Source: a virus (Duplodnaviria > Caudoviricetes). Taken from it: a stretch of 59,329 nt of DNA. The notes beneath the pieces are model-generated. The model ran no database searches. It was given only the letters and a program-made list of their open reading frames with translations, and was not told the origin of the DNA. How positions within the stretch are numbered: position 1 is the first letter of the stretch; every line of letters begins with the position of its first letter. A program made the translations under genes and the position numbers. Shown here one piece after another: positions 1 through 59,329 of the stretch. The stretch lies in IMG/VR virus record IMGVR_UViG_3300009034_000040, positions 1 to 59,329 of that record; one strand, written 5' to 3'.

Positions 1-555
1 GTTTCTCATCTATGAATTAAGAACTATGAAGTTGTTGATTACTATGCAAGTAAAGTAAATATTAAGCGCAATCATTAACCCTACTAGAATGTAGATTACA
101 GTATAATCCCTTTCTTTCTTAGATTCTCTATACCCTAAATATACTAATAACCCTAGTAGAACAGGTAGAGAAAACTTAAACAATAAATCAGAGAATTGAA
201 TACCGTGAGTATTGAAATGTTGTAAAATAGGATTAGCTTCCACATGACCTATAGAGAGAACTATGTTTGTAGTAATGACATCCATTACAGTTAGAAATAG
301 GAATATACTAAATAATAGTATTGAAGTAATCTCTAGTTTATTCGTCATTTATCTCTTACTCTAATTAAACTAATTTTCTACAACTGTTTCTAATTTCCAA
401 CCGTAAGCTTTAGCATCCCAATGTGTATTTATTATTTCAGTTACATCCCAGTAGCACCGTGATTGAAATTGTCTATCGGGTTGTGTATGTAGAGGAATTA
501 AATAATCTGCTACATAATAATTCTTTTCAATAAATCCTTGTTTTGTTTCGTTAGA
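1..555. repeat. Terminal direct repeat, left copy (circular or terminally redundant genome)
   Basis: 1-555 matches 58775-59329 except for 27 substitutions clustered at 31-142. Confidence 0.95.
10..348 (-). CDS. Small membrane protein, DUF5658-like
   Basis: Three hydrophobic helices and a D-x-x-T-T...E-A-N-P motif typical of DUF5658. Confidence 0.7.
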   Translation of the reverse strand: MTNKLEITSILLFSIFLFLTVMDVITTNIVLSIGHVEANPILQHFNTHGIQFSDLLFKFSLPVLLGLLVYLGYRESKKERDYTVIYILVGLMIALNIYFTCIVINNFIVLNS

Positions 556-897
556 TAAAACCTTGACTACAACAATTATATTGTGTATAGGTTCCGCTTC
601 TGTATACCACTGGAGCGTATCGGGATTTTGATTAAATATAGAATAGGTTACAGAACCATTCTCCATAGGTTTATTTAATCCTATATGCAATGAAACTTTA
701 ATGTAAACCATAGTATGAGTATCATTCGATACTACCTTTTCGTTGAGATGAAGAATATCAAACCTATCTAACTCTATTAAATCATCTACGCTTGAAGCAC
801 CTGAAAAGATACCACTGATTAATCCTGCACTTAAAGCTAATGCTGCTATACCTACTATGATTATACTCCATTTCTTTTTACTCATTTTTACACCCAA
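370..897 (-). CDS. Membrane-anchored hypothetical protein
   Basis: Basic then hydrophobic N-terminal anchor; own promoter at 917-954. Confidence 0.7.
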   Translation of the reverse strand: MGVKMSKKKWSIIIVGIAALALSAGLISGIFSGASSVDDLIELDRFDILHLNEKVVSNDTHTMVYIKVSLHIGLNKPMENGSVTYSIFNQNPDTLQWYTEAEPIHNIIVVVKVLSNETKQGFIEKNYYVADYLIPLHTQPDRQFQSRCYWDVTEIINTHWDAKAYGWKLETVVEN

Positions 898-916
898 TTA
901 TAATTATCCTTACTAG

Positions 917-954
917 TTAAAAAACCTTTCTCATTTATTGTTTAACAAAGATAC
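917..954 (-). promoter_or_regulatory. Archaeal BRE-TATA promoter with upstream TGT-N3-ACA motif
   Basis: Minus strand GAGAAAGG-TTTTTTAA; plus-strand TTGTTTAACAAAGATAC at 938-954. Confidence 0.65.
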
Positions 955-957
955 ACT

Positions 958-3750
958 TTAACGTTTTTCTTTGTAATTTCTAAGTAACTCTCTTATTCTC
1001 TGATCAAGATTGTAAATTATATCAGCTAGTGATTTCGGTTCTTTCCCTAAACTAAATTCTGCTGAAAGAGAATTATCTGAAGCTCGATAAGTAATATCAA
1101 TCGAATTTATTTTATACGTACTTCCAGTAACCCCAAGTTCATCTAAATCAACTGCTACAGTATTACCAGCCATAGGGTGATAGGTAGTCCAGTCAAGAGT
1201 ATCACTACTAACCTCTAGAGTTATCCGTTCATCTTTAAGAAATGCTAATACAGATTGTGCTCTTGCTTCGCATAAAGCGTCAGCCCATAACAAATCATCA
1301 AATATAACTAATTCTCTTCTTCCATAGGTAGATTGTGAAGTTGTATCTTCAGCAAATCCTCCATCAGTAGCATCTCCTCCCCATCGCTTACCACCAAAAT
1401 ACATCTCGTCAAAATAAGCAGTATAAGTTCCAGCAGCAGCATAAAGCACATAAATTTCTATAAGTGAAATATCGGTCCAATCAAAGTCTGCTCCGATTAA
1501 ATGCCATGAACCTTCATTATCAGCTCCACCTACCAGATGTACTTCTAACCATTCATCAGCATTAGTTACAGGTATAGCTTGAGATTGTGCCCATTTAGTT
1601 CCAGTACCATCATCACTTCTTAAAAATATAGTAAAGTAACTAGGCTTAGTAGCCTCAAAATGTGCTAATAAATAGAAATTTTTATAATCCTCCATAGAGA
1701 AATGTTCCGTAGAAATCAATGGCTTAATAATTCTAAAACCTGTACCTGACGTATTCATAAGTTCCTTGATAGAATAACTACCAACTCTTTTATCTGTACT
1801 CTCAGCCGAGATGGTTGAAGAATCGTTATCATAATAACTCCAGTAACCCCATCCTCCGCTAGGACTTACTTCAAAAACAATAGAATAATTAGCTGTTGTA
1901 AAGGCTCTAACTAAATTAGTAGTAAAGGTTATTTCATCTTCACCACCTGGTCCTGTACCAGCACTAATTGATTCGACTTGTAGAAGTTCCCCTGGCGTTG
2001 CTGAACCATCCTCTAACCATAACCAATCATCAGCAGTAAATTGTGCTCCGTCTCCAGAAGGGATTCTAATTACTGCTTGCGCTGAAGCAGCATTTAAACT
2101 TAATTCACTTTTATTGTAGGGAGTAACCAAATCGGTCCATGTATCTGAATATTCCTGACCATCAGTTTGTAATGGATAAGGTTTGTCTTCTTTACCAAAT
2201 ACCCAGATCTTATTTTTAACTCTAGTAGAATCTTTAAAATATCTATTAAACTGACATTCATCCTGTAAAGTATAGCTCTCAGCCTTAGTTTCCTTAGGAA
2301 AGAATGTAAATTTTCCATCATACTCAATTCTGAAATCATAACCTATAACATCACTAAGATCTGATACTTCTGCTATATATTTTAATATCTCATAAAGTGA
2401 AGTATAAACGTACTCCATCTTAGAAAACGTGGTATCGGTTTCTTTAATTAAATCTAGATAAACATCTCCAGTAGTAGTGTAATCTCTAACCATATTGCTA
2501 ACAAGAGTTAAAGTATTTGTAGATACAGAAGCTACCTGATTGTATTCCCACGTAGCTCCGTCCTCAATCTTTATTAAATCATTAGCAGTAAATTTACTTC
2601 CATCAGTAACCACTAAAGTTTTAGGTGCAGCTCCTATATTCGTATTAGCTCCTATAGGATCGTTTACTCTAGTATGCGTGATTGAACTATAATTATCCAA
2701 CAAATAAGCAACAATAGACTCAGCTTCACCACTCGTCTTCTTATATGAATTATCTGCTGTTCCAACACTAGTAATTAGATCACCATTATATTTTCTAGTC
2801 CAAAACTGATAACCTCTATCTTTCCCTCTAATAATAACAACATTCCTAAAATCCCATTCCTCTAATGAATCCTCATACTGTATCTCCTCGATAATACCTG
2901 TAAATAATCTTGGAGTATTAGCTCCCCTTCCCATATCTAAAGTTATAACTCCTCCATTTGTCAACTGATTCGCTTCAGTAGGATCTAACGCACCATCATA
3001 GCTTGGATTGCCTCTATCTAAAATAATCTCCACATTAGATATCTCTGTTGTAGCACCCAAATGTAAATTCACACCTAAAATTATCTCATCATCAATATCG
3101 GTATCAATCTCTAAGTTTTCTACATAACCATCACACTGATCATTACCATCTCCAGAGTCGTATTGTGTACCAGTAGTTTGTATTACACTATAGCTAGTTA
3201 AAAGATCATCTTCGCCAGTCAAGTCTATCGTAATACTATCCTTTAGTATAGTACGTGCTTTATCCGTATAAATATACACTGTGAAAACATTTGTAACTCT
3301 AGTTATTTTAAGATAATAAATTGTTCCTACATCAAGATCTACTGACGTATCATCCACTACATTATCTGCGTGTGTAAAATATAAATTAAACTCAGTGGTG
3401 GAACTTCCTTTCTCTAATATTACTAAGTAAACTCCTTTACCGGCAGCTACTTTAATTGGAGATCCTGCTGATTCACACACTTGCCATATCATAGTTAAAT
3501 ATTTATTAGCAGCAGTAGCATTAACATCTATCGCATCTAATTCAAAATCCAGTCTATGAATAAAATTCCCACTTACTGTTAAAGTCTTGGATAAATAACA
3601 ATCTTCATTACGTATCATATCAGTCCAAGTAGCTCTAGGAATAGTCTGAGAAAGTTTATTAGTCGTATCCGTCTCTGTCCAAGTAGTGAAATCCATCACT
3701 GAACCTAATGTGAGATCTATCGTAGGTAGAGTTAAAACACCAGTCATCAC
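958..3750 (-). CDS. Large tail tip/baseplate hub protein with probable carbohydrate-binding domains
   Basis: 930 aa, directly after the tape measure gene; hub-like segments (LFTGIIEEI, IRGKD, YDFRIEYDGKFTFF, VKNKIWVFG, SQSTYGRRE); beta-rich inserts. Confidence 0.75.
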   Translation of the reverse strand: MMTGVLTLPTIDLTLGSVMDFTTWTETDTTNKLSQTIPRATWTDMIRNEDCYLSKTLTVSGNFIHRLDFELDAIDVNATAANKYLTMIWQVCESAGSPIKVAAGKGVYLVILEKGSSTTEFNLYFTHADNVVDDTSVDLDVGTIYYLKITRVTNVFTVYIYTDKARTILKDSITIDLTGEDDLLTSYSVIQTTGTQYDSGDGNDQCDGYVENLEIDTDIDDEIILGVNLHLGATTEISNVEIILDRGNPSYDGALDPTEANQLTNGGVITLDMGRGANTPRLFTGIIEEIQYEDSLEEWDFRNVVIIRGKDRGYQFWTRKYNGDLITSVGTADNSYKKTSGEAESIVAYLLDNYSSITHTRVNDPIGANTNIGAAPKTLVVTDGSKFTANDLIKIEDGATWEYNQVASVSTNTLTLVSNMVRDYTTTGDVYLDLIKETDTTFSKMEYVYTSLYEILKYIAEVSDLSDVIGYDFRIEYDGKFTFFPKETKAESYTLQDECQFNRYFKDSTRVKNKIWVFGKEDKPYPLQTDGQEYSDTWTDLVTPYNKSELSLNAASAQAVIRIPSGDGAQFTADDWLWLEDGSATPGELLQVESISAGTGPGGEDEITFTTNLVRAFTTANYSIVFEVSPSGGWGYWSYYDNDSSTISAESTDKRVGSYSIKELMNTSGTGFRIIKPLISTEHFSMEDYKNFYLLAHFEATKPSYFTIFLRSDDGTGTKWAQSQAIPVTNADEWLEVHLVGGADNEGSWHLIGADFDWTDISLIEIYVLYAAAGTYTAYFDEMYFGGKRWGGDATDGGFAEDTTSQSTYGRRELVIFDDLLWADALCEARAQSVLAFLKDERITLEVSSDTLDWTTYHPMAGNTVAVDLDELGVTGSTYKINSIDITYRASDNSLSAEFSLGKEPKSLADIIYNLDQRIRELLRNYKEKR

Positions 3751-3759
3751 ATATAACCT

Positions 3760-4287
3760 CTAAATATGGGTTGCTTCTGCAAACCCACCTCTTGTAATCA
3801 TACGTCTATGAGCAGTAACCCGTCTCTGTGTTAAAGTTCCTTTCTCTAATTCTGTATTATATTCTCTCTGTGCTTGCGCAGCGTTCTGAGTTTGCATTGC
3901 CAACACCGCTACCGCTGCTGCTGCTGCTATCGCAACTCCTACCCCCAGAGTCATCAATGAAACGCTCCAAGTCTTAGCTGTTACAAATCCCCATTCAATA
4001 GCAGTTAAAGCCTTAACGGTAGAAGCAACTGCTGACATTACTCCTATAGCTGTACCGAATACCCCAACTGCTGCTGCTTGCTGACTAGACAATAAACCAG
4101 TAACCCTACCTAACGTAGCAAATGAAGTAGCTAATCCACCAACTCTACCCATAGTTGTAAGAACCGTAGACTTGAACCTATTAAAGTTCTTCTCTACACT
4201 ATCAAATGCTTCTTTAGTCTGATCTCTAGCCTTTATAGCCATCCAAAGTGTCGGTCCTGCTCCTGCCACACCTACAGCTGCCATCAT
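3760..4287 (-). CDS. Very short tape measure protein
   Basis: IKARDQTKEAF N-terminal motif; Ala/Gly-rich hydrophobic helices; position between chaperone/gp10 genes and hub. Start probably MMAAV at ~4287. Confidence 0.65.
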   Translation of the reverse strand: MMAAVGVAGAGPTLWMAIKARDQTKEAFDSVEKNFNRFKSTVLTTMGRVGGLATSFATLGRVTGLLSSQQAAAVGVFGTAIGVMSAVASTVKALTAIEWGFVTAKTWSVSLMTLGVGVAIAAAAAVAVLAMQTQNAAQAQREYNTELEKGTLTQRRVTAHRRMITRGGFAEATHI

Positions 4288-4721
4288 TCCATCTCCTTTC
4301 TCTTCTTCCACCAAAGTTTAATAGCGTTACTAAGTTTTATATGAGCTTCTTTATCTTTAAATTGTTTTAATTTTCCTTTACTTATATTTAATTTACGTTT
4401 TTCAGAGTATTTCCTACCCGTCATGGTTAAACTAATTTGTTTCTTTTGTTCCTCTGTTATAGGAGATTTCGGATTCTCATTATAATATTTTTTCATTATC
4501 CTGCTTTGTTTCCTTCTTAAACAACTCTCAGAATAAGCCTTTTTATTCGCTAATGATATTCTTTGCTTTCTAGCTTCACTTAATTTACTTCCCGTTAAAC
4601 TTCTAGATATCTTCTTTTTAGTTTCATCTGGTAAATGTCTATGACCCTCAATAAATCTTCCACCCTCATCACGCTTCGCTATAACCCTACCTTTCTTCCA
4701 ATATTCATAATTCCAACTCAA
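4284..4721 (-). CDS. NUMOD3-repeat DNA-binding protein (homing-endonuclease-derived; no nuclease domain seen)
   Basis: Repeats HLPDETKKKIS, LSEARKQRIS, ITEEQKKQIS, YSEKRKLNIS. Confidence 0.75.
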   Translation of the reverse strand: MSWNYEYWKKGRVIAKRDEGGRFIEGHRHLPDETKKKISRSLTGSKLSEARKQRISLANKKAYSESCLRRKQSRIMKKYYNENPKSPITEEQKKQISLTMTGRKYSEKRKLNISKGKLKQFKDKEAHIKLSNAIKLWWKKRKEME

Positions 4722-4735
4722 TATTATTATCTCTC

Positions 4736-5131
4736 CTACTCAAACATCTTATTAAGTTTATTAACTATTCTCTTCAATACTCTAAGTACTCCTTCAACTA
4801 CTCTAGGTGTCATTTCTCTTAGATACGTGTTCCAAAAATTTCCCTTCCAAGTCCCGTGTCCTTCAGCTACCCAATAAGCATACTTGGCTAAAGCACCCAT
4901 CTCTAAACCTAAAGGTTTATACGTAGCCAATACATATAGACTTTTCCTTAGATGTCCTGTTCTATCTCTGAATCCTCCAGTAGACTTTAATATTCTTTCT
5001 TCTTTACTTGCTATACGCTGAAATCCTCTATAGAGTCCGTCTTTCATTTCAGGTCCAAACTTCTTTATCGCTGCTCTAAACTCTTCAGCATTCTCAATCT
5101 TAATAGTTAACTCTACATTCATCTCACTCAT
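4736..5131 (-). CDS. HK97 gp10-like tail completion protein
   Basis: DRTGHLRKS and YAYWVAEG motifs. Confidence 0.75.
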   Translation of the reverse strand: MSEMNVELTIKIENAEEFRAAIKKFGPEMKDGLYRGFQRIASKEERILKSTGGFRDRTGHLRKSLYVLATYKPLGLEMGALAKYAYWVAEGHGTWKGNFWNTYLREMTPRVVEGVLRVLKRIVNKLNKMFE

Positions 5132-5424
5132 AGGTTACTACCTCTCTTACCTTTCTCTATTTCTCTCTCCACTTCTTTATCAACTGCTAACTGAACATTC
5201 AATAACCGTTCTATCATTAGATTAGAGTAAGGTTTAATCTTAACTGTTATTCGTCTATCCTTAATCAAACTCCATATCAACTCTCTTAAACTAGGTAATT
5301 CTAATTCTCTACCAAATATATCTCCTAAACTTAAGTTAAGACCTGATTCTCCTGACTTAATCATACGGTAAATAGCTAAGTCTGGATGCCCTACCCCACC
5401 CCTAACTGCCCTTTCAATTTTTTT
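5128..5424 (-). CDS. Tail assembly chaperone, -1 frameshift extension (GT part)
   Basis: The -1 frame from the slippery A-AAA-AAA (5418-5424) is open (KKIERAVRGGVGHPDLAIYR) and runs into ORF 5128..5364. Confidence 0.8.
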   Translation of the reverse strand, partial: KKIERAVRGGVGHPDLAIYRMIKSGESGLNLSLGDIFGRELELPSLRELIWSLIKDRRITVKIKPYSNLMIERLLNVQLAVDKEVEREIEKGKRGSNL

Positions 5425-5753
5425 AATTCTTCTCTATCTTCCACTGAGTAACCATTTACCTTGTCTGCTACAGCCATTAATACTTCACCTAAAGCTGTAG
5501 GTAATCCTTTACTAGTTTCATCCATCAAGTGTTCCAGTGTAATAATCTTAGGTTTCTCTATCAATGTAGCTATTAACATCTTAGCTTGTAGTTCTTTAAG
5601 ATTAACTATGCTCTGTCTAGTAACAGGGTTTACCTTAGTACATTCTGCTGTAAGTCTATTGCTTATTCCCCACGAAATACCTTCAAACAAGTATTTACCC
5701 TTATATTCTTTACCAAATCGTTCATCTAGCTCTATCTCCTTTCTTCTTTCCAC
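5391..5753 (-). CDS. Tail assembly chaperone (G)
   Basis: Follows the tail tube gene; slippery heptamer near its 3' end. Confidence 0.8.
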   Translation of the reverse strand: MERRKEIELDERFGKEYKGKYLFEGISWGISNRLTAECTKVNPVTRQSIVNLKELQAKMLIATLIEKPKIITLEHLMDETSKGLPTALGEVLMAVADKVNGYSVEDREELKKLKGQLGVG

Positions 5754-5907
5754 AACATCAACTCCTTTTACTTAATTAATCTGTTTATTGTGACATTCAA
5801 TCCACTTATCATGATAGAAATTCATCCACTTTCGTAATTCTTTTTTATTCATTGACATCAACTCCTGTTCGCTTAACTATAAATACAGTCGCTATTAACG
5901 ATCTCTC

Positions 5908-6852
5908 TTAATCTGCTGCATTAGTAATACTTAAAGCTGTAGCCTTAAACGGCAAAGTGACCTCGCATGGAAACTCCGTGATTCTAGTAGATAAAACGCT
6001 ATCATCTAATCTGCAACCTGTAAAGTCAAACCTTGAATGATCAGTCTTATGCAAGTCTATCATGATATCTAAAGCGTTGTTCCCTAAGATGTAGTCGTAA
6101 GCAGTTCTGTTCTCAAAGTAAATAGTTATTTCTCCTCCTAAATCTCTAGCTCCTTTAACTATGTACTTCAATAGTTCTGGATTAGTCGCTTGTATTACTG
6201 GTTTTCTAGATAGTTTATTATCTATATCAATCCTTACTCTTTTAACATTAGTTTGACTAGAATCCCCTCCAGCATCTACATCAAAGAATACTTCAGTGTC
6301 AAATCCTGTTAACGGTAGTGCGTAGGGAACAGTAAGGTTCAAAGGATTACTCTCATAAGTAGGAGTACCACTTCCAGGTTTAGCTACACCAGTAACTACG
6401 TTCTGACCAAAGAACTGACCAGTAGCTACCACCCACCCATCTATTAACCACTCCAAAGAAAGCTTATTGAATTGCATTCCTTTATACCACAACGATACGT
6501 AACTAGGGGTTCCTCCGTAAGTATATAGTACATTAAAGCCTAAACCGTAAGTAGGAAATGTATGAGCGTAAGCTAAGAATGTTATCGGGTCAAATGCTGT
6601 AGCTACTGTTCGTTCTCTTTGAACTATCCATTTAAGCGTTAGTTCTGGTTTCTTCATTCCTGTTCTTATAGCATTTATATCTACACTACCTACTCCTCTA
6701 CTACCCATCTTAGAATAACTACTTAGATTACTTACATCCTGTACTATCCCTATCCACTTAAAAGCTGGATTAACAGCTCCACCACCATCACCGTAAGCAA
6801 CTTCAACTGAGTAATATACTTGACAATGTTGAGGTTCTATCACGGTACTCAT
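5908..6852 (-). CDS. Major tail tube protein
   Basis: 314 aa beta-rich; IDIDNKL and GARDLGGEITIYF motifs; gene position. Confidence 0.75.
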   Translation of the reverse strand: MSTVIEPQHCQVYYSVEVAYGDGGGAVNPAFKWIGIVQDVSNLSSYSKMGSRGVGSVDINAIRTGMKKPELTLKWIVQRERTVATAFDPITFLAYAHTFPTYGLGFNVLYTYGGTPSYVSLWYKGMQFNKLSLEWLIDGWVVATGQFFGQNVVTGVAKPGSGTPTYESNPLNLTVPYALPLTGFDTEVFFDVDAGGDSSQTNVKRVRIDIDNKLSRKPVIQATNPELLKYIVKGARDLGGEITIYFENRTAYDYILGNNALDIMIDLHKTDHSRFDFTGCRLDDSVLSTRITEFPCEVTLPFKATALSITNAAD

Positions 6853-6976
6853 TTATTCTTTCCCTCCTCTTCCAGCCATTGTTCAATCTTATTTCTTAAA
6901 TCAGGTTTCATTCTTTCTAGAGTAGTCTTCATCTGTGACCAATCTAGTAACTTCCACCATTTATCTTCTTTCTTAC

Positions 6977-7483
6977 TCAACGATAACACCTTGTTTCAGT
7001 TTCAATAATATGTTTATAAAGGATGGGACGCACAGACGGATCTTCCTCAGAATGATCCCCTGTCGCAATCCAAACATTAATCGAACCAGAAGGAGCACTT
7101 ACCTTAGCTTTTACAAAAGCAAGTACCGCTTCTTTCGCCTTCCACCTAACCAATTCCGGAGTAATAATCTTCTTAGCTGAACCCGTAGTACTATGCTTCT
7201 CCACCACATGAATCGTAATAATTATAGGAGTTCTCTGAACAGTAGTAGCAGTACCTATATATTCCGTAGTTGCTTCTCCACTCTTACAAGTAACAATAAC
7301 ATCATAATCTTGACTACCTCCAAATAAGGCTGTAAGTTTCTCCTTAGCTAAAGTATATGTAACTAGCAAAGTACACGAAGTGCTCCCATCATCTTTGTAA
7401 ATCTCATAGCCAGTAGTTCCAAGTCCTGTACTAGCATTCTTAAGTATACTAACTATAGACTGTAGAGGATCAGTAAGTGACAA
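6977..7483 (-). CDS. Putative tail terminator/completion protein
   Basis: Size and position upstream of the tail tube gene. Confidence 0.5.
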   Translation of the reverse strand: MSLTDPLQSIVSILKNASTGLGTTGYEIYKDDGSTSCTLLVTYTLAKEKLTALFGGSQDYDVIVTCKSGEATTEYIGTATTVQRTPIIITIHVVEKHSTTGSAKKIITPELVRWKAKEAVLAFVKAKVSAPSGSINVWIATGDHSEEDPSVRPILYKHIIETETRCYR

Positions 7484-7522
7484 CTTCTTTTACCTCTGTT
7501 TTTGTTAAAGTCTGCACTCATA

Positions 7523-7894
7523 TCATGCTCCTAAAAATTCAACTCGCTGAAAACATGTAGCTTTATAGTAGTTTCGTTCTCCTCTAAAGAATGCTTCTTC
7601 CACCATTATAACATCGAAGTATTTACTATTCCACAACAGTACATCCTCTTCTGCTACAGCAGACTTCGTTAAAACTACTATAACTTCTAAATCTTTAATA
7701 CCTAACTCAGAATACTCCACTGTTAAAGGCTGACTTCTTACTACAGCAGTAATATCTACTGCTTCTGCCCATTGACTCTCTTTCAAATTAGTTATAGAAT
7801 CTCTACTTGACTCAAAACTATGTACGTAATGCTGAATAGTTTCAGATTGCCCTTTCCGTAGCATTTCATCAAAGTGTGACAACACCAACACCAT
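7523..7894 (-). CDS. Putative head closure (stopper) protein
   Basis: EEDVLLWNSKYFDV pattern resembles SPP1 gp16-type proteins; gene position. Confidence 0.6.
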   Translation of the reverse strand: MVLVLSHFDEMLRKGQSETIQHYVHSFESSRDSITNLKESQWAEAVDITAVVRSQPLTVEYSELGIKDLEVIVVLTKSAVAEEDVLLWNSKYFDVIMVEEAFFRGERNYYKATCFQRVEFLGA

Positions 7895-7924
7895 CCTACG
7901 AATCTATATTAATACCTGTTTATA

Positions 7925-8659
7925 TTAACCATTCTTAACTATCGCTATTCCTAAACTATCTCCTGGGAAATATAACCTTTCTATTTCTTCAATCCTAGCT
8001 AGTAAGTCTACTCGTCTTCTAGCTGGATCAATACCAACCCTTATATCTAACATCCCGTAGTCTCCTGCTCCTATAGGCGTAGTTCCGTGCATTACAGCAT
8101 CTAATACTTTTAATGCTACCTTAAGAGTACACCATTCACCAATTATATCAGTACTGAGATTCCATCCGTAACTATATGTCATCTTAACTTTCTGATAACC
8201 TGTGTAAGGAGTATTCTGGTAGAAATACAAAGCAAATCCTAAATACTGATCAGTCTTAGTATTCCTCTTTAATATTATATAACTATCTCCACTACCTGGT
8301 CCTTCGGTTAAGGCTTCCCAATCCGGTTCTGCTGTATAGTCTGCTGTATTTCTACTTAATGAAGTAATGCTAATTATAGGTAAGTAGGGAGGAATAACAA
8401 CTCTATTAGAAATCTCTGCAAATCGTTTACCAGTAATAGCGTATAACCAAGCAATCGTGTTCTTAGCTGGCCAGTCTAACCTAGCTGGTACATCTACTGT
8501 CTGATCCGTAGCTGTATAACTACCTAAGTTCCTAGCGTCAGCATCAGCTTCTATTTCTGTAATCCAAGTAGCTACTTCTGTTGTGCTAGGACTTGTAGTA
8601 GCATCTATATCGAATTGTATAAGACCCTCAATTTTTGCCTCAGTTACATAAGTTCCCAT
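7925..8659 (-). CDS. Head-tail adaptor protein
   Basis: MGTYVT start, PIISITSL, VKMTYSYGW motifs. Confidence 0.7.
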   Translation of the reverse strand: MGTYVTEAKIEGLIQFDIDATTSPSTTEVATWITEIEADADARNLGSYTATDQTVDVPARLDWPAKNTIAWLYAITGKRFAEISNRVVIPPYLPIISITSLSRNTADYTAEPDWEALTEGPGSGDSYIILKRNTKTDQYLGFALYFYQNTPYTGYQKVKMTYSYGWNLSTDIIGEWCTLKVALKVLDAVMHGTTPIGAGDYGMLDIRVGIDPARRRVDLLARIEEIERLYFPGDSLGIAIVKNG

Positions 8660-8663
8660 TTAA

Positions 8664-9305
8664 TTACCTTCCATAGTTATATAAATCTTTAACTTCTTGA
8701 GCAGATAATACTTTAGTAAAAAGCATTACTTCATCAATAACCCCGTCAAACCAGTGTGTACTCTCATTTCTAGCCCCAATATTCATCCAACTAGATGTAT
8801 CATGTCGTCCTATAATTTGTTGTAAAGGTGTAATGTCATTTGCAGGTTTAATCCAAGCAAATACAGATATTCTATTATGAGGTGCATTAGCGTCACTACC
8901 TTGTCCAGTATGAGAACCATCATTTACCCCATTAAGGTAGAAATCCAATGTTCCTCCTCGTTTATTAGTGAACCCTACAAACTGCCATTCATCTAAAGAA
9001 AGATTAGTGTCTGCTGCAACCCAAGAGGTAACTTGAGCACCTAACTTACCAGTACCAACTGCACCTGGATTAATAGCGAAGTAGAATGAGTTAAAGATTG
9101 ATTCTACCCTTATATAAGCACTTGAACCATCAAAATTTAAAGCCTTACCAAATCCAGATTTACCAGAAACCCATGTAGCATTAGTAATACTACCGTTAGA
9201 ATTAACTCCATGCGTAATACTACCACTACCTTCATCAAAAGGTAAATACAATAATAATCCTTTCTTTAAAGATAATGATGCTCTTCTAATGCTACTCCAT
9301 CTCAA
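8664..9305 (-). CDS. LamG/ConA-like lectin domain virion protein (internally permuted)
   Basis: LYLPFDEGSG, GKALNFDG, YLNG, FDGVIDEV, LSAQEVKDLY; internal blocks out of the usual order. Confidence 0.85.
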   Translation of the reverse strand: MRWSSIRRASLSLKKGLLLYLPFDEGSGSITHGVNSNGSITNATWVSGKSGFGKALNFDGSSAYIRVESIFNSFYFAINPGAVGTGKLGAQVTSWVAADTNLSLDEWQFVGFTNKRGGTLDFYLNGVNDGSHTGQGSDANAPHNRISVFAWIKPANDITPLQQIIGRHDTSSWMNIGARNESTHWFDGVIDEVMLFTKVLSAQEVKDLYNYGR

Positions 9306-9649
9306 GGTTTGAACTGTCCTGTAATGCTCATTGTAAAGCTAGGATTAGTTCCCCCTATTGTACAACTAACTCTTAAGTAATGACCAAAGTTAGTAATCCT
9401 AGCATAGTCTCTTCCTGCTGCTGTTTTCTGAGCAAAACTAGTTAAAGTATGCCAATCATCAGCTGCATCATCCTTAATCTGAACTGAAACATCTAATGTA
9501 GGACTTGTACCAGTTACCGTATCAATCTCCAAGAATATTACTCCCTCAGTAAACACTTCACCACTAAACTCTTCACTGTTAAAGGTAGCTGTTTTAGCTG
9601 CTAAAGCAACAAATGGAATTCTATTACCGTGTGATCCTCTACTACTCAT
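9302..9649 (-). CDS. Small beta-rich virion protein
   Basis: VTGTSPTLDVSVQ...YLRV jelly-roll-like pattern; structural module. Confidence 0.55.
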   Translation of the reverse strand: MSSRGSHGNRIPFVALAAKTATFNSEEFSGEVFTEGVIFLEIDTVTGTSPTLDVSVQIKDDAADDWHTLTSFAQKTAAGRDYARITNFGHYLRVSCTIGGTNPSFTMSITGQFKP

Positions 9650-9668
9650 TTTTAAACCTCCTTTTTAA

Positions 9669-9851
9669 CTATGGTTCGTATACACAAATGCAATGCCAGA
9701 ACCCTTGATAATGTTCTATAGAAATCTCGTAAACTGTATGACTAGTACCAATACTAAGAGCATCTAACCAAGTCTCTATAGCTGTTGCTAATGCTGTATC
9801 ACTTAGGTTATCTGCCACAGAAGTCTTTGATACTTTAAAATCTCTAGCCAT
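9669..9851 (-). CDS. Hypothetical protein
   Basis: ORF with GGAGG SD in the structural operon. Confidence 0.6.
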   Translation of the reverse strand: MARDFKVSKTSVADNLSDTALATAIETWLDALSIGTSHTVYEISIEHYQGFWHCICVYEP

Positions 9852-9862
9852 TACTTAACCTC

Positions 9863-10075
9863 CTAAATCTCATCTAATCTTATTTCCTTTACATCATGGC
9901 TCTGTAACCACGAAGCAATCTTACGTATTAATAGTAAGAAATCTGTGTAAGTCTGTACTCCTAAACCTCTAACATAATCAAAATCAGTCTCGTCTTCTAA
10001 AGCACCGCTTTCTCTAATTATTACACTACCTATAGAATTATCGTCATATTTAATTCTAATTCTAGTATCAGTCAA
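9863..10075 (-). CDS. Hypothetical protein (paralog of 34832..35041)
   Basis: Tightly packed ORF; similarity seen by eye. Confidence 0.55.
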   Translation of the reverse strand: MTDTRIRIKYDDNSIGSVIIRESGALEDETDFDYVRGLGVQTYTDFLLLIRKIASWLQSHDVKEIRLDEI

Positions 10076-10261
10076 TTAAATCACTTCCAAATACTTTAAA
10101 GCTATACCCAATACAGTAATGAAAGAACCAGCTGCAAAGAGCGTTTGAATCCAATACCCTGTCTTTAACCAACCTACATCTACTTCTAGCTTATCAACCT
10201 TAGTTTGTAACTTATCAACTTTCATGTGAAGAGTTGGATTGTGCTTCTCTCTCTTACCCAC
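10076..10261 (-). CDS. Small coiled-coil plus transmembrane protein (XhlA/lysis-accessory-like)
   Basis: KVDKL heptad repeats followed by a C-terminal TM helix. Confidence 0.5.
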   Translation of the reverse strand: MGKREKHNPTLHMKVDKLQTKVDKLEVDVGWLKTGYWIQTLFAAGSFITVLGIALKYLEVI

Positions 10262-10266
10262 CTATA

Positions 10267-10530
10267 TCACGTTCCTGTCACTCTTACTTTTAATATATCC
10301 TCATCTGAACCTTGATCTTCTATAGTTATTACTTCAGAACCATCAGTCCATGTAGCATTAACCTTTACATCAGTTGTTATATCTATAACATCAGCCCAAT
10401 AAATATGATTAAGCCAATTACCGACATCTAGATTACCAGCAGTACTACCACTCTGAACTAGCGTAAAGAATAATTCCTTAATTCCTCCACCTAATCCAAT
10501 AATCTTCTCAAAGGTTATAGTTATAGCCAT
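10267..10530 (-). CDS. Putative capsid decoration protein
   Basis: 87-aa beta-rich protein near the MCP gene, ending KVRVTGT. Confidence 0.5.
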   Translation of the reverse strand: MAITITFEKIIGLGGGIKELFFTLVQSGSTAGNLDVGNWLNHIYWADVIDITTDVKVNATWTDGSEVITIEDQGSDEDILKVRVTGT

Positions 10531-10553
10531 GACTTCACCACCTAACTCTAATA

Positions 10554-10928
10554 TTAAACCTTCTTCTTTTCTTTATCTTCCTTAACCTTTACTTCTTCAG
10601 CATTAGCTATCCTCTTACAAAGCTCTACCTCATTCAATCCGAAACCGCTAAAAGCGTTAAATCCCTTATCTACTATTGCAAACTTAGCATCCTCTAAAAG
10701 AACATAACCTCTCTTAGGATACTCCTTTACTTGAGCCTTGATATCCTCTATAATCCTTGCTGCTTCTAATAGTTGAGGCATACTTAGTCTTTGACTAGTC
10801 ATCTGACCAGTAGCTAATACAACGTTCTCTATAGATGTCACCACATCGTAAGGTACTCTTTGTTTACCTTCTGCTGTAGGTACTTCTATAGTATATGACT
10901 TAATATTTATCTTCTTCAACAACACCAA
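10554..10928 (-). CDS. Hypothetical protein
   Basis: 124-aa ORF with GGAGG SD. Confidence 0.6.
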   Translation of the reverse strand: MVLLKKINIKSYTIEVPTAEGKQRVPYDVVTSIENVVLATGQMTSQRLSMPQLLEAARIIEDIKAQVKEYPKRGYVLLEDAKFAIVDKGFNAFSGFGLNEVELCKRIANAEEVKVKEDKEKKKV

Positions 10929-11220
10929 CCTCCAATTTGTTTATACCGTAAACTAACTTACTTAGATAGTAAACGGCATTCCTTTAACTATGTCCCCTTG
11001 TTTCTTACAGTATGGACACTCTATACCTTTACTCTTAGCCCATACCTTCTCACAGATAGGACATTCATACATCTCTTTTAGTTTCTTCTTTTTAGCCTTC
11101 TTAGGCAATTATCTCACTCCTTTTTCTCTTACTATTATTTATTACTTCAGACTTTATTAAATATTCCCTTATTAGGGATGGAAACTTAAAAAAAGGTTTA
11201 CCAACCTATAAATTTTAAAT

Positions 11221-12747
11221 CTAAGCTCCGTTTTTCTTAGTATCGAATATCGGTATGTAGTATGGAGTACCACCTAAGTCTATAGTAATATATCCATCAC
11301 AATCCACATCTGCACCCGCCGTAGTTGATAGATCACCTGAAGCAAATGGATTGCAGTTACTCGCTATAGTTCTATTGAATGAGAATAGGTTAGTAGCTAT
11401 ACCACCACCAGATTGATCTTGGAATCTAAATATAGCATCTGCATAAGTAGTTGTCAATGAACCTGATTTATATAATCTAAACCAATAGAGATCTCCACCC
11501 ATTGTAGTACCAGCGTTAAATGATTGCCATATATCTACGTTTACTGCTATAGCACCAGCTGCTTGTGTCAAATCATTCTCTAAATCTTCAAGTTTAACTT
11601 CAATTCCCTGAATAGTTCCACCTGTTAGTTGTGCTGAAGCTCCTTTGATACCCATATTCACCTGTATTCCACACATACTATAAACATCATAAGTACTAGC
11701 TCCGTAAGTATGAACTTGCAATGTTATTAGATTCCCTACAGTCATGTCAGCGTCATTATCACCTTCAAGTCTGAATTTAATCATTCCTTTAGAAACATCT
11801 ACCTTAGTTGTCTCAACTAGAATTTCTATGAATTCATCTGCTCCATCCCATTGCACATCATCTCCCCAATCCCCTATCTTAAGGAATTTAGGACACGTGT
11901 AAGTAGTACCGTCAAGTCCAAAGGTTATAGCACAAGTAGAAATATTACCTGTAAAAGCAATTCCTGTAGTTATAGTTCCGATATCTATAGCAGTTGTACA
12001 CATACTGTCTCCTAAGTCTATTCCTGTATCAAAAGCTGTGCCTGTCCAGATAGCACTATTAACAAATGCTATTCCAGCAGTCGTAGTAATAGCACCAGTC
12101 TCTAAAGGTAAATGTATCGCTATACCATGATAAGTACCCGTCCAAGCAACCGTAGCCTTACCAGCTATAAATAACCCACATGCACCATAACTAGTTCCAT
12201 CTCCTAAAGTAACTGCTCCACTACCTCTAGACTCTGTTCTAATCTCTAGACCTATAATACCGTAACTACTAGTATACTCTAAATATTTGCCTAAGTATGT
12301 TTCTCCACCAGTCATGATAGTACACAAATACATTCCATGCATTACACCGTCAAGAGAACCATCAGCTCTACACTGAACCCTAGCTGCTCTAATGTCGGCG
12401 TTTCTTTCTCCACCAACCGCTACTTGATAGTCATGAGTTAACTTAAAGAATACGTCCATAGCGTACATGTGCTTTGCTGTAGTTATATCATCAGCGTAAG
12501 CACCTGTCTCTGCATATACACCAAAGAGTGCTACGTCTTGTGTATCGTTATAAACTCTCTCAGCTAAATCGTAGCAGTAAACAGCTAGTAAATCTTTCTC
12601 TTGATCAATGTTTACTGGATCACATGACAAGTAACTCTTGTGAGGAAGGTTCATAGTAAATCCGTATTTATCAAGTGAATGACCACCACTAAGGTAAGGA
12701 CATCCAACTCGTGAATGTGCTGTTGCGATTTCTGTTATATCAGCCAT
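11221..12747 (-). CDS. Beta-helix-like virion spike/fibre protein
   Basis: 508 aa rich in Gly/Thr/Ile, with short GI-x-(F/L) repeats; C-terminal GTPYYIP motif; directly after the MCP gene. Confidence 0.55.
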   Translation of the reverse strand: MADITEIATAHSRVGCPYLSGGHSLDKYGFTMNLPHKSYLSCDPVNIDQEKDLLAVYCYDLAERVYNDTQDVALFGVYAETGAYADDITTAKHMYAMDVFFKLTHDYQVAVGGERNADIRAARVQCRADGSLDGVMHGMYLCTIMTGGETYLGKYLEYTSSYGIIGLEIRTESRGSGAVTLGDGTSYGACGLFIAGKATVAWTGTYHGIAIHLPLETGAITTTAGIAFVNSAIWTGTAFDTGIDLGDSMCTTAIDIGTITTGIAFTGNISTCAITFGLDGTTYTCPKFLKIGDWGDDVQWDGADEFIEILVETTKVDVSKGMIKFRLEGDNDADMTVGNLITLQVHTYGASTYDVYSMCGIQVNMGIKGASAQLTGGTIQGIEVKLEDLENDLTQAAGAIAVNVDIWQSFNAGTTMGGDLYWFRLYKSGSLTTTYADAIFRFQDQSGGGIATNLFSFNRTIASNCNPFASGDLSTTAGADVDCDGYITIDLGGTPYYIPIFDTKKNGA

Positions 12748-12759
12748 TTAATTACACCT

Positions 12760-12850
12760 CTTTTATAGTTTATACTCCTATTGTAGGAGTGGTATTCCCT
12801 CCCGAAAAATAACAGAGGGAATATGAAGAGTTCTATTGAACTCTTAAAAG
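12760..12850 (-). terminator. Multi-hairpin intergenic element after MCP (terminator/processing/stability element)
   Basis: Three perfect inverted repeats: 12774-12790, 12793-12823, 12826-12845. Confidence 0.6.
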
Positions 12851-12852
12851 AC

Positions 12853-13968
12853 CTACTTAAGGTCTACTAGTTTTCCATGTGCGTCAAACCTATAAGCCCG
12901 AAGCTCTGCCATCGTATCGTACATTCCTTCAATAGCATATAGCGATCTGTAAAGGAACCCTGCTCCTCTACCTGTCTCAGAATACGTAGTTGGTTTAGCT
13001 ATTGCTAGTTTCAAGTAGTCTGTATCTAGGAAGTAAATAGTTCCCAGTGTATCCTGTAGTTCACAGTGTTGACTAGGAATGATAGGTATACCAAAGTAAG
13101 TAGCAACCATGAACCCTGCCTCTACACCACCAGGTGCAAAGCTTCGTACTCCACCAAAGGTAGGTACTACACGTGCAGCATCCATGAATCTACGTTCAGC
13201 CTCTAGCAACTGTTGCCACCTCATCAAAGTATTAGTTCTTGTAACTATTACTTTTGGTTGACCACCGTTATCTAGAACGTTCTGGTACACAGTATCTATC
13301 AATGTCAAGGTTAGATCTCTATCTGTGTTGTCGTTCTCATTAACGTAAGCATCCCATGCAGTTCCAGTAGAACGTGCTGTATTACCGTAGATATTTGCAT
13401 CAGTAGATGCTGTACATCGGTTAGCTCCTTCCTCATTACTAGAAACCACACGGTCAATAGTCTCAAAGTTAGTTCCTGCTGGATCGTCATCTACGTCTTC
13501 ACCTAGAGCTTTGTTAATACAGAAAGCATGCTCTTTAGCTATTTCTTCTCTATAGAATGGAAGCAAATCAATAGCATCGTCTATTCCACCAAGGAACTCT
13601 GCTAATTCACCTATATCGAATGTATGTGCCATCCTCTTAGGCTTAGCACTTACTTGAACAAAGGTTAGTGTTAGAGGATCCGGTACTGCTCCACCAGTTG
13701 TAGATTCACTAACTCCTCCACCAGCTGTATGAGCAGCAGTAGTAAGTACACGCCAACCTGTCTTTACCCAAGGTTCCTTAGGTAATAGAGCAAATATATT
13801 AGCTTCTAGATTAAGCCAACTCCAAGCTTTCTTACCGTATATAGGTTCCCAATGAGTACCTGAACCAGCTGCTTCCGATACCTCAACTGCCTTACGAAGC
13901 ATATTAGTACCTGGATAGTAGTAGGCCATCATTTCTTCCATCGTTTGGAAGGTTCTTAGTTTTTGCAT
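12853..13968 (-). CDS. Major capsid protein (HK97 fold)
   Basis: 371 aa after protease and scaffold; YFGIPIIPS, IYFLDTDYL, HGKLVDL motifs. Confidence 0.9.
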   Translation of the reverse strand: MQKLRTFQTMEEMMAYYYPGTNMLRKAVEVSEAAGSGTHWEPIYGKKAWSWLNLEANIFALLPKEPWVKTGWRVLTTAAHTAGGGVSESTTGGAVPDPLTLTFVQVSAKPKRMAHTFDIGELAEFLGGIDDAIDLLPFYREEIAKEHAFCINKALGEDVDDDPAGTNFETIDRVVSSNEEGANRCTASTDANIYGNTARSTGTAWDAYVNENDNTDRDLTLTLIDTVYQNVLDNGGQPKVIVTRTNTLMRWQQLLEAERRFMDAARVVPTFGGVRSFAPGGVEAGFMVATYFGIPIIPSQHCELQDTLGTIYFLDTDYLKLAIAKPTTYSETGRGAGFLYRSLYAIEGMYDTMAELRAYRFDAHGKLVDLK

Positions 13969-13980
13969 TTCTCTCTCCTA

Positions 13981-14541
13981 CTATGCTCCACGTGCTTTAG
14001 CCCGTCTATGTATTTCTGCCCAAGGCATATCGTGTATTGCTTCTAAAGATAGTCCTTTATCCGCTTTAACAATCTTACTTCGTTTCTCAGCTGGTATCTC
14101 AACTAGACGTTTACTTATTTCTTTTTGAACTGCGTTCTCTATCATCTTCTCATACGGACGCTTCTCTGGTTCTTTCTCTTGCTTCTCTTTATCTTCTTCA
14201 TCTTCTTCTGGTTTCTCTTGTTTCTTCTTTTCCTCTTCCTCTTCTTTAGGAGGCTTAGGATATTTATCTTGTTTCTTTTCTTCTTCCTTAGGATATTTCT
14301 CAGGTTCTTTAGCTTGTTTCTTAGTTTCGTCTTCTTCCTCTTCAGGTTTCTTTTCTTGTTTCTTCTCTTCTTTAGGTTTCTTGTCTTCCTCTTCTTTCTC
14401 TTGCTTTCTCATCTCAAGATCACGTGTCAAAAGGTCAGCAACTTTATTTAGTATAGCACCAAATTCAACTGCCCATTGCGGACTGTCAGATTTCTTCTTC
14501 TCTTCTTCCTCTTCTGGCTTCTTAGGTTTTTCTTCTGGCAT
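13981..14541 (-). CDS. Scaffolding protein
   Basis: Low-complexity E/K/P repeats between protease and MCP genes. Confidence 0.75.
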   Translation of the reverse strand: MPEEKPKKPEEEEEKKKSDSPQWAVEFGAILNKVADLLTRDLEMRKQEKEEEDKKPKEEKKQEKKPEEEEDETKKQAKEPEKYPKEEEKKQDKYPKPPKEEEEEKKKQEKPEEDEEDKEKQEKEPEKRPYEKMIENAVQKEISKRLVEIPAEKRSKIVKADKGLSLEAIHDMPWAEIHRRAKARGA

Positions 14542-14578
14542 TCAATCTCTCTCCTATATTTATTTCTATATTACTCAT

Positions 14579-15736
14579 TTAGAGTAAGTGTGACAGAGCA
14601 ATATCTAACTCCTTTAATTTACTCTTAATAATAACCTTATTAACTGGACAACTAGATATCGAAACATTTATTGATTCCAATATTGCCTTTATCTTTTCTA
14701 AAGAGACTAATGATATATCAAAGTCTGCTTTCTTTCTTTCTTCTTCCTCTTCGTAAGGGCAAGGTTTCATAACCATTTCTTTCTTCTTTAAAGGTGATCT
14801 CAAAATTACTAAATCATGGAGATCGTAATAATCTGTAAATGGTCCTAAACCTGAAGGTTCGTGTATAATATGAATATCATTCCAAAGATCTAATCTGCCT
14901 TGTTTTCTAAGTTCATTATAGATTCTAGTCTGAATAGCTCTATCTATAAATGAACCTTTCTTAGCTGTAATTAAAAGATCGAAGTCATGTCCTTTACCTA
15001 ATTCAGCTGTGCTTCCTGCTAGTTTAGTGACCCCTGGACTAATAATCATGTTAGGAAGTGTATCTGATAGTTCAGCTAGTTTTCTTAATCTCTCTCCCTT
15101 AAGAATCTTAAACACTGAAGGTTGATTAGCTGGTCTATCAACAATAGCTACTTCATGAAGCTCCATCTTTTCAATACGTGTAAAACACTTACCTTCGCAG
15201 ACCGTACTAGAAGCTAGTGCTTCACCACCAATACTAAAGCCAGTGTATCTCCCGTCTTCTATTCCTTGCCAGGTTTGTTTTCCTTTTTCAATGTCTTGTC
15301 GTATTTCCCCAACAATGAAAAGACCGTTATCATCTACACCACTTTTCCAAATCTGTTTATCACTGTCTTCGTACTTATCTAGAATCTTAAATACAGGAAT
15401 GTTAGTATGCATTAAAGAACCAAAGTAGAAATCTTTATTTTTCTTAAAGTCTACCCAAGCTTCTTTAAGTACTGGTATAGGAATTAACTCGTTCTGTGAA
15501 TCTATTACCTCTACAGAAGCATAACCAGCTATGATGTTTCTCCCTTGATCCTTAAACTTCTTAGCTATAGGAAAGGAGAACACCCAAGGTGTCTGTATTT
15601 CTGGTTTAGGTAACTGATCTAACAACGTCTGTACTATATCACTTTTAAATATCTCTTTTCCCTCATTGAGAGGGTTAGACCCAGTAGCAAGGGTGTCTGG
15701 TTCATTACTACTGAGTCCACAAGAACAAGACGACAT
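14579..15736 (-). CDS. Prohead protease fused to a C-terminal Pol-beta-type nucleotidyltransferase-like domain
   Basis: IAGYAS, SLMH, GFSIGG, LHEVAIVDRPAN; C-terminal LAGS-x8-DFDLL. Confidence 0.85.
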   Translation of the reverse strand: MSSCSCGLSSNEPDTLATGSNPLNEGKEIFKSDIVQTLLDQLPKPEIQTPWVFSFPIAKKFKDQGRNIIAGYASVEVIDSQNELIPIPVLKEAWVDFKKNKDFYFGSLMHTNIPVFKILDKYEDSDKQIWKSGVDDNGLFIVGEIRQDIEKGKQTWQGIEDGRYTGFSIGGEALASSTVCEGKCFTRIEKMELHEVAIVDRPANQPSVFKILKGERLRKLAELSDTLPNMIISPGVTKLAGSTAELGKGHDFDLLITAKKGSFIDRAIQTRIYNELRKQGRLDLWNDIHIIHEPSGLGPFTDYYDLHDLVILRSPLKKKEMVMKPCPYEEEEERKKADFDISLVSLEKIKAILESINVSISSCPVNKVIIKSKLKELDIALSHLL

Positions 15737-15869
15737 GCATACCCTCTATTGACTAATACTTAATAGAGTAATTCCTAGTTATTTATATTTGATAGTTTAT
15801 TCTTTAAAATTTAAAATTAGTAAAACTTATTAAGGAGTATTAACTATTTAAATAATAGAAGGAATTTAA

Positions 15870-16025
15870 TTGGAAAAGAAAATTAAAGGCTTCAAGATAG
15901 ATGAAAAACTATGGAATACATTTAAAGCTCATTGTCTACTAAAAGGTATCAGTGTTGAAGAAGAATTAACTTCCTTAATCAAAGAGGTAATTAAAAATGA
16001 TCCGAACATTATTAAGAAAACTTAG
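15870..16025 (+). CDS. Ribbon-helix-helix regulator (not in the ORF track)
   Basis: TTG start, 51 aa; GFKIDEKLWNTFKAHCLLKGISVEEELTSLI. Confidence 0.65.
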   Translation: MEKKIKGFKIDEKLWNTFKAHCLLKGISVEEELTSLIKEVIKNDPNIIKKT

Positions 16026-16197
16026 AATCTTAAAATCTAAAGTACCAAAACACACTAAGAAATTTGTAGGGTTTGATTGTAATTATAAACTCTATAAGCA
16101 ATGGAGAATACGATGTATAAATAAAAACTTAAGAACAGGACATGAACTAGAACGCTTAATCAAGGAGGAACTTAAACGTGAAAGATACGAAGAGTAA
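15997..16197 (+). CDS. Ribbon-helix-helix regulator
   Basis: FVGFDCNYKLYKQWRIRC...ELERLIKE; similar to the preceding ORF. Confidence 0.6.
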   Translation: MIRTLLRKLRILKSKVPKHTKKFVGFDCNYKLYKQWRIRCINKNLRTGHELERLIKEELKRERYEE

Positions 16198-16336
16198 AAC
16201 ACCTAAATACCTTAACTTCCGTGTAACACCTAAAGAGTATTCTGATTTCTGGTATGTAGCTTCTTTGCTAGGAGAATCCAAGAAGAAGCCAGCCTTCCTC
16301 AAGATGCTCGCTAAGATAACGGAGTTACTTGAATGA
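16178..16336 (+). CDS. RHH-like small DNA-binding protein (not in the ORF track)
   Basis: GGAGG SD plus GTG start; YLNFRVTPKEY strand-helix pattern. Confidence 0.55.
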   Translation: MKDTKSKTPKYLNFRVTPKEYSDFWYVASLLGESKKKPAFLKMLAKITELLE

Positions 16337-16518
16337 CACCATACACAACAGTAGAAGTCATTAGAATCTGTATGTTCTGTAAGAAACCAGTATCTAAACT
16401 TGTTAAGGTTAATACTAGAATGTCTCCTGAAATCCTAGCAGACTTTAAGAAATTTCACTCAAAAGGTACAAGTCGCTATACTATCTGTGCTGACTGTAAA
16501 TTAAGGAGTAAAAGATAA
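16333..16518 (+). CDS. Zn-finger protein
   Basis: CMFC...CADC. Confidence 0.6.
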   Translation: MTPYTTVEVIRICMFCKKPVSKLVKVNTRMSPEILADFKKFHSKGTSRYTICADCKLRSKR

Positions 16519-16521
16519 CTA

Positions 16522-16899
16522 TTGAAAATTCACTATAGATGTTTCTCTAAACTAGAATCTAAAATAGTACGATCACTACTTGACTTAATATTACTTAAAA
16601 AGATTAAGGATGAGACTGCTACTTATCTCTATAAGATTAGAACGTCCATCCTCAATTCCTACAATGTTAATTTCGGTTTCAGTACCCTTCAAGAAACATT
16701 AAAGTTTTTAGAGTCAAAAGAATTCATCTCTAGTAAAATTACAAGAACAAACGTTTATCATCGCTTAATTGTAAATTATACTATTACTGAGAAAGGGTTA
16801 GAATATCTAAAAGATTCCGTACCTAAGCTAAAAATAACGTTTGACCTCTTACAGAAACAATTCAACTCTAATAATCAAGATTCTCTTAAAACTAAATAA
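16522..16899 (+). CDS. PadR-family winged-helix regulator
   Basis: TLQETLKFLESKEFI...YTITEKG. Confidence 0.8.
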   Translation: MKIHYRCFSKLESKIVRSLLDLILLKKIKDETATYLYKIRTSILNSYNVNFGFSTLQETLKFLESKEFISSKITRTNVYHRLIVNYTITEKGLEYLKDSVPKLKITFDLLQKQFNSNNQDSLKTK

Positions 16900-17628
16900 T
16901 TAAATTCTCCCGTCTTTCTTAGCCCAGTCAGTACTCCAGCTTTTCCATTTACCTCTAATTCTATGAGTAAGCTGTATTGTACCATCTAAGTAAACTCTAT
17001 ACCCTGAATCTCTTGCTTGCTTGCAGTATCCAAAGTCTTCTGCCCAACCCTCTATTAATGGGTAAAAGTTTATTCGTCTATCCTGTAATATCTTTCTAGG
17101 AATACTTAAGCAACCAGCACTAGTAGCTAACACTTCTTCTAATGGGTAGTACAATCGGTTTCTAAGTCTGTTCTTAGCTTTACTTATAGGACTCTTAAAT
17201 AACGTAGCTATCATTCTTCCTTCTGGGAATTCCCTTAAGTAAGCTCCACCTACTAAACAGTTAGGAGCAGTGGTTAATCCCTCTATTAAGTCTGTAGAAT
17301 CTATCAATATATCGCTATCTATAAAAATAGCAAAGTCTGGATCTAACCTTCTAGCTCTTGTCAGTAACAACTGTCTAGCATGAGCAATAATATCATAGCA
17401 TCGTTCCCAAGGTAAGCTCTTAGGTTCTACTGTCCAAAACCTTATTATATCTGTCGATATACCTGATTTATTGCCAAAAGTATATATTAAGTCTAAAGTC
17501 TTGTCTTCTGAATTATTTTCACAAAATATAACTTTATCTGGTGTAGGCTGTAACGCATATACTCGCTTCATCCACTCTTGGAAAATATCTTCTATCATAA
17601 ACACAGGTACTAGTAGTAAGGTTTTCAT
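16900..17628 (-). CDS. Glycosyltransferase family 2
   Basis: CENNSEDKT, IDSD (DxD), AEDFGYC, VYLDGTIQLTH. Confidence 0.85.
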   Translation of the reverse strand: MKTLLLVPVFMIEDIFQEWMKRVYALQPTPDKVIFCENNSEDKTLDLIYTFGNKSGISTDIIRFWTVEPKSLPWERCYDIIAHARQLLLTRARRLDPDFAIFIDSDILIDSTDLIEGLTTAPNCLVGGAYLREFPEGRMIATLFKSPISKAKNRLRNRLYYPLEEVLATSAGCLSIPRKILQDRRINFYPLIEGWAEDFGYCKQARDSGYRVYLDGTIQLTHRIRGKWKSWSTDWAKKDGRI

Positions 17629-18016
17629 ATCTAAGTCCTCTCATAACTAAAACCGCTTATACCATTCCGTAGGTTCTATACCCTTAGCTTTATTTTCTTT
17701 CTCTCGTTTCCTATAAGCTAAATAACAATCAGTTAATAGACTGCATTCGTTACAGTTCTCTCCTTTGGCTTGGTTAAAGAAGTGTGTAAAGCATTTCTTG
17801 CTGCATTGAACAGTCATTTCTAATCCTCTTCTTCTTCCTCAGTATATCTAGGACTCCAAGTTCCTTCTTGTTGTTTCTTTTCTTTTTTCTTTAAAAGTAC
17901 CCAAGCTTCTTTCTGAAGTTTACCTTTCTCATCATATTCATGTACTACTTTCCACTTAGCAATATCTTTCGTAGTCTTGTTATGTTTATTATCTAGATAT
18001 AATACTTTTATAGACA

Positions 18017-19570
18017 TTACTTCTCACCTGTCATACGCTTTAAATATTTAAGAAAAATCCCGTCAACTTGTTTACTTCTACCTGATTTATGAAATCCATA
18101 ACATTCTGCAAAAGCTTCTTCAGCACCTTTCATATAAGCATAATCAGAAGGAAACTTATAACCCATCTTAATTCCTCTATGATAAACATTTTCCCATTCA
18201 CGCCTATCACTAGAACTAAGTCGTTCCCATTTGCTATGGGCTACTTCATGAAATACTACTCTATTTAATTCAGGATCTGTCAAGTACTTACGTTCTAATC
18301 TCATCTCACCAGTTGATTTGCTAAAAGTTGCATCAGCACTAATTCTCTCACCACCTATTGAAAAGACATCTGCCTCATCTACTACGCTAATCTTTTTTAC
18401 ACCTTCTAAATCTTCTTTAGGCAATCTATTTAACACTGATTCTACTATATGTGTTTCTACTTCATCCTTTTGACCCTCTATCCTATACCCTTTAGGCTTA
18501 GGTTTTTTAGCATATTGTTCCGCTAATTCTCTAGTACGACTCCTAATTTTCTCAGGTACTTTCTCCCAATCTGTAATTTCCACACAGATATGTTGACCAT
18601 CATCAGTTATCCATTTACCTCCCGCTTGACTACACCAATCCTCAGCCTTACGTTCTGCTCTAGCTCTAGCTACCTCTTGCTCTATATCCTCTCTAGCTTG
18701 TGGTGAAGGTTGCTTAATCCAATCTATCTTCCAATAACCTTCATCCTCATGCTCTACTGGATCTAAAGGTTTCTGGTCTTCAGGTTTCATAAACAACCAT
18801 GCCCAATGCTTATACTCCTTACCTATCTTTAACTTGCGAAGTACAAACCTACCTTTCAGTTCTTTGCCATAGAAGAAGTACTCATGTAAATCCTTACGTT
18901 GTACTCCGTACTTAACTTCTCCTTTATCAAGTATCTCCATCCTAGCTATCTCTATGTAACGAGCTACTTCTTTCTCTTCTGGTGGTTCAGTATGTCTAGT
19001 TGGAAACCGTAACTCTCCTTCTCTAGTTAACCATTCCTTAGGATGTACATGTTTAGGTGTTGCTTGAGTTCTCTGAGCTGGCTTAAGCCTTTCTTTAAAA
19101 GCTCCCCAACTACTTATTCCTTCTGGCACTGGAGGATGTAGAGTCACACCTATTAACTTACCGTTTATTTCCATTCGTAAATCTATGTGATCTCTAATCT
19201 TCATTATCCTAAATAGTTCTTTCTTTAACGAACTGTTCTCTAACCACTGAACTATCTCATTAGAACATTCCTCTAGTAAACCTAAACCTTTATGCATCTC
19301 CTCAGGTTTTTCTCCTGGCTTAATCCTTTCTTTCCTTCCTGTAGGCCAATGTCTCTGTAGTACAAATGTAGTCTTCTGTTTAGACTTCCACTTATAGTAC
19401 TTCTCTGGTAAAGGTTCTCCTTCTTTAGCTAACTCTTCGTAATCTGGTAACTTCTTAGCTTTCTTAACTTCCTTCTTAACTATGAAGAATTCTCTAATTG
19501 TTCTTCCTTCTTTATCTTCTTCTCTTAACCAAGTACCTTTATTAGTTTTAAATTCCTTAATCTTTACCAC
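18017..19570 (-). CDS. LigD 3'-phosphoesterase-like domain fused to a zincin metallopeptidase
   Basis: FVLQRH, HIDLR, HPKEWLTREG, LDKG, FYGKELKGRFVL, WLFMK; C-terminal HEVAH...YA...EEAFAE. Confidence 0.75.
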   Translation of the reverse strand: MVKIKEFKTNKGTWLREEDKEGRTIREFFIVKKEVKKAKKLPDYEELAKEGEPLPEKYYKWKSKQKTTFVLQRHWPTGRKERIKPGEKPEEMHKGLGLLEECSNEIVQWLENSSLKKELFRIMKIRDHIDLRMEINGKLIGVTLHPPVPEGISSWGAFKERLKPAQRTQATPKHVHPKEWLTREGELRFPTRHTEPPEEKEVARYIEIARMEILDKGEVKYGVQRKDLHEYFFYGKELKGRFVLRKLKIGKEYKHWAWLFMKPEDQKPLDPVEHEDEGYWKIDWIKQPSPQAREDIEQEVARARAERKAEDWCSQAGGKWITDDGQHICVEITDWEKVPEKIRSRTRELAEQYAKKPKPKGYRIEGQKDEVETHIVESVLNRLPKEDLEGVKKISVVDEADVFSIGGERISADATFSKSTGEMRLERKYLTDPELNRVVFHEVAHSKWERLSSSDRREWENVYHRGIKMGYKFPSDYAYMKGAEEAFAECYGFHKSGRSKQVDGIFLKYLKRMTGEK

Positions 19571-21506
19571 TTAAATATTCCTCCATAAACTTATAAGTCT
19601 TAGGATTTCTTAATTTAACCCCAGCTGGATCTTTTTTATACCAAACAAAGGCTTCAGCAAACCCTTCATCCCAATTAACATTAGCATACTTACTAACCTT
19701 TTCTTCTTTCCAAACAGTTTCAGTCCAACGATTCGCCGTTTCATAATCTTGTGGTGCAACTACATGACCAAATTCATGATAGATAGTTTCTTTAGTTGAA
19801 CCCTTAAAAAATCCCATTTCTTTAGTTCTTTTATCATAATAACCACCTACAAAAGGCATTCCATATTTTTTATATTCTGAAGGAACTTCTTTACCTTTAG
19901 ATCGATAAAACTCATCTAAAGTATAAGGCTCTCGACTAATTCTAATATAGTCTACTCGCTTCTTTTTTTTCTCTGGTAAATGATTATATAAAGAACTTAC
20001 TTCATCTACTGTTTCCCTTCTTCCAACATCAAATATCAATTTAGTCTTATGATCTCTAGAAATTAAAGTTCTCTCAGTTAATCCTTCCCCTAAATCTCTA
20101 TCCTCTCCTATACATATATGCTTCCCCTCAACAGTTATCCACTTCCCACCCTGCTCACTACACCAATCAGCCTTCTCTACCTCTCTAGGCAAAGTTAATC
20201 CGCTAAGTCTCATAAGAACGTTCATCGAATCAGGTCTATTACGTTCTCTCACATGCTCTAAAACCTTAGGCTCAAAAACACCAAATGTGTAACAATCAGT
20301 TCCCTCTATCTTATATCTATTAACCTCAGGAGTGAAAACTCTAATTATATCTCCAACCTTAACTTTAATAGAAGTATTAAATGTCTTACCGAAATATGCC
20401 CAAGTCTTCCCTTTCAACTCTATTACTTTCTTAGGTTTCTTCTCTTTAACTACAGAAGCACATTCCTTAGAATACGGTCCAGCAGCTATATGGTAATTAT
20501 ACACACCAACTATAGGCTTCCCTTCTAAAGGTCCCTTCTTGTGCTTAGGTTGCTCTATATCCACAACTATACAATCTATCTCTTTAAGGTTCTTCAGTTT
20601 AAACCAAGTCTTGTTATGAGCTATGTCCTTAGCAGCCTTAATGTACTTACCCTCTAAAGTTTTAATCATAGCTCCCTCAGAACCCTTCATAGCTCTAACC
20701 TTCTTGATGGCTGCTAGTAATTCTTTCTCAGTCTTACATATAAACCCTCTCTTACCTATTACGGTAGGCTTCAAATGTTTAGTAGTCTTAATCTTCTTTA
20801 AGTAATCAAGTCGTTCTTTATACGGTAAATCTCTTAAGTCTTTTCCTTCCCAGTAAAGTACGTCAAATACCCAGAACTGAGATTGTTCGTCTTTTTCCTC
20901 TAAGTATTCCTTTCCGTTAGCGTAACCTATAAAACTAGTTCTATGTAAGACTTGATCGTTTACAACTAATACTCCTTCTGAATCTACTACTGTTCCTTTA
21001 GGTAATGCCTCATTAATATCAGTTACAGCTTTCTTAAACTTATTAGACTTCTTAAATCCTTCATCCTCTGAGAATAGTTCTACTGTATTACTCTTATGTA
21101 TCTGAATCCTCATGCCGTCTATCTTTATATCTACATAAGCTGGTAGGCTAAAGTCTTTATCATCAAATAGTTCTTTAGCTTCAAATATCCTTGTTGCTGG
21201 TTTATTAGGTTTAACAAAACTACCTACTCCTTTCTTTAAGCATTTATCCAGTGGGTGATTAGTCCAAAACCACTTATCATATCTACTTAATGTTTCTGTC
21301 GCTACTTCTTTATAACGCTTCTCTATTTTGCTTCTTATCTCTGGATGTCTATCCCATGCAGTTCTAAGTCTAGCTATTTCAAATGTTAAGTACTTCCAAC
21401 TCTTTCTCTTTAAACTGTTATTCAAGACTGTAATAGTCTCCGCTTCATTAACTTCTTTATCTGTGCATCCGTGTAGTATTTCCTTAAGTTCTCTAGCTTC
21501 TGCCAT
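19557..21506 (-). CDS. ATP-dependent DNA ligase fused to a zincin metallopeptidase
   Basis: KIDGMR, VVDSEG, VFDVL, EGAMIK, WFKLK and OB domain; C-terminal HEFGH...YA...EGFAE. Confidence 0.85.
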   Translation of the reverse strand: MAEARELKEILHGCTDKEVNEAETITVLNNSLKRKSWKYLTFEIARLRTAWDRHPEIRSKIEKRYKEVATETLSRYDKWFWTNHPLDKCLKKGVGSFVKPNKPATRIFEAKELFDDKDFSLPAYVDIKIDGMRIQIHKSNTVELFSEDEGFKKSNKFKKAVTDINEALPKGTVVDSEGVLVVNDQVLHRTSFIGYANGKEYLEEKDEQSQFWVFDVLYWEGKDLRDLPYKERLDYLKKIKTTKHLKPTVIGKRGFICKTEKELLAAIKKVRAMKGSEGAMIKTLEGKYIKAAKDIAHNKTWFKLKNLKEIDCIVVDIEQPKHKKGPLEGKPIVGVYNYHIAAGPYSKECASVVKEKKPKKVIELKGKTWAYFGKTFNTSIKVKVGDIIRVFTPEVNRYKIEGTDCYTFGVFEPKVLEHVRERNRPDSMNVLMRLSGLTLPREVEKADWCSEQGGKWITVEGKHICIGEDRDLGEGLTERTLISRDHKTKLIFDVGRRETVDEVSSLYNHLPEKKKKRVDYIRISREPYTLDEFYRSKGKEVPSEYKKYGMPFVGGYYDKRTKEMGFFKGSTKETIYHEFGHVVAPQDYETANRWTETVWKEEKVSKYANVNWDEGFAEAFVWYKKDPAGVKLRNPKTYKFMEEYLSGKD

Positions 21507-21778
21507 GACTCTAACATTATCTGTTTATTAGTCTTAGGTTGAGTACGTCTTTTATCGGTGTTCATCAGTTCTTGTTTAGTCAAGGTCTTCTCATAGATTC
21601 CTTTACCTATCTGTGCTCCACACTTCCTACACCATAGAATAGGTACACCATTCATAACTCTAGTTTCTAGGTAACTTCCTCCTTTCCCTCGATGTAAACC
21701 TGATTTGCAAGCAAGAGGTTTATCGAAAGCTCTAGGATGAGTAATCATCTTATATCCAGGTCTTACGAATATTGGCAA
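21422..21778 (-). CDS. Zn-binding hypothetical protein
   Basis: C...H and CRKCG motifs. Confidence 0.5.
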   Translation of the reverse strand: MPIFVRPGYKMITHPRAFDKPLACKSGLHRGKGGSYLETRVMNGVPILWCRKCGAQIGKGIYEKTLTKQELMNTDKRRTQPKTNKQIMLESWQKLENLRKYYTDAQIKKLMKRRLLQS

Positions 21779-22021
21779 ACTATTTCTCTTCCTTCTTAAT
21801 TCTCTTCCAGATAATGAACTTCTTGTCTAACATCAGATACCAATCCCATTCATTATTCCATGCTCTACTCCTATTACAATCTACACAAGGAGTACCACAA
21901 GATTCACCCACATTAAAACACCCTTTACAAGTAGGAATAGGTTTAGTTTCTTCTTGTAAATAGTATTCTCCTCGAATCTTGGTGAGAATCTTCTTCACAT
22001 CTGGAAGTAAAAAAGGTTCAC

Positions 22022-22438
22022 TCATTTCTTCTTCTCCTTAACTTTCTTTCTAGGTTTCCAAGTTCCTTTACCGTATTCCTGAGGTATCATTCCCATAGCT
22101 CTAGATTCCTCTGGAGTACGAGATGTCGGTCTTAAATCTCTAACAGGTGTAACTACAGGAGGAGTTCTTTTTTCTGGTATATCTATTACTGGAGCATCTA
22201 AGAACTCTCCTACTGGAATTGTACCTATCTTAATTTTCTCTAAGTCTGGATCGTTCTGTCGTTTAGCTCGTTGTGCTGTAGGTCCAGTAGGATTCCTTAT
22301 TATAGTAAATTCCCATTTCTTGTAAGGTACTATCTGAATATCTCCTCTAGCAGTAACTATTTCTTTATCTCCTTTGTACTGACCTCTTCCCCTTAAAGTT
22401 AAGTCTTTAGTTTTTCCCATTACAGCACCTCCTTTCAT
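22022..22438 (-). CDS. Hypothetical protein
   Basis: ORF in the head operon. Confidence 0.55.
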   Translation of the reverse strand: MKGGAVMGKTKDLTLRGRGQYKGDKEIVTARGDIQIVPYKKWEFTIIRNPTGPTAQRAKRQNDPDLEKIKIGTIPVGEFLDAPVIDIPEKRTPPVVTPVRDLRPTSRTPEESRAMGMIPQEYGKGTWKPRKKVKEKKK

Positions 22439-22530
22439 AACATTCTATCAGTATAACATCTTCTGAAGATAAATATTTAAACACTAAAGGAGCACCACAT
22501 TTTTCACATTTCATTAAATACATATTATTC

Positions 22531-22806
22531 TTAACCTCTAAAGAATATATCCCACATACAGCGACATGAAGGATGTGAAGGCATCCTAGGTAAGAACATT
22601 CCTGTATGGTATCTCCTACCATTCTGACTGTCACAGTAGTTACACGTACGTGCATCAATCACAGATACCCACATTAACTCCTTAAACCCTGCTTCTCTAA
22701 ATGCTCCTTTCAAAGCTCCATTGTAAGTTCTAAGACTGAAGTCGTGTGCTAAGTCCTCCATGCGAATTAGAATTCCCTTGTCTGAAGTCCAAAATTCTTC
22801 TGACAT
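22531..22806 (-). CDS. MuF / SPP1 gp7-like minor head protein (core domain only)
   Basis: W-x4-D-x-RTC-xx-C...P-x-HP-x-CRC. Confidence 0.85.
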   Translation of the reverse strand: MSEEFWTSDKGILIRMEDLAHDFSLRTYNGALKGAFREAGFKELMWVSVIDARTCNYCDSQNGRRYHTGMFLPRMPSHPSCRCMWDIFFRG

Positions 22807-22816
22807 CTCTTAACTC

Positions 22817-23032
22817 CTAAAGTAATTCTCCAAACAGTGCCTCTAATTCTTGTTTTAAAGTCTGGTATTTCCCTATTAAAGCATCGATATCTGAAGCAGG
22901 GATATATTTGACCTCTCCGTTAATCTTATATGTAAATAATGCTGTATCATGAAGTATAGCTAACTCAGTAATCTTGTCATGTATCTCTTGTAGTTTTCTT
23001 CTATTAGTTTCAACCTGAGTTCTAGTTACCAT
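22817..23032 (-). CDS. Hypothetical protein (possibly a fibre chaperone)
   Basis: Helical 71-aa ORF directly after the fibre gene. Confidence 0.5.
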   Translation of the reverse strand: MVTRTQVETNRRKLQEIHDKITELAILHDTALFTYKINGEVKYIPASDIDALIGKYQTLKQELEALFGELL

Positions 23033-23043
23033 ATCATCACCCC

Positions 23044-25650
23044 TTAAGTAGCAGTTCCTAATTTATCACTTGTAAATGGTTTACAAATACCAGTCAAATG
23101 TGCAACATCTCCAAGTGTATCAGAAGCATCAGCACCTAAACGTTTAATTCTTAAATGGATACACTCATCAGTTGCAGATGGAGCAGTTAAAGTTACACTA
23201 GAAATAACTAATCCATCAGTACTCGTTGAAGCAGAAGTAGTTACAGTTAAAGTTCCTTCTGCAGCAGCAGTAACATCTTCTCCAGATGCTCTCCATAAAT
23301 ATTCTACTTGCCATACACATTGTACTGAATCGTCTCCTGGATCAGCAGTTGGACAGCTCCATGCTAACCTAAGTGTTGGAGCAACAGTTCTATCCATTTT
23401 ATTAGGAATTCTAAAATTAGCAACTATAGTGTCATCAGTTGCATCACTGAATTCCCAAGCGATGCTTATTCCTAAATCTACTTGTGTAGCTGGTTTAACT
23501 CCTGGAGCTTTTAACCCTTCAGCACCTATCCAATTAGCACCAAGTACTCTAGCTGTTCCATATAAAGTTAATTCTCCATCTGTAGCGAAAGCAGCATAGT
23601 TAGTGGTTCCACCATCTCCAAAGTTAGATGCTCTAGCACTTAGTGTTTTACCTGACTGTAGTGTGATGTCTCCTCCTAATGGAATGTCAAGCATGCTTAC
23701 TCCTCCTGATTGTCTGCCTTGGGCTACTGTTCTATATCCTCCTGCTCCATCAGGAACATTAAGGTTTAAAGTAGCTGTGCCAATAACCATTGTGTTAATA
23801 TTAAGGTTTGTAGCTAAACTATTCAAAAAACTAAAGTAAAGAGCAGAAACCCTAAGATCTCTTTTAGTTGTTCCACCAGCATTAACAATAGCAAGAGTCT
23901 GATCCCCAGTCCAGTAGATATCTACATTATTAATAGCGTAAGCTGAAGTGCCGAATCGTAACCGTTGACCTTTCATGTCTAGTATACCAGCCATTTCTAC
24001 TGCGTCAAGATAAGCTACACCGTCTAAGTACAAGTCTTTCCATTTCAGACTAGTAGTTCCTAAATCGTAAGAGTCATCTGTTTTAGGTATGATGTGTCCT
24101 TGACTTCGAATAGCAGCAGTAGTGAATTCATGTCCTGATTGAAGGTTCATATCTATACCGTAATCAGCTACATTAATTGAGCCTCCTAAGTTAGTTCCTT
24201 TAAGTAGAACCATAGCGTCTAATGCTTGACCATTTCCTCCTACAGCCTCATTCTCAATATAAAGTAAATAACCTGTACCAAAACTTCCTTCTCCCGTAGC
24301 ATTTAAAGTATGAGTTCTAACATGAAGAGTTGTAAGTGTTGTTATGGTGTCTTTAACTCCCCATTCCGAATTGAATAAACCAGCTCTCATAGTTGTAATA
24401 GTAGCAGAAGTAGTATCTGACTTACCAATAGACTCAGCAAGTAATGTAGTTATGTTACTTATATCTACCCCATCAACGTTTGCTCCTTGTAATACAACAG
24501 TATATAAAGTTCCGCTAGCACTATCAATTCCAACTGAACTTCTAAATCGTGTTCCTCTATGAGTCCCTGTTAGAGCGTTAGTAGTATGTCGAGTATGAAT
24601 GTGAATTACCGTATCTCCTCCTGCAGTAGTGTAACCTTGTGGAGAAGCGAATGAACCTAACGCTATCGTATTATCTATGAATTGAATTCCTTCAATGGTT
24701 ACTCCCTGATCAGAAGTGATTTCTAATATGTCATCAGTGTAGATGATTCCCTGAGCATATACATCACTCCAAGGATCACCGGATGTTCCTAAATCTTGAA
24801 GTGCATCAGGATAGAACGCTAATCCACCTCTCTTTTCATCACAGTATAAACCTAAAGCGTAGAGTCGTGAGCATCTAACGTCATACCATTTTTTAGTGCT
24901 AGAACCTAAATCGTATGTAATATCCGTTAAAGGTAAGATATCACATTGGACTGTTACCTCAGACTTAACATGTAAATTATCGATGTAAGCATCATCCCAA
25001 AGAAAGGAGGTAGAACCTAAATCTCTAGTAGCATCTCCATCTGGAATTAAATTACTACCTATATCACCCGTCAAAGCTAAATCTACAGCTGCTATGTTTT
25101 CAACATCTAAATCACATTCTAAACTGAAAGTATCACCGTCAAAGTATATTGGATTAGCTAATATATTATCATCTGCATCTAGAATGTACGTGTCTAAAGG
25201 GTATCCTTCACCGTACATTATAGCAAACTTCTGATCATCAACTGGATTGTATAGTACTATAGCTGGTCCTACTTCATAACCTTCAATAGTGTTTAAAACT
25301 ATATCTCCGTCAGTTAAGTCAACAGTTAAAGCTCCGGTCATTGAACGAGTACCTGTTAACGGGAGTAAATCAGTATGTAAATCCCCTGTCGCAAATATCG
25401 GATGGACATGTACGTGATCATCTCTAGAAGCTAACGATCCAGTTCCAGCAGAAGCAGTTGTACCTATATCTTCTGGATCTGTATCTGATAGAACACTAGT
25501 AATACTTATAACGGGCTTTACGGACTAGCCAAGAGTTATGACTAGTTTTCCGTCCTCGTCCACCTGGATTACTGGATAAGTATCACCAGTGGGGTAATAA
25601 CCTACGGCTAAAACTATTCGTTGTGGCCTCTTAACTGTTGGTTGTGGCAT
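23044..25650 (-). CDS. Virion fibre protein, long isoform; predicted join(25548..25650, 23044..25517), 858 aa
   Basis: One frame from the ATG at 25650 (SD GAGGTGA), broken only by TAG at 25525-25527. The fibre motif SRDDHVH lies upstream of the track's ATG (25341). Repeated DLG-x4-W fibre motifs. Confidence 0.75.
25518..25547 (-). other. Predicted 30-nt bulge-helix-bulge/loop (tRNA-type) intron
   Basis: ACGG-AAA-ACTAGTCA-TAACTCT-TGGCTAGT-CCGT-AAA: a 4-bp helix with AAA 3' of each strand and an 8-bp intron stem containing the TAG. Confidence 0.7.
25525..25650 (-). CDS. 41-aa short isoform (unspliced) of the fibre gene, putative virion anchor protein
   Basis: MPQPTVKRPQRIVLAVGYYPTGDTYPVIQVDEDGKLVITLG*, strong SD, directly after the portal gene. 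Confidence 0.7.
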   Translation of the reverse strand: MPQPTVKRPQRIVLAVGYYPTGDTYPVIQVDEDGKLVITLG

Positions 25651-25654
25651 TACT

Positions 25655-28153
25655 TCACCTCTTCTTAACTCCTCTCAAACTATCATAAAGTATTTTATGA
25701 AAATCATCTAAACTATTCTGTTTATAAATCTCTATTCTTTTTATCTCTTCTGGACTCAGCCCAACCTTCTTTCTAGTTCTTCGCTCTGCATGTTTTAAAG
25801 CTCTCTTAGTTAATTCACTGTAAGACTTCTCCATCGTTTGTTTAGCTTTAACCATTGCTTCGTTAACTACTATTCCTTTCTGTTTACCGTCCTTTACTTG
25901 TTTAATTGCCCAATCTTTAATTTTTATTAGTTTCTTGTAGAGTGTGCTTTCATCATGAACTACACCGAAAGGTGCTCTGGCTTGAATAATGCTCTTTCTC
26001 TCTATAGGCTCTGGCATCTCTGTAGGTTCTGATCCAGCTGGACTCTCTAAAGGTGAAAACTTAATTCTGCTAAGTCTATATCTAAGGTTATCTATCTTCT
26101 GACCTAACCACTCAAGCTTAATACTGTCAAAGTAGTTAGCTAGTTCTATTAGTAGTTTAGGATTGAATTCTCTACGTGTATTAGTTAGTAACCGTTTAAC
26201 TCCTGCATCATAGTCATCCTCATTGAATCCCACACCTTCCAGTTTAGTTTTTACGAATCCTAACAGTTGTTCTAGAAGGTTAGATATCGCTAGGTTTAAT
26301 TTAGTAGCTGATGTTCTAGTTCCTTCTATTTCATGTTCATTAATCGTTATGTATACCTCATTTTGATCGCTGTTAATAGCAAATACCTTATCCCATACCC
26401 GTATCTGTGTTGCTGAATACCAACTAATCGGTAGAGGACTCGCTAAGTCTGTTCTCTCTGCTAACTCTAATCTTTCACCACTAGTTCTAGTAGGTTCTCC
26501 TTCTTCAAACTCTTCTGGTTTACCACCCATATCTCTAGGCTTCTCTCCAAATCTAGAACCGAACGGTTCTCCTTCTTGTAGTTTAGCTTTACCAGTAATC
26601 TTCAATTCTTCATTCTCATCTATTACCACATCAAATCCTGCTCTAGCTCCCTGTAAAGCAGTAGCCATCTTTGTATGTAATGTCTGAGCATCTCTTAGTT
26701 TGTCTCTTCCTCTAATAGGTGGAAAATCTAATAACCAATCTGTAATACCGAACTTAGGTAATATTCCGTAATTCCATAACTCTTTAAAGTTAGTCTGGTG
26801 TTCCTGAGTTGTTCTATCTTGAACCTCTATCTTAAGTTTATGTTGACCTCCCGGCTCTGAAACACTTACAAACTCAGCCGTAACCCCGTATACTTCTCCT
26901 ATAGCATTAATGTACTTCGCATAGAACTCTAAAGATTGCATAGCCTTAAGATCTTCCATGATAGGAAGTCGTATTGGATGCTGATCCTTCTTCAAACCTA
27001 TAAATAAAGTTCTAATAGCTGGACTAGTTCTATACCTCCCTGTAGTAATGTCTTCTTGATCTAAAGATTGTAATTCTTCTTCAATAGCAGTTTTCTTAGC
27101 AGCTATTTCTACATCATCATCTCCAGGGAATCCTATTATAGAACCTACCTTTCCTTTACTGTAAACTTCCCAATTATAATTATCCATTGCTGCAACTGTC
27201 TGTATAGGCTTCCAAATGCTTACTATTTTAGGATTACCGAATAGTCTAGGTTTAACTCCTGAACTAGAACCATGAACTATTTCCCCTGGTCCAAACCTAG
27301 CTAATACTACACCTGACACTTCCTGTACGTAGTAAGTCTGAATCATAGGCCCATTACAGTACTCACAAATCTTAAGTCTCTCTTGTTGTTCAGAAGGCAT
27401 CTCCGGCATTATCTGCACTACTGGCATATCCTGTTTCTTAAACTGTTCAGAATCATAACAATTAGGACAGAACCATTCATAACCTCCTAAATGACCTAAC
27501 TCATCTGCTATAGGAAAGAAGTATCTAGCATCCTCAATATAAACCTCAAAAGGTTTCTTATCATATACTACTCTTCCTTCTGATATAACAGTTCTCATCA
27601 ATCCTGTCTTAAGATCTCTCTCGCTCTTAGGTAGGTACTTATAAGCTACTCCTAAATACTGTTCATCTAATGCTAAATCATAAAACAAAGCAGAACGATA
27701 TAAATCTCTAAATGAATAATCCCTGTTAGGTCTACTTATTAGTCTATCAAATTCCTTAGCTTGTTCTTCTGAAGGAACCCTTAACTTACTACCACAACTA
27801 TCACACTTATTATCTTTAGGTGTCTCTTTAAATTCCTTACCACAGTCTTCCTTCTTACACTTCCACTTAAACTTAGGTACTCGTAAAGGCTTCTCTCTTG
27901 AACACTCCTGAATGATAGCTCTAAATGCTCTCCTTAAAGGCCATGAAGTAGTAGCTACCTCAAATAGGTTTACATAATCGTAGAAAGGTCTTCTTATTTG
28001 TGGTTGAGGCTCAAACACGAATGTAGGTTGTACAGGTGTAGTCTTCTGTATCTTTATTCCTATTCGATTACCTAACCATGTAAGGAGTCTTTCTCTTCTA
28101 GTTAATTTAGTTTCTTTCTTCTCTATTTTTAAACTCTTACTGCGTTTACTCAA
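25655..28153 (-). CDS. Portal protein with Zn-ribbon inserts and a long C-terminal extension
   Basis: Downstream of TerL; RPN, GEIVH...FGNP, IGEVYGV, ILPKFGITDW; two Cys-rich inserts. Confidence 0.85.
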   Translation of the reverse strand: MSKRSKSLKIEKKETKLTRRERLLTWLGNRIGIKIQKTTPVQPTFVFEPQPQIRRPFYDYVNLFEVATTSWPLRRAFRAIIQECSREKPLRVPKFKWKCKKEDCGKEFKETPKDNKCDSCGSKLRVPSEEQAKEFDRLISRPNRDYSFRDLYRSALFYDLALDEQYLGVAYKYLPKSERDLKTGLMRTVISEGRVVYDKKPFEVYIEDARYFFPIADELGHLGGYEWFCPNCYDSEQFKKQDMPVVQIMPEMPSEQQERLKICEYCNGPMIQTYYVQEVSGVVLARFGPGEIVHGSSSGVKPRLFGNPKIVSIWKPIQTVAAMDNYNWEVYSKGKVGSIIGFPGDDDVEIAAKKTAIEEELQSLDQEDITTGRYRTSPAIRTLFIGLKKDQHPIRLPIMEDLKAMQSLEFYAKYINAIGEVYGVTAEFVSVSEPGGQHKLKIEVQDRTTQEHQTNFKELWNYGILPKFGITDWLLDFPPIRGRDKLRDAQTLHTKMATALQGARAGFDVVIDENEELKITGKAKLQEGEPFGSRFGEKPRDMGGKPEEFEEGEPTRTSGERLELAERTDLASPLPISWYSATQIRVWDKVFAINSDQNEVYITINEHEIEGTRTSATKLNLAISNLLEQLLGFVKTKLEGVGFNEDDYDAGVKRLLTNTRREFNPKLLIELANYFDSIKLEWLGQKIDNLRYRLSRIKFSPLESPAGSEPTEMPEPIERKSIIQARAPFGVVHDESTLYKKLIKIKDWAIKQVKDGKQKGIVVNEAMVKAKQTMEKSYSELTKRALKHAERRTRKKVGLSPEEIKRIEIYKQNSLDDFHKILYDSLRGVKKR

Positions 28154-28439
28154 TTAATATCATCTCTAAAAACTATTACGAAGTCATGTCCAACAGCTAA
28201 AGGAGAGTATATCACGTGTTTATCTAAGTCATGTATAACATTACAACCAGCAAATACCCTATCGAATTGTTCACCTGAACAGTAAGCTTCTGTACGAGTA
28301 CTGTTCCAGTTATAGAGTCTAACTAACGTAGGTTTCTTAAATCGTCTAATTAACTTGTCTAGAAACAAGTAGAGTCTCCTTTCTCTCTCTTTATATATCT
28401 ATGTAAAAACTAGTATATAATTATTAACACTCTTTTCTT

Positions 28440-28665
28440 CTTATGGGAGTAGAAGGCAGGTCTCATTCCCAACTAAACAAAGACTCACTCTCCTTCTACT
28501 CCGAATCCTTAAGGAGCTTAATAGGTGTTTAAGAGAGCCTCCGTTTCTCCGCTACACCCAAATATTAACCGGTGTTTTGCCAATCCTACCGGAGACACTT
28601 GGATCAAGTCTTCTTTAAAGTTTGCACCATTCCTTATCTCTAAAACACGATGCTAAGACAAGTAA
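28440..28665 (-). ncRNA. Candidate structured non-coding RNA 1
   Basis: No ORF; BRE-TATA at 28682-28697; 11-bp stem 28446-28456/28492-28502 and further hairpins. Confidence 0.4.
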
Positions 28666-28882
28666 CTATTACTCTTTCTAATTAATAAAGCTTTCTATCG
28701 GAAATGTTCTTCAGATATAAAACCTCGATGTTCTTGTTGCCACTTAAATGTACGAAGTAATCTGTGGAATTCTCCTCTAAAAGATATCATCTCGGTGCAT
28801 ATTTCCTTATACTTAATACAATAAAAGCCTTCATCAGGATGAAAACAATTCCGTCTTCTATCTAGATAACATTTTAATTTTT

Positions 28883-29311
28883 TCAGGTTCCTACCAACCC
28901 TTCCTTTAACTGTCGAAATCTCTCTTTAAGTATTCGCTGATTACCAAGTATCTCAATCATAGGAGCAGAATCCTTGAATAAGTCTATTGCTTTCTTTAGT
29001 CCCTTCATAGTGTAGTTAACGTTCTGTATTATCTTATCATGCTTCTTAAGTAATCGCTCTAGCTTATCCAATTCTTCAGTAGTTTTCTTTTCTTGTGTAT
29101 CTCTAATTAAGTCTACTAATTCCTCTAATACCCTTCCTTCATCTCTAAGACAAAAATCTTCAACTCTACAAGTATCGGTTGTTCTGTTATTATCATGCAT
29201 CGTATCTTTATCAACAATCTTAAGTATGCTTAAGTCTTTAGTAAGCTTAAACTCCCAACTAGCCTTATTGTATAGAAGGTTTAGTATCTGACTCTCTAAT
29301 TCTTTTTTCAT
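28883..29311 (-). CDS. Coiled-coil hypothetical protein
   Basis: 142-aa ORF with GGGGTGA SD. Confidence 0.6.
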   Translation of the reverse strand: MKKELESQILNLLYNKASWEFKLTKDLSILKIVDKDTMHDNNRTTDTCRVEDFCLRDEGRVLEELVDLIRDTQEKKTTEELDKLERLLKKHDKIIQNVNYTMKGLKKAIDLFKDSAPMIEILGNQRILKERFRQLKEGLVGT

Positions 29312-29713
29312 TTAATCACCCCTCATCAATTTCAATCTTACCAAAGTAATCTTTAATTTCCTTCCAAGTTTTAAAGTAATAAATATTATACCAATCCTTA
29401 GCAAATAAATGAATAATAAAACCATTACCAATTTTTACAACCTTGATCTCATAAATTTCTTTAACATCAAATCGTAACTCCACCAAATCACCACCTATAT
29501 ATTAACTCTTACCGCTCCTCCCTTAAAACTCTTTTCATTAAACAACATTTCTCACAAAGACTGTAACTTCCAACTAAACCACTAGGATTCTTTAATTCCT
29601 CATAAAGTTCTTGTGATACATCACCTATATCAATTTCAACTATTTCTAACTTACCACATTCTGAACAGGTAACATATCGTTTGATTTTCATTATATTCTA
29701 ACCACTCTCTCAT

Positions 29714-31231
29714 TTATATATTTACTCTCACTGCGCCACCCCTAAAGCTTTTTTCCTTGAACGCATATATACCAAGCATAAGCGAAATGGGGTAATCGTC
29801 ATGGCGTCCTTTAATTTTAGGATGTTCAAGCTTAAGCGTGTGACCAGTGTATTTCCTCTCTAAGTCTAATATCTGATCTATAAACTTGCTTTTCTCTCTC
29901 TTATATCTAGTGTGTTTAGGGTACTTAACTCTGTCGTGTTGGAACTCCCTATCCATTGCTTTAGCTGCTTCATCATTCTCTCTAGCTGAAGCATAGAAAT
30001 CTCCAACTCTAGCCCATGCAACCTTCTTAACTCTTCCTGATCTACTATCTACTAATTCTTCTTCCCATAACCGTTTTCTGAGCATATCGTAAAGAGGTCT
30101 ACCTAACCCAACTATATCTATTAATCCGTAACGTAAAGGCTTGTATCTATATAAAAACTTTATTATCTTAGGGAACTGTTCTTCAAAATCTAATCCTTGT
30201 AACTCTAACCAAGCAATTATATGTATTTCAGTTCCATCTATCTCTATTATCGTTACTACCGTACTATCTCCAGCTCTAGCTACATCTATACCAAAGAATC
30301 GTAGTCTAGCTTTATCCCATATGTAATCTTCCTCTAATATCACTAAGTCTTCCCAAGCAATAAACTTAAGTGAAGCACCTACCCATTCAAGTTTGTACTG
30401 TGTACGGAACTCTATAGAATCTTCTCCAAGTCTCTCTCTTTCTTTCTTAACGTAACGTCTATAAGCAGTAGATCGTTTAGCTGCTTCACTCCAAGGAACC
30501 ATCTCTACGAAATCTGCTGTACTCTTATTCCTAGCTGGATCATCACTGTACATCTCTATTGCCTGTCTAAAATACTCGTTTTTAAAGTAGGGTGAAGTAG
30601 TTCCTGTAAGAACCCGTACTCCTCCTTTCTCTGCTCCCATAGGGAACACATCGTTCTTAAGCTTCATAGCGTTAACTAACTCTGACTGTTCAATAACCAT
30701 TAAGCTAAAGCTAGGTCCTATAATCTCTGCTTGCTCTCCTACTGATAAAGATTGTATATACATTTCTTTTTCATTAATAATATTCTTAAGTACAAATAGA
30801 CTAGAAGTAAGCCCTTCTCCAGCTATCATTTGAACTCCTAAATCTCTAAGAAAAGATCTAATAGAACTAAAATGTTTTCTAAGTCTGTTTCTAGTAACAT
30901 GTGTAATCATACTCTTTACCGGAGCAAATAAACCAGCGTTAAAATCTTGATTTAAGAATATTATGTAGAAAGTACCTAAAACAAGTACTGTTAAAGATAC
31001 CGTAGTCGTCTTGCCCGATTGACGACACCACAAAGTAATTATCTCATTTCCTAAAGCTGCCTCTGTAACTCTGTACTCTATCAACTTATCGCTAAGTGGT
31101 ATCTGATAGCTCCTTAACTTAAACTTAGCTTTCTTTAATAGAATAGTTCTCCAATCCTTAGCACAGTCAATTATATCAAATATATTCTTTGCTCTAGAAA
31201 GTTTAATCCTGATTGCTTGTACTTCATTCAT
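29714..31231 (-). CDS. terL: Terminase large subunit
   Basis: CRQSGKT Walker A, MVIEQS Walker B variant, TGT, FGIDVARAGDSTV, HDDYP nuclease motifs. Confidence 0.95.
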   Translation of the reverse strand: MNEVQAIRIKLSRAKNIFDIIDCAKDWRTILLKKAKFKLRSYQIPLSDKLIEYRVTEAALGNEIITLWCRQSGKTTTVSLTVLVLGTFYIIFLNQDFNAGLFAPVKSMITHVTRNRLRKHFSSIRSFLRDLGVQMIAGEGLTSSLFVLKNIINEKEMYIQSLSVGEQAEIIGPSFSLMVIEQSELVNAMKLKNDVFPMGAEKGGVRVLTGTTSPYFKNEYFRQAIEMYSDDPARNKSTADFVEMVPWSEAAKRSTAYRRYVKKERERLGEDSIEFRTQYKLEWVGASLKFIAWEDLVILEEDYIWDKARLRFFGIDVARAGDSTVVTIIEIDGTEIHIIAWLELQGLDFEEQFPKIIKFLYRYKPLRYGLIDIVGLGRPLYDMLRKRLWEEELVDSRSGRVKKVAWARVGDFYASARENDEAAKAMDREFQHDRVKYPKHTRYKREKSKFIDQILDLERKYTGHTLKLEHPKIKGRHDDYPISLMLGIYAFKEKSFRGGAVRVNI

Positions 31232-32089
31232 TTAATTTACCAAACAATTCTTTAATTTTTCACCTAAGTATTCTATAACATTAACTGTAACTGCATTTCC
31301 TAAACACTTATACCGTTGCGTATCACTTAACCATCTAGTCCAATTATCAGGGAATCCTTGTAATCTTTCCCATTCTACAGGAATTGAATACCTAACCTTT
31401 TCAACTAACTTACCATCACTCTGAACTATTTTTATACCTATTAAATTTCTTTCTTTAAAACTTCCTCCAACACCCAATGAATATGCAACCCGTATCCGTG
31501 ACCTTTCTCTTTGTGTCGATTTCTCCGCTTCACCAAAGTTTTGATTAATTTTTGAGATAGGAAATATTTCTTTGGTACGTCTGTCTCTAAGATGTCCTCC
31601 AATAAACACTCTTTCCCTATGTTGGGGAACCCCAAAATATTCGCTGTTAAGTACTTGCCATTCACACCAATACCCCAATTCATCCAACGATTCAAGAATG
31701 ACTTGGAATGTAAATCCTTCATCGTGACTGAGAAGCCCTTTAACGTTTTCAAGCAATAAAAATGAAGGTTTTTTAACTTTCGCAATTCTACATATCTCAT
31801 AGAATAATGTTCCACGAGTATCTTGGAAACCTTTACGCTTTTCTTGTGCAATTGAAAAAGGTTGACAAGGAAATCCAGCAGTGAGCAATGTGTGTTCTGG
31901 TATTCTGTCTGTGTTTTTCTTTCTGATGTCTCCTTCATCTAATTCATTCCACCCAAAGTGTATCTTATATATTTTATTAGCGTACTTATTATTGTCATTT
32001 GCCCACACACACTTCCAACCACTTCTTTCTAGCCCTAACCTAAAACCACCTATACCACTAAACATCTCTATAAAAGTTAATTCATCCAA
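31232..32089 (-). CDS. DNA (cytosine-5) methyltransferase
   Basis: FSGIGG, GFPCQPFS, ENVKG, PQHRERVF, RLQGFPD, GNAV. Confidence 0.95.
   Translation of the reverse strand: MDELTFIEMFSGIGGFRLGLERSGWKCVWANDNNKYANKIYKIHFGWNELDEGDIRKKNTDRIPEHTLLTAGFPCQPFSIAQEKRKGFQDTRGTLFYEICRIAKVKKPSFLLLENVKGLLSHDEGFTFQVILESLDELGYWCEWQVLNSEYFGVPQHRERVFIGGHLRDRRTKEIFPISKINQNFGEAEKSTQRERSRIRVAYSLGVGGSFKERNLIGIKIVQSDGKLVEKVRYSIPVEWERLQGFPDNWTRWLSDTQRYKCLGNAVTVNVIEYLGEKLKNCLVN
31441..31938 (-). CDS. Nested alternative-frame ORF; probable second subunit of the C5 methyltransferase
   Basis: 165-aa open frame inside the MTase gene carrying CLLEDILETDVPKKYFLS, a segment absent from the main frame. Confidence 0.55.
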   Translation of the reverse strand: MKETSERKTQTEYQNTHCSLLDFLVNLFQLHKKSVKVSKILVEHYSMRYVELRKLKNLHFYCLKTLKGFSVTMKDLHSKSFLNRWMNWGIGVNGKYLTANILGFPNIGKECLLEDILETDVPKKYFLSQKLIKTLVKRRNRHKEKGHGYGLHIHWVLEEVLKKEI

Positions 32090-32419
32090 TTAAAGAATCT
32101 TCCTGCCATGTCTATAAGGACGTGTATCATTCCTATTCATTTCAGAACGCAAATATTTCTCAATGTCAATATCTAGTTCCCCAATTAAATGAAATATCCG
32201 TATTAAGCAACCAGCAATTTCTTTTCCAAAATTCTCCTTATTATCATCTCGATATTCTTCAAGTGCTTCACTTAATTCTGAATGTATTAAAGCAAGAGCT
32301 TCTAAAACTGTAATAGCTTCTAAATTTTTCTTCCAAGTCACAAACCAACCATGTTCATTAGCCGTTCTCTTACACCTTTTAACTAAATATTGAATCGTTA
32401 ACTCTTTATTCAATCTCAA
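32090..32419 (-). CDS. MazG-like NTP pyrophosphohydrolase
   Basis: LIHSELSEALEEYR...EIAG...N-xx-RPYRHG; the usual E-x-A-D aspartate is Gly here. Confidence 0.8.
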   Translation of the reverse strand: MRLNKELTIQYLVKRCKRTANEHGWFVTWKKNLEAITVLEALALIHSELSEALEEYRDDNKENFGKEIAGCLIRIFHLIGELDIDIEKYLRSEMNRNDTRPYRHGRKIL

Positions 32420-34630
32420 ACCTCATATTATATATTTCCTGGAACTCCTCTAATCTAAGACTTAACTGTTTAATCAGTCTAGCCTTAGCTATCAGTTCAT
32501 CATGTGTCTCTCTAGTGTAAGCTGATATGTCATAGTATGAAAGTAATCCTATCCTAACTATATTCTCGTAGTATTCCTGACTAGGCCAACTAACTAAAAC
32601 TCGTCTACTCATTACTTCTTCCTCAATAACTCTGCTCCTTGCTTCCATCTTCGCTTACACTGATAACATACCCAAAACTTAGCTCTGTGACCTCTCTTCA
32701 TCTCATCTGTCCATGCTCTAAACCTTAATTTCAGTAAAGGATGACTACCACAGTTAGGGCAAAACGGATTAATGTTATTTTCCCTCCACAGCCTTCAACA
32801 TCTCAATAATCTCATGATCTTTAATTAAACCCTTCACTAATATTTCTTTAGTCTTAGATATGAAAGTTAACCACCTTATCAATTGTTCATCAGTTAACTT
32901 ATAATTCTCAATATTAAATTCTTTACTCAATCTTATCTACCTTTCAACAATAATATCAACTATCCTGTACGTTATAACCTTATACCCTTGAGCTTTGAAT
33001 AGTTTTATTAATGATGAACCTTTATGTAAATAAACAGTTCTAAATATGAAACCACTCAAATCATATTCAACATCTAAATCTGGTAAGAGATTACTCCTTA
33101 TTTTATTCAAGGCTTAACTTCTCCTTTCCTTTTTAATAATGAACAAAAACCTATGTAATTGCAACAACTACAAGATGAAAGTTTTTGTTTAAATTTAAAA
33201 AGACAAATTGCGATTTCTTCAGCCTCTTCAATCGCTATATCTTTTAACTCTTCAAGTCTATCCATTTCAGCCACCTAAAAATTAGCTTGTAAAATATCTA
33301 GATAAATCTTAAGTTCTTCAATAGAAAGTTTTCTTGTTTTCTGAAATTCTTTTTCAATAATATCTTCATTTTTCAAGGCTTAACTTCCCCTTCAAACCCA
33401 CACCGTTTACACTTCTTAACTGTAAAATCTGTTCTTGGTTTAGGTTTCTCATGAACACCTGTTAATCTCTTCCTCTGAACCTTATATTGTAGTTTATTAT
33501 CTCCACACTTAGGACACTTCATCTTTGATGCCTCAAATACCTCTAAACCTTTGACAATCACAAAAACGACAGTCAACATAAATTCTTGGATGCACCGAAC
33601 TAACAGTAGGAATATACGATCTATGACTCTTTTTTGAATGACCACACTCACATTTAGAATACTTCATACCTTAAGCAACTCTACTAGGTTATAGATATAT
33701 CTTCCTTCAGTATCAGAGTAGATTTCTATTTCTCTAATAAAGTCTATTGTTATAGATTCTATATTCATTTGATTGATAACTCCTTCTCTCCGAAAAGCAA
33801 CTTCTTCAAAAATTCTCGTTTATAGTAAGCCTCATCTTTCTCTAGGCTATACGGCATAGATTCTTCGTATTGACGGTTGTATTTTTCTAAGAGTTGTCGC
33901 AGTTTCTCAATCAAAGGCTTAGCTTGCTCACCAAGCATAGCCAAAACATCGGGAAGCTTTACTAACGAAACAAATACTGATTCATCAGAACGCAGACTTG
34001 CAAGTTTCTTGCAGTCTTTTTCTTCTACAAAATATGTACTATGAGAATCTCTATGAACGACTATCTTTATTGCTTTTTGTTTGATTTTCTCCTCGAAGCT
34101 CAATTAAATACCTCACTTACCTAAAATTTCTTTAATAATATCTAACTGTCCTTGTCTATAAGCTCTACCTATTTTACTTAATGCAAGATTTTTTCCATTT
34201 CGTTTTTGAAGTTCAGCCTCAAATTCGTCTTTCCATTTCAGAATTAATTCAATATAACGAAATCTGTATTCTGCTTTATCCCTTGAGTATGGTGCACCTG
34301 TTGGAAAGGTTCTCAGATTAGGCTCCATCTAATACCTCACTTATCTATACCTCAAACACTTATTTAAGTTTATTCTTTCTTAATTCCATGTAGAATTATT
34401 TGAACTTCCTTAATATAACTAAGATATAATTTAGCTATACCAATACAATATTCACAACCCTTAAGAAATTCTTCTTCAGACATTGGACCAGCTGTAGCAC
34501 AACTAAAGTTAGAATCCTTATCAACTGTAATACAACAAGGAGGATATTTCATTCCTTCAAATTTCAATGCTTCTCTAATTATCTCTATTTCTGCTAAAGC
34601 GTTCTCTAATCGTTGTTTAATGTTGCTCAA
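32406..34630 (-). other. Cluster of small hypothetical ORFs (accessory region)
   Basis: Densely packed 50-110 aa ORFs with overlapping stops/starts; several CxxC. Confidence 0.6.
32612..32773 (-). CDS. Zn-ribbon protein with probable ATT start (not in the ORF track)
   Basis: GGAGG-N9-ATT; CPNCG...CYQC; no ATG/GTG/TTG in frame upstream of the first Cys pair. Confidence 0.55.
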   Translation of the reverse strand: MNPFCPNCGSHPLLKLRFRAWTDEMKRGHRAKFWVCYQCKRRWKQGAELLRKK

Positions 34631-34831
34631 TTATTCTACCTCTGTAGGATTATCTATTCCCCACTGAATATCAGTAAAGAGATCTTTAAACTCATCAAAG
34701 GTTAAGCCAGCATGAAGTTCTTTTCCGCCATCATCCTCAATATAGAAGTCAACTATCCTACGCTTCCAGTCTATTTCATATCTCACTTAGACACCCAATA
34801 AGAATACCACAGACTAATATTTAAAGATTGC

Positions 34832-35041
34832 TTAAGTTCTCTCAAACTCTAATCCTTCAATATCGTTCTTAGCCATCCAAGGAATCAGCTTCTCAATGAT
34901 AGCTATAAGCTTTGGCCCTTCAGTAGCATCGAATAGTTCTAAGTCATCAGCTGTAATCTTACCGTGATCGTCTATTGTAATACTACCGTCAGGGGAAGAA
35001 CCAGCGTACGAAACCGTTACATCCATGCCCATGTAAATCAC
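34832..35041 (-). CDS. Hypothetical protein with own promoter (paralog of 9863..10075)
   Basis: SD GAGGTGA; TATA-like element at ~35069-35083. Confidence 0.6.
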   Translation of the reverse strand: MIYMGMDVTVSYAGSSPDGSITIDDHGKITADDLELFDATEGPKLIAIIEKLIPWMAKNDIEGLEFERT

Positions 35042-35341
35042 CTCTACTAATCATATTACTCAATAACCTATTAAAACCTTCACAACAAGAAATAACTCAT
35101 ATCAGTAAAAATAACCAAGTCTGCTTCTTAATTAGAATTAGTTCTACTAGATTTAATGGTTTACTGAAATAACTAAATCATCAATACCTAAAATCTCTTA
35201 TGTAAGAAATCTATCAGTTTATGAATCAAAAACTACAGAATGTAAGTATGTACTCCACTAAATTTAATGTCTATTCCATCTATCCTTATCAAATACTTCA
35301 AGAAGACCTATTAACATCTAAATATAAATCTTTCTTATAGG

Positions 35342-35480
35342 AAAAATAGAATAGGTAGGCGTGTACTGACACCTCGTTACTCCCAGTCTTACCATACTCA
35401 TCTGGATCTGGTTGCCCGCACCGTATCGCAATAGGTGCTCTTGCAATAACACCGAGCAACATCCTATTCTATTCTTCATC
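35342..35480 (-). ncRNA. Candidate structured non-coding RNA 2
   Basis: GC-rich island closed by an 11-bp stem (35345-35355/35463-35473); BRE-TATA at ~35511-35524; T-run after the stem. Confidence 0.5.
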
Positions 35481-35869
35481 TATAAGTAAATAATACTTAC
35501 TTTTCATTTAATATAAATCTTTCTAAAAATAAGGCTTGTGAAAACAAGAAATAAAAAAAGGAAAATTAATTGTTCAAAGATTATCTAATTCATTGCGGTC
35601 TATCAAGATATTCTTTCCGTGTTATAAATTGCCAATATTTAAAAAAGGAAACAACACCAAGAGTTTCATCGCCATCTCTAACAATAATTTTATAACGAGA
35701 TGTATCAATAATCTGGAGATGTTTACCTTTAAAATAGATTGGCTCGTTTTGTACTACCACAACTACATATTTCATACAACTACCACCTCCACTACTTGAT
35801 TAAATAATAATATATCACACCTCTATATAAACTTTCAAAAATAAGACCGTTATATAGAGAACGTTAAAT

Positions 35870-36145
35870 AATGTTTCAACCTAATATTCCAAATCCGTTT
35901 CGTGCAGCACTCCATCAAAAGACCATTCAATCCCTACCCGGTGTAGTTATGTTCAACAAGTAACTGTATCTCTGTAATGACAGGTTCCTATAACAAAAAG
36001 CTTCAGTGCCCTTTAAGCTATACGCAACTCCACTAACCTATGGTGGCTGAACATGGTGAGCACCTTACTCTAGGTCTTACAACGCTTCTAAATCCGTGAA
36101 GATCTAGCTCGTATTACTGCCCTTTTCCGATGCTCACTTACTACT
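35870..36145 (-). ncRNA. Candidate structured non-coding RNA 3 (or origin-like element)
   Basis: No ORF; promoter at 36160-36195; several 9-bp stems and two internal repeat pairs. Confidence 0.45.
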
Positions 36146-36159
36146 ACTCATTCCTAACT

Positions 36160-36195
36160 AATAAACCTATTCCCTTCGTTGTTAGACAGAAATAC
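36160..36195 (-). promoter_or_regulatory. Promoter with TGT-N3-ACA upstream motif
   Basis: TTTATTAG box; plus-strand TTGTTAGACAGAAATAC at 36179-36195. Confidence 0.6.
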
Positions 36196-36401
36196 TAATT
36201 AGATAAAAACTGTTTAGCCTTTTCAAATGTAAGGGCAATTATACCATGACAAAATGGACATAGATATTTCTCTAATCTTGAATTATCACAAACCTGATAT
36301 CTATAACCTTCAATCACAAAAACCCCTACTGATAAATCAGTTGCTACTATATGAAAATGTAAATGACTGAGATTTCTATTACAATGAGGGCATTTAGCCA
36401 T
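36195..36401 (-). CDS. Zn-finger protein
   Basis: CPHC...CPFC; own promoter. Confidence 0.65.
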   Translation of the reverse strand: MAKCPHCNRNLSHLHFHIVATDLSVGVFVIEGYRYQVCDNSRLEKYLCPFCHGIIALTFEKAKQFLSN

Positions 36402-36436
36402 TAGATCACTTCACTTATTCTTACACAACACTACTT

Positions 36437-36472
36437 ATTAAAGTTTTCTCAGTTGTTGTTAGACACAAATAC
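36437..36472 (-). promoter_or_regulatory. Promoter with TGT-N3-ACA upstream motif
   Basis: GAGAAAAC-TTTAATAA; plus-strand TTGTTAGACACAAATAC at 36456-36472. Confidence 0.65.
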
Positions 36473-36994
36473 AGATCGTTAGTTTTCTGTTACTTTTACT
36501 ATCTTATAGAGTTCTTCTTTTACTAATTAAAGGTTAGATTGAGCTTCTTTTCTATAGGTTAATTGCGGACTTTAAGAAATCTACGAGAAATGTTAATAAC
36601 TGACGAAAACTGCAGATTACTTCTTTAAGCCATGAGCCTTCTTAAATAGCTCTTGTCGTTTATGATCTATCCATAACACGTAACTAAAGTTTAAACCAGC
36701 AAATAAGAATAGGTAACAAGGATTAATAACGAGTAGAGATATCAGGATGAAAGGGAGTAGAGTAATATAGATAAGGGTACATAAGCTCTTTAGCAAATGT
36801 AAGTAAGCATTAACTCTTACCACAAGGCCCACCTGTTTAAGTATGCTATGATAGATATGTAGAAAGGTGAGGTGATTGCTATAGCAAGAACTCCAATCAA
36901 GAGTCCACGTAGGTTCTTCATAAACCTATCACCTCCGTTTACACAAAGTTATTACATATGCGTTAGGTACTTCTCTAATATATTCTTTGTTAAA

Positions 36995-37411
36995 TCAGGT
37001 ATTTAAACTTTCTTTAGTAGACTCTTCCTTTAACTTCTTATATTGTTCATATATACAATCTTCACCTTTCTTATGGAGTTCACCGCAACCATTAATACAT
37101 CTATAATAACCTGTAGTTTCGATCACGATTTCTAAATCTCCCACTTCTTTAAACTTCCATAACCGTTCTACGTAGGTTTTAAGAGTTCCTTCAGGTAATA
37201 CAGTATCCTCCTTAAGACTCTCAGCTACCCTACTCTCCAAGGCCTCTATAAGCTCAGGTATATTCCGTAAGAACCTTAAGTCTTCATCTCTAAGGGTTTC
37301 TCCTCTATCAGCCTTATCTATTACTGACTTCCAAGCTTTACGTAAACCAGCAAGTGTTTCTTTAGTGTATTTACGTAATTCAGATTCTTTACGGGCACTA
37401 ATCTTAGACAT
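36995..37411 (-). CDS. Hypothetical protein (terminase small subunit candidate)
   Basis: Helical 138-aa protein; function is a guess. Confidence 0.35.
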   Translation of the reverse strand: MSKISARKESELRKYTKETLAGLRKAWKSVIDKADRGETLRDEDLRFLRNIPELIEALESRVAESLKEDTVLPEGTLKTYVERLWKFKEVGDLEIVIETTGYYRCINGCGELHKKGEDCIYEQYKKLKEESTKESLNT

Positions 37412-38396
37412 TATTTAACACCTTTATTTAATTTCCATGCTTTCTCAAAGTCCGCTTCAAAATAATTAAATCGAATGAGAATATTGTTAAAGAAGAATCC
37501 TTCACATTCTGTACCTGTTTCTTTATCAATCTTCTGACAGAAGCAAGAGAAAAATTTTACAAACTTTTTTACACAATCTTTCTTATTACATATTGGAAAT
37601 TTATTATTAGAATTCTTCTTTTCTAATTGTTTTTTACAAAAACAACATTCCATATCTACTTCTCCTCAGGACATTTCCTAGTCTTAACTTTATGTACAGT
37701 ACAGAACCCTACAAACCTACCGTTCTTATCATATAGGTAACATTCTACTTTATTAAAGTTACACTGCTTAACCATTACTATTACCTTGTACTTTTAATAT
37801 TCAACGGTTTATACAAGAAATACCCCCATAAGTCACAATAATACTTACAACGAGGAAAAGTAAAGTCGCCTACAAATAAATGGATATCTCGTTGAATACC
37901 ACAATCTCCGTTATGTGAACATTCTACTTCTTTATTAAAGTTACATTGTTTAACCATTAAGAATCCTTCTTTTGAGATCAAGTGATCTAGTTGTGTAAGA
38001 CTTTAATTTATTACGTGTTTCTTTTTTAATCATTACAGAATTTCCTCTTTAATTTGCTTCACAATTTTCCTAAGTTCTTGTTTAGTATTCTCATCCACAG
38101 TATTGTTTAGAATAGCTTTCATAGTCAAAACTGACAGTTCTTTTACCTTTTCAACAGCTTTATCGTCAATAACTCCTTGACTATAAGCGAGTTTTGCCAA
38201 TAGAATATTCCTTGAAACAATGTTAAGTGCAATTATTGCTTGTAATGAATTATAACTAATTTCTAACATTTCTCTTTCCCCCCCTCCTTTATTTTTTAAT
38301 GTTGGTAATATTTCTAGACAATCTCCTTGAATTAAACGATAGAAGTTCTTTATGGGTAACTCGTTACTTGATTGCTTATAAGTAAGGGAACACTCT

Positions 38397-38846
38397 TTAT
38401 CCAAGTCTACCACCGTATTGAATTACAGCACAGTTCTTACAGAGTTCACGTAACCGATTAACTATGTACGGTATATCTTCAAAGTACACATCTAAACTTA
38501 AGTAGTTAATAACCTTAGACTTCTCTACAGCTATGGTTTCTAACCAATCTAATACAGATTCTCCATCCTTATAAAACGGTACATCTAGCTGGTAAAGTTG
38601 TAAATTAGGAAAGTACTTATTACACCATCTCTTAGTTATTAGTTTAAGTTCAGGATCTCTAGCTGTGATGATATAGCCTTCATCGAATTCATTCATGAAT
38701 AAGTAAGGGTTCATATATGGTTCACAGGATTGATAGTATAACTTCTTAGCAAACCCGTCATTTCTAGTTAATGCTATATTAATAATATTTTGTTTAGCTA
38801 AGAAACCATCAATATCAAACCCTAGAATCAGTCTGAATTCCTCCAT
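38397..38846 (-). CDS. HAD-superfamily phosphatase
   Basis: FDIDG, ITAR, conserved K, YFED. Confidence 0.8.
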   Translation of the reverse strand: MEEFRLILGFDIDGFLAKQNIINIALTRNDGFAKKLYYQSCEPYMNPYLFMNEFDEGYIITARDPELKLITKRWCNKYFPNLQLYQLDVPFYKDGESVLDWLETIAVEKSKVINYLSLDVYFEDIPYIVNRLRELCKNCAVIQYGGRLG

Positions 38847-39112
38847 ATCTCATTAATTAATATACCTAATAGGATGGAACCTATTACAAGACGAAGTACA
38901 GTAAATATGTAGGCTGTATACCAATTAACCTTGAAGTAAGGGGCAAATTCCCATAACTCATTAATTCTATGCCACTCGCTATATCTATAAGAAATAACCA
39001 TCCAGTCTATATCAGTAATTCCAGTAGCAATCATGTATACAGAAGCAAGCAGTATAAGAATCCATTGCTTATTCATCAGTAACACCTTTATAGACGTATA
39101 CCGTCTTAAGCA

Positions 39113-40642
39113 TCATATCACCTTACTATTACAGAAACGCTTATTTAAGCATTCCCCTTGTTCAGTCTTGAAAGAACAGTTACCTTCATAACTGCATTTA
39201 GCTCCAGTAGACTTTACAATTTTCTTTACAGAAGTAATAACTTTCTTACTGCTCTCATGCTTAACTATAGGAACGTTACCTAGCCTTGCACTAGCAATCT
39301 TACAGTACTCTTCATTAAGCTCTATTCCTATCCACTTACGGTTAAGTCTCTGAGCAGCTATACAGGTTGTACCACTACCTACAAATGGATCTAAAACTAT
39401 TCCGTCTTTGTGGCATCCTAATTCTATAAGATACGCCATAAGTTTAATAGGCTTAACTGTAGGATGAACATTTTGTTGTTTGCTTACTCCTGTTCCTTTT
39501 GTTCTATGAGCACCATTTGAGCATTTATGTAAAGATTGGTCGCCAAAATTACCCATTGTCCGTTTCTCTTTAATTGTTAAATCTTCAAGTCCATCATTGC
39601 GTTCTTGTTTGCTCGCCTTCGGCACATCCAAAAACCCATGATGCTCAGCCCAAGCATCTAAGTCAAAGTAACGACTCTGATCGCCCGTATCATTATAACC
39701 CCTTTCTGTAGGTAAAACATCATATAAGTTATATATTCCTTTACTTCCAGTCGGAGGTAAACTGCTTCCCTTCACTTTCTTACTCTTTGTTATTTTCCCC
39801 GTGTCTAAAGCTTTATCACTCACTAAAAGATTACTTGGGAACCGTCCTTGAATATTAGGTTTACTAAGTAATGCTTTATCTCCAGTTACACCAAAGTTTT
39901 CAGTAGCTCCCACAGTTTTTGAATGTCTTCCTTGCCATCCTCGTTTAGTAGGATCAGTTTTCCAATTACACGGTATCCTACAAGCATCCACATTAATAGC
40001 TCCCGTTCCATGCTTCAACACGTTATCAACTATAGTCTTCTCGCTTAACGGTTTGTTCACCATAAGTATACATTCTAATGCTGGTTTTAATCCTGTAATG
40101 GATTTCCAACCTTGCCATTTCTTAGAACCTTCACATACTGGTTCAGTAATTGCTCCTACTTTTTGACCATCAGTTTCTTTATATTTTCCATATTTATGTC
40201 CAGCTTCTTCTCCTTTTGTAGAATGTTCATATCCATATCGGTAACGAGGATCAGATTTAACACCGATAGTTTTACGTTTAAGTTTAAACTTTCGATCTAT
40301 CCCCTTACTAACACAGTAAGCTTTCGGAAATCCTGTCTTATAGATCCAACTAACAAAACTCTGTCTAAGTTGAAACCCACACTCTTCTAACATCCTAAGC
40401 ATCCTCCATAACACATCCTGCCTAGGACTACTCATAACAAACGCTAATGCTCCTGGCTTAAGAACTCTATACATTTGTTTAAATGCTTCTATATCTGGTA
40501 AGGCTTTATCCCATAACTTACCCATGAAAGCTATTCCATAGGGAGGATCTGTTACAACATAGTCTATACTATCATTAGGAATAGACTTTAAAACTTCTAC
40601 ACAATCACCGTTATGAATCTTACTTATCCATTCATCTAACAC
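39113..40642 (-). CDS. DNA amino (N6-A/N4-C) methyltransferase, beta class
   Basis: GDC, TDPPY, HPTVKP, LDPFVGSGTT, GIELNEEY. Confidence 0.95.
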   Translation of the reverse strand: MLDEWISKIHNGDCVEVLKSIPNDSIDYVVTDPPYGIAFMGKLWDKALPDIEAFKQMYRVLKPGALAFVMSSPRQDVLWRMLRMLEECGFQLRQSFVSWIYKTGFPKAYCVSKGIDRKFKLKRKTIGVKSDPRYRYGYEHSTKGEEAGHKYGKYKETDGQKVGAITEPVCEGSKKWQGWKSITGLKPALECILMVNKPLSEKTIVDNVLKHGTGAINVDACRIPCNWKTDPTKRGWQGRHSKTVGATENFGVTGDKALLSKPNIQGRFPSNLLVSDKALDTGKITKSKKVKGSSLPPTGSKGIYNLYDVLPTERGYNDTGDQSRYFDLDAWAEHHGFLDVPKASKQERNDGLEDLTIKEKRTMGNFGDQSLHKCSNGAHRTKGTGVSKQQNVHPTVKPIKLMAYLIELGCHKDGIVLDPFVGSGTTCIAAQRLNRKWIGIELNEEYCKIASARLGNVPIVKHESSKKVITSVKKIVKSTGAKCSYEGNCSFKTEQGECLNKRFCNSKVI

Positions 40643-40973
40643 TTCTATATTTCTCCCTTAATCTTCCTGTTCGAGGTAACACCCGTAGTTTTCTATTACA
40701 ATACCTATAAGGACAGTAAGCAGTATTTAAGTTCTTACCTAACCATCTGATTTGATCTATATGAATTCTACCATGTCTAGAACAAGTAGCATATAGATAG
40801 AATACTCCTTTCCTAATAGAGAAGTGATTCCTAACTAACCCTAGCTTAACTGCTTTCTGTTCTATAGCTTTCTTAGTTCTATCAGGGAACAACTGCATGA
40901 GTTCAGTCCAGCTAACACTGTTATATCTAAGTCTTAACAAAGCTATATCTTGCTTGCTCCATCGTTTACCCAA
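40632..40973 (-). CDS. Myb/SANT-like HTH plus Zn-ribbon protein
   Basis: WSKQDIALL...RTKKAIEQKAVKLGL; C-xx-H...C-x4-C. Confidence 0.65.
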   Translation of the reverse strand: MGKRWSKQDIALLRLRYNSVSWTELMQLFPDRTKKAIEQKAVKLGLVRNHFSIRKGVFYLYATCSRHGRIHIDQIRWLGKNLNTAYCPYRYCNRKLRVLPRTGRLREKYRSVR

Positions 40974-41826
40974 CTAGATTGCTTCCTATTAACTTCTCCT
41001 CTAAATATTTCTGGTAGTATTTAAACATCTTAATTGGAGGAGTACATATATGCTTCTTAGCTTCTTTACTTATTGATTGAGCAACTAAAGGCATAGCTAT
41101 TTTAACATCTTTAAACTTTTCTAATCCTAAGTCTACAAATACTTTATCTATAGCTCCATATGTCTCTGACTCTGGTAATACAGGAAGTAAAGGCTTATCA
41201 TTTTCGATACGAATCTTTTTAGGTCTAGGTGGGTCATCAAGTTTGGCTTTAGCATAAATATATTCTTTACCGTACCAAGTCTTTAATACAACTCCTTCTC
41301 TACCTTTCTCCTTTGCTAACTTCAACATTTCATCTCTGAACTTTAATAAACTCTTTATACTTCTATGTTTAGATTCTCCCCATTGCTCAACTATTGGAAT
41401 TCTCCACTGATAACAATACTGATAAATTCTGTTATAAGGTAAGAAGTGTTCTTCATTCAAATACCACATGTCAAATATTATATATTCTTCTTTATCATGT
41501 AATTCAAATCTAGCTGGACTCTTACCTTTAGATAGTAATTCACCGAATATTATTAGTTCTGTGTTCCAATCTTTACGTTGATTAAGAAGTAAATCTTTAA
41601 TTTTAGAATATTCTTCAGTTCGTTTTAATATTGCTTGTAAATCCTTAGAGGCTTCTTTCATTCTACGACTAGAAATAATTAGTTTATTCTTTTCATCTAA
41701 CCATGTAGCAATGCATGAACCATCACGCTTCTCAAACCAGTAGATTAATTTACCTAATAAAATTCTAGGATTAGGTCTAATATGATTAATACTGGGTATT
41801 TCTAGATAACTCCATTCTTTACCCAT
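40966..41826 (-). CDS. ATP-dependent RNA ligase (Rnl2-like)
   Basis: EKRDGS, IFGEL, IFDM, REGVVLK, AKAK; helical C-terminal domain and no OB fold. Confidence 0.8.
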   Translation of the reverse strand: MGKEWSYLEIPSINHIRPNPRILLGKLIYWFEKRDGSCIATWLDEKNKLIISSRRMKEASKDLQAILKRTEEYSKIKDLLLNQRKDWNTELIIFGELLSKGKSPARFELHDKEEYIIFDMWYLNEEHFLPYNRIYQYCYQWRIPIVEQWGESKHRSIKSLLKFRDEMLKLAKEKGREGVVLKTWYGKEYIYAKAKLDDPPRPKKIRIENDKPLLPVLPESETYGAIDKVFVDLGLEKFKDVKIAMPLVAQSISKEAKKHICTPPIKMFKYYQKYLEEKLIGSNLVG

Positions 41827-44408
41827 GTTACATCACTAACTAAGTTTAATATCTTATCAACCTTATTCTTAAGTCTAGTAAATATACGTATGTAATCTAT
41901 CTGTTTAATAAACCATTGAGGAATTACCATATCTTCAGCGATTGATATATTTCTTAACTTCCATTGTAAAGTTAAATCTACATTAGATTCATATTCCCAT
42001 ATCGTAGGATAAAGTAGATCACTATTGAAAAGAGTAGTTTGTTTTTTATCTTCAGTTAACATCTTAACATATATTGGTAATCGTCTAGGCTTATCGCCTT
42101 GTTCAAAATCAGTATTTAGATATTTATTAGAGTATAGAGCAGAACGTATATGCGCTGGAACAACATATTTTTCTTTTCGTTTCTTTTTAAATATATAATT
42201 CCGAAATGACTCCTTAATCTGTAAGGGATAAGCCAACTCTAGTGGAGTATATTTTTTAGCTTTAAAATCTAGTACTACTCTATCCCAAAATTCTTTAATC
42301 TTTAATTTACCTTCTCCATCAAGAACTATTTTAATTATATGCTCCAATACATACTTTTCTAAATCACTACTATCACTACGAATTATCTCTAAACCTTTAA
42401 AATCAAAGTCTTCCTTCCAACTTTTAATCTCGTCATACACATATTTACCAGCATAGTACTTCTTAGCAATAAGTAAGAACCTACAGTAAATTCTTCTAAG
42501 TCCTATCTCTGAGGGTATTCTGATAATTCTATGTTTTTCTTTGAAATATTTGCTAAGTCCGCTATTAAGTTTACTCTGTAATTCTTGTGCTTCCTTAAGT
42601 AGTGATTCTTGTTCAAACCCGTATATTCCTTTGAGGAGTACAAATATAGAATCGGTGTCTCCATATATCAACTCGTAACCTAATTCTTTAGCAACGTCAT
42701 TTAGACATCTAATACTTTCTCTACCTATAAGAGCTACAGCAGCAGAACATTCTTGTTTAGATAACCGGAAACCATCAAAGTCCATCACTCCATATATAGC
42801 GTTAGTTATCTGCTTAAGATTAAAGATTCTTCTCCACCAAGACTTAACAGCTACTTCATCACCTTTCTTAATTGCCTTAGCGTACTCTGCTTCATACTTA
42901 TCTCTCTGCTTAAAGAAGCTATCTATTAACTGTGGCAGTAATCCTCTAGGATTACGTACAAAGCTATGTATTGTACCATCTTCAGCTTCAATCTTATAAT
43001 ATCCACTACCATCAGCTCTATAGGTTTCTGGACTAATATTAAAGCTTCTCATTATCTGTGGGTACTCTCTCGAAAAGTCTAACTGCACTGCCCACTGGTA
43101 TAGACTAGGTTTAGGCTTAATAACTACAGCACCTAGAAAACTCTTACGTCTAGAACGCTTCTTATGAACACTTCTTAAAGCTACCTTTCTATTTACGAAT
43201 CTCAGTAAAGCTGAATCTAACACTCTGTAATTGCGGAGTACTTCAAAGAACAAAGCTCCAAAGATTCTACGTAAGTCATCAAAGGTTTCTATTAGATCAT
43301 ACTTCTCATCTAGTTCTTTAAGTACCAATACATCGTTAATATTTCTCTTAAAGATTATCTCTGGGTATTTATCCCATGTCTCAGCTGGCGTACCTTTAAA
43401 CAATACTTTCTCCATAGAGAGGTTTTCTGACTCTATTACATGAGCTAAACTATAGGATCGTAATTCAGCACTAGTAAACTTCTTAAAAGCTCTCATTAAA
43501 TCAAACAGTATTCTTCCCTTAATATTGTAGTATCCTCTAGCCCACGTATAACTGTTTAGTGGACTTAGACTTCTAGGATTTAACTTACATGCTTGCATAC
43601 GAGTAACCCACTTAGGAAAGTCGTACCGTTCTAAGTTCCATGCTGTAATTAAATCTGGATCTTTCTCCTTAACTGTTTTAGTTAATCCTTCTAACATAAA
43701 TGCTTCATTAGTAAATCCTTGTACTATATGATTCTTAGATGTAGGTTGGAATATTTCATCAGGTGTTTTATCCTTTAATTGTTTAGGCCAGTTAGTATTG
43801 AGTACCCAATACGTATATAGATGTTCTTCATAAGAATCCCAGAAGGAACACATAGTTACAGGTACTTCTTTACGTAATCCGGTAGAACACATCTTACTAG
43901 AATAATCCTCAAAGTCTATGTACCACTTACGTAAGTTAGCTTTTAGCTCTATAGGTTCTAATTTAAGAGTCTTCCCTTTACCTGTAATACGTACTCCTGA
44001 ATGTATACCTTGATCTATCAAATAACGTAAAGCTAACATTGCTCCTTTAGAAGCATCTGCTTCATAAGTATAGTAAGGCTTCTGTAATCTTTTATATAAC
44101 TTATGATATTTCACATCAAACTCAGATAACCATTTACTAGTAGGGAACTCTAGCTTAGTAAGAGCTTTCTTATTAAGTCCTCTAACAAATGTAGGTACAG
44201 GTTTACAGTACTTATTAAAGTTAAAGTTACTAGAGTTCTTTAGTTCCGTGTAGTCTACCTCATCTATGTAACAGTAAGGTTTGAACTCTACTCTAAAACT
44301 ACGCTTCTTATTGTTCTCATCTCTGCCTATCAAAACTACACATGGTACTTCAGTGTTGCCTTTCTTAACTGTAATTGTTTCTGCTGTAATAAGAGCCAAG
44401 TTTGTCAT
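41802..44408 (-). CDS. polB: Family B DNA polymerase
   Basis: Exo IDFE, WNLERYD, NDV; pol DFSREYP, KQITNAIYG, YGDTDS, KKYY. Confidence 0.95.
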   Translation of the reverse strand: MTNLALITAETITVKKGNTEVPCVVLIGRDENNKKRSFRVEFKPYCYIDEVDYTELKNSSNFNFNKYCKPVPTFVRGLNKKALTKLEFPTSKWLSEFDVKYHKLYKRLQKPYYTYEADASKGAMLALRYLIDQGIHSGVRITGKGKTLKLEPIELKANLRKWYIDFEDYSSKMCSTGLRKEVPVTMCSFWDSYEEHLYTYWVLNTNWPKQLKDKTPDEIFQPTSKNHIVQGFTNEAFMLEGLTKTVKEKDPDLITAWNLERYDFPKWVTRMQACKLNPRSLSPLNSYTWARGYYNIKGRILFDLMRAFKKFTSAELRSYSLAHVIESENLSMEKVLFKGTPAETWDKYPEIIFKRNINDVLVLKELDEKYDLIETFDDLRRIFGALFFEVLRNYRVLDSALLRFVNRKVALRSVHKKRSRRKSFLGAVVIKPKPSLYQWAVQLDFSREYPQIMRSFNISPETYRADGSGYYKIEAEDGTIHSFVRNPRGLLPQLIDSFFKQRDKYEAEYAKAIKKGDEVAVKSWWRRIFNLKQITNAIYGVMDFDGFRLSKQECSAAVALIGRESIRCLNDVAKELGYELIYGDTDSIFVLLKGIYGFEQESLLKEAQELQSKLNSGLSKYFKEKHRIIRIPSEIGLRRIYCRFLLIAKKYYAGKYVYDEIKSWKEDFDFKGLEIIRSDSSDLEKYVLEHIIKIVLDGEGKLKIKEFWDRVVLDFKAKKYTPLELAYPLQIKESFRNYIFKKKRKEKYVVPAHIRSALYSNKYLNTDFEQGDKPRRLPIYVKMLTEDKKQTTLFNSDLLYPTIWEYESNVDLTLQWKLRNISIAEDMVIPQWFIKQIDYIRIFTRLKNKVDKILNLVSDVTWVKNGVI

Positions 44409-45014
44409 GCTGGTTGTAAACCATCCTCAAATAATCCACTAATACATTCTTTAATACCATTAAATATTCTTTTAATTAATGGTTTCTTAAACTCTTTAAG
44501 CCAATATCTCCATTCTTGACACTGCTTCCAATTACGTCTAACTTTACCTAAACATGTAACACATTCTACACAATCAACCTTTCGGTAATAACAACTACAA
44601 AGTTTACGTGCTTCTAATTCTTTATCATCCATGCTTCTCTACTCCAAGGAATCTTAGGTATTGATCCAAATATATCTGTGTCATGTATTAACCATCTATG
44701 AACTACTATACCATGCTCAGGAATACTTCCGTCCTCATATCTATATTTATGCTCTGAACATCTACGGCACTCATGAAATAAAATATCTGGTTTATCTTCA
44801 TCTTTTAGTAATTCTCTGAAATTCCATCTATGATCAACTATGCTACAGATATATCTGTTAAATCTATGATTCCATTTCCTAACTCTATCATTTAACTGAC
44901 AATGTGGGCATAGAGTACAGTAACCATGTTCACAGTAAGCTACACCATCATATACTTCATACATTAATACATTACTCCTTATAACTAATAAATAAAGATT
45001 GTGGAGAAAGCTGA

Positions 45015-46148
45015 CTACTCCAGCCAGCCTTCAATCTGATCCTCATCTTCAAGTGTTTCTAGTTGACTTGTTTCTTTAGGTGTCGTTAGTCCTGGAATAG
45101 GCCATATACCGTTAGCAGTTATTACTACATCTCCTTCAGGAACCCAGTTGTCTTCTTCATCCCTAATGTTACTTCGTTTAGTTCTACCAAAGACTATTAC
45201 TTCACTCTGTTCTCCAAAGTCTACCTTTATATGTGGTGGTATTTGCACTCGTACTTGATAGTCTGCTTCTATTCCTGCTTCTGCATCCATCAATCCCATC
45301 CATATAGCTCCCCATGAAGTAGGTCTCTCTAACCCTAGCCAACTAACTACTCCCTTAACAAATATCTTACGATCCCATGCATCCTTGAAAGCTTCATAAT
45401 GTTCCTCTACTTTATCTATGGAAGTCAGTTGTTTACCTATGGTATCTATTATAATCTTATGTATTGCTTCTGGTGTTTGACCCCATTCTTCATTAAGCTT
45501 CTTGAATACACTAGTTGTTTCTTTCGCTTGACTAGAGTTAAGTCTAATATTATCATCTGTATTTTCTTTAACTAATCCGTAAGTCTGGAATGGTGTAAAG
45601 AACGGTATTTGATCCCATGCTCTAGCTAGTCTGTTGTCTTCTGTGTGTATACTACCATATTTAAACTTACTTTCTCCGTTAAGCTTCATGCACCCAAATA
45701 GAGTTCTACTTCTAAGCTTTAGTTTAGGATTTAACGGTTCCATATGTTTAGGATTTTCCTTACCGTAGATATGAGTTCTTTGATCTAGAATTTCATTATC
45801 ACCGTTAATCAGCTGTGCATCTTTAGCAAACTGTAAACCTTCTCGTTCTATAGTATTTCTAGCTTTTTTTCTCATATCTTGTGCTTTATCTCTCATACCA
45901 GCATCACCAGTGATGAATCCGTATACGACTACTGGAGGATTCCTAGGAGTCCATAACTGTCTTTGTTTTTCTCTACGATGTCTATTCATTACTCCGTTTA
46001 CTGCTAAGTGTTCTATATTACCTTTAAACTTACTTGTTTCTAGCTTAGTATATTCTTCATTGAATTCCTTAAGTAATTCCTCTACGTCTATTCCTAAACT
46101 CTTACTTAGTTTTTCTAAACGTTTATGTTCTTTAGTACTAATATTCAT
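45015..46148 (-). CDS. RPA/SSB-like OB-fold protein
   Basis: N-terminal helical domain, beta-rich core, acidic tail (EDEDQIEGWLE); lies in the replication module. Confidence 0.55.
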   Translation of the reverse strand: MNISTKEHKRLEKLSKSLGIDVEELLKEFNEEYTKLETSKFKGNIEHLAVNGVMNRHRREKQRQLWTPRNPPVVVYGFITGDAGMRDKAQDMRKKARNTIEREGLQFAKDAQLINGDNEILDQRTHIYGKENPKHMEPLNPKLKLRSRTLFGCMKLNGESKFKYGSIHTEDNRLARAWDQIPFFTPFQTYGLVKENTDDNIRLNSSQAKETTSVFKKLNEEWGQTPEAIHKIIIDTIGKQLTSIDKVEEHYEAFKDAWDRKIFVKGVVSWLGLERPTSWGAIWMGLMDAEAGIEADYQVRVQIPPHIKVDFGEQSEVIVFGRTKRSNIRDEEDNWVPEGDVVITANGIWPIPGLTTPKETSQLETLEDEDQIEGWLE

Positions 46149-46602
46149 TACAACACCTCCTGCTCTAACTCTATATTTCTAACACATAACTTTTGTTCGT
46201 TTAAATGAAGATACAAAACCAACTTGTCTTTTAGATAGGGAGCAGATTTCAACCATTTAACTAATGTTTTAATCTGTTCTTTATCTAATTGCATAGTGTT
46301 AGATTGTATTTTTACTGTTTTAAATCCTAGTATTTTACCTAACAATTTCAAACACTCATCACAAACTTTCATATCCCATTCTGTCTTATTTGAACATAAC
46401 AAACATTCTACTTTATCCATTAACATCCCTCCTAAGCTAAACTTTCTAATACTTCAAGCAGTTGTTTTAGATACCAATTTTTAAGATCTAGATCATTCTT
46501 TAAATTAAGTAATTGTATTTCTTTCATTAATCCTTGTCGTTCATTACAATCAAGTTCTAGAATGTATGTGATGTTAATATCACCTTTCATACTATCAACC
46601 TC

Positions 46603-46878
46603 CTAAATATTAATAGAAAACAAATCCCATTCATTCTCAGGATGATATTTCCATTTCTTCTTTCCGTCTTTGATTTCAACGAGTCCAGCACCTTGTAAAC
46701 CACTTAGATACTCCTTAGTCTTCTTCATAGTTCTACCCTCTTGAATACAAAACCTAGCAAGAATTACATTAAGTTCTTTCATAGTTCCCTCTCCTTTCTC
46801 TTTTAACATCCCTGCTAATTCCATAGTACATCTTCTTCTCATATTACACAACACTTCATCCATACTACCTCTATTCAT
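46603..46878 (-). CDS. Winged-helix protein
   Basis: KKTKEYLSGLQGAGLVEI. Confidence 0.6.
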   Translation of the reverse strand: MNRGSMDEVLCNMRRRCTMELAGMLKEKGEGTMKELNVILARFCIQEGRTMKKTKEYLSGLQGAGLVEIKDGKKKWKYHPENEWDLFSINI

Positions 46879-47712
46879 ATATATACCTCACACAATCAAT
46901 CATTCAATCAAATAAAGAGACATCATTGATAAATCTTATAAACATCATAACGATCAGTCCAGATATAAGCTAATACAAAATCTCTATGAAAATCTGATAT
47001 CTCGTAATCCTTTAAAATCATTAATCCTAATACAAAATAATCTGGAAAGGTATCAAGTATTTCTTCAGGGCACTTCATTAAATCCACTTCATAATATTTA
47101 TTTTCATGATACTTTTAACGTATCTCATTCAGTCACTCTCTCAGTAATAGTAACATCGTTTGGAATTATCTCTATACACCTTCCACAACTACAACATACT
47201 ACAAAACAAGCTACATCTATGTCAAATACTTTATCCTCTGGTCTAATCAAATAGGCTCCTGCTCCACCCTTATTAATGTGTTTCTTAGCTTTCTTACTTA
47301 CTCGTTCCCATAATTCCTCATCAGTTATATTCACATTCATATTCATTCACTCTAATAGTAATATCATTTATTTCTATGGTAATTGGTATACTTGATATGA
47401 AAATCAATCATTCTACCTCTAATCATTATTCCTATACCGTATACACGAGATTTAATAAAGTCATTTAGATTAATTTCAAAACTATTTTTCTTTCCGTATA
47501 ATATCTCTATCATTTCACTAGATGATAAATAAATACAACAATAATTATTAGAAGACTTGTGAAATCTCATTGAAACACCTCATCCCAGTTAGAATTACTT
47601 AACGCTAAACTTTTAACGCTATTAAATAAAGCTTTTACGTAAAGTTCTTTTGTGCCTTCTATCGTTATTTCTAAGGTATCTCCCTCATATTTATGTTTTA
47701 ATTTAAGTTTTT

Positions 47713-48327
47713 TCATTGAAATACTCCTATCAGTTTTTTACTAGTTTTTAATCTTAAACTTTTAACCTGTTTAGCTAGCCAAACAGGATTAGTAGAACCT
47801 AACTGATATATAGGAACCACTTCTAGTATTCTCTTAGCTGTTTTAGGACCAATAGTTCTTACGCATTGAAGCATTGCCCATCTAATCCGTTCAGGTGTGT
47901 CTTCTTTGATTACTGCTTTAGGAGGGTACATCTTAGTCTTAGAAGCTCCGTACTTAGTGAATAAAGCAGTTATTACTTCAGCAGTTTCATAGATATTATG
48001 AGTACTTATATATGGTAACTTCCACCCTAAAACTATGCTACTTAATATACCAGACACCAATCGGTCTTTATAGTTAATATTACCCTCCACTATTAATAAA
48101 GGTATCTCATAGGTATCCTTTAAGACTTTAATCTGATCCCAGAAGTGACGTTTACCACTTACTACGCTATTAATTAAGTCGTTAACTGTTTTCCTTTCTA
48201 TGCCGACTTTACCAAATATTACATCTCCACTCTCTATAAACTGTTTTTCTACTGCTAAGTGTTTCTGTTCTAATAAAGAGTAGAGTTCTGCTTCTCCTGA
48301 ACCTCGATTATCAATAAAGATTCCGAT
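47713..48327 (-). CDS. ERCC4 (XPF/Hef/Mus81-type) nuclease with HhH; longer than in the track
   Basis: The frame is open upstream to 48330 and contains IFIDNR, GDVIF...IERKTVND; HhH IGPKTA. The start appears to be ATC. Confidence 0.85.
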   Translation of the reverse strand: MGIFIDNRGSGEAELYSLLEQKHLAVEKQFIESGDVIFGKVGIERKTVNDLINSVVSGKRHFWDQIKVLKDTYEIPLLIVEGNINYKDRLVSGILSSIVLGWKLPYISTHNIYETAEVITALFTKYGASKTKMYPPKAVIKEDTPERIRWAMLQCVRTIGPKTAKRILEVVPIYQLGSTNPVWLAKQVKSLRLKTSKKLIGVFQ

Positions 48328-49066
48328 TACTCATTTCCCCTTTTCATTCTATTATTAGTAAATTCTATAGGGATAATTAATTCAGAACGATTTAATAGAA
48401 GAATTGAACCATAGCTTTCTTTACCATGACCACAACAAGAAGCTAACATTCTTATATTATTATCCTCTAAAACTTGAACTATTGATGCTATACATTTATC
48501 AATCTTACATTTCTTCTTCCATTCACCTTGGCATTTAGGATCGTTAGGATGGTTATTACAGTATGAATTTGGTTGATATGCAGAGTCACAAATAGGTTGC
48601 ATAGTAACCTCAACTACTTTGTCTGTTCCCCATTTACACATTTCTAATCCAGCTCTTAAATTAATGACATGTTAAACAGGTTCCACAGTAAGGACAGAAA
48701 CGCCATGCTTCTTTAGGCAGTACTCTATTGCAGTTAGGACATCGTTCTGAAGGTTTATATAGTTTACAACTCATATGTAGATTCCCTCTGGTTTAGGCTT
48801 CTGTCGTAAAGTCTTCAAGTGTAAACTAGTTAATAAGTTGTCTATGTTACCAGCTAAGAATATTTCTATAGTATTACCTTTGTTAATATTCTCTTCTCTA
48901 AATAGAAGTGGGATATCTCTGATAAATAACCATTTATACTTCATTATCTATTACCAACCAGCTTCAAGATAACTACATCGTTTAGAACAAAATACTGCTA
49001 TATAATCTTCTAAGTTATCTGGTACTTCCACACCTTTTCCACAATGATCACATTCTCTTGTTTTCA

Positions 49067-50212
49067 TTATTTTACACCATCAGCTAAACCTTTCTTAGTA
49101 AGCATAAATTCACAAGTATCTCTAGGTAAATAACTACTATCAAATAGAATTGCTTTCCATGTCTGAGTTTTTACTTGTTGCATTCCTACCCATGTAGTAA
49201 CTGAATGTAGAAACAGTTCTCCGCCTACAGGATAAAACTTTCCACCAGTTTTCATTTGTGAAACCATATCATGTTCTTTCCTGACCCCACCGATCACTTG
49301 ACAACTAAGCACCCATGCCATATTATATTTAGCTATTAAATAATCCATTAATAAAAAATGTTCAGCGAATTCTCTAGTTCTGACAGGAAGCATCTCTGAT
49401 CTACTATATCCAGGTCTAAATTTAGCGGTGAAGCTATCTATACAAACTAAGCCTATATTCTCTTGTTTTTGTTGTATTAATTTCTGTATTATCTTATACT
49501 GTAAATATTGAGCTTTAGCAGTAGGAATATTTTTAGCTTCTAGCACCCACAAGTTATCTAAATCTATTTCTTTGCCTTGGATTTTAGCTATTTGTTCTAA
49601 TCGTTGATCACTGTATGTATCAGTTTCAGTTTCTATATATGCTGCTTGCCTAAACATCTCTTTACCACAACTAGAGCAAGTATTAACTAATTTATCATGT
49701 AAGAAATCACACATAGGACAGTAATGATATTTATCTCTACTTAAACAATCAACTATAGTATCAAACTCTGCTTGTGTTTTACCACTACTGAAACGTCCAC
49801 TCAATCCTGTAGTTCTTAAAGAAGCGAATCCTCCACCTAATAATTTATTAAAGTCTGCTGAACCTGTTTTATAAAATACTCGTTTGAGTCTTCGTTCTCT
49901 AGCTATCTCTTTACCAGTCTTAGGCTTCATTACTGATAATATTGCTGTTTGAGCTGCTTTAATCCAAGCTGTAGCTTTTACATAACTTACGCTCTGTCCC
50001 ATCTCAGCACTTACAGCATCAGCCCTAGCAGTTGCTAAACCAACAAAACTATAACCTAACTCTCGTAGTTTCTCTGCTGTTTTAGGACCTAATCCTGGTA
50101 AATCCTCTAAACGTTTCATTCTGTTATTTCTCGTTTCTCTATCCTGATCTGCTGGTGTCTTCTTATCTGTTGCTATATCCTTTACTTCATTACTACTTAA
50201 TTTTTTAGTCAT
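49067..50212 (-). CDS. radA: RadA recombinase with Zn-ribbon insertion
   Basis: N-terminal HhH LPGLGPKTA, GRFSSGKT, YIETE, CIDS, PVGG. Confidence 0.9.
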   Translation of the reverse strand: MTKKLSSNEVKDIATDKKTPADQDRETRNNRMKRLEDLPGLGPKTAEKLRELGYSFVGLATARADAVSAEMGQSVSYVKATAWIKAAQTAILSVMKPKTGKEIARERRLKRVFYKTGSADFNKLLGGGFASLRTTGLSGRFSSGKTQAEFDTIVDCLSRDKYHYCPMCDFLHDKLVNTCSSCGKEMFRQAAYIETETDTYSDQRLEQIAKIQGKEIDLDNLWVLEAKNIPTAKAQYLQYKIIQKLIQQKQENIGLVCIDSFTAKFRPGYSRSEMLPVRTREFAEHFLLMDYLIAKYNMAWVLSCQVIGGVRKEHDMVSQMKTGGKFYPVGGELFLHSVTTWVGMQQVKTQTWKAILFDSSYLPRDTCEFMLTKKGLADGVK

Positions 50213-52046
50213 CTTTATTCTTTCCCTTTAGATAAATCAGTAACTACAAATAAATACCATTCAGGTGTTTCACATTCTCCGATTTCAGGAAATTCTTTGC
50301 TTTCTATAAATGCTAATAAAGAATTAGTGTAGACATCGTAACCTATCTGAACTATCTTACTGTCTTTAGGTAAAGGATTATTTATTTTCCAATGTAATTC
50401 TTCACCTAAAAAGAATAATTTCAAAAGTTCTTTAGTTATACCAACAATCTTAATTCTACGCTTTAAGTTTACTTCTTTTAATTTCTTAGGCATTACTTCT
50501 CTCTCTCCCTAATTATCTTTTCATATATGCCCATTGACTTACAGTGTTTACATTCCACTTCGTTCTCTAGTGCTTCTCGTTTATTACAAGTTATACACTT
50601 AGTCATTAACTATCTAGCTCCATAACTATACATCCTAATATAACCATTACTAAAGCAATCCATAAACCTTCTTCATAATGATGGGATGTTGAAATAATAC
50701 TAGTTAAAATACCTAAAAAACAGCAAAGTCTTCCCCAACCTCTCCAGTACTTTCCCATTACCAACCACCTAAACTACTTCTATCGTGATACCTACCTTTA
50801 ACGGGATAATTCATGGTTTCTAGCTTACTCTCTTTAACACATAGTTCTCCACAGTTATCACATATAACCTTCCAATACATATGGTAATAAAACTTCTTAC
50901 CTTCCTGAAATAGTTCTCCTATGAAGGTTTCTAACTTAGTTAATTCAGAACCACAAGTATCACAAGTATTACTGTTAGAGTTTTCTTTAAGTAAGTCATG
51001 TCGTTTAATAGGTTCTTTCTTACCTTCCCTCATTTCTTTACCTTCTTAAAAGTATATGTTTGATTAACAAACTTAATTATTAATTCTTCTATATCATCTA
51101 ATGAACATTTAAGCGGAAAACTAATCTTAATACCTCCCATAGCTAGAACTATTTCATCAGCGTATACAATAATCTTACGTGGAATATCTGACTTTATTAA
51201 GAAACTCTTATTTTCATTATTCAAGTTGTATTCTCCTATACCGTCTGAGTCTCTATACTCCATCCTTAATATCTCTCAATGAAACACCTTCATTATTCGT
51301 TCTGCTCGATAACGCATATCATTCTTATCTAAGAAATCTAAAAAGTTAATCCAATTATCCTTTGTTATTTCTGATTCTTCAATAACTATTCTCCAACTAG
51401 AATTTTCATATATGGAAAACACTAATTCAAGTGGAGCCTCTTTAAGAAATTCTTTTCTAATTCTTAAACCTATATCTTCACCATGCTCTTTACAAAACCA
51501 AAGAGATTTTATAAATATAAATCCTTTTTCTTTACATCCTTTAATATAACATCTTTTCTCTAGTTCTTTAATCAAGTTGAATTCTCCTATAACGTCTAGA
51601 TCTGCTGTAATCAGACTTCTTATTTTTTCTTTTACCCATTAACTCTTGTGCTTCTCTAAAAAAAGGGCAGTTGTAGCGATTGCATCTAATATTTTTATCT
51701 TCTCTTATAGGATGTCTACAGAAGAACCTACCACACCTAGCTTTCTGGTGGAAGGGACATCTCCTCTCGTATTTAGTAAAGGTTTCTTGTGGTCTAGGTT
51801 TGATTAGACTTGTCATTTAACTGTCTTCCTATGAACTATAGTCTTACCTATAACATATTTTATAAAATCTGGATTATCCCACTTCCAATCACAATCTTGA
51901 CATTCAAAACTCTCTGCTGGTCTAATATCAGGGTATAAATCAAATAAAGCAAATGAATCTTTTATTCCTTTATCCGTTAATGAACCCGTTATTATAATTT
52001 CTAAAATATTATGAGAATGACAGTTAGGACATTCATGTTTAGTCAT

Positions 52047-52544
52047 TTAACTATACCTTCGTTTCTTTCTGATTTCTGTTACTAAGTCAGCTCCTAACTC
52101 TATTCCTTTATGTAAACCTTTCTCATACTCCTTCTGTAGTAACCCCGAAGCTAGTAGTTGATTCTCCAGTCGTATAGATACAGGAGGCCTTTCTATTTCT
52201 ATACCATATACCTGATTGTTCAATGAGAGTCCTAGTTTTATCAAATCAGTTAGCTTATCAATCAATGTACCACTCGTTTTCTCTGTTAGTGCGGACTTTA
52301 ACAAATTATCTATGTCTTGTAGAAACTTCTTCTTCTTTTTTATTAAAGTCTGATAGGCTTCTGAACCGTGACAACTAGGACAATCTAGCCGTAAGTTCTC
52401 TATGCTATTATTACTAGGATCTCCATCTAAATGATGTCTGTGAAACCCATTTGCTAAGGATTTCCCACATTTAAAACAAACTCCGTCTTGAAGCCTAAAA
52501 ACTACTTCTACCTTCCAAGGTTCAAAGTCTTTACGTTCATTCAT
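52047..52544 (-). CDS. HNH endonuclease
   Basis: CFKC...HHLDGDPSNNSIENLRLDCPSCH. Confidence 0.85.
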   Translation of the reverse strand: MNERKDFEPWKVEVVFRLQDGVCFKCGKSLANGFHRHHLDGDPSNNSIENLRLDCPSCHGSEAYQTLIKKKKKFLQDIDNLLKSALTEKTSGTLIDKLTDLIKLGLSLNNQVYGIEIERPPVSIRLENQLLASGLLQKEYEKGLHKGIELGADLVTEIRKKRRYS

Positions 52545-53995
52545 TCTTAAACATCTCCGAATAATTTTTCATATCTCTTTCTAGCAATAATATATTCTTT
52601 CTGAGTTAAAGCAATACGGTATAAATAATTTCCACAGACTTCAAGTCTACATATTAATAGTTCTTCTTTACGTTTACTCATCTTTACATAACTCCTTAAT
52701 TATAGGTTCTAACTTAACTAACATCTTATATTCTTTAGCTAATGCTTGAGACATCAATTTAAATAGTTCCAGATTGTAATGATGACTACATAATGGTTTG
52801 CCCACCTTATCAGTGACAAATCCTTCATTACCACAGAAGATCTCAACATTATCTTTACTATTACAAACTATACATTTACTCATCTAAAAATCCCAACCAT
52901 TCTAGATATTTCTTAAAATTATCCTTAATAAATTCGTTTGGTTTTCTAGAATAAATTGATATATTTTTATTTGTTATAATTATACCTACTTCGAGTTTTA
53001 ATTTTAACTCTTGTTCCAATTCTAACATAAGTGCAAATAATTTATCTTGAGATAAACCTTTAATGTTAAGCATTACAAACCTATCTTTAGAACATAATAA
53101 TTCTTCTAGATCATTCATCTTCTAAATCACCAAACCATCTAAAAAGTTTCAATAATAGATATTTATAATCCTTAGTTATTTGATCATCACCTTCACAATC
53201 TATTTTAGCCCATTTTAGCCAAAAACTATTTGGAAGTAATTCTTTCTTAGCTTCTTTAATAATCTCTAATAAGTAAAATTCAGTAAATAAACCATCTATA
53301 CTTTTATCTTTTATCCGTTTTTCTAATTCTCCTTCCATTACTCTTTAACCTCATCTAAAGAATAAGTCTCTACTTTATCTTTTATTGTATTAGGGAATTC
53401 ATCTGGTCTGAATAATTCTATAGTTCTTATATGTTTTAATTTTTCATTAACAGTAACAAAGGCACTCATTAAAAACTGTTTAGTAATTTCTCTCCAATAA
53501 AGTTTTATTTTAAATTCATTGTAGTCTATTCTTATTAATACCCAAACTAATCCATCATTTCCTATTTTCTTATCTCCTAATTCAAACATCATTCGTTAAC
53601 TCCTATAACTGGAATACTTCACACCAGCGACATCTACTATTTTTGCATCCAGCTATATAAGTATTGTTTATCTTAAGAGCATCAGTTCTCCATAACTCAC
53701 CTTTACACTTAGGACATCTATCTGGTACATTAGTAGGTTTAGTTTTATCATCCTCAATCCAACCATGAACTATTAACTTAACTGGTTTATCATTCATCTC
53801 GAAATATTTCCTTATTAAGTTTAGCAGTAATAATAATTGATTCATCTTCAAACGTAGCAGATAAAACCTTTCCTACATACATTCCTTTATATTTTACTGG
53901 TTTTCCAATTATCTGTTTAGATAACTGTGCTAAAGCTTCTTTCGAGAATTCTATATATTTCGGTTCATATTTATTATTCATTACAATCGTAATTA

Positions 53996-55033
53996 TCATA
54001 TTCTAAAAGTCCTCCCACAACTATTACACATTTTACGATTAGCACTCCAATTAATAATATTCCCACTGTTACAATTTTTACATCGTAACCCATAACTTTT
54101 ACTTAACTTAACTTTAGCATGGGAATAACTTATGCCTCCTCTAGCTAAATAATTCTTGTAACAACCTGTTAAGTCGTACTCCTGTATATTATGTTCATCT
54201 GAATGAAATCTAAGTATGGGAGCACCTACATCAGTATAAGGATAATCTCCAGCTTCAGCATATCCCGGTTGCTTAATGAAACAACCTGTAGCTACTAAAT
54301 ACTGCCGTCTAACAACATTCGCAATAGAACCATCTATAACTTCTAGTAATCTAAAAGTTCTTGGTTGAAAACTCAATCTATGCGTATGCCCATGTATTAT
54401 TAATGAAGCTACATTCTGACTACCAGCTCGTCTAAGCTGTAAATCCTGATTAACCCTAGCTTGCGTCTTACTATGTCTTATTTGAGCACCGTATCGTTTA
54501 TCTCCTGCTTTAAATATAACAAATACTCCTCTCTGAGGTTTACCTATATAGATATCTTCATTCGGTGTGAGTCCTAGTTCCCTAGCTATATCTTCCGTTA
54601 ACCGTTTACTTGTGCTCTTTCTGATAAATCGTTCTTCATGATTACCCCATAAAATAAACTTAATTCTACTAGCAAAAGGTTTAAAGTCTGCTATGAACTG
54701 TTCTATCTGATCATCTATAGGTATCCTGTCATCCTCTCTAATAAACTGTGATCCTTGCCCGTACTCTAGTATATCTCCCATTAAACCTATCTGAATGTTA
54801 GGGTGATCTTTTAAGTAATTAAGATATCCATGTAGTACTGAAGCACTAAAACTTTCATTACCGTAGTGAAAATCACCCATGAATATAAACTCTCCGTAAT
54901 AAAGTTTAATAGAAGATAGTTTCTTACCCTCATAAAATATCGTTTCCCTATGCTCAACAATAGGTAAATCTATCTCTATTAATCTCTCTAAGTCTGCATC
55001 AAGAAAGACACCGGTAATCGAGTTAGGTTTCAA
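53996..55033 (-). CDS. Calcineurin-like metallophosphoesterase
   Basis: GDFH, GD, GNHE, H, GHTH; C-terminal Zn ribbon. Confidence 0.9.
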   Translation of the reverse strand: MKPNSITGVFLDADLERLIEIDLPIVEHRETIFYEGKKLSSIKLYYGEFIFMGDFHYGNESFSASVLHGYLNYLKDHPNIQIGLMGDILEYGQGSQFIREDDRIPIDDQIEQFIADFKPFASRIKFILWGNHEERFIRKSTSKRLTEDIARELGLTPNEDIYIGKPQRGVFVIFKAGDKRYGAQIRHSKTQARVNQDLQLRRAGSQNVASLIIHGHTHRLSFQPRTFRLLEVIDGSIANVVRRQYLVATGCFIKQPGYAEAGDYPYTDVGAPILRFHSDEHNIQEYDLTGCYKNYLARGGISYSHAKVKLSKSYGLRCKNCNSGNIINWSANRKMCNSCGRTFRI

Positions 55034-55740
55034 TCAACTCTACTCCATTAACTAATTAAGCTTACCATCTTAAGAAGAAAGAATACACCAAATAACACTA
55101 CTAATATGCTAAAGTGTGGACGTAAAACCTTTCCAATTAAGTTTAATCTTTTATTACTTGAAAAATCTAGTATCTCATTTAATATACCTACAAGTAATAA
55201 AGATCCTGAAGCTATAAGCCCGCAATCAGCACAGAAGAACAATACATTTAATGCAGTTAACATTTAACTAGTCTTCTCCCATCTTTCTTTGCATTTCCTA
55301 CATAAAGGGATTCTTAACCTGTCAGGTGTTTTCTTTCTCGTTACAGCTTTATTAATCCCACAGTTTGAACAAATCATTAATCAGTCACCTTAAACATCAC
55401 TATTATGTATTTCATCTATTATATGTATCTCGTATACAAATATATGATAACCTTCCTTAGCAAATAATTGAATTAATTCTGAACCTTTATGCAAATATAT
55501 AGTATGGTAAATGGTTCCTCCAAGATTATATATTTTATCTTCGTCTGGTAATAAATTATCACATTCAGTTTCCAAGATCATATCTCTCCTTTACTCTTTA
55601 AATAAGCTTCTGCTCCACCCCAAGGATAAATAAGGTTAGAATTACAGTTAGGACAAGGCATTTCATCTCCTAGCCATTGAGTTCCACAACAAGGGCATAA
55701 GAAATCAAACTTGTTTATCCCTACGACTTCTTTAAACTCT

Positions 55741-56151
55741 TTATTCTCCAAGATCATATCTCTCCATCAATTCTTTTAATATTCGCCTATGGCAATAATC
55801 ATCAGTAGGTTCATGACAGATCAAGTAAACAACTCTCTTACCTTTAAGTTCTTTACCTATGTTCTTTATTCTCCTCATCTCTCCTAGTGCTTCACTGCTA
55901 TGTAATATCTGCATCCGGTAACGCTTATCAAACTTGCTTATAGCCCATGCCTTCCTAGGGTCTTGTGTACGTAATAATTCTTTTCTGCAATCATTAAGTA
56001 GTTGTTCACTTGGTCCTAAGATTTTTAACCACTCATTAATCTTAGTCTTTAAGTTCTTAATCCAGAAAGGCCAATACCTCATAACTAATACTTTGTAAGT
56101 AGTTTTAGGTAGTTTATTTATTTCTCTAAGAGACACTGTTTTAATCGTCAT
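55741..56151 (-). CDS. DUF488-family protein
   Basis: LVMRYWP, LGPSEQL, LIC-x-E...CHRRIL. Confidence 0.8.
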   Translation of the reverse strand: MTIKTVSLREINKLPKTTYKVLVMRYWPFWIKNLKTKINEWLKILGPSEQLLNDCRKELLRTQDPRKAWAISKFDKRYRMQILHSSEALGEMRRIKNIGKELKGKRVVYLICHEPTDDYCHRRILKELMERYDLGE

Positions 56152-58326
56152 TCACCCAAAATCTCCTTTATCAAGCCTTCTGTTGAGAAAATACATTCTG
56201 ATTGCATTTCTCGGAGTTCAGCCTCAAAACCCTCAAGCCATTTAATGATTTTATGATGACTAAATGTTTGAGGAAAATTCTTTAGATTACATTTCACAAC
56301 CAGACACCTATAACTATTAAGTAGATTTACTATTATTTAAAGTTTTACTTCTTAAACGCTCAACTAAAACAGGATTGAAGTGTTCCATTCGCCTAAGGGT
56401 TTCTACCTCATCTCTTAAATCAGACTTAGTAGAAATAATCTTAATACTGATTTCTTCCTTCCTAATCTTATCCTTAATAACATTCCTTAAAAGTCTACAT
56501 TGTAAACAGTAGTCTTCCTTCTTCTTAGTGAAGAACGGTTTATTACAACGAAGACAATTCTTCTTAACTATCTTTCCCACCAGGTTTCACTTCTTTAATT
56601 AAGAAATCTCTAATATCAAGTACAACTTCTAATATTGCTTCAACTCGTGCACTAGTCACTATCGGATATTCACCTGATAAACAACATAGTTTAGCTAATT
56701 CTTCAATTTCATCCTCTATTTCTTTTCTATTTCTCATTATTTTCCTCAACTACATCAGACATCCATTTACCACAAATTAAACATACTATATCTATAGGTT
56801 TATCAGTAGGATAACCTTTAATCGGGAATCCTATAAATTGTTGTATAAAATATTCGTCTTGAGTATAATGATTATTCAATAGGTGTAAAGTAATAACATA
56901 AGAATCGATTTGTTTTCTCAATTACTTCATCTCTTTGATATAAGCATATTTCCTCTTAGGTATCACCCTATAAACAGTTCCACACTTCTCACATTGAGCA
57001 TTAACATTAACTACAAGTCCCCATAAGAAAGCACTTAGAAAACTTCCACATTTACAGTTAAAGTATACAACACTAATTAACATCTTACGAAAGGTAGTTT
57101 CTATCCTAACTTTCTGCATTACCCCATCTCTCTTATAATATTTGAAACCCGGAGTTTGTTAGACTAAACATTTTATCAAAGGAACCTACATGAATGTGTA
57201 GTTGCAAATGTAAAATTTTTAGATATATAATGATATAAAACTCTCCTGTTTGTAAATAAATATTCCAACTATTTACAAAACTTTCTTTTAACATTACTTC
57301 AACTCTTTATCAATTCTGTTGAGAATATCACAAAGTCTTCTATCAGGTTCTAAACGATCACCGTATTCCTTAGCTTGACTAACTAGATTACTTATCTCTA
57401 ACAACTGTTTAGCTATTTCGTAACATCTCACTTGATAAGCAAACCCGTAAGCTTTGCCTATAAGAGTATTAACATCTCTAAAAGACTTAACACTAGAACC
57501 AGCACATGCCTCTCTAGCTTTACTTATTAACCGTCTTAATTCACACTGTTGTTTTATATTCTCCATTACTAATTCCCCTATCTAAATCATATAACTGTAC
57601 AGTAGCTTCCCAAGAACCACATCGTTCTTTAAGATGTAGTATATGGGCATGATAAAAAATTAACTTAGTAAAATTACAACGTCTACAATAATATTCTGTT
57701 ATAGCTGGTCCATTACTAGGTATTATAGACCTCATCATTAAAGGCCAACCACATCTACATTTAATCTGGTAGTGAATTTTAACCCTCATTCAAACCACCT
57801 TAGTCTTCTTCAGGGATCTTAACAAATCTTCCTGTTTTGTTATCTCTCCATTTACGAAATGATTTTCTCTTTTTGTCTTCATACGTTTCAACAGTGTGGT
57901 ATCCAATATCAAATATTTTTACTCTTTTCATTTCAAATCACCTTCTTATATTTATAAGTAAAACAGTCTTCTCTATCACTACACTCATTACAGATAGAAC
58001 CATTAAAGTTAAAGTCTTCTCCGTAACAATCTAATTTATAACTTTGTTCAATCTTATTAATGTGACATCTACAATTTAAATGTAAAGCTTGATGTATTTG
58101 TTTTTTAAGTAACTCCCACTCTTCAGTCCAATCCTTAATCATTTAAATTCTTCTCCACTAATCATAGTTCTGTTTTCTAAGTATAGATCTAATAACTAAC
58201 CCTACAATAGCTATAACCGAAGCAGATATCAATACTACCATTACCATCGTTTGCATCTCCGTAAGGATTATTGGAGGCTGCATTTAATTCTTCTTTTACT
58301 CCACTTAATAATACTTCAAGGTAGAT

Positions 58327-58362
58327 AATAAACCTTTCTTAGTCTTTGTTAAACACATAAAC
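58327..58362 (-). promoter_or_regulatory. Promoter with TGT-N3-ACA upstream motif
   Basis: AAGAAAGG-TTTATTAT; plus-strand TTGTTAAACACATAAAC at 58346-58362. Confidence 0.65.
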
Positions 58363-58400
58363 AAAGAGATGGAGCAGATAGACTTAATAAAACTAGTCTA

Positions 58401-58730
58401 TCATGCTTCTTCAACTGTTTTCCACCAGTCAACTATTCGTTTCAAACCTCTACGCCATACAAGCTTTGTTACCTGATCAATCCAGTAGACTACTAAAGCA
58501 AAGTTCAAATATTCTAATGCTTCTGTCGGTGTATAACCTAAACCTTCAGTCAAACCTCCAAATGCTCCACCTATAATCATGGTTTTAGTAAATTTCTCAC
58601 CGTCAAATTTCTCTCCGCTCTTTAGCCAACCAAAGAATGCTGCTCCCGATCCTGCTGCTACACCTTTAAAGATTGTCTCTATGTAAGGAGTAAAGGTTCC
58701 TATTAGACTATCAAACATGAATTCATACAC
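58401..58730 (-). CDS. Small membrane protein, holin-like
   Basis: Three hydrophobic segments; GWLKSGEKFD-x-EKF-x-KT motif. Confidence 0.5.
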   Translation of the reverse strand: MYEFMFDSLIGTFTPYIETIFKGVAAGSGAAFFGWLKSGEKFDGEKFTKTMIIGGAFGGLTEGLGYTPTEALEYLNFALVVYWIDQVTKLVWRRGLKRIVDWWKTVEEA

Positions 58731-58774
58731 CTCCTGTTTATATTACTTACTTAACTAGATACTCATTAATATAG

Positions 58775-59329
58775 GTTTCTCATCTATGAATTAAGAACTA
58801 TGAAATTGTTGATTACTACGTAAGTAAAGTACACATTAAGTGCAATCAATAATCCTAAAAGAGTGTAAATAAGAATGTAAGTCTTTTCTCTCTTAGATAT
58901 CTTGTACCCTATATACACTAATAACCCTAGTAGAACAGGTAGAGAAAACTTAAACAATAAATCAGAGAATTGAATACCGTGAGTATTGAAATGTTGTAAA
59001 ATAGGATTAGCTTCCACATGACCTATAGAGAGAACTATGTTTGTAGTAATGACATCCATTACAGTTAGAAATAGGAATATACTAAATAATAGTATTGAAG
59101 TAATCTCTAGTTTATTCGTCATTTATCTCTTACTCTAATTAAACTAATTTTCTACAACTGTTTCTAATTTCCAACCGTAAGCTTTAGCATCCCAATGTGT
59201 ATTTATTATTTCAGTTACATCCCAGTAGCACCGTGATTGAAATTGTCTATCGGGTTGTGTATGTAGAGGAATTAAATAATCTGCTACATAATAATTCTTT
59301 TCAATAAATCCTTGTTTTGTTTCGTTAGA
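58775..59329. repeat. Terminal direct repeat, right copy
   Basis: Matches 1-555 (offset 58774). Confidence 0.95.
58784..59122 (-). CDS. DUF5658-like membrane protein, variant allele of 10..348
   Basis: First 70 aa identical; C-terminus divergent. Confidence 0.7.
   Translation of the reverse strand: MTNKLEITSILLFSIFLFLTVMDVITTNIVLSIGHVEANPILQHFNTHGIQFSDLLFKFSLPVLLGLLVYIGYKISKREKTYILIYTLLGLLIALNVYFTYVVINNFIVLNS

Follow-up and report, generated by a model that had tools for sequence, protein, structure and literature searches.

Three enzymatic activities, those of a ligase, a 3'-phosphoesterase (PE) and a polymerase, are joined in bacterial LigD (POL-PE-LIG), which works with Ku in NHEJ. Work from the Shuman laboratory is reported to show that LigD first adds nucleotides, next trims the 3' end or removes its phosphate, and finally seals. 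Repair enzymes can also be cargo of virus particles: Pol X, a ligase and an AP endonuclease are packaged in the virion of ASFV, a large eukaryotic DNA virus. In phages, the internal proteins and Alt of T4, the virion RNA polymerase of N4 and the ejection proteins of SPN3US are loaded into proheads, often cut by the prohead protease, and ejected into the host (PMC5512222, PMC7411985). For the N4 enzyme (vRNAP), an MPTase region is required for encapsidation (PMC5512222). The same paper describes phage polyvalent proteins, in which domains of MPTase, GNAT, Pol-beta NTase and methylase type occur together and which are predicted to be packaged (PMC5512222). The term "DNA ligase" does not occur in the main text of that paper, and we found no published description of a module made up of a nucleotidyltransferase (NT), a ligase and a PE.

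Here, we analysed a stretch of 59,329 nt (the window), which is the complete genome of an archaeal tailed virus. We consider it probable that a ligase, a PE and a protease-linked NT encoded in its head gene cluster form a module for healing and sealing DNA ends that is carried in the particle. The three ORFs were found where originally predicted, at 19557-21506 (ligase), 18017-19570 (PE) and 14579-15736 (protease-NT). They are all on the minus strand, as are all head-cluster features with coordinates given below. The order along this strand is mini-MuF, ligase, PE, protease-NT and the capsid gene region, and eight related contigs keep the same gene order. The protease gene is followed by a KE-rich ORF and then the MCP gene; it sits upstream of the scaffold and MCP genes, as expected for an HK97-type prohead protease.

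What the original prediction called the MuF gene is an ORF of only 91 aa (22531-22806). It has a Cys/His-rich motif, which we take to be typical of the MuF C-terminus, and its match to PF04233 is sub-threshold (19.8 bits, cut-off 29.6, E 5.1e-5). We refer to it as mini-MuF. It lies upstream in a tightly packed gene run shared with the ligase, and occupies the same place in four related loci (L003, L004, L005 and L007); it was not found there in L008 or L009. Between the mini-MuF and ligase genes lie three short conserved ORFs (21422-22438) of 138, 81 and 118 aa, two of which are Cys-rich, and homologues of o138 and o118 are found 5' of the ligase gene in L003-L007. From a 765-aa ORF through mini-MuF, ligase and PE to o65 the gaps range from -85 to +92 nt. 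A gap of 1163 nt with a wHTH gene on the opposite strand separates the ligase/PE run from the protease-scaffold-MCP run, which suggests that the two may differ in timing.

The tight packing of the genes within the head cluster would also suit enzymes that are made late but stay unpackaged, healing nicks, gaps and blocked 3' ends in concatemers before or during packaging. Packaging motors would stall at nicks, and ligase is required for productive T4 packaging. The enzymes would then act in the cytoplasm or at the portal vertex, and the fusions seen in relatives (see below) would only place them at the assembly site. We find this explanation unlikely, in part because the virus already has a ligase in its replication block. 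This block is far from the head module (PolB, 41802-44408; Rad51/RadA, 49067-50212), and the three genes are outside it, as originally noted, though the second, small ligase (40966-41826) sits there beside PolB. The head-module ligase is thus not the virus's sole ligase. Nor does circularisation need to rely on it, since the window terminates in a direct repeat of 555 bp and encodes RadA. In line with the original statement that no Ku is visible, a search of the complete 59-kb record at E ≤10 gave no match to Ku (PF02735); at the same threshold the AEP primase-polymerase (PF21686) was not matched either.

The protein encoded at 19557-21506 is certainly an ATP-dependent DNA ligase, as originally proposed. 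It matches PF01068 (E 1.8e-21; 77.2 bits, cut-off 26.2) and phrog_114 (E 3e-22). The adenylation domain spans aa 122-305 (20592-21143) and has motif I (KxDG) in the form KIDG. Its best PDB matches are DNA ligases, with 4eq5 at E 7.5e-10. The protein is 649 aa long when read from the ATG and 618 aa if it starts at the TTG at 21413, which is the start in the database record P0139, and this alternative start is possible. The C-terminal OB-fold domain of such ligases (PF04679) was not matched in the window at E ≤10. Approximately 135 aa of conserved sequence lie between ligase motif V and the junction motif described below.

The next gene encodes 517 aa from a GTG start, and its first 14 nt are shared with the 3' end of the ligase gene. 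Its aa 66-270 (18761-19375) form a divergent LigD-type PE domain with the originally described motifs, here Q72-x-H74, H128-x-D130-x-R132 and H176-P177. All ten relatives aligned keep these columns, with little or no variation (H176 in 9/10). In the characterised enzyme MbaPE the catalytic residues are H36, H42, D44, R46 and H78; Y82 also belongs to this set, and its alanine mutant Y82A kept partial activity (PMC3082917). All five essential residues have counterparts in the window protein (H74, H128, D130, R132 and H176), and W180 replaces the Tyr. An insertion of ∼50 aa within the first hairpin separates H74 from the H128-x-D-x-R motif. In a profile-profile comparison using hhalign, the PE family matched 26 canonical archaeal LigD_N sequences with 94.1% probability (E 1.3e-7, 107 columns). 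An HMM built from canonical LigD_N matched the window PE in three collinear pieces with 18.9 bits (E 4.7e-8 for one comparison), and 27 of 30 named matches in an ESM Atlas search were LigD_N clusters. Pfam LigD_N matched none of ten sequences, i.e., the window PE and its nine closest relatives, even at E 10, and the window PE protein passes no Pfam threshold. The AF2 model of the protein has a pLDDT of 38.8, which is too low for reading the fold. A search with the PE-domain profile found 305 proteins. Our canonical LigD_N HMM matches 76 of the 150 listed of these 305, and Pfam LigD_N is matched by 12 of 62 PE-family members. We predict that the window protein is a LigD-family 3'-phosphoesterase that would remove 3'-phosphates or 3'-ribonucleotides.

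The third activity is attached to the prohead protease. This protein of 385 aa has an HK97-type serine protease domain at approximately aa 54-213 (15098-15577; PF04586, E 2.9e-8, 34.4 bits, cut-off 21; phrog_9427, E 6.5e-13). At aa 222-325 (14762-15073) it is followed by a minimal NT-like domain of predicted Pol-beta fold with the motif G241-S242-x8-D251-F-D253. The original prediction had placed a GS-x8-DFD domain here, and the alignments bear this out: all 15 aligned homologues have the G, the S and the two D, and in a wider alignment G is present in 55/55 and the two Asp in 54/55 and 55/55. Against 13 archaeal MNTs, hhalign gave a probability of 42% with a 14-sequence profile and 80.5% (E 1.3e-5) with a 55-sequence profile, whereas four control profiles stayed at ≤1.2%. 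Pfam (PF01909/PF18765) matched neither the window domain nor any of 14 close relatives; the homologous domain of the fusion protein P0222 passes NTP_transf_2 (25 bits, cut-off 21). In the ESM Atlas the domain matched Polbeta/NTP_transf_2 clusters with feature scores of 0.92-0.95 and TM 0.48-0.56. A weak AF2 model (pLDDT 60.6) has the secondary-structure elements in the expected order; with this model Foldseek gave no match at E ≤0.001, and in a VIA-wide structure search the best Z was 5.3, with many NTase-fold rows at Z 4.0-4.8. At the third catalytic carboxylate hhalign sets a His opposite the MNT Asp, and a conserved (E/D)-P lies two residues on. With ∼100 aa (12 kDa) the NT is without the accessory domains needed by a templated polymerase. 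An acidic linker and a C-terminal helix conserved in the alignment (S..KLD.A...L block) make up the rest of the protein (14582-14761), and this tail may bind the capsid, judging by work on the HK97 protease. HK97-type prohead proteases digest themselves and leave the head, and an attached 12-kDa NT could leave too.

In both structure and profile comparisons the NT comes closest to the MNT antitoxins of HEPN-MNT pairs, and NTP_transf_2 is matched in 34 of the 41 archaeal genomes sampled. Both observations would fit a cargo serving anti-defence or RNA repair and not DNA repair. The NT would then modify proteins or nucleotides, for instance through AMPylation of host HEPN toxins in the manner of MNT antitoxins; the PE and ligase would mend RNAs, such as tRNAs, after cleavage by host ribonucleases, and the zincins would cleave defence proteins of the host. 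Pol-beta NTases and GNATs of polyvalent proteins are likewise classed as protein modifiers in passages of Iyer et al. (PMC5512222). Against this, the window ligase falls in a family of DNA ligases (PF01068), and its best PDB matches are DNA ligases as well. We regard this explanation as improbable, and return to it below.

Both the ligase and the PE protein have a C-terminal zincin module of ∼200 aa with an HExxH motif, similar to that of anthrax lethal factor. The original prediction did not include these modules. In the ligase protein the module covers aa 440-649 (19560-20189); its HExxH reads HEFGH (aa 577-581), and the Glu further downstream lies in EGFAEAF. In the PE protein, the junction motif (aa 311-330, 18581-18640) and the zincin, with HEVAH at aa 441-445, lie within 18020-18658. 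The HExxH motif and the downstream Glu are invariant in 9/9 aligned modules. Taken alone, the ligase module reaches 28.1 bits with PF07737 (ATLF; cut-off 27.4), four of the nine modules match this family at E ≤1, and the A4 zincin profile matches the catalytic domains of lethal factor in the PDB (E 2.5e-6 to 3e-5). Directly before the ligase zincin lies the junction motif DWCSEQGGKWITVEGKHICI (aa 447-466, 20109-20168), which is identical to that of the PE protein at 14 of 20 positions. These two are its only matches in a six-frame translation of the window. It recurs in four homologues of the prohead protease (P0027, P0042, P0052 and P0053), where it lies in an extension at the C-terminus. If phage polyvalent proteins and their metallopeptidase domains are a guide, the zincin may serve encapsidation or self-processing. 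Since the ligase and PE carry peptidase modules of their own, the original idea that the prohead protease releases them may be wrong.

To see how the domains are combined elsewhere, we took a census of the 150 PE-family proteins listed of the 305. A ligase is present in 70 of these, an NT in 45, and all three domains share one chain in 36. Fusion to a prohead protease domain, which the original prediction had named as a check, was seen in 32 of the 150 and fusion to MuF in two. Most of the 32 protease assignments rest on our own HMMs and not on Pfam. Pfam S78_2 was confirmed in all three XkdF-type cases tested (P0226, E 5e-32; P0167, E 1e-22; P0222, E 3e-27) and Pfam MuF in one of two (P0187, 54.8 bits), while S78 was unconfirmed for P0166, P0209 and P0173. 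The commonest long domain order is NT-ligase-PE-protease. Genes for such polyproteins lie directly 3' of the portal gene in three loci (L076, L077 and L080), in one of which (L077) the MCP gene is downstream. Ligase and PE are fused in 4/8 loci of close relatives. The window ligase and PE proteins have no fusion to protease or MuF, and the window proteins have two or three domains, compared with up to six recognisable ones in relatives (P0226). ANMV-1 is the only record of the GenBank phage collection with a related ligase and PE. Its gene at 3200-5800 (KP703175.1), annotated as ligase only, encodes NT (hhalign 94%, E 1.3e-7), ligase (PF01068, E 5.9e-17) and PE (88%, E 3.3e-6) in one chain, directly 3' of the portal gene (PF06381, E 3.2e-22). 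The PE-like part of ANMV-1 differs from that of the window in that it appears to be without the Arg and the third His, and zincin modules are absent.

These fusions support the original grouping of ligase, PE and NTase as one functional unit and tie it to the prohead far more closely than could be told from the window sequence. The three-domain fusions together with the fusions to protease or MuF indicate one recurrent module that has repeatedly been tethered to procapsid-interior proteins. They also contradict the view that the genes are chance neighbours, i.e., unrelated morons or displaced replication genes with fortuitous NT and PE motifs. The missing Pfam matches for the PE and NT regions of the window proteins would fit that view; the gene order kept in related contigs and the profile-profile matches with clean controls, like the census, make it very improbable. 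The direct fusion of the NT to ligase and PE likewise argues for a common nucleic-acid substrate and against the anti-defence or RNA-repair explanation.

The relatives, all of them uncultured, carry further fused domains. Those of the repair type are UDG, pyrimidine-dimer glycosylase, PNK 3'-phosphatase and MBL; other accessory domains are GNAT, MTase (including D12 methylase), a DUF6932 NTase, MBL and Acb1. Acb1 is fused in one relative and an RNA_ligase domain occurs in 2/62, both of which would fit anti-defence or RNA repair, but UDG, the dimer glycosylase and D12 methylase act on DNA. For unpackaged late enzymes the picture is similarly mixed. Base-excision-type domains (UDG, Pyr_excise and PNK3P) would suit DNA cleaning ahead of packaging, and a protease or MuF fusion would bring enzymes to the packaging site as well; however, a domain N-terminal to the prohead protease would go inside the shell rather than stay outside the portal, and Acb1 (anti-CBASS), GNAT and methylases are typical of entry effectors, not of packaging.

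Taken together, we conclude that the window module is a split and rearranged form of a widespread, so far undescribed NT-ligase-PE(-protease) polyprotein. Gene context and homologous fusions strongly suggest that ligase, PE and NT are loaded into heads. We infer their presence in the virion, their ejection into the host, the role of the zincins and the substrate. In the proposed mechanism, it is the protease or MuF part of the polyprotein that would bring the enzymes inside the procapsid. In the window virus the NT would enter attached to the protease, and the ligase and PE proteins would be encapsidated, or process themselves, via the zincin behind the shared 20-residue motif. The enzymes would accompany the genome and, upon entry into a new cell, repair nicks, 3'-blocked ends or breaks, with damage arising from particle ageing or from host nucleases. 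The UDG, dimer glycosylase, PNK-phosphatase and MBL domains of relatives point to a module better suited to the repair of nicks and damaged ends than to classical NHEJ. The NHEJ framing of the original prediction is thus weaker than stated, as Ku and an AEP polymerase are missing and the NT is a minimal domain.

On a broader scale, we give about even weight to the proposal that archaeal and bacterial tailed viruses share a widespread, undescribed class of capsid-delivered repair polyproteins, tethered to protease or MuF and injected with the genome. Its core would be NT-ligase-PE, often joined by UDG, dimer glycosylase, PNK-phosphatase, MBL nuclease, methylase or the anti-CBASS protein Acb1. 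If true, prokaryotic viruses would have here their first DNA ligase system carried in the virion, and LigD would have been re-invented convergently, with a transferase of the Pol-beta fold in place of the AEP polymerase. Its role would be the repair, on arrival, of ageing damage or of cuts by restriction or CRISPR nucleases.

Like bacterial LigD, the module unites an ATP-dependent ligase, a PE of the same family and a nucleotidyltransferase, and fused NT-LIG-PE forms exist. It differs from LigD in that the NT is a minimal Pol-beta-fold domain and not an AEP polymerase, Ku is absent, the PE has an insertion in its first hairpin, and the genes lie in a head-gene cluster, with fusions to protease or MuF in relatives. 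ASFV resembles it in combining a Pol-beta-family nucleotidyltransferase and a ligase, here proposed, as particle cargo that repairs the incoming genome; it is an unrelated virus without tethering to prohead protease or MuF, and its Pol X is a complete polymerase. As in passages of Iyer et al. (2017, PMC5512222) on polyvalent and MuF-fused effectors, the proteins are multidomain, are encoded beside portal, MuF and packaging genes, and have zincin modules and shuffled accessory enzymes, among the latter zeta-like kinases. The window and its relatives match this layout of multidomain proteins in a late or packaging context, with MPTase and shuffled effectors. Unlike polyvalent proteins, they have a core of DNA ligase and LigD-type PE, the carrier is mostly the protease and not MuF, and archaeal viruses are included. 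The T4 internal proteins and Alt, the N4 virion RNA polymerase and the SPN3US ejection proteins are similar as prohead-loaded enzymes, a property proposed here for the window module. None of these packaged proteins is a DNA ligase or end-healing enzyme, and many relatives of the window module, unlike those phages, carry the cargo as a covalent fusion with the protease.

The window, an entire virus record of 59,329 bp, is 100% complete according to CheckV and listed as linear by IMG/VR, and nearly all of its genes lie on the minus strand. It encodes the proteins of a tailed virus: TerL (PF17289), a portal (phrog_18178, E 2.6e-12), an HK97-type prohead protease, a KE-rich scaffold-like ORF, an SU10-like major capsid protein (MCP; phrog_24667, E 1.3e-29) and a tail tube protein. 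Among 50,697 phage records, the closest capsid proteins (26-29% identity) were those of the haloarchaeal siphoviruses HVTV-1 and HCTV-1/5/16 and of a Methanofastidiosa virus. The window has genes for Rad51/RadA and a family B polymerase as well, and a related contig was found in a record labelled as a Thermoplasmata MAG. Taken together with the capsid relatives, this leads us to regard the virus as an archaeal tailed virus. Two DNA methyltransferases, a C5 cytosine methylase (E 9.6e-81) abutting TerL and an N6/N4 methylase (E 1.3e-32), are encoded at 31232-32089 and 39113-40642 (both minus strand), which fits a virus under restriction pressure.

The original prediction placed a ligase, a LigD-type 3'-phosphoesterase (PE) and a nucleotidyltransferase (NT) in the head cluster and away from replication, and coordinates, PF01068 and motifs confirm this. 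ORF 19557-21506 (minus strand) encodes an ATP-dependent DNA ligase (PF01068 E 1.8e-21), and the replication block is far away (PolB 41802-44408, Rad51/RadA 49067-50212). Read from its first ATG, the ligase ORF overlaps the upstream 118-aa ORF by 85 nt (21422-21506); in the database, the protein (P0139, 618 aa) begins at TTG 21413, and the overlap is then gone. A second, small ligase of 286 aa adjoins PolB (40966-41826, minus strand; PF09414 RNA_ligase E 1.8e-10, PF01068 E 1.7e-5), so that the replication and head blocks have one ligase each. The ends of the window, recorded by IMG/VR as lacking end repeats, are direct repeats of 555-556 bp with 95.5% identity (1-555 and 58775-59329). They may represent terminal redundancy, or a permuted genome that was assembled from variants and wraps around. 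Given these repeats and RadA, circularisation does not obviously depend on the head-module ligase.

The predicted MuF gene stood in part. It is an ORF of only 91 aa (mini-MuF, 22531-22806) that occupies the same place in four related contigs, and its PF04233 match is below threshold (19.8 bits). Between it and the portal gene lies a 765-aa protein without a Pfam family (23044-25341, minus strand) with repeated DLG[ST]S..W.D.Y motifs; this slot varies among relatives and is filled by a Laminin_G_3/DUF2341 protein in L005. The PE and protease genes are separated by a PadR/wHTH-like gene on the opposite strand (16522-16899, plus strand), replaced by another reverse-strand gene in relatives, and by a glycosyltransferase-like gene (16900-17628, minus strand; phrog_1574, phrog_12406).

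ORF 18017-19570 (minus strand) contains the motifs Q-x-H, H-x-D-x-R and H-P. In the archaeal phosphoesterase MbaPE, H36, H42, D44, R46 and H78 are essential and Y82 is partly dispensable, according to PMC3082917. Their counterparts in the window are H74, H128, D130, R132 and H176, with W180 in place of the tyrosine, and these catalytic residues are invariant or nearly so among 10 relatives. For profile comparison, 26 canonical LigD_N domains were collected from archaeal genomes, 28 of the 201 genomes sampled carrying one. Against this set, the window PE family gave an hhalign probability of 94.1% (E 1.3e-7, 107 columns) over a match that spans H-x-D-x-R to the C-terminus; unrelated profile pairs stayed below 0.5%. 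With the canonical LigD_N HMM, the window protein scored 18.9 bits, the match being split into three collinear segments. When the PE profile was searched against 1.84 billion representative proteins, 305 relatives were found, of which 150 were listed; the same HMM matched 76 of the 150 listed, and the wider family has the consensus FV.Q.H.RG.S.H.DLR.E with normal spacing. By ESM Atlas features, LigD_N clusters made up 27 of the 30 named neighbours of the window PE protein.

Single-family and structural searches gave less. The window PE protein had no match in Pfam or PHROGs, and none of the 10 members of its subfamily alignment matched Pfam LigD_N at E <=10. The subfamily profile found no PDB sequence at E <=10, the single PE sequence found only 3p43 (E 0.91), the relative P0010 found 3p4h (E 0.12), and the PE region of the virus ANMV-1 found nothing relevant among PDB sequences. 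The window subfamily has a peculiar insertion of ~50 aa in the first hairpin. The domain tolerates large insertions: the relative P0004 carries a complete zincin module inside this hairpin, as well as a C-terminal DUF6932 NTase, and in P0017 a Hint/intein immediately precedes the FVMQRH strand. Residues, profiles, family search and ESM Atlas agree in pointing to a LigD phosphoesterase as the probable identity of the second protein.

The third ORF (14579-15736, minus strand) encodes a prohead protease (PF04586 E 2.9e-8) with the motif G-S-x8-D-F-D C-terminal to it. Modelling of the two predicted folds had a mixed outcome. The AF2 model of PE, built on the 10-sequence alignment, had an unusably low pLDDT of 38.8; that of NT was only moderate (60.6) with the expected helix-strand-strand-helix-strand order, and no PDB structure matched it in Foldseek at E <=0.001. 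No Pfam NTase family was found in the window NT region or in the 14 members of its alignment. VIA-align against 48,161 chains gave a best Z of 5.3, suggestive only by the tool's own caveat, and many of the rows at Z 4.0-4.8 were of NTase fold (TUT4/7, 1ylq, HI0073, CD-NTases, OAS2, GLD-2, MNT, Pol beta). Enlarging the profile from 14 to 55 sequences raised the hhalign probability against 13 archaeal MNT proteins from 42% to 80.5% (E 1.3e-5, 51 columns over the G-S...D-x-D core), and four control profiles against the larger profile gave <=1.2%. A homologous NT domain in P0222 passes Pfam NTP_transf_2 (25 bits, cut-off 21). In the ESM Atlas, NT was linked to Polbeta/NTP_transf_2 clusters at 0.92-0.95 by features and at TM 0.48-0.56 by its own models. 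The 14-sequence alignment gave no hhalign match to P0004 as DUF6932 NTase carrier, and the MNT HMM run directly against the window protein gave 3.2 bits, which is not significant. The MNT resemblance bears on a different explanation of the module, in which it serves anti-defence or RNA repair and NT would counter host HEPN toxins as MNT antitoxins do; we consider this quite unlikely.

From these results the protease tail probably has the NTase fold. The original prediction had it stand in for the AEP polymerase of LigD; no such polymerase was found in the window. As NT is a bare core of 100 aa, it is unlikely to be a templated polymerase; more plausibly it extends 3' ends by terminal addition or has a modifying role.

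A C-terminal module of ~200 aa, present in the ligase and PE proteins alike, had been overlooked. It starts with a common motif, DWCS..GGKWIT..G.HIC, with 14 of 20 residues identical between the two proteins, and a six-frame translation of the window contained this junction motif in these two proteins only. The motif, HExxH and a downstream Glu are invariant in all nine aligned modules. The module profile matched the anthrax lethal factor catalytic domain in the PDB (E 2.5e-6 to 3e-5), and, taken alone, the ligase module scores above the Pfam ATLF cut-off (28.1 bits against 27.4); the likeness is one of peptidase fold only. In relatives the junction motif also stands before GNAT and DUF6932-NTase cassettes and in the C-terminal extensions of four prohead protease homologues. 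With both zincin modules as queries, tblastn found no match in the 50,697 phage records, and a word-index search with that of the ligase found three proteins only. Complex prediction of mini-MuF with the ligase-zincin protein (score 0.00, mark 0.32) gave no evidence either way.

Eight IMG/VR contigs share the gene order of the window: TerL, portal, variable genes, mini-MuF, small ORFs of 138 and 118 aa, ligase, PE, a reverse-strand gene, protease-NT, scaffold and MCP. Ligase and PE form a single polypeptide in four of the eight (L004, L006, L008, L009), and NT is attached to the protease in four of the five that reach the protease gene. Extra domains are a SAM methyltransferase (L008), a metallo-beta-lactamase (L009) and GNAT (proteins P0011, P0012, P0016 and P0141).

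The fusions in the wider family are the decisive evidence. The 150 listed PE-family proteins were scanned with local HMMs (full-sequence E <=1e-4, domain E <=1e-3). A ligase domain was found in 70, a window-type NT domain in 45, a prohead protease domain in 32, MuF in two and zincin in two; NT, ligase and PE occur together in a single chain in 36. The most frequent multi-domain orders were LIG-PE (31), NT-LIG-PE (22), PE-PROT (12) and NT-LIG-PE-PROT (10). An independent Pfam census of the best 62 of the 305 matches found DNA_ligase_A_M in 29, LigD_N in 12 (top E 2.3e-15), Lactamase_B_2 in 11, Peptidase_S78_2 in five, DUF2213, Pyr_excise and RNA_ligase in two each, and MuF, UDG and PNK3P in one each. 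Fusion to prohead proteases, a check originally proposed, was found.

We further resolved the architectures of nine example proteins with Pfam, placing NT and PE with our own HMMs. P0167 reads NT, ligase, UDG, PE, S78_2 (E 1e-22); P0222 reads NTP_transf_2, methyltransferase, ligase, PE, S78_2 (E 3e-27); P0187 has MuF (54.8 bits) and then a LigD_N-like domain; and P0197 reads MBL, D12 methylase, NT, ligase, PE. For P0166, P0209 and P0173 the protease matched our own HMM only and was not confirmed by Pfam. P0226 (contig L080, 8001-12203) consists of NT, the anti-CBASS phosphodiesterase Acb1 (PF23474 E 2.6e-22), a methyltransferase, ligase, PE and an XkdF-type prohead protease (S78_2, E 5e-32), a known counter-defence enzyme being here tethered to a protease within one chain.

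The fusions show that the three predicted activities form one evolutionary and functional unit, and that the NT-LIG-PE unit has repeatedly been joined covalently to a prohead protease or to MuF, which is a head-internal protein. That the three genes are chance neighbours is contradicted by this census and hardly credible. A further rival, late cytoplasmic healing of concatemers before packaging, we regard as rather unlikely.

The polyproteins take the protease slot in three contigs: L076 reads TerL, portal (40% identical to Arthrobacter phage portals), polyprotein, KE-rich ORF; L077 reads portal, polyprotein, two ORFs, lambda-E-type MCP (35% identical to Rhizobium phage MCPs); and L080 reads portal, polyprotein. 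Since these head genes are like those of bacterial phages, the class extends into such viruses. In the GenBank phage collection, ANMV-1 was the sole record with a ligase-PE part. Its 866-aa gene is NT-ligase-PE (hhalign 94% for NT and 88% for PE; ligase PF01068 E 5.9e-17) and lies directly 3' of a gene annotated as a MutT-like phage hydrolase (KP703175.1, 1913-3193). The latter matches Pfam Phage_portal_3 (E 3.2e-22) and appears to be the portal gene. In HVTV-1 (NC_020158.1, 2146-10480) the same slot, between portal and head protease, holds very large genes, encoding a 1048-aa hypothetical protein and a 1313-aa protein annotated as zeta toxin, which suggests that a cargo slot is general in this archaeal virus group. 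In Lactococcus phages (e.g., KX456209.1, NC_031013.1), a stretch matching the XkdF-type protease is annotated as DNA methyltransferase in some GenBank records and as head maturation protease in RefSeq, which hints at methylase-protease fusions in cultured P335-type phages.

A virion-carried repair kit is the best available reading, and it is much better supported than the original prediction could know; packaging and ejection are its predicted steps. The tail of the HK97 protease is a targeting signal. The protease, with its conserved C-terminal helix, would take the attached enzymes into the procapsid. In the window lineage the module would have split, with NT remaining on the protease, and the zincin modules gained by ligase and PE may be encapsidation or self-processing devices, an analogy drawn from the metallopeptidase domains of polyvalent proteins. 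According to PMC5512222, encapsidation of the N4 virion RNA polymerase requires its MPTase-containing region, and processing of P1 DdrB precedes packaging. The enzymes would then pass into the host along with the DNA, where PE would remove 3'-phosphates or 3'-ribonucleotides, NT may add a nucleotide and the ligase would seal. As originally noted, no Ku was found in the window, nor was an AEP LigD polymerase. We therefore reject classical NHEJ, the joining of two-ended breaks. Because both are absent, and relatives have additional UDG, dimer glycosylase, PNK-phosphatase and MBL domains, nicks and 3'-blocked ends arising from base damage or nuclease attack are the likelier substrates.

If the module is packaged, virus particles bring a repair kit for their own DNA. 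This would explain how long-lived sediment particles tolerate deamination, nicks and blocked ends, and mending the cut would join the ways already known by which viruses counter restriction and CRISPR nucleases. The fused members would make up a new prohead-protease cargo family, and protease fusions would offer a natural system for enzyme loading into capsids. Among the main texts of open-licence papers, we came across none that describes a ligase-PE located in the head module or fused to a protease. Searches for the ANMV-1 ligase and for LigD joined with phage virion packaging returned none, those tying XkdF to a ligase nothing relevant, and those on packaged or injected virion DNA ligase or phage end joining nothing on ligase-PE cargo. 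The search for an archaeal virus ligase with prohead protease or portal gave only the magrovirus papers and a single paper on a prophage. PMC5512222 does not use the phrase "DNA ligase" anywhere in its main text.

The closest known kinds are the bacterial LigD-like repair enzymes on one side and phage polyvalent proteins and capsid cargo on the other. With LigD the module shares the logic of three activities, whereas its nucleotidyltransferase is of a different fold, and it would represent a second, independent assembly of that logic.

What the first reader, a model, noticed from the sequence alone, without database searches (positions are those of the whole stretch)
25510..25560. tRNA-type (BHB/BHL) intron in a viral fibre gene, predicting short and long isoforms by alternative splicing
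SEEN: the frame from ATG 25650 (SD GAGGTGA) to 23044 is broken by a single TAG (25525-27). The region after the TAG is clearly coding (fibre motif ASRDDHVH) but has no ATG/GTG/TTG for ~60 codons. The mRNA folds as ACGG(25553-50)-AAA-ACUAGUCA-UAACUCU-UGGCUAGU-CCGU(25523-20)-AAA. That is a 4-bp central helix with AAA 3' of each strand and an 8-bp intron stem holding the UAG. The exon-exon helix is imperfect (GG/CC plus GACG/CGUU), so the motif is a relaxed BHL type. ESTABLISHED: archaeal tRNA-splicing endonucleases cut such bulges after the second nucleotide; some types accept BHL motifs; BHB introns occur in crenarchaeal cbf5 mRNA. Applying that rule removes exactly 30 nt (25518-25547), keeps the frame and deletes the stop. 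The unspliced product ends DEDGK-LVITLG*; the spliced product reads DEDGK-PVISITS. The intron therefore encodes a look-alike of the strand supplied by exon 2, as expected if both products are functional. INFERENCE: partial splicing by host EndA/RtcB sets the ratio of a 41-aa anchor to an 858-aa anchor+fibre, a job phages usually do by frameshift or readthrough. I know of no described case in an archaeal virus.
Basis: partly seen in the sequence, partly recalled or inferred. Interest (0 to 1): 0.95.

Follow-up and report, generated by a model that had tools for sequence, protein, structure and literature searches.

The report
Candidate tRNA-type intron in viral fibre
An archaeal-type tailed virus has a fibre gene broken by one stop codon that lies inside an unusually stable RNA fold shaped like the introns archaea cut out of tRNAs, so it may make a short and a long protein from one gene by splicing, but no RNA or protein data yet show this.

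Summary
One TAG (25525-27) splits a 41-aa ORF with a strong ribosome-binding site from an 826-codon fibre frame. That frame has no ATG/GTG/TTG for 61 codons.

The TAG is probably not an error. An otherwise unrelated 52%-GC contig (L003) has the same mini-ORF ending at the same place.

The predicted bulge-helix-bulge (BHB)-like fold is stable: all three helices have pair probability 0.94 or more. It uses very rare codons whose third-position C pairs with G. It folds better than 99.97% of synonymous recodings.

The bare pattern occurs at chance frequency. A version that actually forms is found only here: 1 of 166 pattern hits in the window, 0 of 50 in 334 kb of other natural sequence, and 1 in 60 shuffled genomes. 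Cutting at the rule positions removes 30 nt and the stop.

Against the intron:
- The 3' bulge has 4 nt.
- No relative shares the fold.
- Homologous fibre repeats run contiguously across the TAG.
- The host is unknown.
- No reads could be obtained.

My odds: BHB intron about 0.45, stop-codon readthrough about 0.2, other readings less.

The parts
25655..25661 (-). Shine-Dalgarno-like GAGGTGA, 4 nt before the ATG of the mini-ORF. It overlaps the TGA stop of the portal gene.
   Evidence: 40 of 69 listed ORF starts have a comparable motif
25525..25650 (-). Mini-ORF of 41 codons plus TAG, ending ...IQVDEDGKLVITLG*. It is the conserved N-terminal module.
   Evidence: 63% identical to the 32-aa ORF of L003, which stops at the same aligned position
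25525..25527 (-). In-frame TAG, paired inside the 3' arm of the hairpin
25554..25560 (-). Exon-side helix, 5' strand (GACG-A-GG)
   Evidence: pair probabilities 0.94-0.97 for five of its six pairs; the outermost G-U pair 0.13-0.66
25550..25553 (-). Central 4-bp helix, 5' strand (ACGG)
   Evidence: pair probabilities 0.98-1.00
25547..25549 (-). 5' bulge AAA. The predicted 5' cut lies between 25548 and 25547.
   Evidence: The cut rule (between the second and third bulge residue) is from a passage in PMC2738675.
25524..25546 (-). Intron hairpin: stem 25546-25539 with 25531-25524, loop 25538-25532
   Evidence: seven pairs at probability 0.97-1.00, the closing A-U pair at 0.41
25520..25523 (-). Central helix, 3' strand (CCGU)
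25516..25519 (-). 3' bulge AAAG (4 nt, not the canonical 3). The predicted 3' cut lies between 25518 and 25517.
25510..25515 (-). Exon-side helix, 3' strand (CC-CGUU)
25518..25547 (-). Predicted 30-nt intron. Its removal deletes the TAG and keeps the frame.
   Evidence: downstream open frame 8 codons unspliced, 825 codons spliced
23044..25524 (-). Fibre body, 826 codons plus TAA, with no start codon of its own before codon 104
   Evidence: homologues carry End_tail_spike and Peptidase_S74 domains
25399..25497 (-). Conserved fibre-repeat motif LSDTDPEDIG...ASRDDHVHVHP (residues 52-84). It lies between the TAG and the first ATG.
   Evidence: 286 proteins at E<=0.001 and 45 at E<=1e-10; most best stretches fall on query residues 52-95
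25339..25341 (-). First in-frame ATG (codon 104). It starts the 765-aa ORF that ORF listing gives, which matches protein P0002 in the protein database.

Best explanation
The locus encodes two products from one frame.

Shown:
- A 41-aa mini-ORF with a good ribosome-binding site ends at a TAG whose position is conserved.
- The fibre body follows in frame with no start of its own.
- The RNA around the TAG is predicted to fold stably into helix, 3-nt bulge, 4-bp helix, bulge, helix.

Inferred:
- In an archaeal host, the tRNA-splicing endonuclease (EndA) cuts both bulges two nucleotides beyond the 4-bp central helix.
- The host ligase RtcB joins the exons.
- The 30 nt at 25547-25518, which include the TAG, are released.
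- Spliced mRNA then gives an 858-aa protein made of the N-terminal module plus the fibre. Unspliced mRNA gives the 41-aa module alone.
- The share of mRNA that is spliced sets the ratio of the two products.

What the short module does is also inferred. I take it to be the attachment or assembly end of the fibre, made in excess as a free peptide.
For: 1. Some recoding is needed here.
- The TAG is the only break in 869 codons.
- The 61 codons after it contain no ATG/GTG/TTG and no Shine-Dalgarno motif, while 40 of 69 listed ORF starts have one.
- These codons hold a motif shared with 286 proteins at E<=0.001. The homology runs across codon 104.

2. The stop is old.
- L003 is 52% GC. Of its ten ORFs, only the mini-ORF matches the window significantly (E 1.9e-7); the next best match is E 0.033 over 39 residues elsewhere in the window.
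- It has a 32-aa ORF with twelve identical residues, IQVDEDGKLVIT, one residue that differs, then the same final Gly and a stop at the same aligned position.

3. The fold looks real.
- Pair probabilities are 0.94-1.00 in contexts of 86 to 401 nt.
- Codons 29-47 are in the lowest 0.01% of 19-codon windows for synonymous-codon frequency. GTC, GGC, TCC and CCC have relative use of 0.02-0.04, and each places a third-position C opposite a G in one of the three helices.
- The native energy is -18.6 kcal/mol. Recoding by genome codon usage gives -7.9 +/- 2.4, and 0.03% of recodings fold as well. GC-matched recoding gives -12.1 +/- 2.4, and 0.9% fold as well.

4. The geometry is unique.
- With all three helices at probability 0.5 or more, this site is the only hit among 11 (stem >=6 bp) and among 166 (stem >=4 bp) on the sense strand.
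- Other natural sequence gave 0 of 38 hits in 255,961 strand-bases and 0 of 12 in a Methanofastidiosa virus.
- Sixty shuffled genomes gave 0.017 such hits per genome. The chance that a fixed site is enclosed by one whose length is a multiple of three is about 8e-6.

5. L003 is a natural contrast. Its downstream gene has its own ATG, and the equivalent RNA does not fold (-11.7 kcal/mol, z +0.66).

6. The virus is of archaeal type.
- All 9 phage records matching the major capsid protein are archaeal viruses.
- It has a Rad51/RadA-type recombinase.
- Archaeal EndA removes BHB introns whether or not the mature tRNA domain is present (passage in PMC3488258).
Against: - There is no RNA, read or proteome evidence.
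- This is a single genome, so no covariation test is possible. The nearest relative, L002 (portal 92% identical), ends before the fibre.
- The motif is not a strict BHB. The 3' bulge has 4 nt, and the exon helix is 2 bp, a bulged A, then 4 bp. A rival register with a 5-bp central helix is about as likely.
- Relaxed motifs are cut only by the broad-specificity alpha2beta2 and epsilon2 endonucleases (PMC3488258). The host is unknown.
- In 11 of the 150 listed homologues the best stretch runs from query residue 16-24 to beyond residue 84. In all 11 the matched span differs from the query span by -5 to +1 residues, so none shows a 10-residue gap.
- A subfamily has the same strand, turn, Pro, strand layout as the unspliced reading. 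P0128 reads ITL-RSVKP against ITLGxSVKP.
- Three of the rare codons (GAC, GTC, GGC) are the same in L003. They may be inherited rather than selected.
- Confirmed BHB introns in mRNA are very few: cbf5 and one 5' UTR (PMC7714728).
- My motif scanner is home-made. I could not validate it on known BHB introns.
Confidence: 0.45

Rival explanations
1. Programmed or leaky readthrough of the UAG. Most ribosomes stop and make the 41-aa peptide. A few per cent insert an amino acid and go on to an 868-aa fibre that holds the whole mini-ORF sequence.
For: - The two frames are continuous and the downstream part has no start.
- Homologous fibre repeats are contiguous across the aligned position, with matching length and the same strand, turn, Pro, strand layout.
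- A fibre is needed in few copies, so low efficiency would be enough (inference).
- The conserved stop position fits a long-lived leaky stop.
Against: - It gives no role to a fold that appears selected and is unique in the genome.
- There is no structure just 3' of the stop (z -0.48).
- No suppressor tRNA is encoded: 0 tRNA genes.
- TAG is an ordinary stop here. It ends 16 of 77 stop-to-stop frames of 80 codons or more, including the capsid gene, where a TAA follows two codons later.
- In L003 the same mini-ORF ends in TAA TGA, with no in-frame continuation.
Confidence: 0.2
2. There are two separate proteins. The 41-aa peptide terminates, and the fibre body is started independently. The start would be at a near-cognate codon (ATA codon 48 or ATT codon 50), reached by ribosomes that have just terminated, or at ATG 104. 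The two may then associate without a covalent link.
For: - L003 makes the module and the next fibre-like protein as separate, translationally coupled genes (TAATG overlap).
- Another gene in this genome, the ERCC4 nuclease at 48330-47713, also lacks a canonical start. Its Pfam domain begins at residue 6. An ATC codon lies 9 nt after AGGGG.
Against: - There is no Shine-Dalgarno motif before ATA or ATT.
- Starting at ATG 104 would drop the best-conserved motif and cut a domain that homologues carry across that point.
- It does not explain the fold.
Confidence: 0.1
3. The gene is defective, or the TAG is an artefact. It would be a nonsense mutation, a minority allele or an assembly error in a metagenome-derived genome, and the fold would be a coincidence.
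For: - The genome comes from a metagenome assembly and I could not check reads.
- Single in-frame stops are common in such data (general knowledge).
- The homologues show that the ancestral coding sequence was contiguous.
Against: - The stop position is shared with L003 despite 37% against 52% GC, with no other significant similarity among L003's ten ORFs.
- There is no further decay in the 61 start-less codons.
- The estimated chance of a formed BHB-like fold, with a length that is a multiple of three, enclosing a given site is about 8e-6 from shuffles. From 334 kb of natural sequence it is below about 1.3e-4.
Confidence: 0.1
4. Ribosome bypassing (hopping), as in T4 gene 60. Peptidyl-tRNA-Lys leaves AAA (codon 35), the ribosome slides over 30 nt, and it lands on AAG (codon 45). 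The protein would be the same as the spliced one.
For: - Two Lys codons lie exactly 30 nt apart.
- A stable hairpin begins directly after the take-off codon.
- Gene 60 uses matched take-off and landing codons and a hairpin at the take-off site (passages in PMC5462505).
Against: - In gene 60 a stop codon directly follows the take-off codon. Here CUA follows, and it is not especially rare (13 per 1000).
- Hopping gives no role to the central and exon helices, which are also supported by rare codons.
- I know of no archaeal precedent (recalled; I ran no search on this).
Confidence: 0.05
5. The variation is at the DNA level. Replication slippage between the imperfect direct repeats CGGAAA and CGTAAA, 30 nt apart and flanking the hairpin, deletes the 30 bp in part of the virus population.
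For: The repeats and the hairpin between them are visible in the sequence. Palindromes flanked by short direct repeats are known deletion hot spots (general knowledge).
Against: - Each infected cell would need a deleted genome to make fibres, so this is a poor way to supply every virion.
- It does not explain the 4-bp spacing of staggered bulges.
- No reads were available to test it.
Confidence: 0.03

Closest known systems
BHB intron in crenarchaeal cbf5 pre-mRNA (Watanabe 2002; Yokobori 2009; passages read in PMC2738675)
   Same: A short intron inside a protein-coding frame is defined only by a BHB-like RNA fold. It is cut by the tRNA-splicing endonuclease between the second and third bulge residues. 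The fold is described there as 'unconventional' rather than strict.
   Different: cbf5 is a cellular housekeeping gene and needs splicing to give its one product. Here the gene is a viral structural gene and the intron length is a multiple of three. The unspliced message has its own conserved product, so two isoforms are expected. Splicing has not been shown here.
BHB intron in the 5' UTR of Haloferax volcanii HVO_1309 (abstract and passages of PMC7714728)
   Same: It is an mRNA substrate of EndA outside tRNA and rRNA. It was found as a circular excised intron and confirmed in vitro.
   Different: It lies in a UTR, not in the coding frame, and is not viral.
12-bp putative introns in an archaeal virus genome (Peng et al., as cited in a passage of PMC2738675; I recall the virus as the rudivirus SIRV1)
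   Same: It is an earlier proposal of short introns, a multiple of three in length, in protein-coding genes of an archaeal virus.
   Different: Those were insertion/deletion variants between genomes and, per the passage, splicing was not demonstrated. I did not read the original paper.
Unconventional HAC1/XBP1 mRNA splicing (mentioned in passages of PMC4090602; details recalled)
   Same: A non-spliceosomal endonuclease and a tRNA-type ligase remove a short intron from an mRNA, which changes the protein's C-terminal part and so switches isoforms.
   Different: It is eukaryotic, the endonuclease is IRE1, the recognised motif is twin stem-loops rather than a BHB, and excision changes the frame.
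Phage C-terminal extension by recoding: Q-beta A1 readthrough and the tail-chaperone G/GT frameshift
   Same: One start site gives an abundant short product and a rare long product that shares its N-terminus, at a set ratio, in virion genes.
   Different: Those act at the ribosome. In my preferred reading this case acts on the RNA.
T4 gene 60 translational bypass (passages of PMC5462505)
   Same: A coding gap holds a stop codon, with matched codons at its two edges and a hairpin at its 5' edge.
   Different: In gene 60 the gap is 50 nt and the stop directly follows the take-off codon. A nascent-peptide signal is needed, and the system is bacterial.

Membership tests
Archaeal BHB (hBHBh') intron | Central helix of exactly 4 bp between the two cleavage sites | tested here: met
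   ACGG/CCGU has pair probabilities 0.98-1.00. A register with a fifth pair, A25549-U25524, competes with the 4-bp form.
Archaeal BHB (hBHBh') intron | 3-nt bulge on the 5' strand between the central and intron helices | tested here: met
   AAA at 25549-25547. This depends on the A25546-U25524 pair, which has probability 0.41.
Archaeal BHB (hBHBh') intron | 3-nt bulge on the 3' strand between the central and exon helices | tested here: not met
   The predicted bulge is AAAG, 4 nt. A 3-nt reading needs a G-G mismatch next to it. The motif therefore qualifies only as a relaxed form.
Archaeal BHB (hBHBh') intron | Flanking helices on the intron side (h') and the exon side (h) | tested here: met
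   h' has 7-8 bp. h has 2 bp, a bulged A, then 4 bp. Pair probabilities are 0.94-1.00 except the outermost G-U pair.
Archaeal BHB (hBHBh') intron | Excision at the rule positions restores a functional product | tested here: met
   30 nt are removed, the TAG is lost, and the downstream open frame grows from 8 to 825 codons.
Archaeal BHB (hBHBh') intron | The fold is conserved with compensating changes in relatives | tested here: inconclusive
   No relative with the same arrangement was found. L003 has neither the in-frame continuation nor the fold.
Archaeal BHB (hBHBh') intron | The host is an archaeon whose EndA accepts the motif (broad-specificity type for relaxed forms) | tested here: inconclusive
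   The virus is of archaeal type. The host phylum is unknown. The virus encodes no EndA or RtcB.
Archaeal BHB (hBHBh') intron | Cleavage by EndA, ligation, and a circular excised intron | not testable with these tools
   No sequencing run was listed for this stretch.
Programmed stop-codon readthrough | A stimulatory context or RNA structure just 3' of the stop | tested here: not met
   The 85 nt after the TAG fold no better than shuffles (z -0.48). The nearest hairpin starts about 44 nt downstream.
Stop-codon reassignment (TAG read as an amino acid, suppressor tRNA) | TAG avoided as a terminator, several in-frame TAGs, and a suppressor tRNA gene | tested here: not met
   TAG ends 16 of 77 long frames, including the capsid gene. 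No other long frame depends on reading through a TAG; the only other in-frame pair, at 3760, has its own Shine-Dalgarno motif and GTG start. There are 0 tRNA genes.
T4 gene 60-type bypass | Matched take-off and landing codons, a stop directly after take-off, and a take-off hairpin | tested here: inconclusive
   AAA and AAG lie 30 nt apart and a hairpin is present. The codon after take-off is CUA, not a stop. The nascent-peptide signal cannot be tested.

The most novel reading that the evidence does not exclude
This would be the first tRNA-type (BHB) intron in a viral protein-coding gene. An archaeal tailed virus would use it as an alternative-splicing switch. Unspliced mRNA gives a conserved 41-aa N-terminal module. 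Host EndA and RtcB remove 30 nt and the stop, giving the same module fused to an 823-residue fibre.
Probability: 0.45. Interest if true: 0.9.

Novelty: new variant of a known kind. Interest (0 to 1): 0.72.

Why it matters
If splicing is confirmed, it would show that archaeal viruses can borrow the host's protein-only tRNA-splicing enzymes to make two proteins from one gene. Bacterial phages do that job with frameshifts and readthrough, and eukaryotic viruses do it with the spliceosome.

The known set of BHB introns in mRNA would grow beyond one cellular coding gene and one 5' UTR. Gene callers may also be splitting or truncating archaeal and archaeal-virus genes at such sites. Here the database protein starts at codon 104 and loses the best-conserved motif.

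The test is simple: one RT-PCR, or one in-vitro cleavage of a roughly 70-nt transcript.

Even if splicing is refuted, two things still need explaining: a stop conserved between unrelated viruses, and a fibre gene with no start.

Tried and rejected
- Global TAG recoding: rejected.
- Sequencing runs for 24800-26400: none was listed, and no RNA holder was listed. The spliced junction, the circular intron, TAG polymorphism and a 30-bp deletion allele therefore stay untested.
- Close relatives of the fibre N-terminus: none in IMG/VR and none among 50,697 phage records.
- The portal scan found only L002, which ends inside the portal gene.
- Relatives of the mini-ORF:
  - IMG/VR, profile scan: 78 pattern matches, none confirmed.
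  - Species genomes: 91 pattern matches, none confirmed.
  - Protein database, similar lengths: only the window's own protein.
  - Protein database, longer proteins: 7 candidates, none scored.
  - DNA pattern for IQVDxxGKxV: 12 loci, none resembling the mini-ORF on inspection.
  - DNA pattern for DGKLVITxG-stop: 0.
- Host assignment failed. A RadA scan of species genomes confirmed nothing. The protein atlas gave mixed archaeal phyla.
- The cluster look-up meant to see whether the 41-aa protein's second contig is independent could not be made.
- Rfam: no family matched in the window.
- CTAG clustering as a DNA-level explanation: rejected. The observed/expected ratio is 0.83, and ten such clusters exist in the window.
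- Recent tandem duplication of 30 nt: rejected, because the LVIT-G-stop part is shared with L003.
- A second BHB-like pattern that would fuse the polymerase and RNA-ligase genes (9-bp stem, strict bulges) has pair probability 0 and is spurious. With very loose criteria, 872 patterns exist and 16 would fuse ORFs. The pattern alone therefore proves nothing.
- Fibre body against solved structures by sequence: no match.
- Literature: full-text searches turned up no BHB intron described in an archaeal-virus mRNA. For some searches I saw only the titles and abstract openings of the papers listed (15 of 34, 10 of 27 and 12 of 45); one search listed all 5. I did not consult supplementary files.
Full report
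**What the window is.** The window is a complete IMG/VR virus record of 59,329 bp. It is classed as linear, with a CheckV completeness of 100. Nearly all genes lie on the minus strand. It is a tailed virus with a terminase, portal, prohead protease, SU10-type major capsid protein and tail tube. It also has a family-B DNA polymerase, an ATP-dependent DNA ligase and an RNA ligase. Three results suggest an archaeal host:
- All 9 phage records that match the capsid protein are archaeal viruses: 8 haloarchaeal virus records and 1 Methanofastidiosa virus.
- The 15 best polymerase matches listed are haloarchaeal viruses.
- The recombinase is of the Rad51/RadA type.

I could not narrow the host any further.

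**The observation.** The frame from ATG 25650 to TAA 23044 has one internal stop, TAG 25527-25525 (codon 42). The upstream piece is a 41-aa ORF. It sits directly behind the portal gene and has GAGGTGA 4 nt before its ATG. The next in-frame ATG/GTG/TTG after the TAG is codon 104. No Shine-Dalgarno-like motif lies in between, although 40 of 69 listed ORF starts in this genome have one.

The 61 start-less codons are coding sequence. An exhaustive phmmer search with residues 1-110 found 286 proteins at E<=0.001 and 45 at E<=1e-10. Most best-matching stretches fall on residues 52-95, the motif LSDTDPEDIG...ASRDDHVHVHP. In several homologues the similarity continues across codon 104. Homologues of the middle of the protein carry End_tail_spike and Peptidase_S74 domains. 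The label 'fibre or tailspike-like' is therefore reasonable, though the protein has no Pfam hit of its own and no sequence match among solved structures.

**The TAG is not simply an error.** TAG is a normal terminator in this genome. It ends 16 of 77 long frames, including the capsid gene. No tRNA gene is present. General recoding of TAG is therefore excluded.

The one metagenome scan I was allowed found L003, a 4,160-bp contig of 52% GC. Of its ten ORFs, only one matches the window significantly (E 1.9e-7); the next best match is E 0.033 over 39 residues elsewhere in the window. L003 has a 32-aa ORF with a GGAGG ribosome-binding site. It ends ...IQVDEDGKLVITAG, followed by TAA TGA. The window's mini-ORF ends ...IQVDEDGKLVITLG, followed by TAG.

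In L003 the next gene encodes 338 aa. It starts at an ATG that overlaps the stop, and its product begins with its own copy of the module...LPIQVDANGKVVVN....

Two conclusions follow. The short peptide and the position of its stop are conserved between very different viruses. The module also occurs both free and as the head of a larger fibre-like protein. This makes a fresh nonsense mutation or an assembly error unlikely.

**The RNA fold.** A plain dinucleotide-shuffle test is unimpressive (z -1.55). A pattern search finds such motifs at exactly the chance rate: 11 against 10.99, and for stems of 8 bp or more, 1 against 0.93. With loose criteria there are 872 patterns, and 16 of them would fuse neighbouring ORFs. 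The pattern alone is therefore worth little.

Three further tests change the picture.
1. *Stability.* All three helices have pair probabilities of 0.94-1.00, whether 86 or 401 nt are folded.
2. *Codon choice.* Codons 29-47 use synonymous codons so rare that only 0.01% of all 19-codon windows in the genome's ORFs score as low. The four rarest are GTC, GGC, TCC and CCC, each 2-4% of its family. Each puts a third-position C opposite a G, and between them they cover the hairpin, the central helix and the exon helix. The native 63 nt fold at -18.6 kcal/mol. Recoding by genome codon usage gives -7.9 +/- 2.4, and 0.03% of recodings fold as well. GC-matched recoding gives -12.1 +/- 2.4, and 0.9% fold as well.
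3. *Uniqueness.* If every helix must actually form (probability 0.5 or more), the fibre site is the only hit among 11 (stem >=6 bp) or 166 (stem >=4 bp) patterns on the sense strand. None of 38 patterns in 255,961 strand-bases of other loci qualifies, and none of 12 in a Methanofastidiosa virus. Sixty shuffled genomes gave one such hit in total. That puts the chance of a fixed site being enclosed by a formed motif, with a length that is a multiple of three, at about 8e-6. From the natural sequences alone my upper bound is about 1.3e-4.

The equivalent RNA of L003, where no recoding is needed, does not fold (z +0.66).

There are caveats. As a 63-nt structure the site ranks only 74th of 9,878 windows. 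Three of the rare codons are shared with L003 and may be inherited. I could not check the scanner against known BHB introns. The first stage screened very many windows, which weakens any single coincidence.

**What cuts against an intron.**
- The motif fails the strict definition on its 3' side. Relaxed forms are cut only by the broad-specificity alpha2beta2 and epsilon2 endonucleases (passages in PMC3488258), and the host is unknown.
- No relative carries the fold, so covariation cannot be tested.
- The protein comparison leans the other way. In 11 of the 150 listed homologues the best stretch starts at query residue 16-24 and runs beyond residue 84. In all 11 the matched span differs from the query span by -5 to +1 residues, so there is no 10-residue gap.
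- A subfamily of repeats reads GRV, strand, turn, Pro, strand, then LS. The unspliced reading has the same layout: GKL-VITLG-x-SVK-P-VISITSV-LS. One homologue reads ITL-RSVKP where the window reads ITLGxSVKP.

The ancestral coding sequence was therefore contiguous. This fits plain readthrough. It also fits an intron that arose in place from coding sequence.

Nothing else marks the TAG as leaky. There is no structure 3' of it and no suppressor tRNA.

**Comparison with what is known.** Confirmed BHB introns in mRNA are the crenarchaeal cbf5 intron and an intron in the 5' UTR of Haloferax HVO_1309 (passages in PMC2738675 and PMC7714728). The cut lies between the second and third bulge residue (PMC2738675). 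For archaeal viruses I found only the proposal of 12-bp putative introns, with splicing not demonstrated (same passage). Four full-text searches listed nothing closer.

Functionally the case resembles HAC1/XBP1 splicing and the phage strategy of one start giving a short and a long product. A gene 60-type ribosome hop from AAA (codon 35) to AAG (codon 45) would give the same protein as splicing. It uses only the hairpin, however, and no stop follows the take-off codon.

**Verdict.** The stop is conserved, the fibre has no start, and the fold is stable, apparently selected and unique in the genome.

| Reading | My odds |
|---|---|
| BHB intron with partial splicing | about 0.45 |
| Stop-codon readthrough | about 0.2 |
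| Separate initiation of the fibre | about 0.1 |
| Defect or artefact | about 0.1 |
| Ribosome bypass | about 0.05 |
| DNA-level 30-bp deletion | about 0.03 |

The remaining share is for readings I have not thought of. If true, this would be a new variant of a known mechanism in a new setting. One RT-PCR or one in-vitro cleavage assay would settle it.

Noticed in passing
window 47713-48334 (-): An ERCC4-domain nuclease gene has no canonical start. The frame opens at 48330 and the Pfam domain begins at residue 6, but the first ATG/GTG/TTG is 81 codons in. Either ATC 48327, 9 nt after AGGGG, serves as the start, or a +1 shift follows ATG 48334. This is a second gene in the genome that needs non-standard decoding.
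   Followed up: partly
L003 2020-3134 (+): In an unrelated 52%-GC contig, the 32-aa mini-ORF is followed by a 338-aa ORF through a TAATG overlap. That ORF's N-terminus is a paralogue of the mini-ORF (IQVD..GK.V shared). So the module exists both free and fused in the same locus.
   Followed up: yes
window 40966-41826, 53996-55033, 49067-50212 (-): The virus encodes an RNA ligase (PF09414, E 1.8e-10), a calcineurin-like phosphoesterase and a Rad51/RadA recombinase. I did not examine whether the RNA ligase has any part in RNA repair or splicing. The virus has no EndA or RtcB.
   Followed up: no
window 3750-3762 (-): A second TAG separates two ORFs in the same frame (184 aa and 930 aa). Here the downstream gene has its own GAGGT and a GTG start three codons after the stop, so this is an ordinary gene boundary.
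   Followed up: yes
L016 (BK063666.1) about 33289-33380 (+): In the Methanofastidiosa virus, a BHB-like pattern with a 12-bp stem and 3-nt bulges lies in the gap after the queuine tRNA-ribosyltransferase gene. Pair probabilities are 0.92 for the central helix and 0.93 for the stem, but 0.01 for the exon helix.
   Followed up: no
window 25399-25410 (-), fibre residues 79-84: HVHVHP in the conserved repeat gives consecutive His-x-His motifs. I recall such motifs as metal-binding sites in trimeric phage fibre tips, but did not test this here.
   Followed up: no
window 22531-22806 (-): A 91-aa ORF downstream of the fibre has a weak Mu F-like minor head protein hit, below the curated cut-off (E 3.7e-4, 21.7 bits against 29.6). 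In the Methanofastidiosa virus an 800-aa protein of unknown function lies between the portal and capsid genes.
   Followed up: no
L002 (5,055-bp IMG/VR contig): This contig encodes a portal 92% identical over residues 1-707, so a close relative of the virus exists. The contig ends before the mini-ORF and the fibre.
   Followed up: partly
window 19557-21506 (-), residues 573-643: The C-terminus of the DNA-ligase ORF has a Pfam hit to the ATLF domain, below the curated cut-off (25.0 bits against 27.4).
   Followed up: no
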